Program-made: the position numbers and the translations under genes | The notes under the pieces: model-generated | What the model was told of the DNA's origin: nothing | The model's database searches: none | What the model saw: the letters and a program-made list of their open reading frames with translations, nothing else | Assembly (NCBI RefSeq): GCF_902459465.1 | Contig: NC_047081.1 | Location: 7,564,001-7,628,000, forward strand | DNA from: Asterias rubens | Taxonomy: Eukaryota | Length of the DNA stretch: 64,000 bases | Direction of reading: 5' to 3' | In this document: positions 1 to 64,000 of the stretch, piece by piece | Layout: the number at the start of each line of letters is the position of its first letter | Numbering within the stretch: the stretch's first letter is position 1

Positions 1-873
1 CAAGACAAGAGCAACGGAGGCCATGGCCTTTAAGGCCATGGCTTCCATGGCCTTCGTGAAAATCCAGACCTGACATCTTCTAAACCCTTTCAGTAGTTAT
101 AAGGCAGTTGCATAGACCCATGTCCCGTACTCGGCTATCCACTTAGTGCGCTTTCAGTACATCGTACTTTGCGCTTCCTCATTTGTTTGAGCTTATAGCT
201 CAGCCTCCTGTTGGTATATCCTGAGCTAACGAAAACAATCATGAAATCTTTATATTTTATCTGTGGACAATTATTCCCGCTGTTGATGTGTCGCATTCAC
301 TTACTCCTTCTACACAATGGGGCTAAATAAATGGCTTCTGTAACTTCCCCCTAACTTCAGTTTTTCTTTTTGGTAAAAGAAAATTCGCCCCAAATATTTC
401 ACATGGCATAGCTGCCTATTCAACATTTAATTTGTAAATTATCCAGATATTGAACCATGATTGCTTTTCTCTATCCAGGAATCCTGGTTACCGTAGACTG
501 ATTTCAAGTACTCATTGTAATCCCAAGTAACAAAACCCTGAGTAAAACCCTTAGTGAGTATTTTACTATTTGACAATATCATATGTGTATAGTGATTATA
601 CGATACATGCACACCAAGGTAAATGTAATCTTTGGGTATACATGTAACATGTCTAAGTGACTGGTTAAATAAAAGATTTAATGACCAAGTAATTTATTTG
701 ACATTATTAAAACGTCTCCGGATTATAAACTGGGGGTTATTTTCTTTTTCTTCTTTCGCTCCATCTTTTCCCTCACTACCTCCCTATCCTAGAGACCCAA
801 CAATTTCCTCCGTGAAACAGAAATCCCTTAGACCAACAACCCTTCCAGATCCCGATGGGTAAAGCTTTCACTT

Positions 874-3800
874 TCAGGAACTGTCAAAGCATTTTCCTAC
901 ATGGTCTCGGTACTGCTTCGTCTTGTCCGCTGAAAACTCACGTTTGCATCGAGGGCACTCTTGTACCTTGTCTTGCGATAAGCTCTTTGAGGACGATGAA
1001 GCACCCGCACCATTCGATGTCGCACCATTCGATGGTGATTCATTGTCTCCGTCGATGCAGTCCACTTCGACAAAGGCCGGGAGAGGCTGTTGGGGTGACC
1101 CGAACCATGGTACACTAACGGAACAGGCTCTTGGCGGTGGGGTGCCAGCAGCGCCAAGGCTAGCAGCCATAGGCACCTGGTGGCGTGGCTTGGCTTGGTT
1201 CATCTGTTGTTGAAGTCTCTGTCTCAACTCGCGCTCTCTCTGGAGGTCTCCCATCAACAAATCAACCTGTAGGTGTGGATGGTAAGGTTTAAATAAACTG
1301 TTCACTTTAGAGACAGTGGACACTATTGGTAAGCGTCAAAGACCAGTCTTCTCACTTGGTGTATATCAACATATGCAAAAAATATCAAACCTGTGAAAAT
1401 TTGAAATCGATTGGTCATCGGAGTTGCGAGATAACTTTGAAAGAAAAAAACACCCTTGTCACACGAAGTTGTGTGCTTTCAGATGCTTGATTTCGAGACC
1501 TCAAGTTCTAAACTTGAAGTCTCGAAATCAAATTTGTGGAAAATTACTTCTTTCTCAAACATTATGGCGCTTCAGAGGGAGCCGTTTCTCACAATGTTTT
1601 ATACTGTCAACCTCTCCCCATTACTCGTTACCAAGTTAGGTTTTATGCTGATAATTATTTTGAGTAATTACCAATAGTGTCCACTGCCTCAAACAATTCT
1701 TATCTCTCCAACAATTGTCTCTTGTTTGACCTATCCTAAAGAAAAATGTATGTTTCTTGTGAAGAAAAGAAAGTAAGGGTTCCTCTAATATAAAGGAACT
1801 TGCATGGGACAACAAGGAGTAAAATTATCACTTTTTAGATGTTTATGGCAACATTTTATTCTGGCATTTAATTAATCCCGTTAAGATTAAAACAGCTGGT
1901 TTGAGTATCGGTCTTGACACTTGTAGACAACCTAACCATTAATGTTTCTTTCTTTGGGTGGGACGTATAAAGCCATAGGCCCTGTGTGTTGTATAATGCA
2001 CTTAAAAGACTCCAGTACATCAGCAAGGGGGGTTTGACCTGAAGTTTTCTGGTATGGTTGGCTGTAGATTGTGCCACAGCACCTAAACCGCTACATGGTA
2101 AGCAGCTACATGGTGCTATGTTAATGACTTTAATAGTACGAGTCGATTCAATGGTGGCTCACTTTTTTGTATATTGTTGGTACACCTACATTTGCTTGTT
2201 ATCCCTTGGCTTTGTCTTTGTGAGTCTTATATTCAGTGTTAGTCTGTCAATAGGTTAGGGTACAAAAGCCAAAGCTTCACCCAATCCTAAGTATTGCTCT
2301 AATGCTAACTTGCTTATATAATATTGGCTACTATTTATAACAGTCACTGTTAATATCATAAAACACGAATTAAGTATTTTATCATGTGAGGCTATTACAA
2401 AACCAATGTTTTAATGAATTAATGTTTTTTTTTTTTCAAACATAGCTCTGTATACCTAGCAAAATAATGAGTGCTTTGAGACACTCTTAGGTGTTATAAA
2501 GTTTGTGGTTGGGGTACAAAAGCCAAGGCTTCACCCATGCAATCCTAAGATTTGCCATTCTGAATTTGTATAATGTTAGCTTCTATTTAACTGTCATTGT
2601 TAATATCATAAAACACAAATTATGTATTTTATCATGTGAGGGTATTACCAAAACAATTTTGTTAATGAATTAATGGGTCGTAACGTAGCTCTCTGTATAC
2701 CTAGCAAAATAATGAGTGCGTTGAGACTATTAAGGTGTGGAACTATTATTACAAAGAAATCACAATAAGAGGGTATCTTGAAAAAGCTGCAAAAGAAATG
2801 AGAACAAATGGTGACAGGATGCAAAATTAGGGGAGGACCAATTAAGTGTTTTTTTGTGTTTACCTGTTGCCCCATTTTCTGGCAATTCCTCTTCCACTGC
2901 TCAATGTGGAAAGTGTTCTTCAACTTGAGATTCTCCATGTCTAACTGTTCTTGTCTCAGATCTTCCTCGAAGAACTTCATCTATGGGAGGGAGATGTCAA
3001 ACAGTACAATAATAATATTAAATTCTTATAAGCGCACGCATCTACCAAACAAGGTACTCAAGGCGCTGAGTTATACAAACTTTCAGAAAGACGAACTATG
3101 TAGCACCTTATAAGGGTTTACAAAGTGCTATACAGTGCATATAGCAGCCACAGCCAGGAACACCGGGGCAAACCCCTTCTCTTTTCGATAAGTGCACTTT
3201 AACATGTGTTACTTTTTCCTTCCTCTGTAATTAAATTGCTCTTTGCTGTAATTTAAAAATGTTGTAAAAAAATTACTTCCATACCTGAGCAGAGACAAGT
3301 TCATTGACCTCTTTAAGGTCAGCAAACTCAACTTTGACCTTCGCTAGCTCCTGTTCCAGGGTGCGACAGTTAGAACACTGGTGCTGCCGTTGCTGAACAG
3401 CCTGCAAGGTCTCCATAAGCTTGTTGTAGCGATCCTCAAAAATCTAGAGATAAGACAAGATTAATTATTGATTATCAAATATGTAACAGCCACGATCAAA
3501 AGGAAAAATGAAGGTTCTAAGTCAAAGTGTAAGGTTTGCTTCGTAAAAGTTTAGGAAAGTTTTGCATTTTGCTCTATCAACCAGGCGCCTACATCCTTCT
3601 GGACTGTGAAGAGGTAACACTGTTTTAGCCCCAGGGCAACATGCCCCTGGTGACAGTTGATTTTGGCCGACAGCGCAGATTAGTGAAGTGTAGCCCTCAC
3701 CTTAAAGACATTGGACACTATTGGTAACTGTCAAAGACCAGTCTTCTAGAGGAGAAAGACCTGGGGCCGATTTCACAACGGGCTAAGATTGATCATAACT

Positions 3801-6800
3801 GCAAAGCAATCGTAGTTGCTTAGTAAAGCGTGATGTCACAATGCAAATCACTACGATAATACTGACAATTTGTCTTACGATGAATTTTGTTACTTTTATC
3901 GAGGCAAAAATTTAATGCTAAGCAAATTGTTTTGCTTAGCAGCTCTATGAAATTGGGCCTTGATGTGCTTGGAGGGGGGGGGAGGGAACATTGATCCCTA
4001 CCTCTCTCTGCCTCTCCGTTGCTTGGCGATCCTTAAACAGCTGTTTGTTCTCGACCATGACTTGATCCATCTGAATGGAGTAGAGTTGAAGTTCCTCCTC
4101 CAGACGCTGGACTTGCTGTCGGTGTTTCTTACGCTCATTGGAGAGAAATTGGCTGCTAATCTGTAAAGGAGCAAGATATTTTTATTATTATTATTATTAA
4201 TTTCTCATTATGAAACCCAGGCTACAATGTTTAAAGGCACTGGGCACCTTTCGTCAAAGACCAGTCTTCTCACTTGGTGTAGCTAAAAAAATGCATTAAA
4301 AAAAACTGTGAAAATTAGAACTCAATTGGTCGTCAAAGTTGCAAGAGAATAAGGGAAGAAAAGTTGTGTGCTTTCAGATGCCTAGAATTCGAGACCTCAG
4401 CAGAGGTCTCAAACAATACTGTTTCGGGTCTTCTTGTATTTGTGACAATACTAGGCTTCCTAAAGAAAGAGACTATTTGCTTGTTCACCATGTACCTTTT
4501 TCAAATAATCTTTTTGTTGTTAAAGGAACGTTAAAGAATTAGTAAGAAAACAAAATCTTGAAGATCACAGATTCACATCAATCTTACAGGGTCTAATGAT
4601 GATGCAAGCCTAAAGTGTCATATTTGATGAGAAATAAAAAAAATTAACTTTGCGTTTGGAGTTTATCGCAAAAATGTGTAATCGATCTTTCACTTTTTTT
4701 CTTGTGACCCAGATGGCCGATCAATCTCAAACTTCTACAGGTTTGTCAGTTTTTGTATCTATGGTGGATTACATAAAGTGATTACACTGCCAGCAACTGT
4801 TTGGTTGGCAAGAACCAATTCTGTAATGTTCTTTTAAAAACTCTGATAACTTTACCTGATCTTCAGTCTTGACGGGGCTTTTGCTGCCATTTTGTTTTTT
4901 TGTATCTTCCATGAGACCAGAGACTTTAGAGCCATCGGTTGTATCGAAGTTTGGTTTCTGCGCCAACTTGACTTGGGCTTCCAGCTCCTCACAGCGTTTG
5001 GACAGCGTGTCAATCATGACTTGACCAAGGTTGAGCCTCTTCTGAAGTTTATCTTTCTACAAAAAGATAAAATCGAGCAGAAACGGGGTCAGTAAAGCGT
5101 GCTATTTCACTTGTCCTCATACTCACACAGAGCTGTCACCATTCACATCTTGCAATCAAAGACAATTCACAATTCTATGAGATATTTAGAATTTACATTC
5201 GACACAACAGGGACAAAGTTTCCATAATCAGGGAGATTTACTTTGTCCATCAGAACATGAAAAGATTGGTTTATTTTCAGGGCACTTTCTGCAGAATCAA
5301 GGAGAGTTGGCAACTCGGACCCAGAGCTGTATTACATAAAGAGAGTTTCAACAATTTCCAATTAGAAGCCAACTTGTGTCCCCAAAAACGCATTGGCGAA
5401 TACAGGACACCAGACTAGTCTGCCAATAGAAGACCCTTGAGATGCTGGCGGCAGCAGACATAACGGTCCTATTCTGCAGCTCTATGCGCGCATGCTCAGT
5501 ATTATGCGCGTAGGTCTGAGCACGCACACTACTGTGAAAAAGGACCGTTTAAAAATCTCCCATTGGGTTGTGATGCATTAAGACCAAAAATGGCGTCCAT
5601 CAACTCTCTGACCAAAGAACACTGGTCCCTTAAATGTTGCAACTCTGTCAAGACACAGCTCTGCACTTGCACTGTACCTAGCCAGCTGCAAGCCTGGAAT
5701 AACACGGAGGCAATGGCCTCCGTTACCCCTGGGCCCAATTTCATAGAGCTGCTTAAGCACAAAATTTTGCTTAAGCGAAAAATTCCTAGCTTAGAAAAAT
5801 CAGCTTACCGGCAAAAACTCCGTTCAATTGTTATGCTTAGTAAACAACAGCTAAATACCAGTTATAAGCAATGTATACATATGGCATGACATTTTGGTCA
5901 GTAACATAAAATAAGCAAGCTATTTTCTTGCTCAAGCAAATTTTTTGCTTAAGCAGCTCTATGAAATGGGCCCCTAGTCTTAGCCTTAGTGCCAAAACTT
6001 TCCCATAGACTTTTTGATTCTCCTATAATATGCAAGTGCCCTGCTGCAAAATCACAATCGCCATGCCCTCTCAGAGTTGAAATTCCAGGCCAGCAGCTGG
6101 ATTCCATTGCAATAATTATGACTGGTCGTCAGGTGATTTAACTTGCAACTAGCGGACAAGTACGGGAGAGCACTTCAAAATAGCTTTTCTTTTTACAGTA
6201 CGTAATTTTAAGCTCATTAAAAAAAAAGCGAAAAATAGTCCAAGCATACGAAGAAGAATAACTGCTAATTTGCAAAACAGTTGGATTGAATTAAGTACAC
6301 TTGAATACAAAGTAAAAATGACTTAAAAACTGCTCTAAAAACTTTAATAAATAAATATTTTAAAATTGGACTAACCTGAAACTGAAGCTCGGTGACTCGA
6401 CTTCCTTCCTCTGAGTCCTGAGAGCAAAGCTCTTTTATTCTCTCAACAAGTACTTCATTCTGATCAACTTTCTCCTGGACGTCTTTTTGTAAATTCTTGA
6501 TGATTTGGTTATACTCTGCTGTCTCCTGTGTGGATAATAATAATAATAATAATAATAGTAATTTGGGGGGCTAATCATCCTTACACACAGCTAAGAGCTG
6601 GGCCCAATAGACCGATCCAGTAGGCTCCGCCCACAACGCACGTGTGAGCAAGAACACGTGGGGCTCTCCAATGCCTTTCTGCACAACTCTGCCGCGCGCG
6701 CCAAGCATACGCGCACGCATGTCGGACCTTAGTGTCGGACCTTCGTTGCGTTGTGATTGGTCAATACGCAATGGGGCGGAGGTAATGGATCGGTCTATTT

Positions 6801-9800
6801 CATAGCGCTGCTTAGCTCAACAATTTGCTTAGCACAAAAATGTCTTCCTTGATAACAACAGGATTACCAACCAGATTTCCATTTGTTGCATATTGCTTGT
6901 TACAGGTATTCAGCTGTTGTTTGCTTATCCTGAAAATCATGTGGAAATCTGGTTGGTAATTCTGTTTTTATCAAGGCAAAAAATGTCATGCTGAGCAAAT
7001 TTTTGTGCTTAGCAGCTCTATGAAATTGGCCCCTGAACTGCGAAGGACACGGCTACAATGTATACGAGAAGCAGGCTCGCAAGAAACCTTAGGGCTGCCA
7101 GCCACATCAACCCAATTCACAGCCCTGGCCGGGAATAGAACCGGGGTCACCTTGGGGAGAGGCGAGTGCTTTACTCACACGCCAACCATGGAGAGACATG
7201 AAGGAGAGACACTTTGTCGTTAACATTTTCAACAACTAGCAAGAAGAATGTTCGTGAGACTTCTCAGTTCTGAAAAAGAACTGTCCTGCTTTTGAAAACT
7301 AATACTAAAGGTGGGAGGTATAGAACATTGGCTGGGACTACTACTTTAGCTTATAACTACCGCAGAGTCAATTCCTGACGATGACAAGAGCAAGCTAGTC
7401 GAAATGTTGAGACCAATTTCAAGAACTGACCCGCGGTAGTGCAGTTACAAGTACGATCATCCGATAAATCTACTCCGCCCGCTATAGTAGAATAAAGAAA
7501 GAAACCAAATGTATCCCAACATAATGAATGAAAAATAATTCTGTGAAAATTTGTACTCAATTGGTCATCGAAGTTACAAGAGACTAATGCAAGAAAAAAC
7601 ACCCTTGTTACCCATATTTGCGTTCAGATGCCTAATAAAAGTCTTCAGGCCTGCCTGAGTCGTTTAATATTTGAAAGCTCCCAATGGGAAACTATCTGCC
7701 AATCACCAAGAGAGGGCGCTCTTCACCAGGTAATGTCAACAACTTAGGAATAGGAGAAGCATGAGTGACGGTCACTGACAGCAAATACCTTGTGTTTTGC
7801 TTGTTTTTGATTTTGTATTTTAGATTTAGCCAAACTGTATTTTGTTTTTCGTAACACATTGCCAGCATAAACCAAACTGTTCTGAAACAGGACGTACTGG
7901 ACACGAGTTCCCCAAGAATAACAAGCGATGTGCATGAGTTTTGGGGAGTGTTTCTTCTAGGGTAATTAGCAAAAATTCCAAAATGCTGACCTACCAAAAC
8001 TTGAGAAAAAATCTGAAGTTTAGTTGTATGACAATGTATCCGATTTAATTTTCAAGAGGCTGAGAGACTTCTATATATTTTTTGAGTATTTTTGAATGTT
8101 TAGTATTTACCATTGTTTGCTATAGTAGTTGTGCACCCTTACCTGGTAGGTCTGCTGCCCTCTAGTGGCAGAGCTTTCAAAAAGTCTCCCATTGCTCAGT
8201 AGCGAGTAAGTTTTTATGCTAACGAGAAATCATGTACACATATGTATTTTATGTAATGTCTCATGCCAAAATAAAGGCAATTCTCAGAAATTTAGTGGAA
8301 AATAAAAGAAATAAAAGTGAAGGCACTGTGACCGATGTGATGTGATGCCCCAAACAATGGCCTTTATTACTCATTTCTTGCTGGTCCAGATTTTATTAGT
8401 TTTATTTATTTTTCAAATAAGGATCCAGGATAGGATTAAGGATGCACCATTACTCATAGTTCACATATAAAATTGTACAACCTTTTATTAAATGAGGAAC
8501 TTGATTATCATCCAAAATACAATAAGCCTTTTTGAGATATGGCGGACACAATGCTACAACACTAAGGTTTGGGTAAATCTGTCTGTGTGTACCCAAACCA
8601 CCTCCATGCCCAAACCAGACAGTACACCCCTAATCACGTCCGCCATACCTCAAAAAGGCTTATACTTTGCCTCACTGTAGCGTTATTGCCTCAAAGTCAT
8701 TGTCCCCATCTGCAATCAGGTTATTGTGAAAATTTTCTTAATGAGTCATGTGAGAATTCCCCTAAAAAGCACCGCAGATGAAGAAAGAAAAACTGTAATC
8801 AATAGATTTTAATTACAAAGGTTGTTTTTGGCTCCCAGCCACGATGCTGATTAAACAATATGGGGATAACAAAGAGTACACAATGGACTCTGACAAGTTA
8901 AGCTTTGTGGTTTGTTTATGTGGCTAGGATTGTGAAATGTAGGCCTATTAGGGAAACCCCCTCAGTCTGCGCAGTATACAAAGTGAAGTGTTCCACATAC
9001 ATGTATCAGCAGTTTCACCCAGAACAAATAGGTTGAATCATACATTTTATGACTGCCTGCAGTTTCATTGCTACAGTATAAACCCTGCTCTTTATAGATC
9101 GAAATGTGAACTCTGTTCAACGGGAACCTCCCCCACCCCACCCCATAACAAAACAAAACAAAAAACTCACTAAAAATTGATAATAATACTAACAATAACT
9201 AGTTCTTATAGTGCCCTGGTCATTGGGCAAGTATCATTCCATTAATAATAATTTAGGGGGGCAAATCATCCTTACTTGCAGCATGTAAGAGCTGAGTTGC
9301 AAAGGACGCGGCTACAACGTGTTCGAGAAGCAGGCATGCAAGGGCGCCTTTGGCTGCCAGCCACATCAACCCATTATAACCACGGAGCACAGCCAAGATC
9401 GAAAGTGTTTGATTTTTCCCAAGCGAGGAAAATCGGATGGTCTGGAAAACCCTCGTGGCACAGCAAAGAACCAATGCACAACTCAACTCACATATGGCCC
9501 CGGCCGGGAATCGAACCGGGGTCACCTTGGTGAGAGGTGAGCGCTTTACGCACACGCCAACCATTAATCCTTCCTATGCTCTCTTGTGAGTTGTTGTACA
9601 GTCCCAGGCTGCTTTTGTGTGCTTAATTAAGCAGCTCTATGAAATTTGGCCCAGTGGGTTTCACAAAGAGTCAGGACCAGTCTTATCTCTAGTTAGGACG
9701 AGTTAGGACTAGCCATACGTTTTTAATTTCCCCTAGGACTACTCCTAACTCTTCGTGAAATCGAGTCATCGACCCAAGGTTTCATAACCCACACCCTGAT

Positions 9801-12700
9801 GACTTAACCACCAGAATTGAATTTGATGCTTGGCCCTGACACTAAATTGATGACAAATTTAAGAAATATTTTCATCATTCCTCAAAGGCGTCATCGACAT
9901 AATTAGAAATGACGGATGAAGGGCAAAGCTAGTGATTGGTTGATTCAGAAACTGTAATTAAAGGGAAGTACACGTTTGGTAATTACTCAAAACAAATATT
10001 AACTTAAAAATTTACTTGGTAACGAGCATTGGAGAGCTGTTGATATTATAAAACATTGTGGGAAACGACTCCCTCTGAAGTAATGTAGTTTTTGAGAAAG
10101 AGGTAATTTCTCACTAAAATTCGTACAACAAGGGTGTTCTTTCTTTCATCATTTTCTCGCAACTTCGATGACCGATTGAGCCCAAAATTTTCACAGGCTT
10201 GTTATTTTATGCTTATGATGGGATACACCAAGTGAGAACACTGGTCTTTGACAGATACCAAACGTGTACAGTGCCTTTAAAGACTTGTCATAAGTTTTCT
10301 GTTTCATAGCAATTTGGATTGATTGCAAAATATGAAAATGCAAGCACAGTGTAAATGAAAATTAATTCTCGAATATCACCAATTTACATTGACAGTTGTA
10401 ATATAAGAAGTTCTCAAGCTGTTAAAAAAACTGTTATTGTTATTTTATGCTTATGATGGGATACACCAAGTGAGAACACTGGTCTTTGACAATTACCAAT
10501 AGTGTACAGTGTCTTTAAGTGAGAAATGGAGATTTTAAATTTAAAGTGTGGTTGTTCATTCTATCATTCTGAGAAAATATCTTACCAAAATTGTGTCCAC
10601 ACTCATCGATTTCTCCTTGGCCAGAAGCGTTAGCTGCTCTTTGTAAAACACTGCTTCTCGAATCAGAAGTTCATGTTCTTCGTGCGGGACGCCACCTGTT
10701 CTTTTGCCCTCAGTTCCTTGCTGTGTTTGACTTTTATCTTGGTTCATCATGGATGATATTGCCTCCTGAATCAAAATCATAAATTGAAAACAAAAACTTA
10801 GGCCATATTTCCACACAAGGTTCAAAAAGAAGTAATCCCTGATTTATTTCAATTTCACAACATAAAGATTTTAGAATGAAAAGACCAGCGAAATATTCAA
10901 CTTTAGCAGCCAACCTTTTTGATGTTATTCTTATAAATGTTGAGTACGTCTGTGTTTAGATTGTTTTTCCGACAGTGTGAGGAAACACTTGTGGGGACAA
11001 ATCAACTTCTAAAGCAATAACAAAACAAAGCAAAATCTTGATACATGGGTTTAGACATCTCTATTTTTAGTTACTTACAAAGTCATTCAAGAGGAAATTG
11101 TTGTGGAGAAATTAACAGTACAAATGAAAAGCGATAATAAAAAAAACCAATTGAAATCCTGGAAAGCATTTCGACACCTACCGTACTCAGTTATTTACAG
11201 AATATCGCAAGAGGAAATGCTAACTTTGAACCCCGCCCCCCCGCCCCCCCCCCCCCCCACCGTACTAAAAAATAACCATGCATGGTTGAGCAAACCTACG
11301 TGGACCCTTTGTGCAACACAAGGTGTAGTGTACACATTTGTATAGTCTGTTGTGATGTTGACAACACAAGGTGTACACTGTATTTACAACAACACATTTC
11401 TACACCCTCTGTTGTGATGTTGTAATATTTTCTCATTTTGGACTGCCCCAAGTCTCGAAATCCCACCAAAATACAATCCAGGGTAACAGGGTTTCCTGTT
11501 GTGCATGTTAACTGCCCAGATCCCTGGATAGTTGCAAAAGGGCGGAAGCTCAGTCAGTCAATTTATTTATAAAGGGTTGTTAGATTGGTACTGTAGTTTC
11601 TCACATTGTGAACTTCACCCTGATGAGAAATGTGTGCACGCCTCTTAACACTTTCACCAAAAAGGGAAAGATATCAAGTATCAAGTAAGGCACCCGACAC
11701 TATTGGTTATTACTCCAAATAATTGTTAGCATAAAAACTTATTTGGTAATGAGCAGTATAAAACATTGTGAGAAATGGCTCCCTCTGAAGAACTATTTTT
11801 TGAGAAAGAAGTGAATCGGAGATCTCAGCTGAGGTCTCAAATTCAAGCATCTAAAAGCACACAACTTTTCAACTAAGTGTTTGTTTCCCCATTATTCTCT
11901 TGAAACTTTGACGACCAAATGAGTTCAAAATTTCACAGGTTTGTTATTTTGTGCATTCTATGTCAAGATATACCAAGTGAGAAGACTGGTCTTTGACAAC
12001 TACCAAAAGTGTCCGGCGTCTTTCCTAGATCCCTTAGTGTTGCAAAAAGTAGTAAACGTTGACTGAGCACTCAGGCACTCAGGGTTGTTTGATTTTTGAG
12101 CTGGTATAGTTCCTCACATTCTGAACTTCACCATAATGAGAAATGTTTGCCCGCGTCTTAACACTTTCACCGAAATGGGAAAGATATTTATTATTATGAA
12201 GAGTAATGAAACACTTGGAAACTGTCTGGGTAAACTTGAACAAATGAGAAAACAACTTTTATTTGTACCTTCTTCTGAGTTGAAACATCAGACTGCGGTA
12301 ACCGTCTCTGAGCCTTCTTAAATCCTCTCATTGCTTCTCCGCCCTCTCCAGACGAATATCTCTCATCCTCTTCATTTGCATCCCCAAGACACTTCTCACA
12401 AATAACATGACCTTTCTCCATTTTTCCCAGCAACTCTGCATTTTTTCTCTGCTCTTTCGTCAGAGAGTCCCTCGTTCTTGATAACTGAGCGTACACTCTT
12501 GTTACGTCAAGCTCAAGATGTTTTGCCCTCTCATTATCCCGTTCGGAATTCTTCTTCATTTCATGGAACTCGTCTACGACCTTCTTAAAGGCATTGCTCC
12601 TCCTGTTTATAACAACTTCCGAACGACTTTTCTGGTCGATCATCAGTGCTACCTGACTCGGAGATAGCTGATCTGAAATTCTTGTGAGTAAATCTGCCAT
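874..12700 (-). CDS. Coiled-coil protein of NEMO/optineurin/ABIN(TNIP) type with UBAN-like motifs and C-terminal CCHC zinc finger; 8 coding exons, ~596 aa
   Basis: Manual join of 12269-12700, 10586-10765, 6376-6525, 4856-5056, 4002-4160, 3285-3443, 2864-2980, 874-1266. All introns are GT-AG and phase 0, and every exon length is a multiple of 3. Heptad-rich E/Q/K/L sequence; VSAQMKFFEEDLRQEQLD resembles the UBAN helix; ends VQECPRCKREFSADKTKQYRDHVGKCFDSS*. An in-frame ATG at 12841 could add 47 aa. The exact orthologue (TNIP, OPTN/NEMO or CEP55) is not resolved. Confidence 0.78.
1307..1690. mobile_element. MITE family A (TTAA-flanked, Kolobok-like non-autonomous DNA transposon)
   Basis: TIR AGGCAGTGGACACTATTGGTAA...TTACCAATAGTGTCCACTGCCT. 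About 20 full or partial copies in the window. TTAA flanks with AG..CT termini fit Kolobok better than piggyBac. Confidence 0.8.
2257..2740. repeat. Tandem duplication, ~255-bp unit, in the last intron of the ABIN/NEMO-like gene
   Basis: Both units start GGGTACAAAAGCCAA.GCTTCACCC (about 2258 and 2513) and share ATCATAAAACAC...CCTAGCAAAATAATGAGTGC. Confidence 0.75.
5731..5973. mobile_element. Harbinger-like MITE (GGCCCAATTTCATAGAGCTGC TIR)
   Basis: TIRs at both ends. Related copies at 3763-3960, 6601-7032, 26757-26990, 37045-37286, 37481-37665, 41248-41420, 50257-50497; several have CWG flanks. Confidence 0.75.
6540..7195 (-). mobile_element. tRNA-derived SINE carrying nested Harbinger-like MITE and AT-flanked MITE
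   Basis: Co-linear with the SINE at 9245-9565 once 6601-7035 is removed. Confidence 0.75.
9245..9565 (-). mobile_element. tRNA-derived SINE
   Basis: Minus strand starts GGTTGGCGTG..., has B box GGTTCGATTCC and a (TTA)n tail. Confidence 0.7.
9958..10280. mobile_element. MITE family A variant
   Basis: Same internal sequence; TTAA at both ends. Confidence 0.75.
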
Positions 12701-13101
12701 GATAAGGTGAATCACACCAAACGTAAAACACAAAGCGAAGTATGAGCAGAAGCTATTTTGACTCTTTAACCTCTTCGTTCTAACTTTAAGCTTTTCTGTA
12801 GTTGGAAATGTGGAGTAAAGCATGTAGCACCAGTGAACCATTATTCAGTTCCAAGAAAGAATGTAACATTCTGAAGAAGAAAAAAAAGGGACAACAAATT
12901 CAAATTTGGTCGCATATAATTGTACAGTATCATCATGGATTACTCCACAGAAATCGATTAGGAATATTAATTTGTAAATTATAATGTATTACAAATTGAA
13001 ACAATAGTGAAGAACCTCAAATATGCACTACAGGAGAAACACTATAGATGCTCTTGAAAGCTACAACCCAGAGCTCAATTTCGTATGTAAGCATGTAACT
13101 G

Positions 13102-13496
13102 TTAAAGGAACACGTTGCCTCGAATCAGGCGAACTGGTCTTTGAAAAGCTTTTGGTAACCGTTTGTTATCAAATCGATGGTTGAAAGATGTTGTAAAAGT
13201 AGAATATTATGATCCACACAAGTGTCACTCAAAATAATATTGTCGACTAACAATAATGGTGGGCCATTTATAGGAGTCAAATATATTTGACTCCCATAAA
13301 TGGTCGATCTTGCTAGTTCGCGACGTAAAATGAATACCGTGCAATTTTGAGTGATAGGCCTACTTGTGTGGATCATTATTATAATAAAAAATTCTACTTT
13401 TAGAATGTCTTTCTAACCATGCATTTCATAAAACAACGGTTTCAAATGCTTTTTATAGTCCAACTCGTCCGATCCAAGGCAATGTGTTGTTTTAAA
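13102..13496. mobile_element. MITE family B
   Basis: Same TIR and palindromic body as 42622-43014. Confidence 0.75.
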
Positions 13497-14695
13497 TGTA
13501 AGTAAGCACAAACACTTGATGTGCACAGAAAAATATTGCTTTTATGAAAACAGTTAGGCCTACCGAACCCAAGTTTACATTTGTTAAATGCAGATTGCAA
13601 GTCAGATGGTATTGGATGCCCTACTCCTAGAACTATGTATGCAGTTTCGATCCACTATCGTCTCCCGTTACAGGAGACGATAGCGGATACTGGATGCCCA
13701 ATTATCCTATAAGCAAAGAAATTTTCTAAGCAATACTTTTTGCAAGTAACAGCTTTATGAAATTAGGTCCATGACAAATGAACATGGAGGTAGATATGGG
13801 CCCGTCCTTACAACCTTCCGGTAGGGTACGTCGGCATCACTCGTCGGCGGGGCATGAGAAAGGGAAAGGACGGGGAGGATCTAGTTAATTCGGTCGGCCA
13901 TTATGGGAGTCACTCCTTGAACTATTTCGGTTTCGTACGCTATCGTCTCCCGATAATAGTATTAACAGACGATAGCGGACAAAACCGAACTAGGAGTAGG
14001 AGTCACCCATAATTAAATGGCTGACCGTGTCAGACAATCAGATAAAAAGAAAATCACGCAATTCAATTTTCAATTCAATTCAATTTCAATTCAAGAATAC
14101 ATTTACTTCCATACTCTCATAAAAGAATAAACAGCAGTTACATGTATGACGGAGTAAAGCAAGACATTTCTTCGAGGCATTTGTGTAGATCATTGTTGTA
14201 TTCTACTTTTAGTACAACATCTTTTCTACCCATACATGACATGCATTTTGTAACAAACGGTTACAGAACGCTTTTCAAACACCAACTCGACCTACTTCTA
14301 GAAACTATAAGGCTCCCCTGTGCCTTATAGTTTCCTCTAGAAGTAAACTCGTGTTCCTTTAAAATGATTCAGTCTGGCAAATACTGCTGGACCCCAAAAC
14401 GCTTTCTATATATATAAATACTAGGGGGCCTATATAATAATTAGGCCTACACTATTGATATTGTATTACATTAGCAAACAAATTGGAGTGATATTTGTAG
14501 CAGGATTACGAATACTATGACGATTATGATGCTTATTGTTTAGCCAACAATAATTTAGATTCACGCTCAGTAGAGTCAATCAAAAGTGCTTGTTTGTCAT
14601 TTTGTGGTGTTCGAACATTCGAACTTCGAATGTCATGGATCATGGATGGGATGGGATGTCCAAAATCATATCGTTCCCAGAGTTACTCAGCTTAC

Positions 14696-14980
14696 CTTCG
14701 TCGTTCTCATTGTCGTCGTGGGGTTGTTGAGTCGAATGTTGGACCAGGAGACGTTCCTTCACTTTTAAACAATAATAGAACAAAAAAAAAAAACTTTGCA
14801 TCAGTTACAAAAACAACACCGAGGCATCACGTAAGATCGTGACCACAAAACATGTCTGATATGGGGATTTCCCTTTTGAAGAGGCAGTCTTGCTCAATAT
14901 CATTAATTATTTTGCGCAATCACCTTATTCTTGGAAAATTCGCTGATGTCGCAATATTGCAAGAGCGCCCTCTAGTGGTG
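14696..14980 (-). promoter_or_regulatory. Candidate promoter and non-coding first exon of the ABIN/NEMO-like gene
   Basis: Minus-strand donor AAG|GTAAG at 14696/14695, with a matching acceptor (poly-pyrimidine TTCAG) before 12870. kB-type GGGGATTTCC at 14863-14872 and CTCF-type CCACTAGAGGGCGC (minus) at 14965-14978. Motif matches only. Confidence 0.4.
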
Positions 14981-15296
14981 ATTGCATTTCGCGTTGTATG
15001 ACCATGGAGCAATAAACTAGTTTATTGCTCCATGGTATGACAAATCAATGAAGAAAACACTGTTTTGTTTGTGGTTATAATAATGTGTTTTCTTAAAAAT
15101 ATAAATATAAAGAAAGGAAACGAAAGAAAAACAACAAGGGAGAACATAATCGCATCAGTTTATTCCTGGTCCTGCCGCTGACGAATATTGATAGTACACC
15201 AATTATTTAAAAAAAATATGTTAATAACTATTTTGCGTGACTTGCTGCTCATCGGTAGGACTCAGAAATATTATTTTGTTTCACTTGTCTATGATA

Positions 15297-15799
15297 TTAA
15301 AGGCAGTGGACACTATTGGTATTTGTCAAAGACTAGCCTTCACAGTTGGTGTATCTCAACATATGCATAAAATAACAAACGTGTGAAAATTTGAGCTCAA
15401 TCGGTCATCGAAGTTGCGAGATAATCTATCAAAGTCTTTCTTACCAGTCTAACATGTCTAATTGTTTGCAGGCTTGATATGCATAAAATAACAAACCCGT
15501 GAAAATTTGAGCTCAATTGGTCGTTTAAGTTGCGAGATAATATTGAAAGAAAAAACACCCTTGTCGCACGAAGTTGTGTGCGCTTAGATGGCTGATTTTG
15601 AGACCTCAAGTTCTATCTGAGGTCTCGAAATCAAATTCATGAAAAAATTACTTCTTTCTCGAAAACTATGGCACAATTCAGAGGGAGCCGTTTCTCACAA
15701 TATTTTATACTACCAACCTCTCCACATTACTCGTTACCAAGTAAGGTTTTATGCTAATAAATATTTTGAGTAATTACCAATAGTGTCCACTGCCTTTAA
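15297..15799. mobile_element. MITE family A with internal duplication
   Basis: Both TIRs and both TTAA flanks present; the segment at about 15365-15425 is repeated at about 15480-15545. Confidence 0.8.
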
Positions 15800-17568
15800 T
15801 GAGTGCACCCCCACCAACGCTCATTGACGATTGATGATTGCGGACTGAGCTTTTACAAAAGTCCCCCCCCCCCCCCGGCCCAAAATAGTCTGTGCGGTTA
15901 TTTTGAAGAACTATTTTTAACGGCTGTTCTAAAATTTGAACTTTCGGTCAGGAAATAGTGCACAGCTTGACAAACAAACAGTTGTGTTTGGTAACTATAA
16001 AAAAAGTTTCCCAAAAACAACCGCATATTGGGTAGGGATTCAAGTTATTTTGAGATTTTGTAAAAGTTTTCGCAATATATATATTTATTTTTTCTCTCTC
16101 CTGTTGTCATTAATTTTGTATTTTTTTATATTGTGGGTTAATGGTTCTTTGATGAAGTATTTTCTAAAATCATTCGTCAAATCGTTAAAAATACATAATG
16201 AGAAAAGTGTAAAGCACGCAGCGTTTTTAAAAAGAATTAATTGTCGCAATCATTGGTTCGAGTAATGCCCTTTCCGTGGATATGAAGGTGAACTAAAAAC
16301 CAAGACATGCTACAAAACAAAAAGCGATAGAAGACAACGGATTGTTAAGTTATAATTTTACTGGTTTATTTATTAGAATCCACAGAGTTTATAGTCAGTA
16401 AATATTTTAATTCACTTTTAAATTGAAGCAAACTATTACACATTCATCAGATGGAATGTAATTATAAGTAAACACTCCTAATGGAATACAATTTGGCAGT
16501 GGAATACACTGTTATTGGTAAACTTAGAATTATTAGTAAGTATGTATAATGTATGTTAATAAGTACATGGGTGTACTACAATACCACTAAACTCTCAACC
16601 AAGATTCATTTCCGTATAATGGGGACCGTACGGGTGAGGGGGCGGGGACACACATTACCTGGAAAAATCCCCAATGACATCAGCCATAGGGATTGTAGCA
16701 TAATACGCCTCTCTTTATTTGTAACGAGTGCGTCACTGATTCTAACCGAAAACGAGGCCATAGGCGCATGCAGTGCAGGTGGGTGGCGGACGTGCGCTTA
16801 TATCATCTTTAGTTATTATTATTATTGTTCTTATTATTATTATTATTATTATGACGTCATGCATGGATATAGAGAGCTGTATAAAGTTAATAGTGACCTT
16901 GGAAATTAATGTGTCACATTTTGGGGCCGAGTTTCCATTGAGTGTGCAACATTTTGCCCCACGCGGAGGAAAATAGCACAACAATCAATCAACAACATTT
17001 ATTTCCATACAAACACAATACACAAATACAAACAATAGGATGTTACAAGACTGAAAACAGTATGGAGGCATGGCCCATTAAAGCAAAGCTTGTAAGCTGG
17101 GATGCCTTTTACAAAACAAAGGAAGGTAATAAGATCATTTAAATTATAAAACAAAGCGTATAGTAATAACAATATTATCAAAACGAGACGGATAAACGAA
17201 ACGCAAAAAAACAAAACACCCAACCAGACAAACAAACACCTCAAACTAACACCTCAAACTAACACCTCAAACAAACAACAATACAAATACCACAAGACAA
17301 TGTTCAGTGTTGGAATCACCTGTTTTAGTCATTTTATTTCATTCAAGTTTCAACACGTACACTATTGACCAAGCTCAGATGACGTCATCACACGATATGC
17401 TTGCACCCTTTTGGGGAGATTATGCATTGTACTATTGTGCAATAAGATGACCCGTCCAGATGTACTTTTCTCAACGATGAAGGGACACGTGTCGTTGTGT
17501 GGATTTTCAATCGGGGCTAAAATAAAAAGCGTAAAGCGTTTTGAAATGAGTATGGTTGACCAGAAGTT

Positions 17569-17962
17569 TTAGAGACTCTGGACTCTATTGGTAATATTGT
17601 CAAAGACTAGTCTGCTCACCTGGTGTATCTCGACATAATTATGCGTAAAATAAGAAACCTGTGCAAATTTGAGCTCGATTGGTAGTAGGAGTTGCGAGAT
17701 AACTATCAACGAAAAAACACCCTTGTCACACAAAGTTCTGTGCTTTCAGATGCTTGATTTCGAGACCTCAAATTCTAAATCTGAGGTCTCGAGATCAAAT
17801 TCGTGTAATGATTACTTCTTTCTTGAAAACTACGTCACTTCAGAGGGAGCCGTTTCTCACAATGTTTTATACTATCAACCTCTCCCCATTACTTGTTACC
17901 CGAGTGAGGTTTTATGCTAAAAATTATTTTGAGTAATTACCAAAAGTGTCCACTGCCTTTAA
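17569..17962. mobile_element. MITE family A
   Basis: TIR remnants plus the conserved GAGACCTC..GAGGTCTC internal palindrome. Confidence 0.8.
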
Positions 17963-18180
17963 AAGTAGAATAATAATACTGATCTAAGTTTGTGACTCCA
18001 CAAAATGGCGGATTGTGATAGTTCACGAAATAATGAGAAAAATACACACTTACGAGGCATTTTTATGAAAATTAAATTATCAATAATATGAAGGGAAACT
18101 GACTGGGTAAATTTTGAAATGATTTTTGGTGTTCAACAAAGAATTGAGATATTGACAAAATAGGGACACTGCCAATTTAG

Positions 18181-18254
18181 GGCTAGATAGCTCAGTTGGT
18201 AGAGCGCCGGCACGTTAACATCCGGAGGTCGTTGGTTCGAATCCCACTTTAGTC
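18181..18254 (+). pseudogene. tRNA-like sequence (pseudo-tRNA or isolated tRNA-derived SINE head)
   Basis: A box TAGCTCAGTTGG, D stem GCTC/GAGC, B box GGTTCGAATCC, 7-bp acceptor stem with two G-T pairs. The anticodon arm CCGGC-ACGTTAACA-TCCGG has an oversized loop and a mismatch. Confidence 0.6.
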
Positions 18255-19319
18255 AATTATTTGCTCAACCCCAAATAACAAGAAAATTAAATTAGTTAAA
18301 TCTTTCCATATTCATTTCATAACGAACGCTCCTTGATCATCAATGCAACTCCCTTGCTCCATTCACTTTAATTGTCTTACTTCTGCAGTTATTCGTTATG
18401 GCATTATTTATAATAATATTATATAATTACGTTTAATAATCCATGACGCATGATATCATTAATTTGCTTTTTTATAATACAGCTGGTGTTTGAATAATTA
18501 TTAGAAAGATAATCGTCCAATTTACAAAAATGAAAATTTCGCAACTTGCTTAGCCTTTTTTGGGAAACAGCTGTTTTTTGTTCTTTTTTTTGTTTGTTTT
18601 TTACTTGAGAGACGTATTAACTTTACAAATGTGAATAAATAATTGGGGACTTTTATGACTCTAGTGACAGCAGACATATAATAAATAGTGTTATTAACTT
18701 CTATATATATTATTTATTTATTTATTTTATATGGTACCTATAAATGGTGAATAATACGCTATGAAAAGAAAAAAAAACAATTTCATAATATAAAATAGAA
18801 GAAGATAGTACCCTAAAAAAAAAAAAAAAAAAATCAGAATCATTCAATCAATCAACCAACCAACTTATAATCAAGGAATGAGTAAAATCAAGTAATGCAC
18901 AATCAATCAGCAAACTTTGTTGTACTTAAGAAAGCAACACTTACCATAAAAAGTATGACTCTTACAATGTTAACTATACAACTTATTTTTAGCTCACTTT
19001 GTGACGAAACTGATGCTTACATTAAGTTTTGGTAGTTATATATAACTATAATATAGGCATAAAATAGTTGAAAACTTCTTCAGGTTATTATTTCATTCAT
19101 CTCATTTTGAACAAGTGTCCTATTTAGTCACAGGGTAGTTTGGACGGCATATAAGGGCTGACAAAATGTGACGTTGACTTCTTCACCTTTTTTTTTCTTT
19201 CTTTGGCGGTTAGACTCATATAACTATATTAGAGGCATATACAATAGTTGATTATTTATGTGAAAACTTCTTCAGGTTATTATTTCATTCATCTTATTTT
19301 GAACAAGTGTCTTATTTAT

Positions 19320-20468
19320 TCACAGGGTGGTTTGGACGGCATAAGGGCTGACAAGATGTGACGTTGACTTCTTCACCTTTTTCTTTGCCTTCTTTGGCGG
19401 TCGGACGCAGAGCGTCCTCCTAAACTTTCTCTTAAAGTTCTCATTGAGAAAGGCGTACACTATGGGATTATTGAAGCTATTACTGAAACCAATGAGCTGG
19501 ACAATCGCGAGCATCATGCGATTTTGCTCACTGTCAAGAAGTCGAAAGAAATCTCTGATGATGCTGACCACGTGGAAGGGCAACCAGCTTGCAGCGAAGA
19601 GGACTACGACCACGATCAGCATCTTAGTGGCACGCCTCTTGTTACGGAGTGACGAGGCGTTTGCCAGACTACCCGGGGCTTCAACTGGCGTGATGGCCTT
19701 GCGTATCCATAGTCGGTGCACCACACGGAGATACAGGATCGTCATAGTGAGAACGGGGATGATGTACAGGAATATGACCAGAAGGAGAGTGAAGGTTTTC
19801 TTCTGGTCGTGGTGCGGCCAGGTCTCACGGCAGAATTTGTACGTGGTGCCGCTTAAGAGGACCATCTCGACCTCCACCTCCATGACGAATAGCAGAGGGG
19901 ACACTAGGATCATTGAGAAGATCCACAGCCCGGCGATCAAAATGGCGGCACGGGTTGGGGTCTGGATGATACGCGCACGTAAGGGGTGGCATATCGCATG
20001 GTGGCGCTCTACTGCGATGGTTGTCAGGGTGAGGACGCTGGATACAACTGCAACCATGGTGATGTAGTTAAGCAGCTTACACATGAACGTCCCCAGGACC
20101 CAGTCTACGGTGATGACCTCCACCAGGGTGAAAGGGATGCAGAAGATGGTGACGAGGAGGTCGGACGTTGCCAGGGAAACGATGAAGGAATTGATGACCG
20201 TGCGCATGCTCCGTTTGGACGCAACTGCGATGACGACGAGGAGGTTGCCAACGAGCGACATGATGAATATCAACGTATAGGACGTGATGAGAAACGCATC
20301 AGCCCCCGGGGACAGATCCGTGGGGTCTAGACCAACATCGTACACCTCTAAGAACTCTTTCAGAGAGGAGAAGTTTAAACAGGCTAGAAGCTCATCGATA
20401 GATTTGTTCTTTAAGTGAGTGATGTCGTAGGGGATCAGATGATCGGAATCCATGCCTGCTTGATCCAT
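19320..20468 (-). CDS. QRFPR-like: Rhodopsin-class neuropeptide GPCR, QRFP (26RFa) receptor-like, 382 aa, single coding exon
   Basis: Seven hydrophobic segments with GN (TM1), LATSDLL (TM2), C then IAVERH (TM3), W (TM4), SWLPFH (TM6) and SNSFNNPIVY (TM7). IAVERH, AIVQLIGFSNS and PIVYAFLNENFK closely match my recollection of vertebrate GPR103/QRFPR. A strong acceptor (poly-T GGCAG) lies 6 nt upstream of the ATG, so the exon starts at 20474. Confidence 0.88.
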   Translation of the reverse strand: MDQAGMDSDHLIPYDITHLKNKSIDELLACLNFSSLKEFLEVYDVGLDPTDLSPGADAFLITSYTLIFIMSLVGNLLVVIAVASKRSMRTVINSFIVSLATSDLLVTIFCIPFTLVEVITVDWVLGTFMCKLLNYITMVAVVSSVLTLTTIAVERHHAICHPLRARIIQTPTRAAILIAGLWIFSMILVSPLLFVMEVEVEMVLLSGTTYKFCRETWPHHDQKKTFTLLLVIFLYIIPVLTMTILYLRVVHRLWIRKAITPVEAPGSLANASSLRNKRRATKMLIVVVVLFAASWLPFHVVSIIRDFFRLLDSEQNRMMLAIVQLIGFSNSFNNPIVYAFLNENFKRKFRRTLCVRPPKKAKKKVKKSTSHLVSPYAVQTTL

Positions 20469-21090
20469 GACGACCTGCCAAAAAAAAAAAGAATTTTCTT
20501 AATTTAGTCATCTTCATAAAATAATGAAGCCTTTCCTTTAATTGAAGTGCGTCCAGGGTGAAATTAAGGACATTTAAACTCAAAAAGCAGTAAATTCTAC
20601 TTTGTACCTGTAGAAATAAATTTGAGAAAATAGAAATTGCTATCTAACTGCCGCTACTTACAAACCGAAATGACAGAATGATATAAATCAAAATGAAATC
20701 AACAATCAACGGCCTGACATTTCGACCCCAGCCGTTGTCTTTCTCGAAGGCTATATAATATTAATTTATAAAATTTGTATTTTTTCCCCCATTAACACAC
20801 TTTACTGAATTGTACACTCACGCCAGATTATCTTTTAATAAAAATAGATAAAGTGGAATGGCAAGTGCTCTAACTAGCCGTTAGACCAAAGGCTCATGAC
20901 CATCCCGGAGACATCTCCTCTGTAGGCTACCTCCCACACGTGTGGAATTATTCAAGAGGCTTTATGAAGAAAACAACGTCTTATCAAAGTAAGGAATTAG
21001 TCTAGATGTATCCTTTTATCTATAGTCTTTTTTTTCTTCTTCTTTTTTTGCGAGTTTAAGAAATTGTGATTACGATTAACCTGTTTTTCC

Positions 21091-21592
21091 CCGGTGTTGC
21101 GGTTTCAGTCTTCCGCCGTGTTCAGTTTTCCGGGTGACGTAGTCGGACATATCAGCACGTTGTTCGAACGGTTTTAGCTTTCCGGCGTGTTCAGTTTTCC
21201 GGGTGACCTATCAGATACCGCCGCGAGTACCCTGGCGAGTACTGTAGTTCTCTCAGCAGTGACCCCCAAATTGTTTATGTTACGATTCTTTTCTGTGTAG
21301 TCACATGATCTCTTGCCCCATCTTTACATGTATTCATGGGTACAACTTTAGGCAGGTCACACTCTGCTTGCATAAAAAACAACTCATACGATCCACGCGT
21401 TTGCCGCTAGTTGTACTCGACTCGTGGACGCCGCCATGACAGCTACCAGAGGGTAATGGATGACTCAATACGGCACTAAAAATGGACTACTTTCGCTTAC
21501 TGTGCGCAGGCATCGCATGACGTAATGCTACCGTATTTGGTCATTCGGAAAACTGAACACAGCGGAAAGTTGAAACCGCCACACCGGCCTTA
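21091..21592. mobile_element. MITE with ~45-bp TIR
   Basis: CCGGTGTTGCGGTTTCAG...GTGTTCAGTTTTCCG is matched in inverse by CGGAAAACTGAACAC...GAAACCGCCACACCGG. Confidence 0.6.
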
Positions 21593-22344
21593 AAACATGT
21601 TCAAAGTTCATACATTGACGTTGACTGAGCCGATCCAGATTAAACAATATTTTTCCCCTCCTCTTTAACCCTCAGGATATCAGTGATGAGCGGTCGAAAA
21701 AAAATGTCAGATTTTGCAATCAAGGAAATGCAACAACATAATTCGCCAAAGGGCTGAGCTATTTTTACTGGGTTGCGTGTATAGACAAACATGATTGTGT
21801 TTGCAAATCGGCAAGGGGAACTATAGAACATGTGTGGTAAATCTAAACCAACAATGCTTCGCCTTTGGATGGTGTTTGTCCCTGTGGTCATGGAATTATA
21901 TGAACAGCCGGATATGGCTGTTATGAAAGCATGATTGTGTTTGAAGAAAATTATTGTCTAGTCGCACCTTACTCGACTGAACAAGGGGGACTTTTGGCCG
22001 ACGCTAGGTGTGTTGCGTAAGGGTCATGACACGCGAGGCAATTTACAGGCAACCAGTTCCAGGCAATCTCCAAGAAGATAATTCAGTCATATTTGAGTGT
22101 CTACATACATTCCTTGGGAATCGTAAGACATTGTTTGCAAAATTACTTATGTGCTACCAAGGTGGTCCTGTGGCATTGCACTGCAGTTGGTTGCATCCAA
22201 GTTGCCTGAAAAAGTTGCCTCGTGTGACAAGGCTTTTAACAGCAAGCAGCAATAACAAAAGTTGTTTTCATTTTTTTTTCCATCAAAAACAAAAAAAATA
22301 GGAAGGTAAGTAGAGACTCAAGAGAGAAAAATTATTAAATGCCT

Positions 22345-22375
<31 letters not shown>

Positions 22376-23057
22376 CCCAATCAATCGGAAAACTAAATTA
22401 TTAGCCGCCCATTTTGCTTTGGTTGTCCTTAGATTCGGCACAATACCGTTTCGTCTGTTTGTATTGATTAATATTGTTTTATGTAAGTTTCCAGACAAGG
22501 CTAAAAGCTAAAATTAAGTCACTCTCCGTGAGAGACCCAGGGGAAGCAGAAAGCTTGGTTCCGCGCTCAAATATGAGGATCTGAAAAACAAACCTTTCAT
22601 ATGTAATGATTAACTAACGAACTCTTTGAAAAGGAATTGATATTTCGTTGAAAGTGTAATTTGATCCTTGATGTAAACCTTTCCTTAAATCTAATAGCAT
22701 CGTAAAATAAAGTCAACGACTGACACTGGCGCCTATATAAATTATTCCGCTCTCGGGAAACAAATTTGGCTAATTTGAAAATCTAAAGGGCTTTAGATAA
22801 TATAGGTCGAACTGAACACGAGATAAGGCTGTGAAATATTTCATGTTGTGTTGAGTGTCTGGTCGTGGGGGGGGGGGGGGGGGGGGTAGCTATACCAATC
22901 AAACCGTGACAATGGGTCCCTGGTTGGTTGAAGCTCCCCAATTGGAGAGTGTGTACAAAACCAATGGGAGTTGTTGCCAAAATAATCGAGTACAAACAAC
23001 ATAAAGACACTATGAGGTTATCAGATTGCTAGTGGTTTTAAACAAATCACTTTATAC

Positions 23058-23660
23058 GGATCCGGTTAGATCGGGGTCTTTCTTTTTGTTTTACCTTTTC
23101 TAAAAAAAAATCCCTTTTGGGGTCCAGGTTAAACAAAGAATTAAATTGTGGTGTCCTTTATTCCATTGTATAAAAGACCCCGCAAGGGCACGCTCTAGAG
23201 CACACTGCAACCTTATGGATCTGGTTGGGGTCTTTCTTTTGTTGCTCTATTATTCCCTTTTCTAAAGAATTCCCTTGTGGGGTCCAGGTTGAACAAAATA
23301 TTGGGAGACTTTTGGGACGCTTGTCGGCAGCAAGCTTACTAGGTAAACACCATTGTTTTTAGTAGTGTGCGCATGCTCAGGACTTTGTAAACAATGGACA
23401 TTTACCTGGTAAGTCTGCTGCCACCTAGCGTTCCAAAGTCACCCATTCCTTGTGTGGTCCATTGTTCCATTGTGTAAAAGACCACACAAGGGCATGCTCG
23501 TAAGCACACTAGAATATTTTGATATTGTTGGAATCTTGCCAGTGTTGTTCTATTATTCTATTTTCAAAAGAATTCCCTTGTGGGGTCCAAGTTGAACAAA
23601 GAATTCCCATTGTGTAATCCATTGTTTCATTGTGCAAAAGACCACACATGGGCACTCCTC
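23058..23660. repeat. Degenerate tandem repeat, three ~159-bp units, with a 146-bp palindromic MITE (23301-23446) in unit 2
   Basis: Units start at 23058, 23217 and 23521; the same MITE family occurs at 25424-25570. Confidence 0.65.
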
Positions 23661-24709
23661 CCCTATGTCTGTTAGCAGTTTTCTCTCCGAATGTTTAACA
23701 CCCATACTACTACAGTGCGTATAGTTCATCCGCACTCTTTGTTACTGTCTGCATGCGGAGGCCGCCAGGGAGTCCTCATATGGATGGATGGATTGCACAT
23801 GACGTCATTGGCCACCATCATTGATGAAACGTACACACGCGTGCAAGGCTATCATCGGCTGAGAGTTCTACGCAGCGCGTACTCGTGTGTCATCACCACA
23901 CAAGCATCGCGTGCATGTGCGTATACAGTGATAACATGACATTATCTAGCTAGGTTTGGTATCGCAAATCGCTCAAAGGGAAAACAAATAAAACACACAA
24001 TAAATAAATTAAATTAAAATAAATGAACGCCTTGAAGCTTGGTCGTCAACGCTATGTGTCCGATGAATAGTACAAGTAAGCTGCTCCATATCTCGAATCT
24101 GATCTTTATATCAAACTGCATGAATTTAGGCGAATGTCCCCTCTCTAAGTTAGATGTAGAGATTTTTTTAAATCTCGGACGTGTGTCTCTCATCGTGAAT
24201 TACTTGCCCTTATGAGAAGTCTTCTAAAAGCCCTTGAGCACTATACCGTGAACTGTATAACTAGATAACGAGCTTAAAAGCTTCCTGTCAGCTTTTAATA
24301 ACAGTATCAAATATCGGTCTCTGGTGATGATGGACTCTGCCAAGAAATTCTCTCTGTTTTTTTTTCTTGTTTTTTTTTTTTTTTTTTTTTTTTTTTACCA
24401 GTTGGATGTTGAAAGCACGGATGAATAATCCATACTCGTTCATCATAAGATATACTTTCGAAAATGAAGTCAAATTTAGTGCGAATGAAATTTCTGCAAC
24501 AATTTTTTTTTTTTTTTCTTGCCATCCTGTGCACATTTGTTACTATCCGAACCCTGCAGCTATGCCAGCACAAGCAAGCAGCAACATTTAATGGACAAAA
24601 AACATGACGTCGCAAGAGCTGTTTTTTTACTAGAGTAGCGCGCCCTCACGTATCAAAAAGGGTTGATCATCATAGACATTTATCTCTATTATATAATAGA
24701 GATACATGA

Positions 24710-24870
24710 TCATAGACCTATTCGCAAATACCCATTGCGCAAGCGCTGAATGTTGAACCAGGTGCATGCTGGTCTAGCTAGCGATCAAACTTGATCGCTA
24801 CTTAGACCAGCATGCACTTCATTCCATTCCTAATGCGCGCGTACCGAGTATTTACGATAAGGTTACATGT
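24710..24870. repeat. Palindromic repeat (ATAGACC-type MITE), second copy at 29743-29905
   Basis: Core GCATGCTGGTCTAGCTAGCGATCAAACTTGATCGCTA..TAGACCAGCATGC in both copies. Confidence 0.7.
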
Positions 24871-26336
24871 CATAGTTTTGCATGCGAACTCAAACGGGGG
24901 ACATTCTATCCAAATGTTAACGACTGCTGGGTCTCCCAGCTCGCGTGGTAGCCTGAAAGTAACGTGACTCTTCGAGGCTCTTTATTTACGCCAGATACCA
25001 GTCTTGAGCCTGCTACGTCATCACTTCCAAAAGCACCTTTGACCTGGCATCAATTTCATATGGAGATTCGCAGTCAAATCCAACGTCAGGCTGTATACGG
25101 TCATGTAAAACAAAGTTACACGCAAGTTCAAGTACACTATGCATGCCGCTGTATATGTACATGCAGACGACCGAAAGTGCAGCTGATAAGCATCACCTCG
25201 GACCAATCAAAATACCGATAATGACAGCTTATATATTTTACGATTGCATGTTTATCCAATGAAAATTATGGTATCCAAATAAATGTCTGGTTTGGTAAAA
25301 CTAATACCTGATCCTTGCGGACAAAGACAGTGGAAACAATTTAGGTCACCGTCAGCAGACACCAGCTCCCCATTTCTAATAACATCGACCTCAAAATTGC
25401 GGCAGCATGACGTCAATGCCAATGGGAGACTTTCTGGGACGATAGAGGGCAGCAGACTTACCGGGTAAATCCATTGTTCTCAGAATTATGCGCATGTTCA
25501 GAACTACGTAAACAATGGAAATTTACCCGGTATGTCTGCTGCCGCCTAGCGTTGGAAAGTCTCCTATTGCATTCAAAAGACTGACCCTCGTGTGTTGACG
25601 ACCGACCCCTGTCTTTATATACGACCCTCGAGGTGTGACGTCAGATGTTCAGGCTACAGTTGACCTTATGCGCTTGACGTAGTTTAGGGCGCCCTCGCAT
25701 AATATGTCAACGATGGGGTTGTCCCATACCATTGGGGGACAGAATCCACACTGGCACACATGGGCCAATGAAAAACCTTCTTTTCCTATCGAGCTGTGGG
25801 CGTTCTAATCTTGACGAGTCATCTGTTTAAATCCTTGATTTGCCTCATCTTTTGTTGGGATTATCAAAGATATTGCAAGCAATTCACCATTTAAAGTAAA
25901 GATCGTACATAAAATAAATAAGAAAATAAACTTCCCACTGTTTATCTCAGGAACAACAATGGACGTCACAAAACAAAATGTGCATGAGGTGATTTGAAAT
26001 GTCTTCTCGGGGCCACCGTAGGGAAAAAGCCGCCGTTATCAAGGTCTGCTATATCTACACACGTACTATGAGAGTTAATATTCAGAGTAATTGATACGGA
26101 AAATATATCTTACCTCAACGACTGAACACCTTATACATCCTTCAATATACAAATTATTTTCTGAGAATAGCTATCTGTGGGTATAATGAGTATTACAGAA
26201 CATCTCAAGACAGTAAAGACAAAAAGCTCAAAGCAAAACAAAGTAACTATACATAAATCACAGTACAAAGGACAGGCCGGCGGGCAAATAATTTGTATCA
26301 CTCGAATTCATGATTTATGACTATCTCTTGTATGGC

Positions 26337-26739
26337 TTAAAGGCACTGGACACTATTGGTAATTTATTTGAAATAAGTATTAGCATGAAACCTTACTTGA
26401 CAACGAGTATTAATGGTCGATTGAGAGCTGTTGACAGATAAACATTTTGAGAAACGGCTCCCTCTGAAGTCACGTAGTTTTAGAGAAAGAAGTAATTTTC
26501 CACAAATTTTATTTCGAGGCCTTATAATTACATTTTGAGGTCTCGAAATCAACCATCTAAAACCACACAACTTCGTATGACAATGGTGTTTTTTTCTTTC
26601 GTTACTATCTCGCAACTTCGACGACCAAATTGAGCTCAAATTTTCACAGGTTTGTTATTTTATGCATAATATGTTGAGATACACAAAGTGAGAAGACCGG
26701 TCTTTGACAATCACCAATGGTGTCCATCACTGTCTCTAA
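26337..26739. mobile_element. MITE family A
   Basis: Starts TTAAAGGCACTGGACACTATTGGTAA; conserved body. Confidence 0.8.
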
Positions 26740-27899
26740 TTCTTGTTCTCTAAACAGAGCCCAATTTCATAGAGCTGCTAAGCACAAAAATTTGGCTTAG
26801 CATGAAATATTTTCCTTGATAAAAACAGGATTACCAACCAAACTTCAACGGGATTTCCAGGATAAGCAAAAAAACAGATTAAATCTTCATATGCAACAAA
26901 CGAAAATTTGGTTCGTAACCCTGTTTTTATCAATGAAGAAATTTCATGCTAAGCACATTTGTGTGCTAAGCAGCTCTATGAAATTGGCCAGATCTTCTTG
27001 CCCAGTGATGGTAAAACTATAACAACAAGCTGACAAACAAACAACAGGAAATTACGCGGCAAAAGACCGAAGAATATAATACAGTGGGCGGTGAGTAGAT
27101 CCGAAACCCGAGCCCTTTTGCCGCGACCGACGAAGACCGCTACTCGACGGCGGGAGAAGAGAGAACCAAACATTACAAACGAATGAACGTCTGTATTGGG
27201 ATTTGGCTCTGCCTTGTAGCAAACATACAAATACATCTTTCTATTGCAAAATTACAGATCGAGTTTTTGCCTACCGAAGTTCCAAAATATTAATTAACAA
27301 TCTGTATAGCCCAATCTTTAATATATACAAATGGAAAATGCATATTGTCTAAAACCGACAAAAGCACTAGAACGGGACAGTAAACATCTTCAAGAAAGAA
27401 ATATAAAAACAGGATTTAAGACAACAACAATATTCTAGACAGTGCATTACAACTTACAAATTTCCAATAATAAACACCTCAGAACATAACCCTGTACCCC
27501 CCCCCCCCCCCAAACATCGTGATTGGAGACACGACATACTTTAGTTATTAACAGCTATTTAAAAACTATGGAAAGTGAAAGTCGAAAACAGATGGCTACT
27601 GTTTGTAAGACAGTATTGAACAGTATAGTGTTGAGTTTGTTGGGAAACAAAGCAACCAATCATGGGATGTATTTTCTTTTACAAAACATATTGTAGAAAT
27701 GTTGAAATTTGACACAACATAATTTTTGTTTTGTAATCAACAATTAAATATATTTATAAAAGGAGAACTAGCCCGGCTCCTTTTTGGTACAACGGATGCT
27801 ATGATAGCACTCGTCACTGTTGCTGGATACCAGGAACGTGACCAAGTTGGTGCCAGCGCGACACTGATAGTAGTGGACTATTACATCGATGAGCAAACA

Positions 27900-28090
27900 T
27901 GAGCAAGGGCAGGAGAAGACTAACATTAATAGATCAGAAGAAGGACGCAACACAACAAGAAACAACTGAGCTTATGGGACGCTGATGCTGGACCGGGATG
28001 TGTGGAAGACGACCACCAGAGTATCCCCCAAGAAGGCTGAACAACCTCTCGCTCAACTATACAAACTGACAGGCTGTCTGACTGACTGGA
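27900..28090 (+). mobile_element. Degenerate 3' end of an RTE-like LINE
   Basis: With one frameshift: GRRRLTLIDQKKD...EL / TLMLDRDVWK, followed by a (GACT)n tail. Confidence 0.5.
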
Positions 28091-30403
28091 CTATCACTGG
28101 GTTCAATGTACGGCTTGAACTAGATTGATTAGAAATGGGGGCGAGTTTACATTAACCAAACTGCGGTATATGTAAAGCCAACGGGCAGATTTTGAGACAT
28201 GTTGACACGCTAGAGTAATGCCTGAAAACATGCGAACAGACTCGTTTAGACTTGTAGACAAGCCGTAAAATGTTTGTCAATGAAGGGTTAATAAAACAGC
28301 TTTCTTGAAACTACGGTCTCTCGAGACTGCTGCATGCTCCGGGCGAGGCTACTGCTCTCGCGACTGCGAACGGAGCCAGCAATGTCGTTAGGACGGTCTA
28401 TTTGCGTGAGCAGTGCACCGAGACAAACAGTTTACGACTTGTTTACAAGTCTACACTTTAGTGGGGGGGGGGGGGTGTTACCGCCCAGGGAGACAGGGTG
28501 GGGGTCTCTGCTGATCAAGTTAGGCGTTAATATGATGCTGCGATGAAATTATCTCACACACCAAACCTCTAAGGGGACGTTATAATTTTCCCGCCAGTCT
28601 TTTTATATTAATTCTCTCTCTAAATGTTTTGCACTTCATTGCTTTCCCTGTTGGGTATTTAGTTGTTGCCTCTTTATTCAGTTCCCATCGTGTTCCTTTA
28701 GGGACACCTTAGACCATTCAACATTCTTCAACTATAATCGGGCCACATATTATTTGAATCAATCAATCAAAAAGGTGATTGGCAACCGGGCGGCTAGAGA
28801 CGAAGTCCAGAAAGGGAAATGAGCAAATATTGGTACATTGCTAACAGAAATCTATGTTCAGCAAAATACTTCCACAGAGCAAATTGACATAAAGTTTGCG
28901 CATTACACGCACATCTGATTTTGTTTGATTTGTGCAAAGCCAAACACCAAGCATTCCTATGGCCCGGCGCAACTTCATATTAACGAAGGATTCGCAATTA
29001 TAACAAGTCCTCTTAGAACACCTTACAACTGGGCCAGGTTGTCGGATGATCGACCGCTCTATTTTTTTTTAACAAGCTCTTACAAATCTTGGCGGTCATT
29101 TTCTGCCGTCTAGTTACCATGGAAACTCTTCACTTCACTTGTCTGCAAAACGATGACATCTCGGATTATTTTGTTTTTGTTTTTGGGGGATTTTTTTTTT
29201 CACGGCGACGTGATGGAAAATCAACAAGATGAGTGTTCGAATTGTATGTCTGTTGTTGTGAACTACTGACAACCCGTCGAGCTCCTTCGTCTGCATAAAC
29301 CCAGCAAAATGTCACAAAAGTGCATCAAGCGTGTTGCTCATATGAGATTTGGGCCACTTTGACGTAAAACACCTATAGAGTCGAATTACACGAGCAAAAA
29401 TAAAGACAATCATTGAGCAGTATTCCCTGTAGATGTCAAGTATTTTGTTATCCGAGAAAGAGGAAAAAAAGAAAGAGCGTGTTCCAAGTGAAACAAAAAC
29501 ACTACCACTCAAACAGCTTGATGGACTTCATGTTTCACTCTTTATCTCAAGTACCGGTAAAAAAGACCTTTGTCTCACTGGCGCCATCTTGGTCACGTAC
29601 CTTGTACCCAAATACAAGCATGCAATAGTAACAATTACAGAACCAGACTGTTTTTCTTTCAAGCCTCGGTTTGGTTTAACAGATCGCTTGCATGATTCAT
29701 GGAGCCTTCATCCATTTTCATTGTGTGCACACTAAACTGTGATCATAGACCTTTTCGCAAATACCCATTGCGCAAGCGCTAACTGTTGAATGAGGTGCAT
29801 GCTGGTCTAGCTAGCAATCAAACTTGATCGCTAGCTAGACCAGCATGCACCTCATTCCACGCCTAACGTGTGCGTTCCGAGTATGTTTGCGAGAAGGTAT
29901 ATGCGTCTTAGGCTGAACAGTTAAATTCGTACACGCTCATAGTCCATCCCAGCGTTTCTAGTTGAGACAGGTGGGGTCGAGAGAAACACATTGTTTGTCA
30001 CTTATTATTATTTGTGTTGTCTATCTTGAGCCACACCAACTACGGCTTCGGCTCCAGATTCAGCTTAGGCTATAGATTGATTTGACATTTTCAGCGTGCT
30101 TTGAGTATATACGTGATCAGGGCTCCAGACGGCCTGAAGCCGAATTCAAAGACGAAGCCGTGGTTTCGAAAAGGCCCATGGAAAGGAAAACACAAGGGAA
30201 TGCCTTCTGTTGGTGAAAACCCCCACCAAAAAAGACACATGTCACATGCACCAAGACCTCAACTAGGTAGACTGGTACCCTGTCTTTGACCATAACGATG
30301 AAGACATGTATGATTTCTTTATAATGTGTTATGATTATTTGTCCGAGGTGACGTTTTGGCAGCTGCACTTTCGGTCGTCTGCATATGAATGTAGGTTAAG
30401 GTG

Positions 30404-30838
30404 ATTAAAGGATTCGGATACTTTTTCAAAATGTCCACAGAATTACATTAAACTTACAGGATTTGAAGATAATGATAGTGGAAAGCTTCCCTTCAAATAT
30501 TACTAACTAAGGTTGAATGTGTAGTTTTTGAGAAATGAGTGAAATAAGTCACAAAATAGTTTTGGTCTCATGAAACCAAAACTATTTTAGCATGTAAAAT
30601 CCCCTTAACCAGTTATGATATTATACCAAAACCATAGCATAACTGGTTAATACGTTTTTACATGCTAAAACTGAGACGAAAATTATTACTTTTACTCGTT
30701 TCTCAAAAACTACAGCACCTCAGTAAGTAAAATTTCAAGGGAAGCTTTCTACTATCATAATCTTCAAACTGTGTAAGTTTAATATAAATCTGTTGACACT
30801 GTGTTTTTTGTTAGGAAAAAGTACAATCCTGTGATTAA
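30404..30838. mobile_element. MITE family C (TTAA-flanked, long internal inverted repeats)
   Basis: Begins TTAAAGGATTCGGATACTTTTTC; arms are inverted copies of each other; a second copy lies at about 39905-40247. Confidence 0.65.
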
Positions 30839-31320
30839 GGATGGTGATTGGCCTACCTTTGAGGTCACTCTCCGGCGTAATTCACGAGCCTCGAAGCGTG
30901 ACGTCAGATAACAGGCTACAGTCTTATTTCCACCATGCAAAGTTTCAAATCCTACTTATAGGCTACAGTTGTACACTCCCACCAGCTTGAACATCTGACG
31001 TCACACTCCCAGGCTCGTGAATAACGCCAGAGAGTGACGTGGACCACAATGTCTTCTTCCAAATGTCACCTCGGACCAATCAAAACACAGATATAGAAAT
31101 ACTAAATCACTGCGCGTCTATCCAATGAAATCATTGTATCAAATGAAATCGCTGGTTCTGAAAGGCAAAAGACAGGGTACCAGTTTAATGGGGACCACAA
31201 TACCGGTTCCCACGTGCAGGTCCAGTCCCAACATTGTTGGTTGGTAATTCTACGTCTTTCCCCATACTGTGGGAATTCAAAAAATCAAACAAACAACAAA
31301 CCCCCAACAAACAAACAAAC

Positions 31321-31704
31321 TTAAAGGCAGTGACACAATTGGTAATTACTCAAAATAAGTATTATCATAAAACCTCTCTTGATTATGAGTAATGGGGAGA
31401 GGTTGATAGTATAACATCTTGTGAGAAACAGCTCCCTCTGAAGTGACGTAGTTTTCGAAAAGAAGGTAATTGTCCACGAATTTGATTTCGAGACCTGAGA
31501 TTTAGAATTTGAGGTCTCAACGCACACAACTTCGTGTGGCCATGGTGCAACAGTGGTATCTTGTTTTCTTTCATTAATATCTCGCTACTTCGACGACCGA
31601 TTAAGCTCAAATGTTCACAGGTTTGTTATTTTATGCACAATATGAGACACACCAACTGTGAAGACTAGTCTTTGACAATTACCAATAGTGTCCACTGTCT
31701 TTAA
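31321..31704. mobile_element. MITE family A
   Basis: TTAA + TIR at both ends. Confidence 0.8.
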
Positions 31705-32409
31705 ACAACCCAACTTAAACTTTAGAGCAGCAGACTAAAACAACAACATGGGAAGCGGTACCAGGAACAATAAGCTCATAACATTCCCTTGACTGACACT
31801 GTTTCACACTCTCAAATCGCCTTGGCAATGGGGTGATTTCGACTCTTCCTTGTTACATATAGTTGCCAATATTTATTTCAGATTTATACGCCGTGTCGTG
31901 AAACTAACGTAGTACAGTAGCATTTACTTAGGAATTAAGATTCAAAGCTTGTAAGGATATATCCAAACTACTTCTACTAGATGTAAAAACAAAATCGAAC
32001 TCCCTCGTCTATCCCGGAAAAACAATGCCGAGTGCAAAGCTTGACATAGCCTATCGTCAATATTCATCTTGAATCAAAGTCCTTCAATATTGTGTATAAT
32101 TATACCGGTCAATTAAGTATAACAAATTTGTCATTTTGATAACTGGCGCTCCCAATGCGCACACAAAAGACGTGGTCAAAATAAATCCGGTCCCATGGGT
32201 CAAAACCCGTTTCTGGGTTAGGCTGGCTAGAAAATTGGCTGAATATCTGGATTTTGAAGATTTCTTTTTAATGCATTTCACTTCGAGGTAATTTGGTCAA
32301 TTTGTATCAACCAACTGAACCGCTCACAATTAATTGTGTTTATTAGTTTTATTTTATATATTTATAGGATTAAGACAATCACACGGTTCCAAAAACCAAA
32401 GGTATAATT

Positions 32410-33135
32410 TAAACGCACTGGACACTATTGGTAAATCTCAAAATAATTGTTAGCAACATATCAAAACTTACTTTGGTAACAAGCAATGGAGAGCTGTTGA
32501 TAATATACAACATGTGAGAAACGACTCCCTCTGAAGTAACACAGTTTTTGAGAAAGAAGTAATTTCTCACTCAAACATTAAAAAGACTGCAGGCCTGAAA
32601 CCCTTTTTAATCATCTGTGTTTTTTCTTTTTACAACTTCGATGACCAATTGAGTCCACATTTTCACAGATTTGTTAGTTAATTATGCATAATGTTTGGGA
32701 TACACCAAGTAAGAATACTGGTGTTTGACAATTACCAAACGTTTCCAGTGCCTTCAAATAAAGGCTTACATTTTTGCGATTCTTAATTATTTTGTTCATT
32801 ATAGAAGCAGACACTTCACGTTGAAGGTAATTACTCAAAATAAAGTTTAGCATAAAATTTTTAATTGGTAACACATAATGGAGAGCTGTTGATAGATTCA
32901 TATTGTGAGAAACGGCTCCCTCCGAAGTAACGTTTGAGCAAGTTGTAATTTCGTAACACAAAACAAATTTGTGCTTCCAACAAGGTTTTTTCTTCTTCAT
33001 TATTCTCTTGCAGCTTCGATGACCAATTGAGCTCAATTTTAAAGTTGTTATTGTATGTATACAATATTATGTTTGGATACACCAAATAAGAATACTGGTC
33101 TTTGACATCAACCAAACGTGCCCAGTGCCTTTAAT
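32410..33135. mobile_element. Two adjacent degenerate family A MITE copies
   Basis: Family A body occurs twice (about 32410-32758 and 32825-33134). Confidence 0.65.
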
Positions 33136-34565
33136 AAAGGGTCAACTCTTTGCGATTCTAAATTATTTTGTTCATACGAAAAGCAGACACGCTCATTAAT
33201 TTTCAATACAAAGGATCTTTGTTTATTTTCAAATACGGAGGAAGGCGCTCGTTTATTTATTTTTGTCTGAGGTTGATGATGAGAAAATCAGACACTCGAC
33301 ATTCAGAGACAACTATATTTGTTGGTGATCAAAAATAATAAACACGACGTGATACAGTTGACTTCTTCAAGTTAATTGATACTTCGATGAAAGACACTAA
33401 AATCCTTCACGGTGATAATTGAAACTGAGTTGAAACTGTCCGTTTGCTTATACATGGGTTTGTTTAAAACAGAGTAAGGGATTTTGGCTCCGGAGATAAA
33501 AGGGTGATCTGTCACGCCAGATTTAAAGCACGTAAGCATACAACTTTCCGGAATTGCTTAAAAGAAACTGGTCATAAAGCAGCCTAAATTGCATGAAGTT
33601 AACATGTGCCACTGGTGCCTCCTTCTCGTTGTGCTTAAAAAAGACATTTGCTAAGCAATAGTTTCTGCTTAACAGATTCATGAAATTGGGCTCTGATCCC
33701 TAGCATGCTCTGACTGGGGCTCATTGAATATAGCGGGAAATTTCACGCGTGAACGTCACACCACGGCCATAATATCATCTTGCTGCTTTAAAGCATAAAA
33801 AGTAGCTTACAAGAATAAGATTACCAGCCAAAATACCATCTCACATTATACTATCTGTGGCTGGTATCCTACCTAAAGTTGCTAAGCTCAAACAGCTAGC
33901 ACAGAAATAGACCCTTCCCATGAAATATTATGTAAATTGCACATAGCGCGTGCGCACTAACGGTTTGGTTGGCAAAATGAGGGGAAATCGCGCTGTTTTG
34001 TACACGGCTAATGGGTGCGTGACGCACACGCGATTGCGCGTCTGCTTAGTGCACAACTCTATGGCGTTTGCCAACCAACAGGGTCTGTACGCATGCGTGA
34101 ATGTAATTAGTATATTTCATGGGAAGGGTCCATTGAGCACCACTGAAAGCAGATCAGAATGACCATGGAGAAATATTATAAGCTTGAAGAATTGGACAGT
34201 TGCTCATAACTTCTCAACTCACAATTTTACTTTGAAATTGTATCAGTGTTGTCAATAAATTGTTATGCAATTATTACTTGCGATGTAAGTGCAGAATTCA
34301 TTAAATATTGGGAGCTTGGAAGTTTGGACAATCAGAAACAAACAACTTCTCAACTTACCAATTATAAAATTGTATCAGTTTACAGCTCATAATGTTAATA
34401 TGCATTTATTACGTGTGGCTTTGTGACCTCCGATCTCTGCTTTTAATATAAGGTTTCATTCAATCAGGTCCATAAAAAGATGGATGCATATGAAAGTTGA
34501 GACCCCAAACAAATTGGTTGACATTAGACCTTGAATAAGCCATTATAAATTAAAAACCAATAACG

Positions 34566-34707
34566 NNNNNNNNNNNNNNNNNNNNNNNNNNNNNNNNNNN
34601 NNNNNNNNNNNNNNNNNNNNNNNNNNNNNNNNNNNNNNNNNNNNNNNNNNNNNNNNNNNNNNNNNNNNNNNNNNNNNNNNNNNNNNNNNNNNNNNNNNNN
34701 NNNNNNN
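34566..34707. other. Assembly gap (142 N)
   Basis: Run of N. Confidence 1.
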
Positions 34708-35087
34708 CTTTCCTAACATCTGCTATTTACATAATTGAATCTAAATACAAATCTGTTCTGACTCGACTAAGCCAATTTACATGTATGCACAAACAATACT
34801 TATTTCCCATTAAACGTCGCTATTTTAACTATAAAAAATGAATACGGGTTTTCTATTGAAAGCTGCGCTGCAACTACCCCCCCCCCCCCCGCCCCATCAG
34901 CGCACGTTGATGCAATTTCCTCAAAAGATATAGAATATCTTTTTTAATTTTCGCATCTGTCCCAAAATAGATTTATGTGAAGCCAAGAGGGAAAACGGAT
35001 ATGCAATTTGGAATTTCTCAGAAAGAAGAGATTTTTTTCATATAAATCTCTACAGCAGCGCGTATCATTGACAGTTACCCAATACAA

Positions 35088-35195
35088 CATTTCTCGGGGT
35101 TTATATTGACGAATGTCTTTCATGGAACATCCATATCAAAGAATTAGAAAACAAAATATCAAAAAGTATTGGTATCATGATAGATTGAAGTAATA
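35088..35195 (+). mobile_element. CR1/L2-type LINE ORF2 fragment
   Basis: Translates FLGVYIDECLSWNIHIKELENKISKSIGI, typical of the region after the RT domain. Confidence 0.65.
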
Positions 35196-36724
35196 CACTC
35201 CCGGATTAACGTGCCGGCGCTCCCTGTAACTGACTCAAAGATATCTTTGTTTTGTCACGTTCTAATCGTTTCTATTGTGATGCATCCCGACTCAAGGCTC
35301 TCGGTTCGCAAAGCTGAAAATGTCGACGAACCGAAGTCAACTTTCCTAACATCTGCTATTTACATAATTGAATCTAAACACAAATCTGTTCTGACTTGAC
35401 TCAGCCAATTTACATACATGCACAAACAATACTTAATACGGAACGGGTTAGGATGACGGGGTACACTAACTTCTCGGAAGACCTCAGTTATTTTAGGACT
35501 TTTGAGCCAGCTCTAAAAGAAACAAGGGATTATTGTGTTCATTCTTGGTTTGTTTTTGATGGGGACTGCTTAGATAGGTAAGCATGACTTTGTTTAAAAT
35601 CCCTCGTATGGAAGCCGAGAGGCGCAGGCGGAAGGACTAGCTTCACTAGAGAGGTTTAGCTGCACGTTACGCGAGCAAAAACGTGAACGTGAACGTCAGA
35701 CAAGTTTGTTGTAAAAAATAAGCGTTTTAAGCATACGAGTGAATTTACCACTTTCTCACGTCAGGTACGTATATGTACGTGCAGACGTCATACGTGAGCA
35801 TGCTTTAAGTGGTGACGTCACCTAGAAACGACACAATTTTCTGACGTTCACACGTTCACGTTTTAGCTTTTCTAATAAAGATGTATACTATGCGGACTTG
35901 AACTCACATTGATCAGAAACACCAGAGCTTGAGTCCGTTGCTCTTAACCGCTCTGTCACGACACACCACAAAGATGAGTAAAGCTCAAGATTTTAGAGTA
36001 TTATGGAGGTTTAGCTGCTCGCAGAAAATTGTGTCGTTTCTAGGTGACGTCACAACTTTGGGCTTATGCTCACGTATGACGTATAATGCACGTATACGAA
36101 CCTGACGTGAAAAATTGTATTAACTTCACGTATGGCTTAAAGTAAACCATTAAATTACTCACCCAAACATTTCAGTTGAATTCGAGTCTCAAATTCAAGC
36201 CTTCGAAAGCGCACAAAATAAATGTGACAAGGGTGTTCTTTCTTCCATTATTCTCTCGCAACTTCGACGACCCATTGAGTTCAAATGTTCACAGGTTTTG
36301 TTATGTTATGCAATATGTTGAGATACATCAAGTGAGAAGAGTGGTCTTTGACAATTACCAGGGGTGTCCAGTGTCTTTAAAACATGAAACTCATACAAAA
36401 AGGCGGCTCAAAATGTCTTGCAACTCAATAATATTGTTGCGACATTCAATACTGTATCAAGTGACTATCTCTTCAATACTAATCCTGTTGAAGCCGTGAA
36501 AGGTTGAACATACAAAAAAACCTCTACTTTCTCTAGCCTTATTATAGCACAAATCTCTTGGGTAATTGTGAATGTTAGTTTCGCCCTATTTTGTCGTCTC
36601 GTGTTCCCTAAGCTTCATATTATTTTTGCCCGTAGAGTATTTGCATTTGATTGCGACTTGTCTTGCAAAACATCCGCACGCTGATACGGAAAGTCAAAAC
36701 GTGAGCTAAAGACCCTTGGGCCCT

Positions 36725-37334
36725 TTAAAGGCACTGGACTATCGTTAAATAATTGTTGCATAAAAAAAACTTACTTGGTAGCAAGCAATGGTGAGTCAGC
36801 TATTGATAGTAGGCCTGTAGAACATTATCATCAACGCGGCCCCCTCTGAAGATAACGTAGCTTTCGAGAAAAAAGATTTATTGTCCACGAATTTGATTTC
36901 GAGACCTCAGAGTTAGATTGTAAAGGTCCAAACATCAAGCATCTGAACGCACACAACTTCGTGCAACAAGGGTGTTTTTTTCATGATTCTCTTGATGGCC
37001 AATTATTGTATGGATATGTTGAGATACACCAAGCAAGAAGACTGGGCCCAATTTCATGGCTCTGCTTACAGCCGAGTTCTACGCTTACGATCCCGATTCC
37101 CCGCTTGCGTGCAAGCGCCGACTTTCTGCGCTAGCCTTGTAAGCGTAGAATGCCTAGTTAAGTAGAGGAAGCATGCGCAGAAGCCAAAAATACCCGTGAA
37201 ATACGCTTGCCGTAAGCACATATAGTTTCCTGCTTCCGTAAGCGCTGATTCTGTGTTTACGGTAAGCAGAGCCATGACATTGAGCCCTGGTCTTTGACCG
37301 TTACCAAAGGTGTAGTCTACTACAGTGCCTTTAA
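36725..37334. mobile_element. Family A MITE interrupted by a Harbinger-like MITE (37045-37286, CTG TSD)
   Basis: Host sequence GAAGACTG resumes as CTGGTCTTTGAC after the insert. The insert has TIR GGCCCAATTTCATGGCTCTGCTTAC and CTG on both sides. Confidence 0.8.
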
Positions 37335-38914
37335 ATCTAGACTCTGCCTTGATGGCCATTAGGGCTTCATCTATCGGGTTACCTTCATAGGCTCCAAGTT
37401 GAGGCACCGTTTTGGTTCCGGCCAACTAATAGCTCGGGCTACATTAGTGCAGTGAGTCAAGCCCCAGCCTCTTCTACAACTGGGCCAAATATCATGGCTA
37501 TGCTAACCGTAAGCATAGAATCGGCGCTTACGGAAGCAGTGAATTATTTGTTACGCAAGCGTATTTCACGGGTTAGCGGCGATTTTTGGCGCTTGCACGT
37601 AAAGCGGGGAATCGTGATCGTAAGAGCCGAATTCGGCAGTAAGCAGGGCCTTGAAATTGGGCCCAGATCATAACACCCCTTACAAAAATTCTGCTTTTTC
37701 ACTGGTTTAGAGCGCGTTATATGGTTATGTCTTTGCTAGAAACCCAGTGCCCGTCCGTGCAATCGGTTGTGCATATTATCTGTGTATCTGAAACGCGCGT
37801 ACGAACGTTAACGTGTACGACGTTGCCCCCTGCACCGTTCCATTTTCCCTCGGCGGCTGCGCCTCTGGAAAATAGAACGCTCCGGGGATCACCTCGGGAG
37901 TCGTAGTTTTAACCTTCGCTCTCGAAGCAGTCAATACTTGTATAATATTGATCTGTCTGTATCCATCACCTAAAAAGCCAGTCCTGTGCCCCCCCCCCCC
38001 CCCCCGTGCAGGATCGATACCAATCTTTTTTGACAAGGTGATCAACATAGAAATGGGGGTTATTGCACTATTCCTTAGCCGCGAATCAAAAAGGTGATAA
38101 CTCTCTATTCCTAAGTTCACACATTACAGAGATCAGATTTTCAAGTGAGGAGAGGCGACAGTTTGACCTGACAAAACACCAAGTCAGGAAATTTAAGCGC
38201 AACTCTGGAATTTGAGATTGCACTTTAGCTCCGACCGTTCCCTTGAAGAGGTTTTTTTTATTTCCCCGTTGGTTTCGACTGCTTGAGTTCTGACAGGGAT
38301 CTGAAGTACTTTAAATGCATACGTACTAAATGATGCAGAGAACAAACAACGTCAAATGTGAGCATTTCTTCCGGAAGCGGTTTCTGGCTCAAGAATAGTT
38401 CCTTGGGACTTCTTAAAATGCTTTTAGGGATTATGGTTGTACGGATATTTGGGAAATCTAGGTTTTAGAAAGTACGTGTAAGTGCTTGCTTTGGGAATAA
38501 ACTCGACAGAAAAATTTCTGAAAATGTATGTTTTGACAGATGGCCAGACGTGTTTATCAAAGTGCGCCAAAATGTTTTGATGTATAGTCGTCTAATCGGG
38601 ATCATTTTTATTTTTTACAGATGTTATTATTCGATTTCAATTGATGTGGAGTCAATTTGATAGGTGGAGTTACCACAAGTCCAGCTCCTATTTAAAATAA
38701 GTACACGTTTTTAAGGTAAATAACAAACTAATAGTAGGTTCAAAATTATCATAACCGTGAACAATTTCTTAAGATACTAAAAGTTAACGTAAAATGCAAT
38801 TAGAACGACAGAGATGCTCTTTCGTGACTTTTTGATTACTTTCTGCCGCTATTTGCCACGAACATTTTTTTTTACTAGAATGGGACTCAAATATTAAACG
38901 TTAAACTGACCCTT

Positions 38915-39810
38915 TTAAAGGCAGTGGACACTATTGGTAATTACTCAAAATAATTATTATCATTAAACCTTTCTTAATTACGAGTAATGGGGGGAGTAAT
39001 GGAGAGCTGTTGATAGTATACAAATATTGACTGCTTCGAGTGCTATGGTTAAAACTATGACTCCCGAGGTGATCCCCGGAGCGTTCTATTTTCCCGAGGC
39101 GAAGCCGAGGGAAAATAGAACGCTACGGGGATCACCGAGGGGGTCATAGTTTTTAACCATTGCACGAGTAAAAGCAGTCAATATTTGTTTTATAACACCC
39201 CAAACATTTCTAAGTACTGTACTATTATTATTAAGTTACAGACCTGAATGCTACAATCCACGGACGACGCGAATACAGATTGCAAACACTTTTACTGTGC
39301 TGCATGTAGTGTCGTGCAATCCGAATGGTTACAGACTATTTTTATTATCCTCGTGCACGCAACGGACGTCTGGGTTCGCCACGCCATGTGCTAGTCTTCC
39401 GACTAGCGCACGGCAAACCGACGCACTATCACACGGCCGTCGTCTAGCAAAACTAAGACATGTCATGTGACGCGCTCTAAACCAATGAGCAGGCAGAATA
39501 CTTGCAAGGGGTGTTATAATATAAAATATTGTGATAAACAGCTCCCTCTGAAGTAACTTAGTTTTCGAGAAAGAAGTAATTTTCCAGGAATTTGATTTCG
39601 AGACCTCATATTTTGAATTTGAGGTCTCTGGAAATCAAGCATCTGAATACACACAACTTCGTGTAACCATGGTGCGACAATGGTGTTTTTTCTTTCATTA
39701 TCTCGCAACTTCGACGACCGATTGAGCTAAAATTTTCACAGGTTTGTTATTTTAGATACACCAACTGTGAAGACTAGTCTTTGACAATTACCAATAGTGT
39801 CCATTGTCTT
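38915..39810. mobile_element. Family A MITE interrupted by a palindromic element (39021-39519, TATA TSD)
   Basis: Host GATAGTATA resumes as TATAAAATATTGTGA after 499 bp. Confidence 0.75.
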
Positions 39811-41610
39811 ACAATGAAAACTTACAATATGAAACAAGGCGGTCTCATCACATTGGCACGTTCCCCTCCCCTGTGCCCTCATTGGAAATCTGGACGTTTT
39901 GATTTTAAAGGATTTGGGTACCTTTTCAAAATGTCCATATATTTTCATTAAACTTACAGGGTTTAAAGATTATGATAGTGGAAAGCTTCCCTTCAAATAC
40001 TTCTTACGGGGGTGCTGTAGTTTTGAGAAACATCGACATGAAAATACGTTTGTAAAATGATTAAAATAATTTTCGTCTCATGAGAAGACAATTATTTTCA
40101 TGACATTGTTTTCCCAAAAACTACTGCACCTCAGCGGGTAATATTTTCAGTGAAGCTTTCTACTATCATTATTTTCAAACTGTGTAAGTTTAGTGTAAAT
40201 ATGTGGACATTGTGTTTTTTGTCGTACAAAAATTACATAGACCCTTTAATGCAGAGAGTAAAACATTATATTTTTCCACATTTACACGCATTCGATGTAA
40301 TTGTTTTGACATTTTCGTCATAATTATCTCATAGCAAATGACACAATAAGAACTTTAAAAGGGGTTCGTTTAATATTAATTGCAAAGTATGCCTTAGTGT
40401 TTTTTTTTCGGAAACGTTTGATTGTTTTTATATTTAGTGTATAGGTTGTATACAATAAAACACAAAGATTACATTTTTGTGGGGGAATAAAAACAGATAT
40501 ACTTTTCACACAACATATATAACTTCTAAGTGAAATGTTTCTCAAAATGCGTTAAACAATCGGAAGCTGCAGTATGACCAATAGTTTGTATTGCTACTAA
40601 TTTAAGAATTATCTCAACGTATACATTCCCTTCTGAAATCTATAACACCAAATATTTGTTTCAAACTTACCTCGGGTGAGTAGCAGGATACAGAACAAAT
40701 CGTTTACGAGAAGTTAAGCCTCAGGCCCCTATAGTCAGCCTAGTCGTAGGCATTGTCGTCTAATGAAGAAATACCCCAGGACTTTAACAGAGGGCCCCAG
40801 AACGACATCAGCAAAATTACCTTAACAAGTCATAATATTGTGTAGGCTGTCGTGGGCATCACACCACAGAAACATCTACTACTACGCATGCAGTCCGGTC
40901 TCTGTGGTCAGGTCTGGTCAGAAAATGTGCGGGAAACGACTTTAAAGGCGCGACTGCAAATCAAGCGGCTGTGGGCTAAGGCTGTGTTAGGAAGCAACAG
41001 CGAAAACGTCATAGGACTTTTGGGCATTCGGCCGTAGCCAATGCTAGAAGCCGTTATTTTGGACACAGCCTATCACAATCAGAGTATTGTGTGCAAAGGG
41101 ATGTTGTCGCAGCCACGTGATGAACATTGGGATCGAGTTTCTTTTATTTCACGTGATGAATTAACTACGGAAGCTTAAAGCTGTCAAATCACTTTCCATT
41201 TTTCCAGTATTTTACCGTTGAAAGACTTGGCTTCGAATGGCTGAACCTTGGCCCAATTTCACGGCTCTGCTTATCGTAAGCAAATAATCTGCGCTTGCGG
41301 AAGCAGGGAATTCTGTGCCTTTGTCAAGCGTATCTCACGGGCTAGGGCGGGGAATGCGAGCGGAGAATGGTGATCGACAAGTGCAGAGTTCGGCGGTAAG
41401 CAGATCCATGAACTTGGGCACTGTCTCCGCGATCAACGGCCCCTGGGGAAGCCAAATACATTGCAAACCGGAATATGTATTTTTTGGGTGTGAGTTTTAT
41501 GCAATTTCTGTCATTTGTTTGGCCCGGCAACATGGATATGTAGATGCCCACTAATTTAAGAAAAAAAAACCACTTGTCACACGAGTGTGCTTTTAGATGC
41601 TAGATGCAGC

Positions 41611-42368
41611 AAAGGCAGTGGACACTATTGGCAATTTATTTAAAATAATTATTAGCATAAAAACCTTACTGTAATGGGGAGAGGTTGATAGTATAAAACA
41701 TTGTGAGAAACATTGTGAAGTAACGTAGGTTTCGAGAAAGAAGTAATTTCCCACGAATTTGATTTCGAGACCTCTGAATCAAGCATCTGAACGCACACAA
41801 CTTCGTGTGACAAGGATGTTTTTTATTCACTATTATCTCGCAACCTCGACGACCAAATGGGCTCGTCGACGACCAATTGAGCTCATTCTTTCACAGGTTT
41901 GATATAGTTTATGCAAATTATGTTGAGATACACCAAGTGAGAAGACTGGTCTTTAAAAAAATACCAATAGTGTCCAGTGTCTTTAAAGGGAAGGAAGGTA
42001 CGCGTTTGGTAAATGTCGAAGACCAGTCTTACCACTTGGTGTATCCCATCATAACCATAAAATAACAAGCCTGTGAACATTTTGGCTAAATTGGTCATCG
42101 AAGTTACGAGAAAAACGATGAAAGAAAAATCATCCTTGTTATACGAATTTGTGTGCTTTCAGATAAGAATAAAAATTACCTCTAGCTAGAAGTCTGTATT
42201 ATTTTAGTGAGAAATTGCCTCTTTCAAAAAAAAAACTACGTTACTTCAGAGGGAGCCGTTTCTCACAATGTTTTATACTATCAACAGCTCTCCAATGCTC
42301 GTTACCAAGTCAGTTTTTAAGTTAATATTTGTTAGGAGTAATTACCAAACGTGTACCTTCCCTTTTAA
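41611..42368. mobile_element. Two family A MITEs head-to-tail, sharing TTAA at 41983-41986
   Basis: The first ends GTGTCCAGTGTCTTTAA; the second begins AGGGAAGG...GTTTGGTAA and ends TTACCAAACGTGTACCTTCCCTTTTAA. Confidence 0.75.
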
Positions 42369-42621
42369 CCAACGTATGAGAGAGATTGGATGTTACCAGC
42401 TTAGTGTTTTTATACCCTTTTGTGATTTTCCCGAGTTCCCTTGACGGGAAGAGCAGCTTTAAACGAAATACTGTTTTATTTTTTGCTGACAAAGAGAGCA
42501 TTTCGCTTTTTTTGCCTTTTCTTAACGGTAACCACCTCTTTTAAAAACGGGGTTCTTACCCTTACCACGGTGCACCCCTCCCCCCCCCCCCCGCGGACTG
42601 CACAATACAAAATGTTGCATG

Positions 42622-43014
42622 TTAAAGGAACACGTTGCCTTGGATCGGTCGAGTTGGTCTATAAAAAGCGTTTGAAACCGTTTGTTATGAAATGCATATG
42701 GTTAGAAAGATGTTTTAAAAGTAGAATACAATGATCCACACAAATATCACTCGAAATTGCACGGTTTTCCTTTTACGTCGCGATCAACTATCACGGTCGG
42801 CCATTTATGGGAGTCAAAATTTTGACTCCAATAATGGCCGACCGTGTTAGTCGACAGGGTAAAAAGAAAACCACGCAATTTCGAGGCATATTTGTGTAGA
42901 TAATTGTATTCTACTTTTACAATTTCTTTCTAACCATAAACATTTTACAACAAACGGTTACAGAACGATTTTCAAAGACCAACTCGACCGATCCAAGGCA
43001 ACGTGTTCCTTTAA
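42622..43014. mobile_element. MITE family B (long-palindrome, TTAA-flanked, Kolobok-like)
   Basis: TTAAAGGAACACGTTGCCTTGGATCGG...CCGATCCAAGGCAACGTGTTCCTTTAA. Other copies at 13102-13496, 48766-49149, 54663-55005, and a half copy at about 14040-14362. Confidence 0.8.
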
Positions 43015-43285
43015 TGATGCATACAAATAATCAAAAACAACGGCCATGAAAATCCACATACTATGTGGAGCAAATAAACATCGCGCAGGCTTTTTGTTAA
43101 GGTTTTTGCAACGCACTTTCCATGGGAGCTGCACCCGCAACAAGTCGTATCTAATGCATGAGTGCAGACGCTGTGAGTGTCTATATGATTAAATGTAGTG
43201 CTTGGTTGTGTACAAACCTCACCATTACACACTCGTAGTACGATAGCATTAAACGCGGCAAGTCACCACTAAACCTCAAACAAAA

Positions 43286-46200
43286 ATGGCGAAAAACAAG
43301 CTGTATTACATTTGGAATTTCATTGAGAAACCCGGCAAGCCGAAAAGTCCCTTTAATTCCTTTCTGGAGATGTGGACGGAAACCACAAACTACGTGAAGA
43401 AGAATCCACAGTTTTTGTCGACTCAGCTTCACCGAAACCTCAATCCAACTGGTGGTAAGTCTGACGACTCGATTACGAGTGTAGGCTGGGTTGGGTGTAA
43501 TGGCGGAGGGGTATAGTTTAGACATAATAAGTTTAGAGAACTGAAATGAAGTTGTGGTGATTAAAGTGATCGAAGTGTGGGTTCGAATCCCGGTCATGAC
43601 ACTCGTGTGTCCTTGAGCAAGATACTTTACTATAATTAGTTGATGTTCTTCACCCATGGGTATAAATGGGTGCCTGCGAGGGTGTGAGATGTGAAAAAGC
43701 CTTTGGGCTGCTACAGATACCCACAACAGGTTGTGTATTCTCCCTAGGGAGCTTTAAGGATTGCAAGAATGTTAATATTGGTCCAATGACCACCAGCCGT
43801 CGATTTCACAAAAAGTTAGGACACATCTTATCTCTTAGGACGAATAACTCGTCCTAACTTAGGACGAGTAACTCGTCCTAACTTAGGATTAATATTAAGG
43901 TATGCATGCTACAGTGCAGGGTTGGGACTCGTCCTAAGTCATAATCCTAAGTTAGGAAGAGTTTTGCGAAACCGACGGCAGGGCACCATTGCAAAGCGCA
44001 TTGATACGGTTATTGTAAAATGCGCTATATGTACGAATTTGCTATAACTTATTCGCATCTTACGCAAACAGCACACTAAACAACGAAGAAGTTTTAGTAT
44101 GGACCTTGTCATACAAGGTATTTGTTAGGCAGCGTGTAAGTTGCAGGGCAACTTCAGTGCATGACACAGGACCAATTTGGTAGCACATGATCATTTTTTC
44201 AAACTGCCTTCACGACCCCCAAGAAAAAGGAAGACTCCGCCCCTACATTCAAATGTGATTGCCTTTTCTTCTTGAAGGTTACCTTGGGAACTGGTTGCCT
44301 GTTAATTGCCCGATCGTCTTAAAAAAAAGAATAAACACACACAACATATCATATAGGGACTCAAAACTCAATTTACTAGAGTATGGGAATTGACCACAAC
44401 CTGTAAAAACATTTTAAGGCGGGGGGGGGGGGGTAGGCGCGGGGGGTCACAAGGGTGTGCGTCATTTTTGTATAGGGTGTGAAATCTGGAGGTGTTTTTT
44501 TCAAGTTGGTGGAAGAATTTGTGAAGAAAAATATTCTTGCTTTAAAATCCCGTTGTAATAGTAATGTTCGGATAATAAATGATTTCAAACTAGTGTGACA
44601 TCTTTTAACTGTTCTTCATATTCCATTTTACAGGAGCATTCCCTTGCGTGAACCACGCTGCCTTTGACGGGACAGACTTTGAAGGGTTCGGCAAGCCGAC
44701 TCCAAAATGGTTTGAAGTCCTCAAAGCCACGACAGGGGACACTGTTGCTCACCCAGGTACGTGTGAACTTCCAGATAATAGCATCTAGGTTCCGTAGGTC
44801 AGCGTAAAAGTAACAACTCCCTACGTCTTATGTTCAACTGCACAATATTACAAGCTGAAACATTTTGCGAAACACTGGCTGTAAAAATAACTGAGTAAAA
44901 AAACAATTATCCACTCATTACAGTACAATAAACAAATTGTCAAGCATTAATGTTGAGCAAGTCATACTTGAAACTTTGCATGAAGATATAATCCAGTGAT
45001 GCTATCTCTTTAAGTGATATGGTGGTTCTGAGAAGATCCATTGCTTTATAACCAACTCGACAAATTTGACTAAAGACCATTGCATCAATTTTTTTTTTCC
45101 TCGTCGTGTCCTTGTCTGTCTCAGGGAAATATACAAAAGCATTATGCTTAAAAAATGTCCCTGCATGTTGACTAATGTAAATTGTTGTAGTTATTATCTT
45201 CAAATTCTATGCATTGCATCTGTCCTTCGTTATTACGTTCATCGATATTTGTTTTCTAGTGTATGCTTAAATTGCTATTGTTGACATGAAAATAAATGTT
45301 CATTGAATTGGATTGAACATTGAAACAAACTAATTGTCAACCATCAATGTTGGGCAAGTCATACCTGAAACTTTGCAAGTTTAAGGTACAATCATGTGAT
45401 GCACGCTCTTTGTGGTGGATTTGAGAAGAGTCGGTGCTGTAATAACCCGACCTTTCGTCTAAAGACCATCAAAGCATACTGATCGAAAGGTCGGGTGTAG
45501 TAACAACCCTCCACTTGTCATTGCAATATAAAAAAATATATATATATAAAGTGTTACCGGAAAATTTGAAACTTAAATGTTCTTATGTTAATGTTTGTGC
45601 TTATACTTTCCTGAGCTCTGTGAAAATAAAAATCATAGGAATATTACTCAGGTGGGATTCAAACCCACGCAGTTTCTTACCAACTGGACCACCGAGATTG
45701 CCCGGCAGCTATAGTAAATACAGAGGCAGTAAGACTGCTATACTTTCAGAAGCAGGTATACGCAAAGATGAAACGTTCTTTTGCTTTGTTTTTCCTTTGA
45801 TGATTTGTAAAAACTTACAGGCGGTTATCTTGAGTTTGGGACCACCACTGGGAAACCTCTTGGCCCATGGTTACCCAAGGATGATAAGACCACGTTCATC
45901 GTGACTGCATTTAAGGTAAGATTAAACGAAAACGAAGTAGTCAGTTGGGTGTTTCGTTTTATTGAGAAGTAGATTATGCTCAAACAAAGACATCTTAATT
46001 CGCCTAGCTCTTTCTCCCTTTTTGTTGTGCCAAAAATCCGCTATTCAACGTTTGCAGAGAGAACTTTCTCTGTAAATGGCCCCAAAATGTGAAATAAGCT
46101 TCCTGTTCAAATCAGAAATGCCAGCTCACTTACCTCGTTCAAGAAATTAAAGCTGATTTGTTTCAGCCGGCTTACAAATAAATCACCTGCACTAGTGGAA

Positions 46201-46990
46201 GTGTCGTGGCCGAGTGGAAGAGCACCGAATTCAAACTCTGGTGTTTCTGATGATCAGCAGAGTGTGGGTACGAATCCCCAGCCGTGACACTTAATGTGTC
46301 CTTAAGCAAGACACTTAAACATTGCTTCTTCCTTCGGATGGGACGTAAAGCCGATGGTCCAATGTGTTGTGTAACGCATGTAAAAGAACCCAGTGCACTT
46401 TTCGAAAAAAGAATGGGTTCGCCCCGGTGTTCCTGGCTGTGGCTGCTGTATGCGCCGTAGCACCTTGTAAACCCTTATAAGGTGCTGAATAAATGGGTCT
46501 CAAAATTCATCACTGCATCTTTCTGAAAGTTTGTATATAGACGATGTGACCTGTGACATCACATGTTTACAAAAGAGACACAGAGCAAGGACTTCCTGCA
46601 GGCATGCTTTGTATACAACTCAATGGAAGAAAACATAAAATCTTATATTTTATGGAGATTGCACTGTCTAATTCTTATCAACTTTTGATGTGGTGAAAGG
46701 GGGCACATCTCAAAACTTGACCAGCTTTTACTTCACAACTCTTGGTTTTATGTGAAAATTATGACACAAAAATATGTCAACATTCCCATAGGACCGGTGT
46801 AAGCAGCTTGCCTGCCAGAATACTCAAAGAATGTACAAGGTCACACTTATTGTAAACAAGGTTCACATGGTCTAAACTCAGCGCCTTGAGTACCTTGTTT
46901 GTTAGATACGCACGGTGCGCTATAATATAAGACTTCGATATCAGTGCATCCGCGCCTTTTAGAGCAAACCTTTGACTTTGCGCTCTATAA

Positions 46991-47022
<32 letters not shown>

Positions 47023-47635
47023 ATTGATTGGTTGATTAATTGATTGATTGATTGATCTGTCCTTTCTAAAACCATCAGAGTAATTTATCTTTTTCTCTGT
47101 CACTCTCTCTCTCTCTCTTTGTAATTGTATTAACTCCGTGAGAGACAAACGTGTCTGTCAAATGGTCGTTAGAGCTCGCCATTTTGTTCTGCATATTGTT
47201 TACGGTATCAATAATGAGAAAACGTCTTATCCAACACCATCCCAAAACCAACATCATTTAGTATCACTCTTTATATAGGCAGGTGACGAGAAGGACGCCA
47301 AAGCACAGGAAGCATTCGAGAAAGATTGGAAGGAATCTTCAGGAACCAACTTCATCCTCAAGAATGCTCCCAAGGAGCTCGGCATCTCTTACTGCGGCCT
47401 GTATAAGAAGTTTACTGAGCGTCCCGGGATACTCTACGTCCTCAGAGCTGAGCTGACCGGGGCTGGTGAGGACTCTGAGCCGGCCAAGACCTTCCTGGCA
47501 CAACTCAAGGAGTTCAAGTATCCGGACTATTTCCAGAAGGTGGACACCGATCTCTTCAAGCCGGACCAAGAAAATATTCATTTTTCCGAGGGTGGGGTGA
47601 GGGAGCTTCCGGCAGGCTTCGTGTGGAAGCCATAA
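43286..47635 (+). CDS. Tandem paralogue 1: two-domain ABM-like (dimeric alpha+beta barrel) protein, ~247 aa
   Basis: Join 43286-43454, 44634-44756, 45821-45915, 47279-47635; GT-AG introns, phases 1,1,0, open frame throughout. MAKNKLYYIWNFIEK...NPQFLSTQLHRNLNPTG-GAFPCVNHAAFDG...AHPG-GYLEFG...FIVTAFK-AGDEK...FEKDWKESSG...WKP*. Confidence 0.85.
43555..43795 (+). mobile_element. tRNA-derived SINE fragment in intron 1 of paralogue 1
   Basis: GGTTCGAATCCC followed by the GTCCTTGAGCAAG...GTATAAATGGGT core typical of invertebrate SINEs. Confidence 0.6.
46036..46165 (+). mobile_element. L2/CR1-type LINE ORF2 3' end fragment
   Basis: With a frameshift: YSTFAERTFSVNGPKM / NKLPVQIRNASSLTSFKK. Confidence 0.6.
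46197..46530 (+). mobile_element. tRNA-derived SINE in intron 3 of paralogue 1
   Basis: A box GTGGCCGAGTGG, B-box-like GGTACGAATCC, GTCCTTAAGCAAGACAC core; an inverted partial copy lies at about 3025-3200. Confidence 0.65.
46990..47118. repeat. (ATTG)n and (CT)n microsatellites
   Basis: Direct reading. Confidence 0.9.
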
Positions 47636-48021
47636 GCTCTGATAGAAACGCAGCAAACAAACCTGACCCGGTTTCAAAGAGCTGGTAATAGCAGAGAATA
47701 TTGCTTGTAAAATTTCTGCTCACCAGAAATGAGCAGGTTTCCATTCACACGAAGTTGTGTGCTTTCAGATGCTTGAGTTCGGGACCTTAAAATCTAATTC
47801 TGAGGTCTCGAAGTCAAATTCAAATAATTATATTCAAGTAGAAAATTACTTATTTCTCGAAAATGACATTACTTCAGAGGGAGCCGTTTTTTCCAAATGT
47901 TTTATACTATCAACAACTCTCGGGTTTTATGCTCACAAGTTTAGTGTTTGTGTATAATGAAGAGAAGCAGCGCAGTTTAAACCAGAAGCTTTTAACTTAT
48001 TGCCAAGAGATAATCAAACCT

Positions 48022-48356
48022 TTAAAGACACCGGACGCTATTGGTAATTGTCAAAGACCAGTCTTCACAGCTGGTGTATCTCAACATATGTAAAATATAA
48101 CAAACTTGTGAAATTTTGTGCTCAATTGGTCGTCAAAGTTGCAAGAAAACAATAAAAGAAAAAATACCCTGGTCATCCGAAGTTGTGTGCTTTCAGATGC
48201 TTGATTTCGAGACCTTCCGAAAACTATGTCACTTCACAGGGAGCCGTTTCTCACAATGGTTTAAACTTATCAACCCCTCCTCATTATTCATTACCAAGTG
48301 AGGTTTTATGCTAATAAATATTTTGAGTAATAACCAATAGTGTCCACTGCCTTTAA
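48022..48356. mobile_element. MITE family A
   Basis: TTAA + TIRs; flanked by a 49-bp direct duplication (see findings). Confidence 0.8.
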
Positions 48357-51109
48357 ACCAGAAGCTTTCAACTCATTGCCAAGAGATAAACAAACCTTTA
48401 AGTTTAAGACAACTATTTTTAACCTGTCGTTATAGGTAAATATATTTTCTATGATGTTGATATAAGATGCATTGAGTTATTAGAATAAAAAGTTGTTATG
48501 TAAAGACAATAAAAACAGTTTACGGTAACTGTAGATTTTAGGGTCTTTCGGATAGTCGTAAAGCCATTGGACACTTTCGGAACAGAAGAAAAAGTTCACA
48601 GATTTACTTATGTCATGACACGGCGAAACGTGCGGAAACAAGGGTGGGTTTTACCTTTATTTTTTCCCGACTCCGATGACCGATTGAGCCTAAATTTTCA
48701 CTGGTTTGTGATGCACGAAGTGTGGGCCTTTGAATAATACTGTTTCCCGAAAGTGTCCAATGGCTTTAAATGAACACATTGCCTTGGATAGGGAGAGTTG
48801 GTCTTTATAAAAAGTGTTTGAAACCGTTTGTTGTTAAATGTATAATGGTTGGAAAGATGTTTTAAAAGTAGAATACAATGATCCGCACAAATGCCTTAAA
48901 ATTGCGTGGTTTTCCTCTTTAGTTGTGAACCACAGTCGGCCATTTTGTTGACTCGAAATTTTGACTCAAAAAATGGCCGACCTTATTGGTTCGCGACGTA
49001 AAACGAAAACCGTGCAATTTCGAGGGATATTTATGTGGATCATTATATTCTATTTCAAACATCTTTCCGATCATTTTGATTTCTTAACAAACGGTTTCAA
49101 ATTTTTTCATGGACCAGCTCGACCGATCCAAGGCAACGTGCTCCTTTAATATTTTCTTTTTTTGCACAGGCAAGCTGTGGTCTGTATTGTTGCACTAATA
49201 CCAGATTTGTATGATGGTGTAATTCACACAATGCATTCGCTAGGTGCTGTCAAAGAGTGTCTTATAATAAATCTGCAATTGAATTGCACTGGCAAAGAAA
49301 CCAATTTTAGAGTGTCTAAGGTATTTGTTGACTGAATTGAATTTAGAAATTAATGTTAACTTTATGTGTTTAAAAAAAAGAGTCACTGTTAAGAATTATC
49401 TTTCTGATTCGGAGTGGAAAATTCTACAAAATAACGGGCCGTGCATCTGTCATTACATTACATGAAACCACATACTTTCAAGGGATGCTAACGTGATTAT
49501 TATATTCTGCTTTTAAAATCGTATTTCCCTAAACATTCATACACCGGGGGCTTGTTAGCCCTAAAACGCCCAAACCAGGAGGCTTTGTATCACTTTAAAG
49601 CGCAGGTATTCCGCCGGAAAGTAGAACCTTGACATTGGTCCTTGACATCCCGTGACTTACCCATATATTGAGCACAAAGGACCGTGTATAAAGTAAATAG
49701 CTGCAATGACTGGACGTTTTTGAAGTTATTAGCATGATAATGAATATTGAACTTTCCTGACCCAAAGCACTTTGCTAAAAAGGTTTTGTTTACATTTTGT
49801 AGTTTAAGTGTTTAGGCCATGCCATGAATCCCACTGTGAATGAAGATGTACGTAATATAGTTTACCTGTAGAAGTTTCCGCCTGATTGTCTCAAGAGTTT
49901 GAGAGAAAAGTGAAAATCACAGAACGATGTTGTCAGGAGAGTCGCGTATAATACCAGCAATGGTAAATACGTTGTAACTGCTATAAAACAATTTGTCTCC
50001 CGAAATTAGTTTAGTATGTAGGCCTAATAACGTTGGTATAATGGCGCGACATAATTTATTTTCGTCACATTTGTTACTTATTATTTATCAAAAACTACAG
50101 CAAGTATAATTTGAGGGACTTAAAGCTTTCTACCATAATTGTCTTCAAAACGTAACAAAAAGTACCCACATCCTCCCCTTAAAAAGGGGGTTTGGGGAAC
50201 AGGGAACTATTGGTACGGCATAAAACACAAACGTCGCAGATTTACATTCCACACCAGGGCCCAATTTCATAGCGCTGCTAAGCAAAACAAATTTGCTTAG
50301 CATGAAATTTCGTCCTTGATAAAAACAGGATTACCAACTGAATTTCTACGTGATTTTCAGGATAAGCGAACAACATCTGAATACCAGTAGCAATCAATAT
50401 TGAACAAATGAAAATTTGGTTGGTCATCCTGTTTTAGTCAAGAAAGAAATTTCATGCTTAGCAAATTGTTGTGCTTAGCAGCTCTATGACATTGGGCACA
50501 GATGGTATAGAACCCTATATCGAACAATTAAAATACTACTAGCTCCTCATGTACCGTGCGGTGCTCCTGTATTCCTTGCTGGTGAGGTGTTGTTTATAGT
50601 TTTGGGAAGCTACAGGTAAATTACATTACATGCATCTTCATTCATAGTAAGTGGGGACTCATGTCATGCGCTAAAAACTTACAAACTAAGGATATCAAAA
50701 CTCTGTTAAGCCAGATGGTGGTTTGCAAAGTGCCTTAGGTCATGAAAGTTTAAAATTCAGTATTGTGCAAAAACGTCCAGTCATTGCTGCTTGTTATTAT
50801 TATTATATTTATTTAGGTCATAAAAGTTCGATATATATTATTATGCTAATATTTACAAAAAGGTCAAGTCATTGCAGCCAACACAGACCATTGTGCCACC
50901 ACAAGGCGAGGATGCAGGTACGAATATTTCGGTTATTAAGCACAACGCAGTTTCATTTCACAAGTATTGAGAGGGACGCCCGTCCTCAAAGTCGACGTAT
51001 GCGCAGATTACTCAATGTGTAATATTAACCGTCGCAAAACCATCAAAAACGAAAAGCTCCCTAATAGACTGAGCAACTAGCCACCGCAAGCAAAACTAAC
51101 ACAACAAAA

Positions 51110-51635
51110 ATGGCAAAAAACGAGCTGTATTTCGTTTACAACTTCATCGAGAAACCTGTCGTGGTCCCTCCATTTAGATCCTACGTAGAGTCGTGGTTCC
51201 AGACGGTGCTCTACGTGAGAAAGAACCCACAGTTTCTGTCTACCCAGCTTCACCGAAACTTGAACCCGAAGGGTAAGTCGATCCTAATGACTCCAAAGCT
51301 GCAGTGGTTATTAATGTTCTACGTGGTCAGGGTCCCTCGCTGCAGACTTAACACAGCAGTGGTGCAAGTCAGAAAAAAGAATAAGGAAGGGGTGTTAAAA
51401 AGTACAAGTATTTAGTGATGATAATGATACAGAATGTTTTATGCAGACAAACAAAATGTCCCCCTGCAAGGGGGGGGGGGGGCTCCAATCCCTTGTGTCA
51501 GGCTAGTAGACCCTCATACACTCGCCATTGTCCACGCTTTAATTGGATTGATGAGCATTCGCTGATAATTTTCCATTTTAGTTGGGCACGCGCGTTGGCA
51601 ATTTGATGATACTTAAATAGGGCCGTAGGGATGAT

Positions 51636-51666
<31 letters not shown>

Positions 51667-53349
51667 GGGGGTGGGGGTGGGGGTGGGGTGGGGGTGGGGG
51701 ACATTATGGGAACAACCAAGAGGCAGTGGGAATTTGCCATGTACCATAAAATGAGCTACCCTGGATCATGGGAATGGGCTACCCTGGATCATGTGAATAA
51801 GCTTCCATGGATCATCGGAATGAGCTAGATCATAGACTGATTTTTACTTAGTATCTTGTTCTACCTCTAAAGAGTATTTTTCAATCTTCCATAACCGACA
51901 GGGAAATACCCCCTCGTGAACTATGCTGCCTTTGACGGGACAGACTTTGAAGGCTTTGGCAAGCCATCTGAAACCTGGGATAACGTACGTAAAACATCCG
52001 TGGGGTCGACTACTATGCATCCAGGTAAGTCTGGAATAAACGAGCGTGAACAAAAATTATTCAGTTTTACTTCCCTCGATCTTTAAAGGCAGTGGACACT
52101 ATTGGTAATAACTAAAAATAATTAGTAGCATAAAACCTTACTTGGTAAAGAGTAATGGGGAGAGGTTGATAGTAGAAAACATTGTGAGAAACGGCTCCCT
52201 CTGAAGTGACGTAGTTTTCGAGAAAGAAGTAATTTTCCACGAATTTGATTTCGAGACCTCAGGTTTAGAATTTGAGGTCTCGAAATAAAGCATCTGAAAG
52301 CACACAACTTCGTGTGACAAGAGTGTTTTTTTTTTTTCATTATTATCTCGCAACTTCGATGACCAACTGAGGTCAAATTTTCACAGGTTTGTTATTTTAT
52401 TACATTTTTTTTGTTGAGATACACTAAGTGGGAAGACTTGTCTTTGACAATTATCAATGGTGTCAAGGGTCTTTAAAACATCACGATGGTACCACTGGCA
52501 AACGCATAATCTCCCCGCCCCTTTAGAATTCGAACATGAAACGCTCCATACAGTCCATAAATTGTCCGTGGGTATATACCAGCTCTTATAATATTTTAAT
52601 AATTTGTCAACTTACAGGCGGTTATCTTGAGTTTGGGACCACCACTGGGAAACCTCTTGGCCCATGGTTACCCAAGGATGATAAGACCACGTTCATTGTG
52701 ACTGCATTTAAGGTTGGTATTTATAAATATAACAGTTAATAAACTGTCACTTTTATCATTAACATCTTTAAACAAATTCAAGGGATTACAATATTTTTAA
52801 ACTCGTGGAATTTTGTCCGCCTGTTTTTTTTTTATTATAGTTATAGCTCGTTTGTTTTTAACTGCTTTTACTTTTTATTTAATGAGAGACAATTTAAATG
52901 TTATTGTTTTAACTGTCATCAAATCACGGTTTATATCAAAATTGAGACTAGGATGTGTATGCCTCATGATAGTTTTGTTTGCACTTGTTTAGGCAAGTGA
53001 CGAGAAGGACACCAAACTCCAGGAGGCATTCGAGAAAGATTGGAAGGAATCTTCAGGAACAAACTTCATCCTCAAGAATGCTTCCAAGGAGCTCGGCATC
53101 TCTAACTGCAGCCTGTATAAGAAGTTTACCGAGCGTCCCGGGTTGCTGTACGTCCTCAGAGCTGAGCTGACCGGGGCTGGAGTGGACTCTGAGCCGGCCA
53201 AGACCTTCCTGGCGCAACTCAAGGAGTTCAAGTATCCGGACTACTTCGAGAGTGTGGACACGGATCTCTTCATGCCGGACCCAGGAAATATTCAATTTCC
53301 TGAAAGTGGGAAGAAGGAACTTCCAGCAGGATTCACATGGAAGCCATAG
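51110..53349 (+). CDS. Tandem paralogue 2: two-domain ABM-like protein, ~245 aa
   Basis: Join 51110-51272, 51902-52024, 52618-52712, 52993-53349; GT-AG introns, phases 1,1,0; same exon architecture and motifs as paralogue 1. Confidence 0.85.
52083..52476. mobile_element. MITE family A in intron 2 of paralogue 2
   Basis: Near-consensus copy with TTAA flanks. Confidence 0.85.
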
Positions 53350-54282
53350 ACATAGCTTGGCAAGGAAACGCAGCAGCGGTCGATTTCACTAAAAATTTTA
53401 TAGGATTAATCTTAGGACTTAGGACGAGTAAAGTTCCGTATCCAAATACGTAGGACGCATTGAACCCATCCTAAGTTAGGACGGGTTTCTCGTCCACACT
53501 CGAGATAGGATTAATTATAGCGTTTCTCGGAAATGGCTGTATGAATCATAAGGTAGCTACTCTAGTACAAATACCTCAGAAAGATTTGTCTTTTTAAATG
53601 TTTGCCTATGGAAGAATTAGATTGATTCGTTAAATCTTGAACAATCACATTTTGGAAGAGAAAATTGTATGACAATTTCTAGCTGTAAATTTAGAAATGA
53701 ATAACCAAAGGTGAAAAGAATGAAAAAAATTGTTCCTGATCGTCAACCTTTTAAAAATGCGTAGCAGTAGTTTTAAATAGAATTAAAGTAGACGTTGTTT
53801 TTCAAAATGTACTGGATATAGGCCTACAACTTTGGTAATTTTCAAAGACCAGTCTTCTTATTTTGTGTATCCCAACATGCATAAAGTAACAAACATGTGA
53901 ACAATTTGAACTCAGTCGGTCATCAAAGTTGCGAGATAACAATGAAAGAGAAAACACCATTGTCGCATCCCAGTTCTGTGCTTTTGTATGATGCATTGAA
54001 TTAGAGACCTCAGCTGAAGTCTCGAATTCAATTCAAATAATTTAGTGGGAAAACAATTCTTTCTCAAAAACTACGTTACTTCAGAGGGAGCCGTTTCTCA
54101 CAATAAAACCAAACAATAATACGGTCAAATCTTGATTTTGTTAACAAACTATACTATAGAGGTTTTCATCAACAGGCTTAGTGACAAAAGTAGGCCTACT
54201 ATAGGTGTTATATAACATTGAAATCTATATTTTCAGTTATCATTGATAGACAAAACCAAAATATTTCAAAACCATTTCGCTC

Positions 54283-54666
54283 TTAAAGGCAGTGGACACT
54301 ATTGGTAACTGTCAAAGACTAGCTTTACAGTTGGTGTATCTCTCTAAAATGCATAAAATAACTAACCTGTGAAAATTTGAGCTCAATCGATCATCAAAGT
54401 TGCGAGATAATGTAAGAAGAAAACACCCATGTCACACGAAGTTGTGTGCGTTTAGATGCTTGATTTCGGGACCTCAAGTTGTAAACGTGAGGTCTCGAAA
54501 TCAAATTCGTGGAAAATTACTTCTTTCTCAAAAACTATGGCACTTCAGAGGGAGCTGTTTCCCACAATGTTTTATACAACCAACCTCTCCCCATTACTGG
54601 TCACCAAGAAAGGTTTTATGCTAATAATTATTTTGAGTAATTACCAATAGTGTCCACTGCCTTTAA
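54283..54666. mobile_element. MITE family A
   Basis: Both TIRs and TTAA flanks; abuts a family B element. Confidence 0.85.
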
Positions 54667-55561
54667 AGGGAAACATTGCATTGGATCATGCGAGTTGGTC
54701 TATGGAAAGCGTTTGATGGTTGAATAGATTAAAAGTAAGAATGAAATTATCTACAAAAAACAACCTCAAAATTTCACGGTTTTCCTTAACGTCGTGGAAC
54801 ACGGCGCGCCATTTTGTGAACTCAAGATAATTTGACTCCACAAAATGGCCGATCGTATACGTTCGGAAAATGAAAGGAAAATCATGCATTTTCTAGGCAT
54901 GTTTATGTTGATCATCATATTCTACTTTTCCGCATTTCATAATAAATGTTTTCAACCGCTATCATAGTTCAACTCGCACAATCCAATGTGTACGTATTCC
55001 TTTAATCTCTATTTTTGTGCCAAAGTGTAAATGAGTATGTTATTTTCATTACCCGGAGGTAGAATAAATACACATTCATGAAAGTCACATTGAGTTTTAG
55101 AAGCAGTACCGTATCAGTTTGTTACCGCGTCTGGGTTCATGATGAATTATTCACGATTTGGACTTGGTGAATACATTTTGAGATTATCACAATCCGATGA
55201 TCCCTATACTAAAAGCGATAAGGAGTTGTTGATAGCGACGTCCACTGACCTTGGATTAAATTTAAATAAATATAATTTTCAAAATAATTAATATGAAACA
55301 ATATTCAACCAAGCTTGTTATACCGTAAAAAATGTACACCTCAAATTATGCACTGCATCTTCTAATATGTTAAAAGATACACCATATTCCTTCAGTAACA
55401 TTTAAAATTTATTTTAATGCTGTCACACAGAATATCAATGCACATTATGTCGAAATTATAGATACACACAATGGTTCAAAAATAAGCAGCAATTTAAAGA
55501 CAACTTTTAGATTATAAGGAAAGCGAGATGCTTTTGTTCACTAAGCGGTTATACCTTTCGA

Positions 55562-55944
55562 GCCAGTGGACACTACTGGTAATTGCCACAGACTAGCCTT
55601 CACAGTTGGTGTCTCTCAACATATGCATAAAATAACAAACCTGTGAAAATTTGAGCTCAATCGGTCATCGAACTTGCGAGATAATAATGAAAGAAAAAAA
55701 CACCCTTGTCACATAAAGTTTGTGTGCGTTTAGATGGTTGATTTGGAGACCTCAAGTTTTAAAACTGAGGTCTTGAAATCAAGTTCGTGGAAACTTCCTT
55801 CTTTCTATGGCCTTTCAGAGGGAGCCCTTTTTCACAGTTTTTTATACCATCAACCTCTCCCCATTACTCGTTACCAAGTAAGGTTAAATGCTAATAATTA
55901 TTTTAAGTAATTACCGGTATACCAATAGTGTCCACTGCCTTCAA
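55562..55944. mobile_element. MITE family A, ~320 bp upstream of paralogue 3 ATG
   Basis: TIRs and conserved body. Confidence 0.8.
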
Positions 55945-56261
55945 ATATAGACCTGCGAACCCCTGTAACAGTGGGCGTGACTTTCTGTGGATTTTATCAT
56001 GATTGACATAATCCTTCAATTCATGCAGGATTGCTCCAAACATTAGTAATATCAAGGTCACATGAAGAATGATATCTACAAGCGTATAGGTCATTGTATA
56101 CAAAACTAACCCAATTGCACAAACAGTCGGTTTATTGACACAATTTCGGCTTCGCACGCTAGGATTAAAGAGGCCCTTTGGTGACCTCGGTTGGTAAAAT
56201 ATTTTAATGGTAGTATAAACTGCTAGAGCAGAACCGACGACGTGGATCATTGCACTTCAAC

Positions 56262-59200
56262 ATGGCCGCCAGCAAGCCAAATCTGTTTTACATTTGGAAC
56301 TTCTTCGAGAAGACCGGGGGCTATAGCTCTCGTTTTTCGTCTTTCGTAGATTATTGGACGTTCGCCGCCAACGTCGTGAGGAAGAATGATGACTACATAG
56401 CGACTCAGCTGCACCGAAACCTCGACCCAAAAGGTAAAAACGTATACTGAGGGTATTCGAATTAGAGCTAAATTATAGCCTGAACTCAAACCGTGTTAAC
56501 TGTTACGTTTTTGACATGTAGCTTTACTATGAGAGCTATACCACCATGCATAATGTGTGTGTACCACTCATAGATCACTGGGTCCTTCGTCTGGTGATAC
56601 ACTAGTATGTGTTCAAGACTCTCCTGCTATTAATACCTGAACCAATGCCACAAGAGGGCGTGCTCACCCTTGACAGCTGGAAATTAACCGCATGAGATAG
56701 TAAGATAACAAACATCCAAAAGTGTCTTGAACAAAGGCTAGTGGTCTACCCGACGTTCACGTTTTTAGAGTACCAACGTACTGTTAAATTAGCCCAGGCT
56801 GGACTCACAGTGGCACTGACTGACGTCCAACAAGGCTACTATACAACTGCATAGACCTATATTAGTGGGCGTGACTGTCTGTGGATTTTATCATGATTGA
56901 CACATCAGGAGTCTGGCTCTTTGATTGTGTAATAATGTAAGTAGGATTTGAAACTGTGCATGGTGGAAATACGACATGGAAAGGTTTTCAGTAACACTAT
57001 ATATGTACTGACTATCTCTAATGAGTTGGGGTGGTTCTGAAAAGAACCGTTGATTTCAACTCGACGTTTTGATCAGAGCATACTGATCGAAACGTCGAGC
57101 TCCAGAAGGCGATCAGAGCATCTGAGTGAAACGTCGAGTTGAAACCAACGGTTCTCAGAACCACCCCAACTCATTAGAGATAGTCATTACATGGTGTTAC
57201 CGCAAACTTTTTCATAATGGTAACAATGTACTTTAGCTATCTCCAGAAGAGGATCAGAAGAATACTTTTTGCAACGTCGAGTTGAAACCAACGGGAAGCC
57301 AACTCATTTAGAGATTATCATTACAGGGTGTGTGACCACAAACATTTCTCTACTTTAAACGCGTTTAACTAAACTTTTAGACTTACAACTCAAGTAATAG
57401 GATAATAAATGATGATAAGTTTGAAAACTGCTTGGAAATTCCTTTAAAAAACTTTTTTTTGTAAACGTAGCCCCTACATTGAGCTTGGTTAATTTTGTTT
57501 TCAAACAATTACCGATTAATCTATAATATTGTGAAACAGATAGAAATGACAATGAGCACAGATACTTGTATCAATAGAACATAAACAAATTATTTTTGTT
57601 GTATACCCAAGAACTTGCTTTTTATCGTGAAATGCAGTGCCTCAAAATTGAACCAAAGTGTTTAAGTTCATTTCCAGCTTTCTCATAATAATAAAGGTTT
57701 TAAGGAGGGTGGTGATAAGGGCTAAAACTCTGCCTTCTTGCTACTCGAAAGGTCCTGAATGGTGACCAACCAAGTAGATGGTACTTAAGACAAACCTAAA
57801 TCATAAACAGTGCTAAAAACGAGGCCGAAAATAAAAGGTTAAACGTATGACCGGACACAACAACAAGATACTCGTGAGGTTGTGTTTTTGGTGAAATAAG
57901 TCAGTATTTGAAATAAGTCAGTATTTGAAGCGGTTATTACGTGCGTCATCAGTTTTGTTTTGTCGAAGAATCACAACCTACTTGCCATGTTTTTGTCGTA
58001 ACTGTAATTGACTGTGATGAACTTAAAACAGCTGTGATGCCTGCTGTAATTCCCTGTTTGTTCCGCTCCCCAAAAAATTCAACATATGTTTTTATTTGGG
58101 GTGAAGCGGGTCCTTTATATATGTCACCTTTCTTGAGGATAAGAGTCTTACACTTTTTGTCTCATCAGGCTGAACTTATTATCACAAACATTCATCTATT
58201 CGATCGTACGGAGCCCCTAAAGGGACAGGTAAAAAGAAAGTTGAAAAGGTATAACAAAAATAGCAAAAAAAAATCGTCCCCTCGAGATACTATTTCATTA
58301 CCTCGAAATCATTTTGTTCACTCGAAATATAATTTCGTTTCCATCAAAGTAATATCGTTACCTCAAAATACTATTTCATGGGAAGAAATAACATTTCGAG
58401 GTAACGAAATAACAGTGTTTTAATTACAATTTCAATGTTGTATTCCCGATCGGGAACAATTCTGTTAAGAAAGTTAGTTTGCAAGTTTTCAAAACTTTTA
58501 CCAACAGCTACCTTCCCATACGTGAATCATGCTGCGTTTGATGGAACGACCTTTGCAGCTTTCGGGCAAAGCAAACCAACAGCGGAATGGATGGAAGTCG
58601 CGAAAGAAGGACGTGGCGGCACGGGCACCACGGTAGCCTACCCGGGTAAGTCGTCAAAAAAACACGGCCTATTAAAAGTCCAAGTCACGCTGCAAAAATA
58701 TTTCACATGGCACTGGACAATATTGGTATTTACTCAATATTGTTAGCATAAAAAATTACTAGGTAACGAGCAATGAAGAGCTGTTGATAGTATAACACAC
58801 TGTGAGAAACGGTTCCCTCTGAAGTAACGTAATTTTTGAAAAAGGATGAGATTCTCACTAAAATATTTGAATTGAATAGCTGAACTCGCATTCAAGCATC
58901 TGTACAACAAGTAGCGTGTTTTAGTACAGCAAGGGTGTTTTTACCTAATCCATTACTCTCCCGCAACTTCGACGACCAACTGAGTTAAAATGTTCACAGC
59001 TGGGTTTGCATATGTTGAGATACATCAAGTGAGAAGACTGGTCTTATGTTGAGATACATTAAGTGAGAAGACTGGTCTTTTGACAATATTATTATCAAGG
59101 GTGTCCAGTGTCTTTAACCTAAACAAAACTTCAACGTTGTGGTCCGTTATATAAAATACATAAGCCCCGAGCGAGTTGACATACAGATGTTTTTACACAA

Positions 59201-60261
59201 TCGAGTCATTAATTATCTCAAGTATACTGAATATTAATTAACCCCTTCTCCCGTTTAACGTTACAGGTGGATACAAGGAGATCGAGTCTACCACCGGCAA
59301 ACCACTAGGTCCTTGGCTGCCCAAGGGTGATAACATCTTTCTCGTGTCAGCTTTTAAGGTACGGTTGACGACATCACATATCTATTCGTTCAAACATTTT
59401 AAACACGGAAAACGAATCGATAAAGTTAAGCAATCGATGTTTCGTTTCGAGCCAGTGTTGTTGACTCCAGTAAGTGTTGTTGACTGGAGTCGTTGTCTTG
59501 GACTCGAGTCGTGACTTCACTGGCTTGCGACCTGACTTGACTTTTGAAGAAAAACAAATGACTTATGACTTATCTTGACTTGAGCAAGAATGCATTGTCG
59601 CTTGACTTGAGCAAAACTTACTTGACTTGGTTTGAGCAAAAATGACTTGTTGCGACTTGACTTGATTTGAGAAAAAAAATTACTTGGCCAAAAACTGGCT
59701 ATACAGTTCTCGTGTTGGCAAGGATTTTCACGTGGGATGTTAAACTTTGCATTGTTGGTGAGGTTTGCGGTAGTATCTATCGTAATCTCTTTTGAGAATA
59801 TTGTTGCTCTGGAGTTGAGTACCACGGGTTCTTTTCAGAACGAACTATAAAATATCTCACTTGAATTTCACGTGGTGCTTTATTTTTGTTCGTGATAACA
59901 GGTAGCTGATGAGAAGGACACCAAACTCCAAGAGGCATTCGAAAAGGACTGGAAGGAATCTTCAGGAACCAACTTTATCCTCAAGAATGCTCCCAAGGAG
60001 CTCGGCATCTCTAACTGCGGCCTGTATAAGAAGTTTACCGAGCGTCCCGGGTTGATGTACGTCCTCAGAGCTGAGCTGACCGGGGCTAGGGTGGACTCTG
60101 AGCCGGCCAAGACCTTCCTGGCGCAACTCAAGGAGTTCAAGTACCCGGACTATTTCCAGAAAGTGGACAATGAGCTTTACATGGCGGATCCAGAAAACAT
60201 AATTTTCCCTCAAGCGGGGAAGAAAGATCTCCCGGAAGGCTTGGCGTACAAACCAGAGTAA
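56262..60261 (+). CDS. Tandem paralogue 3: two-domain ABM-like protein, ~253 aa
   Basis: Join 56262-56433, 58508-58645, 59267-59358, 59902-60261; GT-AG introns, phases 1,1,0. MAASKPNLFYIWNFFEK...YIATQLHRNLDPK-ATFPYVNHAAFDG...AYPG-GYKEIE...FLVSAFK-VADEK...YKPE*. Confidence 0.85.
57009..57320. mobile_element. Penelope-like terminal-repeat remnant with degenerate minimal hammerhead-like motifs
   Basis: Inverted arms around repeated CTC-CAGAAG(G/A)-GATCAG-loop-CTGATC-GAAACGTC-GAG units. Confidence 0.45.
58709..59117. mobile_element. MITE family A in intron 2 of paralogue 3
   Basis: Degenerate TIRs, conserved body, small internal duplication at about 59010-59080. Confidence 0.75.
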
Positions 60262-60519
60262 ATACGCCACCCAATGGAAAAGAAAACCGTCATTCATACG
60301 GATTTGCTTCTTATCGCGAACATTTTTACTCTAAGATCGTCAACATACAGTGTCAAAATTTCCTCGAATTTGACCGAAGCTTTTTTTGGATGGACTCTTC
60401 CCTCCTTTTGGTCAATTGGTGGTGGGGGAGGGGGAGGGGGGTCCGACACGCCCTTTTTTAGTAACGGTCCTGCTTCAGTAAATACGTCACACAATGGAAA
60501 GAAAACCATGTCGGTCAAA

Positions 60520-60975
60520 TAGTAGGGTCATATCTTTGGATTCCGTGACCATTCTTTTGCTGCCTTTTTTTTTTCGATGGATTTGACTTCAGGAACCATT
60601 TAAAGAAAAAGTTAGCCCTATGAACCTCTGAAATTTGATAGGAACTTTTTTTATAGCGCTATATTCAAAATGGCCGCCGACGCCATCTTGAAAAACATAA
60701 AATGTAATAGCTCTGGCACCAGATGACCTAAACGGACAAATGAGATGTCCTGTTCCACTATATCTGGCATGACAAATACACTGGAATGGTAATTGTAAGG
60801 TTTGGGGACCATCTTGACCTCTAAATCCAATATGGCCGCCGACGCCATCTTGAAAAACATAAATTGTAATAGCTCTGGCACCAGATGACCTAGATGGACA
60901 AATGAGATGTCCTTTTCCACTATATCTGGCATGAAAAATACACTGGAATGGTAATTGTAAGATATGACCCTACTA
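60520..60975. mobile_element. TA-flanked MITE with two ~168-bp internal direct repeats
   Basis: TIR TAGTAGGGTCATATCTT...AAGATATGACCCTACTA; internal unit AATGGCCGCCGACGCCATCTTG... occurs twice. Confidence 0.65.
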
Positions 60976-61999
60976 AAACGGACGACCCGTGCTTCTTATC
61001 GTGAGCTTACTAACAAACGTCAGTGTTATGTAATATTAAAATAAACAACCAGTTATCAACGCGACAGACACATTACACTTTATTTTAAGGCTTAAAGGCA
61101 CTGGATACTATTGGTATTAGAAAAAGGGGGAAAGCACCCAAAGGTAAAACGATAAAAATTTACATTAAATGTTGTACTTTGTGCCAACGTGTAAAATGAG
61201 TATTTTATTTTGTTCATAACCTGGAAGATAGTATGTAGAGTTACATTATTTAAAGTGTGTACCGTATTTTTTGTTACCCGCGGATGCCGGCGCCTACTGT
61301 TCACGATGAATTATTCATGATCTGGATATTTGTGACAAATATAACTTTGATATTAACATAATCCGATGATCACTGCATCTTTAATGTGGTGTAGACCTAA
61401 AATGTTGCGATGTTGGACAAGATTTTACAGGGGACCCTCCCCACTCCAAGATTATCGTCCTTTCACACGAGATACATTTTGTTAACTTGTACAACAATGC
61501 TACAATTAAGCAAGGGACTCGTGCTAAATCGCTCTCGTGTGAAAGGGGATTTTAAGGTCCGGTCACACAGGCCCTGATAACGAGAACGAAAACGAGAATG
61601 TCAACAATGCACAGCCACGATTGGTTAAATAAAGCGTTGGCGTATTCTGCGTGGAGCAATTCAACCAATAGAATGCGTTCTCTTTGGGTCGTTTATCGTT
61701 GACGTTTGCGTTACCGCTGCGGTGTGACTCCGTACGTCTTTCATATGATTGCTCAAAATAATGGAGAACAACCTATCTACTTAGTGTTTCGTCATTGTTT
61801 ATATAAAGTGACGCAATTTTACAAACACGAAGCTTATTTCCCAGTGTTTGTAAAATTGCGTCACTTTGTTGACACAATGACGAAACATTTGTACATCACA
61901 TCGGCTTTGAAAAAAGGGCCCTGCTGACCTCGGGTGGAAAACATTTTTAACGGTTAAGAACTGCTGAAGGACAGCCGACAGTGACCATCGCTCTTCAAC

Positions 62000-62171
62000 A
62001 TGGCCGCCGACAAGCAAAATTTGTTTTACATATGGAATTTCTTCGAGAAGACCGGGGGCTATAGCACTCGTTTTTCGTCTTTCGTAGATAATTGGAAATT
62101 CGCCGCAGAGGTGGTGAAAAAGAACGAAGAATACATAGCGACACAGCTGCACCGAAACCTCGACCCAAAAG
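62000..62171 (+). CDS. Tandem paralogue 4, coding exon 1 only (remaining exons not seen before the window end)
   Basis: MAADKQNLFYIWNFFEKTGGYSTRFSSFVDNWKFAAEVVKKNEEYIATQLHRNLDPK followed by a phase-1 donor G|GTAAAA. Close homologue of paralogue 3 exon 1, with shared flanking sequence. Confidence 0.8.
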
Positions 62172-62334
62172 GTAAAAACGTACGAGGCTGTTCGGACTAG
62201 GAAGCCTAATGGTCTAACCAAACCGTGTATAAAAACGTTTACATTAAATTGTGTGTACATAGGTCTACCATGAGAGTTCATAGGTCTACACCTCCACGCA
62301 TAGTGTACGTGTGGCCTACATAATACACATCTAT

Positions 62335-63430
62335 AGCCCTTTTCACACTGAAGAGCAATTTCCCGGGAAATAAACTCCAGATGTTCCCTTCTAACAACAT
62401 CAACAGTGCTGTTTTCCCATTGTGCAAAGAAAGAACACTGAATAGGCTTTAACCCTATATTGGCTAGCATGTTTTCATGGTTTCATAAAGACTTTTAAAT
62501 GTATGTTTCTTCTGAAAAAAAAATTGCAGGGGAACACTTATGCAATAGAAAATATTTAGGCCTTGAAAAACAAAACTATTATCCTACCGACCTATAGTCT
62601 TTTTCCAAAGGTTTTCAGTTTTTATCTGCAATGGGCAGGGGTCCGTTCATATTCAGGTTAACGCAGGCAGTCAGCCAATTTTGAGAAAACTGTCCCGTGT
62701 CTTGTAGGCCTATATGCCCATCTAGCTGTTTTTGGACTGCATCGTCGGCCAAAAATGCAACTAGTTTCAAAGTGTTATCATCACTCCATCGGTCACTTCT
62801 ACCCATCGTAAGAAATTGAGCAACAAATTGAACTAAAGTAAATTACTGTCAGGTGGTACACAGCAATGTCGATCGAAGAACTCAAATCTGACTCTGGACA
62901 ACAAAAGTCTACCAACGGCCGAATACATGTATAAATAAGAAATACCATACACACATGGCGTGTGTACGAGAAGGAAGCTTGTTCACGTCAACTATTTATT
63001 CTATTCCGATTCCATTCACGTGCTATTTTTTTTTAAATTCATTATTTATTTGTATATTACAGATGTAATTTACTTTTAATTTCGTACCTAAACGTATACA
63101 CTTTCAGAAGGAGAAAACAAAAAAGGGCTATTGTTACCACGCGAATTATTTAGCGCGCTATTTTTGACGTCTGTGACCTTTCGAGATTAATGACGTCTCA
63201 ACACAGTGGAAGCAAAAGGTGGGGTAAGTTAAACCCGCTTTCGTTCTCACTAGATGCTTTTCCCGGGAAAAACGTTTTTCCCAGGGGTTAACTCCTTTAA
63301 CCCTACCCCTTAACTGGGTAAATTATTTTCCGGGAAAATGTTATTTCCCGGGAATTAGTTTGTAGTGTGAACAGATCGACTAACATTTCCCGGGAATTTC
63401 CCGGGAAATACCTGTAGTGTGAAAAGGGCT
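62335..63430 (-). mobile_element. Harbinger-derived element with a Myb/SANT (trihelix) pseudogene fragment
   Basis: TIR AGCCCTTTTCACACT at both ends. Minus strand from 62806 reads MGRSDRWSDDNTLKLVAFLADDAVQKQLDG, then after a frameshift TVFSKLADCLR*PEYERTPAHCR*KLKT. Confidence 0.65.
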
Positions 63431-64000
63431 TTTGTGGTGTGTTCAGTTAGCTTCCCGGGTCTACCCCGATCTGCCACCGGTACGTTCGAATAACTTTGAC
63501 GCCTTTTCAGGGGCTCAACCTGCTTAGCCCCACACCATGCTTCGGGTCATTTGGGTCTAGCCCGAGGTGCATGACGTCACCACGAGAGAGTGAATGATCG
63601 TTCGATTAGCTCTTGTCGTATGATGTCCCAAATGAGCACCGCGGTGTCGAACGCAACCAATGATTCTAAATCGCGTGGCGCCGCCATCTTAACACATGCC
63701 GCCGCCATGTTATTTCTCACGCTTTCAGGGCGCCGCCATGTTTTTTCGTCAACCGGCGCCCGCACCCTGCTGAAGCGATGCGTATCAATGTGTCCATTGC
63801 GGGGTACCAGTGTGTTGAGGTCTGCGTTGCACAAGGTTATTATAACAATGGAGGTAGAACAAACACTATTTCGTAATCTCAAATTTTTTATTTTGTTCCC
63901 TTCTCGAAATCACCTCGAAATACCATTTATTGGGAACGAAATATTATTTTGATGTAACGAAGGTGTCGACACCAGTTTCAGTATTTTTAAAATACATTTT

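Follow-up and report, generated by a model that had tools for sequence, protein, structure and literature searches.

Asterias rubens carries a lineage-specific tandem array of at least five intact, transcribed paralogues (RNA contigs are described below for g2 and g3) that encode proteins of the uncharacterised animal family DUF7153. A profile match to the ABM protein 2ril, together with structure, showed that the N-terminal half of these proteins is homologous to bacterial ABM domains, and the family is now tied to ABM chemistry by sequence and fold. In microbial natural-product pathways, ABM/DABB barrels carry out unusual oxygen chemistry that needs no cofactor, and a counterpart with such a role is not known in animals. 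The overall explanation that we favor, at a probability of about 0.38, is an array of two-half barrels in which the N-terminal half would use a SnoaB-type site to react with a small molecule or merely to hold it.

Structure and transcription of the array

The window (the whole 64,000-nucleotide stretch of A. rubens DNA analysed) contained three complete plus-strand genes, g1, g2, and g3, each with four exons, GT-AG introns in phases 1,1,0, and intact frames. Their spliced products were identical, letter for letter, to the RefSeq A. rubens proteins P0011, P0012, and P0009, which bears out the frames and phases initially claimed. In g1 (LOC117303850, 247 aa), exon 1 (43286-43454) runs from the ATG to a phase-1 GT donor, exon 2 (44634-44756) encodes VNHAAFDG to HPG, exon 3 (45821-45915) encodes GYLEF to FIVTAFK and is identical to g2 exon 3 at 94 of 95 nucleotides, and exon 4 (47279-47635) encodes the predicted C-terminal ferredoxin-like half with the stop codon and matches Pfam DUF7153. 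The exons of g2 (LOC117303629, 245 aa) lie at 51110-51272, 51902-52024, 52618-52712, and 52993-53349, the last including the stop codon and matching Pfam DUF7153 at E 1.9e-11. Those of g3 (LOC117303873, 253 aa) lie at 56262-56433, 58508-58645, 59267-59358, and 59902-60261; exon 4 includes the stop codon and matches Pfam DUF7153 at E 1.2e-12.

Exon 1 of a fourth gene, g4, was found at 62000-62171 on the plus strand with 88% nucleotide identity to g3 exon 1, and tblastn of the window detected no further exon up to 64000. Sequence L001, from further downstream on the same contig and identical to the window where the two overlap, supplied exons 2 to 4 on the plus strand at extrapolated positions 64100-64237, 64816-64907, and 65453-65812. 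Completed in this way, g4 is intact and encodes 253 aa, with exon sizes of 172/138/92/360 as in g3; the RefSeq model P0010 (LOC117303984, 217 aa) corresponds to g4 without exon 1. L001 also contained a fifth intact gene, g5 (252 aa), and a broken exon-4 relic. The initial annotation had described at least four paralogues of identical four-exon architecture, which holds within the window for g1 to g3, whereas the rest of g4 was confirmed from L001. All of the motifs that it quoted were found (YIWNF, STQLHRNL, VN[H/Y]AAF, PGGY, FIVTAFK, FEKDW..SG, GLYKK, and LYVLRAEL), with PGGY straddling the exon 2/3 junction.

RNA contigs confirmed splicing at the junctions that they covered. A contig of run X2 joined g2 exon 1 to exon 2 and skipped intron 1, a contig of run X1 spanned 52615-52710 in g2 exon 3, and the match of an X1 contig to the window stopped exactly at the g3 exon-1 donor (56433). 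Contig coverage in runs X1 and X2 was exon-only, while run X11, probably a DNA run, gave an unspliced contig. The g2 3'UTR reached at least 54310 in RNA contigs. A gap in these contigs at 53845-54117 was rejected as an intron because it lacks GT-AG ends; this piece looks like a repeat insertion missing from the sequenced transcripts.

The array proteins are soluble and of about 28 kDa. Neither a signal peptide nor a membrane segment was found in them (maximum Kyte-Doolittle(15) score ≤1.07), and the N-terminus forms strand b1 of the fold, in line with the absence of a signal peptide noted initially. The neighbours are a rhodopsin-type GPCR gene (19323-20468, minus strand), a coiled-coil gene, and, downstream, a vitellogenin/MTP-type lipid-transfer gene. 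Neither the 64 kb window nor the next 8 kb downstream contained a second enzyme class. The proposed small-molecule tailoring cluster therefore stands as an array of paralogues, but as a biosynthetic gene cluster it was rejected, since DUF7153 paralogues alone make up the array and no other biosynthetic enzyme class lies nearby.

Membership and spread of the DUF7153 family

The array proteins are direct members of Pfam DUF7153 (PF23672): scores were 62-90 bits (P0001 62.5 bits, P0003 89.9 bits) with a gathering cut-off of 27, and exon 4 of g1, g2, and g3 by itself scored 44-48 bits, so the likeness to DUF7153 suggested initially proved correct. The Pfam model covers residues 48-211, so that it starts midway through the first half and ends with the second, and it does not reflect the two-domain anatomy described here. 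No paper on the family was found in full-text searches, whether under DUF7153, C01C4.2, or six LOC identifiers, and the initial statement that it has no assigned function agrees with this result.

Sequence searches identified relatives in asteroids, an ophiuroid, crinoids, and hemichordates; within their limited sensitivity, no echinoid or holothuroid member was among the matches. A single-sequence HMMER search of 1.84 billion representatives with the exon-4 peptide returned only eight matches. Of these, the three long ones (P0005, P0007, and P0008) were rejected as relatives, being artefacts of repeats or low complexity such as insect allergen and Listeria-Bacteroides repeats. Structure and atlas searches extended the family, on fold and atlas evidence, to arthropods, nematodes, molluscs, and amphioxus. 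The atlas and AlphaFold-cluster searches returned both entries named DUF7153 (arthropod clusters, K1R4I3, and A0A6A5FYN8) and unnamed look-alikes, which to judge by their accession numbers come from amphioxus, insects, and nematodes. With 245-253 aa, the starfish copies are bare, whereas several longer look-alikes, presumably from insects and nematodes, have extra N- or C-terminal regions.

The crinoid Anneissia has intron 1 at an identical position and in the same phase, and its intron 3 is placed approximately alike. When 185,579 prokaryotic genomes were scanned for the conserved pattern VN[HY]AxFD, 39 pattern matches were returned, none of which was confirmed as a bacterial relative. Given the introns common to the crinoid, the spread across animal phyla, and the bacterial result, recent horizontal transfer was rejected, and the ancient transfer suggested in the initial annotation found no support.

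Predicted fold of the array proteins

The AlphaFold (AF2) model (pLDDT 89.2, pTM 0.88) contained the b-a-b-b-a-b pattern twice, with strands at residues 7-13, 42-50, 59-65, and 97-103, then at 120-128, 163-171, 180-186, and 212-228, and helices between them. The second unit corresponds to the claim that the C-terminal half repeats the N-terminal topology. As modelled, the protein was shown to consist of two ferredoxin-like halves fused in a pseudo-dimeric alpha+beta (DABB) barrel, and the AlphaFold model, Foldseek matches, and VIA-align matches all agreed with this arrangement, which had been predicted from the sequence. An independent ESM Atlas model of an echinoderm cluster also agreed (TM 0.93), and the TM to a bacterial tandem ABM cluster was 0.66/0.79.

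The best Foldseek matches in the PDB were the tandem ABM proteins 3mcs, 5f9p, 9kdp, and 3f44 (E 1e-7). VIA-align gave Z 15.6 for 5f9p (anthrone oxidase-like), Z 14.1 for PenE (9kdp), Z 8.9 for SnoaB over residues 4-105, and Z 8.1 for 2ril at 20% identity. The four tandem ABM oxygenases have the same two-half, single-chain arrangement (Z 11.5-15.6 over 190-201 residues), although their sequence identity to the starfish proteins is just 9-12%. Known tandem ABM oxygenases are bacterial or fungal natural-product enzymes in biosynthetic clusters, whereas the starfish genes are animal, contain introns, and have no such neighbours. At the sequence level, hhalign of the N-half against the C-half gave no internal duplication (probability 0.3%), and the C-half profile matched nothing credible in the PDB, a serpin match at E 0.003 being taken as chance.

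The N-terminal half and its putative site

The N-half profile matched 2ril at E 2.2e-6, which upholds the initially claimed likeness to bacterial ABM proteins. Pfam ABM (PF03992) did not match the full-length proteins at E up to 10 and matched one of 14 N-halves at E 0.2; no significant match came from Pfam NIPSNAP (PF07978), Pfam Dabb, or any NCBIfam model. The invariant set of the N-half comprises N11 in b1, Q46, H48, and N50 in b2, N61-x3-F65 in b3, W29, and W80; across 14 ambulacrarian sequences, N61 and F65 were invariant and N11 nearly so. The N-half and 2ril (Shewanella, function unknown) have in common an STQLH strand and an N-x3-aromatic strand; in the alignment, F65 falls opposite the Trp of the N-x3-W motif in 2ril.

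Active-site roles have been described for Asn18/Asn63/Trp67 of SnoaB and Asn7/Asn52/Trp56 of RslO4 (PMC8093152). Both Asn of this Asn-Asn-water site have putative counterparts in the starfish N-half, N11 and N61, the equivalence of N11 with SnoaB Asn18 being drawn from VIA-align aligned ranges rather than from residue-level superposition. In contrast, the substrate-orienting Trp of SnoaB and ActVA-Orf6 is replaced here by the invariant F65. A further difference is that the partner subunit of the single-domain ABM homodimer is replaced in the starfish protein by the fused, diverged C-half. N11, H48, N61, and F65 can now be named for mutation, which makes DUF7153 a directly testable enzyme or ligand-binding candidate.

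Possible functions of the array proteins

In the explanation that we favor, the N-half would be the working half, and its polar and aromatic set would reproduce the site, Asn(b1)/Asn(b3)/aromatic(+4), with which SnoaB, RslO4, and ActVA-Orf6 hold their substrates; these three are cofactor-independent anthrone oxygenases. The N-half may accommodate a planar or hydrophobic small molecule between the sheet and the helices, and this molecule would either react directly with O2 or merely be held. The C-half is probably a structural partner that closes the barrel, because the site Asn is absent there and this half is nearly uniform among the copies.

The cofactor-free oxygenase role in particular is inferred only tentatively. 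Against the explanation as a whole, PF03992 is unmatched, the Trp is changed to Phe, partner biosynthetic genes are absent nearby, and no experiment on any member was found. Moreover, many DABB proteins that are also among the fold matches are non-enzymes (NIPSNAP, stress-response Dabb, and ovorubin). The stronger proposal that DUF7153 proteins are the first animal cofactor-independent (ABM-type) oxygenases, with the five starfish copies tailoring different pigments or secondary metabolites, is speculative and rather unlikely; candidate substrates would be quinone- or anthrone-like polyketides, acetylenic carotenoids, and steroid glycoside precursors.

A rival reading, in which the proteins are non-catalytic carriers or binders, is possible but somewhat doubtful. 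The barrel pockets would hold a hydrophobic ligand (a carotenoid, a steroid or saponin precursor, a quinone pigment, or a lipid) for storage, transport, or buffering, with ligand preference differing between paralogues. The Phe at the position of the ABM oxygenase catalytic Trp favors this reading, and quick N-half divergence beside a constant C-half fits changing ligand specificity. However, N11, Q46, H48, N50, N61, and D66 are invariant polar residues within a domain that is hydrophobic elsewhere, which is seen more typically in catalysis than in passive binding. Ovorubin (9uaj_E), a carotenoprotein of the apple snail, has the same fold (Z 9.2 over both halves), but scores well below the tandem ABM oxygenases. 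Ovorubin is secreted as an egg (perivitelline) carotenoprotein, whereas the starfish proteins have no signal peptide. Asteriarubin, the purple carotenoprotein of A. rubens, has no assigned gene according to a review (PMC10608541), which is compatible with a carrier role, but its subunits are of about 11 kDa compared with 28 kDa here. The variant in which one array protein is the asteriarubin apoprotein is less likely than the tailoring proposal above.

It is improbable that the proteins serve as protein-interaction or stress-response modules of the NIPSNAP or plant Dabb type, without small-molecule chemistry. NIPSNAP1/2/3 and Arabidopsis stress-response A/B-barrel proteins, the best known eukaryotic two-domain DABB proteins, were among the Swiss-Prot fold matches (E 1e-6, TM 0.45-0.59). 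Against this, neither Pfam family matched, the sole sequence-level link was to an ABM protein, and tandem ABM oxygenases scored higher. NIPSNAPs are mitochondrial, whereas the starfish proteins have no mitochondrial presequence or other targeting signal. NIPSNAP and ovorubin are animal proteins with the same two-lobed barrel, but no sequence relation of either to the starfish proteins was detected.

For an IsdG/LFO1-type heme-degrading oxygenase, N11, W80, and a His at position 94 of g1, g2, and some relatives loosely resemble the Asn-Trp-His triad, and the heme-degrading enzymes HmoB and LmHde were among the fold matches (Z 8.7-10). This reading was rejected, because all characterised IsdG enzymes need the triad His (PMC5557675), whereas position 94 (g2 numbering) varies between H, Y, F, L, and M in the family. 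The spacings also differ, being 69 and 14 rather than the 60 and 10 of IsdG.

Divergence and selection among the copies

Identity to g2 was 27-67% in the N-halves and 32-86% in the C-halves. That the paralogues differ chiefly in the N-half suggests different substrates or ligands; under the SnoaB-type explanation, each diverged N-half would accept its own, and the array provides five natural versions of the putative substrate-holding half that can be compared. The dN/dS among paralogues was 0.25-0.5, indicating purifying selection. Per-exon dS values support probable exon-limited gene conversion in the array.

The array holds at least five expressed DUF7153 genes

Genes were located by combining stop-free segments with tblastn searches that used the assembled products. 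Three complete four-exon genes were found on the forward strand: g1 (LOC117303850, 247 aa; 43286-43454, 44634-44756, 45821-45915 and 47279-47635), g2 (LOC117303629, 245 aa; 51110-51272, 51902-52024, 52618-52712 and 52993-53349) and g3 (LOC117303873, 253 aa; 56262-56433, 58508-58645, 59267-59358 and 59902-60261). All their introns are GT-AG with phases 1,1,0, and the exon 2/3 junction splits a PGGY motif. Each product matches the RefSeq A. rubens protein of its locus at every residue, and these proteins are already labelled 'uncharacterized protein'; tblastn detected no DUF7153 copy 5' of g1 within the window.

The first exon of g4 lies at 62000-62171 on the same strand (88% nucleotide identity with g3 exon 1), and no more of its exons were found by tblastn up to position 64000. 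L001, a stretch of the same contig that reaches past the window end and is identical to the window over the overlap, provided exons 2-4, so that g4 encodes 253 aa in an intact frame, its exons measuring 172/138/92/360 just as in g3. This remainder lies within L001:10001-11965 (window 63848 onward) and is represented by the RefSeq model P0010 (LOC117303984, 217 aa), which starts inside intron 1 and leaves out the intact exon 1 at 62000-62171. L001 also contains a fifth intact paralogue, g5 (252 aa; L001:13527-15987), 94% identical to the A. amurensis protein P0001, and an exon-4 relic broken by a stop codon and frame breaks (L001:18539-18781). The initial annotation had proposed at least four paralogues of four exons each; this held for g1-g3 and for g4 once completed from L001, although only exon 1 of g4 lies inside the window. 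It had also seen no evident signal peptide in the four paralogues, and the products of the array lack one. The corrected g4 model and the true array size are new.

Public sequencing runs were aligned to 50800-56700, from g2 through g3 exon 1, and RNA contigs showed splicing. A contig from run X2 joins 51069-51271 straight to 51901-52021, the g2 exon 1-exon 2 joint, where the boundary base is G on both sides. In a 507-nt contig from run X1, the portion fitting this stretch stops exactly at the g3 exon-1 donor (56433), and the other 308 letters lie off it. Exons 3 and 4 of g2, and its 3'UTR to at least 54310, are covered by contigs from both runs; neither run has coverage in bins 51391-51784 of g2 intron 1. 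Run X11, probably DNA, yielded an unspliced contig spanning g2 exon 2. Exon 4 raw-read depth in run X15 was only 1-4.5x, indicating low expression in that sample. The array is an expressed tandem of at least five DUF7153 genes.

The products are tandem barrels with an ABM-homologous N-half

Exon 4 alone matched Pfam DUF7153 at E 1e-11 to 1e-12, and full-length relatives scored 62-90 bits, where the cut-off is 27. The tentative mention of this family in the initial annotation was correct. The genes were already in RefSeq and the family in Pfam, both without an assigned function, and we found no paper on DUF7153, C. elegans C01C4.2 or the LOC identifiers.

AlphaFold2, run on a 16-sequence alignment, gave a model (pLDDT 89.2, pTM 0.88) of two β-α-β-β-α-β halves at residues 7-103 and 120-228, separated by a conserved linker, GKPLGPWLP. 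An ESM Atlas model of the echinoderm cluster superposed on it with a TM of 0.93. Foldseek against the PDB placed the tandem ABM proteins 3mcs, 5f9p, PenE (9kdp) and 3f44 at the top (E about 1e-7), followed by bacterial chalcone isomerase, chlorite-dismutase-like proteins and sulfur oxygenase reductase. With VIA-align, anthrone oxidase-like 5f9p reached Z 15.6 (201 residues, 3.3 Å), the ferredoxin-repeat protein 3gn6 Z 15.1 and PenE Z 14.1; the N-half alone matched SnoaB (Z 8.9) and 2ril (Z 8.1 at 20% identity), and the C-half alone olivetolic acid cyclase (Z 8.3). The model and the tandem ABM matches together confirmed the predicted ferredoxin-like/ABM fold, as had been proposed from the sequence. 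This two-domain anatomy is new, and the boundaries of the Pfam DUF7153 model (residues 48-211) cut across the halves.

The proposed likeness to bacterial ABM proteins was also borne out: the N-half profile found 2ril, an ABM protein (E 2.2e-6; whole-protein profile, E 2.3e-5), with STQLH opposite STQLH and VN(H/Y)AAF opposite INVAIW. The Pfam ABM model itself (PF03992) gave no match. Each product is a tandem dimeric alpha+beta barrel (DABB) with an ABM-homologous N-half, and we place these proteins in the ABM/DABB superfamily; the tie to ABM at sequence level is new. None of the outcomes named beforehand as contradicting this view, namely a non-ABM fold, a lack of spliced transcripts or a well-characterised unrelated family, was found.

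A SnoaB-type site is putatively retained in part

Across 14 ambulacrarian N-halves, W29, T45, Q46, L47, H48, N50, L51, N61, F65, F73, P95, G96 and G97 are invariant, and N11, F12, F25, A63, D66, W80 and E100 nearly so. SnoaB, RslO4 and ActVA-Orf6 hold their substrate with an Asn on β1, an Asn on β3 and a Trp four residues on (Asn18/Asn63/Trp67, Asn7/Asn52/Trp56 and, for ActVA-Orf6, Asn62/Trp66; PMC8093152). The starfish proteins have N11 on β1 and N61-x3-F65 on β3, so that both Asn are kept and Trp is replaced by Phe; from the VIA-align aligned ranges, N11 would be the counterpart of SnoaB Asn18. This putative, partly retained site is new. A separate set of residues is invariant in the C-half (E141, W144, S148, G149, Y169, F172, Y180, R183 and E185), which lacks an Asn pair, and no sequence similarity between the halves was detectable.

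The most likely joint reading, to which we give a probability of about 0.35-0.4, is that the N-half holds a small molecule, planar or hydrophobic, and may carry out ABM-type cofactor-free oxygenation, that the C-half would serve as a fused structural partner, and that the paralogues would differ in substrate. The proteins might instead be passive ligand carriers, a possible if somewhat unlikely role with a precedent in the snail carotenoprotein ovorubin, which binds carotenoids with the same fold and aligned over both halves at Z 9.2. That they act as a NIPSNAP/Dabb-like interaction module seems doubtful. An IsdG-like heme oxygenase is highly improbable, since the Asn-Trp-His triad of IsdG (PMC5557675) is not kept in DUF7153, where H, Y, F, L or M occupies the place of the His.

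The Asterias copies form a lineage-specific expansion with probably homogenised 3' exons

Sequence searches found relatives only in asteroids (Asterias, Acanthaster, Patiria), one ophiuroid (Amphiura), crinoids (Anneissia, Antedon) and hemichordates (Glandiceps, Ptychodera); none came from sea urchins or sea cucumbers in these searches, whose sensitivity was limited. Feature and structure searches widened the family to DUF7153-named clusters in Arthropoda. AlphaFold-cluster matches included the DUF7153-named K1R4I3, and unnamed structure matches included C3ZLI4 (25% identity, TM 0.78) and C01C4.2; judging from their accessions, we take several of the unnamed ones to be insect and nematode proteins. 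Patiria and Anneissia likewise carry DUF7153 genes in tandem pairs. Intron 1 of the A. rubens genes agrees with that of Anneissia in position and phase, and their third introns sit at roughly corresponding places. A maximum-likelihood tree grouped the Asterias copies in a single clade, split into (g1, g2) and (g3, g4, A. amurensis), indicating that the expansion to five copies is lineage-specific.

Compared with g2, the N-halves of the Asterias copies are 41-67% identical and the C-halves 79-86%. For exons 1 to 4, dS was 1.17, 0.75, 0.045 and 0.24 between g1 and g2; 0.94, saturated, 3.47 and 0.45 between g1 and g3; and 1.34, saturated, saturated and 0.39 between g2 and g3. By far the lowest values fall in g1/g2 exon 3 (45821-45915 vs 52618-52712) and in exon 4 (47279-47635, 52993-53349 and 59902-60261). 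Similarity between copies runs from the acceptor to the stop codon, and flanking intron DNA is unalignable. These results support homogenisation of exons 3-4 by exon-limited gene conversion, possibly cDNA-mediated. dN/dS was 0.25-0.5 throughout, indicating purifying selection.

Neighbouring genes and repeats

The small-molecule tailoring cluster suggested initially was not upheld. Apart from the array, the recognisable content of the window is a gene for a rhodopsin-type GPCR and one for a coiled-coil protein, with an MTP-like gene downstream; by the usual definition, then, the paralogues do not make up a biosynthetic cluster. The GPCR is a single-exon gene of 382 aa on the reverse strand (19323-20468; Pfam 7tm_1, E 3e-61), 23 kb upstream of the array. 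Several coiled-coil-rich exons on the reverse strand (877-12844), with no Pfam match, end in a Cys/His-containing tail, CPRCKREFSADKTKQYRDHVGKC, which we take to resemble NEMO/optineurin-type zinc fingers. Past the relic in L001, the next gene encodes an 886-aa vitellogenin/MTP-type lipid-transfer protein on the strand opposite to the array; in Patiria miniata the two DUF7153 genes are likewise flanked by an 886-aa gene.

A very high-copy short interspersed repeat occupies introns and spacers (52179-52375, 53845-54117, 54543-54739 and 55528-55724), with similar pieces at 17654, 26367, 31324, 39332, 47757, 48116 and 58730; its translations recur as ...SKSEVSKSNSWKITSFSKTTSLQRE..., and read depth over it was enormous in every run. 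One copy, at 53845-54117, sits in the g2 3'UTR; the X1 and X2 RNA contigs lack it and it is not bounded by GT-AG, which suggests an insertion polymorphism. Within g2 intron 1, a long G-rich, poly-Gly-coding simple tract lies at 51630-51704, where reads seem to break off.

What the first reader, a model, noticed from the sequence alone, without database searches (positions are those of the whole stretch)
44634..60200. Exon-restricted homogenisation (gene conversion) of the C-terminal domain versus diversification of the N-terminal domain
Seen: exon 3 of paralogues 1 and 2 is identical at 94 of 95 nt, yet the flanking introns are unalignable beyond about 9 nt of acceptor. Exon 1 of the same pair matches at only about 36 of 55 aa, with many synonymous changes even in the conserved KNPQFLSTQLHRNLNP block. 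Exon 2 has a perfect 29-nt patch (GCTGCCTTTGACGGGACAGACTTTGAAGG) inside divergent sequence. Exon 4 of paralogue 3 is nearly identical to those of 1 and 2 over its first ~260 nt although its exons 1-3 belong to the other subfamily. It is also mosaic, sharing sites alternately with paralogue 1 (GCTCCC, TGCGGC, TATTTCCAG) and paralogue 2 (TCTAAC, TTTACC, GTGGAC). Inference: recurrent patchy conversion keeps a near-constant C-domain (possibly a shared interaction or partner surface) while the N-domain varies in specificity. Tracts ending at exon borders could reflect homology limits or cDNA-templated conversion.
Basis: partly seen in the sequence, partly recalled or inferred. Interest (0 to 1): 0.7.

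Follow-up and report, generated by a model that had tools for sequence, protein, structure and literature searches.

The report
Patchy gene conversion among starfish paralogues
Five neighbouring copies of an uncharacterised starfish gene keep copying short pieces of their last two exons onto each other while their first two exons drift apart; this is a clear but ordinary case of gene conversion between tandem duplicates.

Summary
The window is Asterias rubens chromosome DNA. It carries a tandem array of 4-exon DUF7153 genes: P1-P3 complete, P4 exon 1, with the rest of P4, P5 and an exon-4 pseudo-fragment just beyond the window.

Synonymous divergence differs greatly along the gene:
- P1 vs P2: exon 1 dS 1.17, exon 2 0.72, exon 3 0.05, exon 4 0.24.
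- Subfamily A (P1, P2) vs B (P3-P5): saturated everywhere except the first ~260 nt of exon 4 (dS 0.17-0.29).

Synonymous constraint does not explain this, because the same stretch is saturated between Patiria and Acanthaster and evolves at the normal rate between A. rubens and A. amurensis orthologues.

The A. amurensis cluster, with 1:1 orthologues of all five genes, shows conversion after speciation:
- The first 20 nt of A. rubens P1 exon 3 were overwritten by P2 sequence.
- Seven of 24 informative sites in exon 4a separate P5 from its own orthologue.

Independent DNA and RNA contigs confirm the assembly and the splicing.

Best reading: recurrent short interlocus gene conversion from genomic DNA, confined by homology and selection to exon 3 and exon 4a. 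Templating by cDNA is not needed and has no positive support, but it is not excluded. This is a new example of a known process.

The parts
43286..47635 (+). P1 (LOC117303850, 247 aa). Exons 43286-43454, 44634-44756, 45821-45915, 47279-47635.
   Evidence: The GT-AG model equals P0001 at 100%. All three splice junctions are seen in spliced contigs of runs X5 and X15.
51110..53349 (+). P2 (LOC117303629, 245 aa). Exons 51110-51272, 51902-52024, 52618-52712, 52993-53349.
56262..60261 (+). P3 (LOC117303873, 253 aa), subfamily B. Exons 56262-56433, 58508-58645, 59267-59358, 59902-60261.
62000..62171 (+). Exon 1 of P4. Exons 2-4 lie beyond the window, at extended coordinates 64100-64237, 64816-64907 and 65453-65812. 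P5 is at 67374-69834 and an exon-4 pseudo-fragment at about 72386-72564.
   Evidence: The exon is 100% identical to exon 1 of the A. amurensis orthologue.
45822..45840 (+). Post-speciation conversion tract in P1 exon 3 (nt 2-20). At 8 sites A. rubens P1 carries the P2 base, while A. amurensis P1 keeps the older GGYTEIG-type sequence.
   Evidence: 0 of 200,000 permutations. The intron just upstream stays P1-type in both species. DNA contigs of X1 and X3 and RNA contigs of X5 and X15 show no differences here.
47288..47520 (+). P1 exon 4 nt 10-242: the block homogenised across all five paralogues. The only fixed A/B difference inside it is at nt 45.
53002..53234 (+). P2 exon 4 nt 10-242: the same homogenised block.
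59911..60143 (+). P3 exon 4 nt 10-242: the same homogenised block, a mosaic of P1-like and P2-like sites.
44657..44685 (+). 29-nt perfect patch in exon 2 of P1. Its twin in P2 is at 51925-51953. It encodes the conserved AAFDGTDFEG motif. It may be an old micro-conversion or a chance run; this was not resolved.
   Evidence: The runs test does not single it out.

Best explanation
Recurrent, short, non-reciprocal interlocus gene conversion between tandem DUF7153 paralogues, templated by the neighbouring genomic copies.

Shown: exchanges have happened repeatedly, before and after the A. rubens / A. amurensis split. They have homogenised exon 3 within each subfamily and about nt 10-242 of exon 4 across all five genes and the pseudo-fragment.

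Inferred: the tracts stay inside exons because the introns have lost all homology. Intron lengths differ 2- to 9-fold between paralogues and change by hundreds of nt even between the two Asterias species. Heteroduplex can therefore only form and resolve inside the longest conserved coding block. Converted alleles that would carry foreign sequence into exons 1-2 or the last ~90 nt of exon 4, which are subfamily-specific, are either not formed for lack of homology or removed by selection.

The result is a family whose second ABM lobe is nearly constant and whose first lobe and C-terminal strand differ between copies.
For: 1. Synonymous divergence is very uneven.
- P1-P2: 1.17, 0.72, 0.047 and 0.236 for exons 1-4.
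- A vs B: saturated in exons 1-3 and exon 4b, but 0.17-0.29 in exon 4a.

2. This is not synonymous constraint.
- Exon 4a is saturated between Patiria and Acanthaster and between Asterias and both outgroups (dS 1.3 to infinity).
- Orthologue dS in exon 4a (0.088 pooled) is not lower than in other exons (0.029-0.127).

3. Signals break orthology in the 10-sequence comparison with A. amurensis.
- In exon 4a, R4-R5 differ at 8 sites, against 13 for R4-A4 and 16 for R5-A5.
- R5 groups with R4/A4 at 92/93 support, and R1 exon 3 groups with P2 at 97/91.
- 7 of 24 informative exon-4a sites split R5 from A5, and 4 exon-3 sites put A1 with subfamily B.

4. Clustering of differences.
- 8 of the 18 R1-A1 differences fall in one 19-nt window and all 8 equal the P2 base (0 of 200,000 permutations).
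- A Sawyer-type runs test gives p = 0.0002 (R1-R2, exon 3), 0.0004 (R4-R5), 0.0004 (A2-A5, between subfamilies) and 0.007 (R3-R5, A2-A3).

5. Fixed A|B sites make up 31/103, 16/27 and 15/34 of informative sites in exons 1+2, exon 3 and exon 4b, but 5/24 in exon 4a.

6. The frame-broken pseudo-fragment still matches the genes closely over exon 4 nt 72-260 by eye (identity not computed). Protein-level selection cannot explain that.

7. GC3 is highest in exon 4a (0.71 against 0.50-0.64), as biased conversion predicts. This is weak evidence.

8. Introns do not align between paralogues except for 2-50 nt next to exons, and each flank is orthologue-specific.

9. Assembly and gene models are confirmed by an independent species assembly and by DNA and RNA contigs of four runs.
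Against: - AU tests on the short single-exon alignments are only marginal: p = 0.086 for the R5+A5 clade and 0.074 for the R1+A1 clade.
- The direction of the P4/P5 exchange cannot be polarised without a third Asterias-like genome.
- The timing of the A/B duplication relative to the valvatid outgroups is unresolved: the Asterias A+B clade has only 74/87 support.
- The exon-4a block could therefore owe part of its similarity to one older replacement event plus later patches.
- Nothing directly shows that the template was genomic DNA rather than cDNA.
- The GC3 excess is small, and Acanthaster, for which only one copy was fetched, has 0.68.
Confidence: 0.8

Rival explanations
1. The conversions are templated by spliced cDNA (reverse-transcribed mRNA of a paralogue), which would by itself explain why introns are never co-converted.
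For: - Homogenisation is confined to exons, with dS far below intron divergence. This is the criterion used to argue for cDNA donors in fungal ribosomal-protein paralogues (PMC6993855).
- The post-speciation tract in P1 exon 3 starts within 10 nt of the acceptor, while the intron keeps P1 sequence.
- P1 is transcribed and spliced.
- In another assembly (L031, GCA_014845345.1) a P1-like copy has exon 3 and exon 4 fused exactly, with intron 3 missing and the acceptor of intron 2 kept. Loss by recombination with a cDNA is the textbook explanation for such a pattern.
Against: - All five Asterias genes in both species keep all three introns. No tract has therefore ever crossed an exon junction.
- Both ends of the A/B block lie inside exon 4, at about nt 10 and nt 242-268. 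Its limits are set by homology or selection, not by exon borders.
- P1 and P2 also share about 25 nt of intron upstream of exon 3, which a cDNA could not carry. Splice-signal constraint could explain this instead.
- The endpoint of the P1 tract has roughly a one-in-three chance of falling where it does under a genomic template.
- L031 is a truncated copy without exons 1-2, from an unidentified species.
- Germline expression is unknown.
Confidence: 0.1
2. One ancient chimeric event (unequal crossing-over or replacement of exon 4a) followed by ordinary divergence, rather than recurrent conversion.
For: A/B dS in exon 4a is fairly uniform (0.17-0.29), about 3-6 times the orthologue dS. This fits a single older homogenising event for most of the block.
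Against: - The block is a mosaic: P3 shares sites alternately with P1 and P2.
- P2 is as close to subfamily B as to P1 in exon 4a.
- There are significant inter-subfamily runs in A. amurensis (A2-A5, p = 0.0004).
- There are post-speciation events in exon 3 and exon 4a.
- A crossover would also have carried exon 4b and the 3' flank, and these stay subfamily-specific.
Confidence: 0.06
3. No exchange at all: exon 3 and exon 4a are simply under strong constraint at the nucleotide level (codon bias, RNA structure, or the antisense ORFs that overlap exon 4).
For: - Antisense ORFs of 80-112 aa overlap exon 4 of P1-P3.
- Exon 4a encodes the most conserved protein segment.
Against: - Exon 4a synonymous sites are saturated between Patiria and Acanthaster and between Asterias and both outgroups.
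- Orthologue dS there is normal or high.
- Trees and site patterns break orthology.
- The pseudo-fragment shares the similarity.
Confidence: 0.02
4. Assembly artefact: collapse or mis-joining of near-identical exons.
For: None found.
Against: - Each exon sits in locus-specific intron flanks that are the same in the independent A. amurensis assembly.
- DNA contigs from two studies bridge intron 2 and exon 3 of P1.
- RNA contigs from two further studies join P1 exons 1-2-3-4, with no differences in the converted tract.
Confidence: 0.01

Closest known systems
Mosaic interlocus gene conversion / concerted evolution in tandem paralogues (e.g. mammalian BMP8A/B, DDX19A/B, TUBG1/2, PMC2720389; 'islands of divergence' in converted paralogues, PMC3728101)
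   Same: - Close, same-strand tandem copies.
- Part of the gene kept alike for a long time while other parts diverge.
- Paralogues in places more alike than orthologues.
- Significant GENECONV-type fragments.
- Somewhat raised GC3 in the converted part.
   Different: In the mammalian cases the converted fragments span introns as well as exons. Here no intron interior is shared, and the tracts are tens to about 230 nt long, wholly inside exons 3 and 4.
Exon-only concerted evolution of fungal ribosomal-protein paralogues, attributed to cDNA donors (PMC6993855)
   Same: dS between paralogues is far below intron divergence, and flanks are not homogenised.
   Different: - Those pairs are dispersed and homogenised over the whole coding sequence.
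- Many of those copies lack introns.
- Here only a sub-exon block is homogenised, the copies are tandem, and all introns are kept.
- A genomic template limited by homology explains the pattern equally well.
Pfam DUF7153 / two-lobe ABM-type (dimeric alpha+beta barrel) proteins such as anthrone-oxidase-like protein 5f9p and putative monooxygenases 3mcs and 3f44
   Same: - Pfam DUF7153, E = 1e-18, above the cut-off.
- AlphaFold model with pLDDT 93 and two beta-alpha-beta-beta-alpha-beta lobes.
- Foldseek probability 1.0 to tandem ferredoxin-like monooxygenase-type chains.
   Different: - Sequence identity is about 10-14% and TM only about 0.5.
- No catalytic residues or ligand are known.
- The closest relatives named by the searches are all echinoderms; the more distant representatives carry no names.
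- No paper mentions DUF7153.

Membership tests
Interlocus gene conversion (concerted evolution) | Synonymous divergence between paralogues differs sharply between segments of one gene | tested here: met
   P1-P2 dS is 1.17 / 0.72 / 0.05 / 0.24 for exons 1-4. A vs B is saturated except in exon 4a (0.17-0.29).
Interlocus gene conversion (concerted evolution) | Low divergence is not due to constraint on silent sites | tested here: met
   Exon 4a dS is saturated between genera. Orthologue dS in exon 4a is 0.088, against 0.029-0.127 elsewhere.
Interlocus gene conversion (concerted evolution) | Paralogues within a species more alike than orthologues; gene trees of segments disagree | tested here: met
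   R4-R5 differ at 8 sites, against 13 and 16 for their orthologue pairs. R1 exon 3 groups with P2. AU tests are only marginal (p = 0.07-0.09).
Interlocus gene conversion (concerted evolution) | Statistically significant shared fragments (GENECONV-type runs) | tested here: met
   pairwise p = 0.0002-0.007, and three survive Bonferroni correction for 10 pairs; scan statistic, 0 of 200,000 permutations.
Interlocus gene conversion (concerted evolution) | Raised GC at silent sites of the converted part (biased conversion) | tested here: inconclusive
   GC3 is 0.71 in exon 4a against 0.50-0.64 elsewhere, but Acanthaster exon 4a is 0.68.
Interlocus gene conversion (concerted evolution) | Non-reciprocal transfer (donor unchanged) | tested here: met
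   For the P1 exon-3 event, P2 is the same in both species and only A. rubens P1 changed.
cDNA-templated gene conversion | Exons homogenised, introns and flanks not | tested here: met
   This is also expected from homology-limited genomic conversion.
cDNA-templated gene conversion | Tracts that cross exon-exon junctions, or intron loss in a converted copy | tested here: not met
   All 10 Asterias genes keep three introns. The A/B block ends inside exon 4. Intron 3 is missing only in the truncated copy L031 of another assembly.
cDNA-templated gene conversion | Donor expressed in the germ line together with reverse-transcriptase activity | not testable with these tools
   Only the presence of spliced P1 RNA in two runs of unknown tissue is shown.
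Pfam DUF7153 (two-lobe ABM-like) | Profile match above the curated cut-off | tested here: met
   68.2 bits against a cut-off of 27, residues 44-207.
Pfam DUF7153 (two-lobe ABM-like) | Tandem ferredoxin-like fold | tested here: met
Pfam DUF7153 (two-lobe ABM-like) | Monooxygenase or other catalytic activity | not tested
   No assay was possible and no literature exists.

The most novel reading that the evidence does not exclude
The exon-limited tracts are made by recombination with spliced cDNA of a neighbouring paralogue in the starfish germ line. The intron-3-less exon 3+4 copy seen in another assembly (L031) would then be a by-product of the same process. That would be a rare documented case of RNA-mediated conversion between intron-containing animal genes.
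Probability: 0.1. Interest if true: 0.65.

Novelty: new member of a known kind. Interest (0 to 1): 0.32.

Why it matters
It is a clean, well-bounded example of sub-exon concerted evolution in an echinoderm, with a conversion event that can be dated to after the A. rubens / A. amurensis split and whose donor and acceptor are known.

Practical consequences:
- Whole-gene trees and whole-gene dS for this family will mislead. Exons 1-2 give the duplication history; exon 4a does not.
- RefSeq's 217-aa model for P4 probably uses the wrong first exon.

Biologically, the pattern marks the second ABM lobe as the part that must stay the same in all copies. It marks the first lobe and the C-terminal strand as the parts that distinguish them. 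That is a starting point for working out what these uncharacterised echinoderm proteins bind or do.

It does not open a new mechanism.

Tried and rejected
- **Synonymous constraint or antisense ORF.** Rejected as an explanation of low dS by outgroup and orthologue dS.
- **Assembly artefact.** Rejected.
- **AU topology tests.** On single exons they were only marginal, so the clustering tests carry the argument.
- **Dating the A/B duplication.** I tried with ophiuroid and crinoid outgroups. The N-terminal tree puts Asterias A+B together at only 74/87 support, with long outgroup branches. 'Concerted evolution across orders' can be neither claimed nor denied.
- **GC3.** A weak signal only.
- **The 29-nt exon-2 patch.** It could not be shown to be a conversion tract.
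- **Species of assembly GCA_014845345.1 (L031).** Two literature searches gave nothing.
- **Checking whether L031 as a whole is cDNA-like.** I compared its neighbouring transporter gene with Asterias and found no match in the DNA fetched.
- **Literature.** Nothing on DUF7153. A phrase search for cDNA- or RNA-mediated gene conversion together with intron loss returned nothing.
- **Patiria paralogues.** dS is 0.13-0.21 in exons 3-4 against 0.37-0.52 in exons 1-2, the same tendency but much weaker. I did not test it formally.
- **Not run.** No complex prediction was run, because no binding claim is made.
Full report
**What is there**

The window is G000:C21:7564001-7628000 of a 417.6-Mb eukaryotic genome. 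Protein searches identify it as Asterias rubens.

From 43286 onward the + strand carries a head-to-tail array of four-exon genes with conserved intron positions and phases (1, 1, 0) and canonical GT-AG introns:

| Gene | Extent | Exon lengths (nt) |
|---|---|---|
| P1 | 43286-47635 | 169 / 123 / 95 / 357 |
| P2 | 51110-53349 | 163 / 123 / 95 / 357 |
| P3 | 56262-60261 | 172 / 138 / 92 / 360 |
| P4 | exon 1 at 62000-62171 | rest beyond the window |

I fetched 16 kb beyond the window. It holds the rest of P4, a fifth gene P5, and a frame-broken fragment of exon 4.

P1 and P2 form subfamily A; P3-P5 form subfamily B. P1-P3 equal the RefSeq proteins LOC117303850, LOC117303629 and LOC117303873.

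All five match Pfam DUF7153. An AlphaFold model of P1 (pLDDT 93) shows two ferredoxin-like beta-alpha-beta-beta-alpha-beta lobes. Foldseek places it with two-lobe ABM-type chains: an anthrone-oxidase-like protein and putative monooxygenases, at TM about 0.5 and 10-14% identity. Exon 4 encodes lobe 2 except its first strand, which lies in exon 3. The last ~30 residues (exon 4b) form the final long strand and the tail.

**Check of the observation**

- Exon 3 of P1 and P2 matches at 94/95 nt.
- Exon 1 matches at 36/54 aa.
- The 29-nt perfect patch in exon 2 is present.
- P3 exon 4 is 90.5-92.4% identical to P1 and P2 over its first 264 nt, but about 66-68% over the last 93 nt.
- All six mosaic motifs occur as listed.

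Two details need correcting. The P1/P2 similarity around exon 3 runs about 25 nt into intron 2. The block shared by both subfamilies ends inside exon 4 on both sides, not at exon borders. Fixed A/B differences sit at nt 2, 5, 9, 45 and 243 and become dense from nt 269.

**Is it more than constraint?**

Nei-Gojobori dS per exon:

| Comparison | Exon 1 | Exon 2 | Exon 3 | Exon 4 / 4a | Exon 4b |
|---|---|---|---|---|---|
| P1 vs P2 | 1.17 | 0.72 | 0.047 | 0.236 | – |
| A vs B | saturated | saturated | saturated | 0.17-0.29 (4a) | saturated |
| Within B | 0.3-0.55 | 0.3-0.55 | 0.05-0.21 | 0.05-0.21 | – |

Three controls show that silent sites of exon 4a are not unusually constrained:
- Between Patiria miniata and Acanthaster planci, exon 4a dS is saturated.
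- Between Asterias and either outgroup it is 1.3 to infinity.
- Between A. rubens and A. amurensis orthologues it is 0.088 pooled, not lower than in the other exons (0.029-0.127).

The pseudo-fragment has frame-breaking deletions, yet it still matches the genes closely over exon 4 nt 72-260 (by eye; identity not computed). Protein-level selection cannot maintain that.

**Comparison with the sister species**

A. amurensis has 1:1 orthologues of all five genes and of the fragment, in the same order. My models for them translate exactly to the annotated proteins.

In exons 1 and 2, orthologues differ at 0-9 nt and paralogues at 20-74 nt. Elsewhere orthology is broken in two places.

1. *P1 exon 3.* A. 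rubens P1 differs from A. amurensis P1 at 9 sites, but from P2 of either species at only 1-2.
   - Eight of the 18 differences between the two P1 orthologues lie in one 19-nt window (exon 3 nt 2-20; window 45822-45840).
   - All eight equal the P2 base (0 of 200,000 permutations).
   - A. amurensis P1 keeps GGYTEIG, the form also seen in Patiria, Acanthaster and L031. So P2 was the donor and A. rubens P1 the acceptor, after the species split.
   - The intron immediately upstream stays P1-type in both species.

2. *Exon 4a of P4 and P5.* R4-R5 differ at 8 sites, against 13 for R4-A4 and 16 for R5-A5.
   - R5 groups with R4/A4 at 92/93 support.
   - Seven of 24 informative sites separate R5 from A5.

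A Sawyer-type runs test on polymorphic sites gives:
- p = 0.0002 for R1-R2 across exon 3
- p = 0.0004 for R4-R5
- p = 0.007 for R3-R5
- p = 0.0004 for A2-A5, an exchange between subfamilies in A. amurensis
- p = 0.007 for A2-A3

AU tests on these very short alignments are only marginal (p = 0.07-0.09).

**Assembly and expression**

Spliced contigs of two runs (X5, X15) join P1 exons at exactly the modelled junctions. DNA contigs of two other runs (X1, X3) bridge intron 2 and exon 3 of P1. None shows any difference in the converted 19 nt. Together with the independent A. amurensis assembly, this excludes collapse or mis-joining.

**Why exons only**

Paralogous introns align only for 2-50 nt next to exons, and each flank is orthologue-specific.

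Intron 3 is 1363, 280, 543, 545 and 159 nt long in P1-P5. Even orthologous introns of the two Asterias species differ by hundreds of nt of indels.

The simplest reading is that conversion needs homology on both sides of a tract. The only long homologous block left is exon 4a, with exon 3 as a second block within each subfamily. Each conversion renews that homology, so the island maintains itself.

The 3' limit at about nt 242-268 of exon 4 lies in coding sequence. I infer, but did not test, that the final strand and tail have to match the subfamily-specific first lobe, so that conversion there is selected against.

GC3 is highest in exon 4a (0.71 against 0.50-0.64). This agrees weakly with biased conversion.

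**cDNA templating**

The exon-only criterion used for fungal ribosomal-protein paralogues (PMC6993855) is met here. It does not discriminate, because homology-limited genomic conversion predicts the same pattern.

Arguments against cDNA templating:
- No Asterias copy has lost an intron.
- Both ends of the A/B block are internal to exon 4.
- P1 and P2 share about 25 nt of intron before exon 3.

One hint in favour: in contig L031 of assembly GCA_014845345.1, a P1-like copy has exon 3 and exon 4 fused exactly, behind an intact intron-2 acceptor. The species is unknown. Its sequence is 82-87% identical to Asterias in these exons, and I infer another sea star. That copy lacks exons 1-2, so its status is unclear.

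I put cDNA templating at about 0.1.

**The 'diversifying N-domain'**

Exons 1-2 escape conversion and diverge, but dN/dS stays below 1:
- 0.25-0.49 for P1-P2
- 0.26-0.91 within B
- about 0.7 for exon 1 between orthologues, based on 13 nonsynonymous and 5 synonymous changes

Relaxed constraint or subfunctionalisation is as good a reading as positive diversification.

The timing of the A/B duplication relative to valvatid sea stars is unresolved.

Patiria paralogues show the same tendency much more weakly: dS 0.13-0.21 in exons 3-4 against 0.37-0.52 in exons 1-2.

**Verdict**

The cluster evolves by recurrent, patchy interlocus gene conversion confined to exon 3 and most of exon 4.

This is a well-known process. 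The case is a tidy new example with a datable event, in an uncharacterised echinoderm family.

My Pfam, fold and gene-model results agree with it.

Noticed in passing
L031:3243-3722 (assembly GCA_014845345.1, contig JACSEG010000907.1): A P1-like copy in which exon 3 and exon 4 are fused exactly (intron 3 missing). It sits behind an intact intron-2 acceptor, with no exons 1-2 on the contig. A second partial copy of the exon-4 end plus 3' UTR lies about 600 nt downstream. The species could not be identified.
   Followed up: partly
extended coordinates 72386-72564 (G000:C21:7636386-7636564), beyond the window: Exon-4 pseudo-fragment at the end of the array, present in both Asterias species. It starts at about exon 4 nt 72, has 12-, 1-, 5- and 3-nt deletions, and still matches the functional genes closely over nt 72-260 (by eye; identity not computed). 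It shares single sites with individual genes (nt 121 with A5, nt 171 with R4/R5), so it may act as donor or acceptor.
   Followed up: partly
window 62000-62171 and extended 64100-65812: The RefSeq protein for P4 (LOC117303984, 217 aa) starts with a different short first exon and omits the exon 1 found here. The A. amurensis orthologue is annotated with the full 253-aa structure, and its exon 1 is 100% identical in nucleotides.
   Followed up: partly
window 43492-44147, 46116-46935, 47592-47900 and many other places (e.g. 39468-39819, 41716-42368, 48018-48362, 52121-52482, 54279-54672, 55553-55950): High-copy interspersed repeats (SINE/MITE-like, about 150-400 nt) fill the introns and spacers of the array. 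Contig depth there is 10^4-10^6 times that of the exons. They account for much of the intron length differences between paralogues and between the two Asterias species.
   Followed up: no
L026:18725-22115, L028:1-5882, L029:1-7796: A microsomal-triglyceride-transfer-protein-like gene (Vitellogenin_N + MTP lipid-binding domains, about 886-901 aa) lies next to the DUF7153 array in A. amurensis, Patiria miniata and Acanthaster planci. Synteny is conserved, but the orientation differs.
   Followed up: no
window 47339-47677 (-), 53053-53295 (-), 59962-60297 (-): Antisense ORFs of 112, 80 and 111 aa overlap exon 4 of P1-P3. They are most likely a by-product of the GC3-rich sense codons. Outgroup dS shows no extra constraint on this stretch.
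   Followed up: partly
extended coordinates 68834-69223 (P5 intron 2) versus A. amurensis: P5 intron 2 has nearly the same length in the two species (390 vs 387 nt) but only about 60% identity, far below the other orthologous introns (mostly 75-98%). In A. rubens it contains a repeat also found in P3 intron 1. This suggests independent insertions or replacement.
   Followed up: no
G000:C6:17017152-17017433: The only other match to the family in the genome: a distant relative, 30% identical over residues 142-232, on another chromosome.
   Followed up: no
window 34566-34707: A run of 142 N (assembly gap or masked stretch), left untouched.
   Followed up: no
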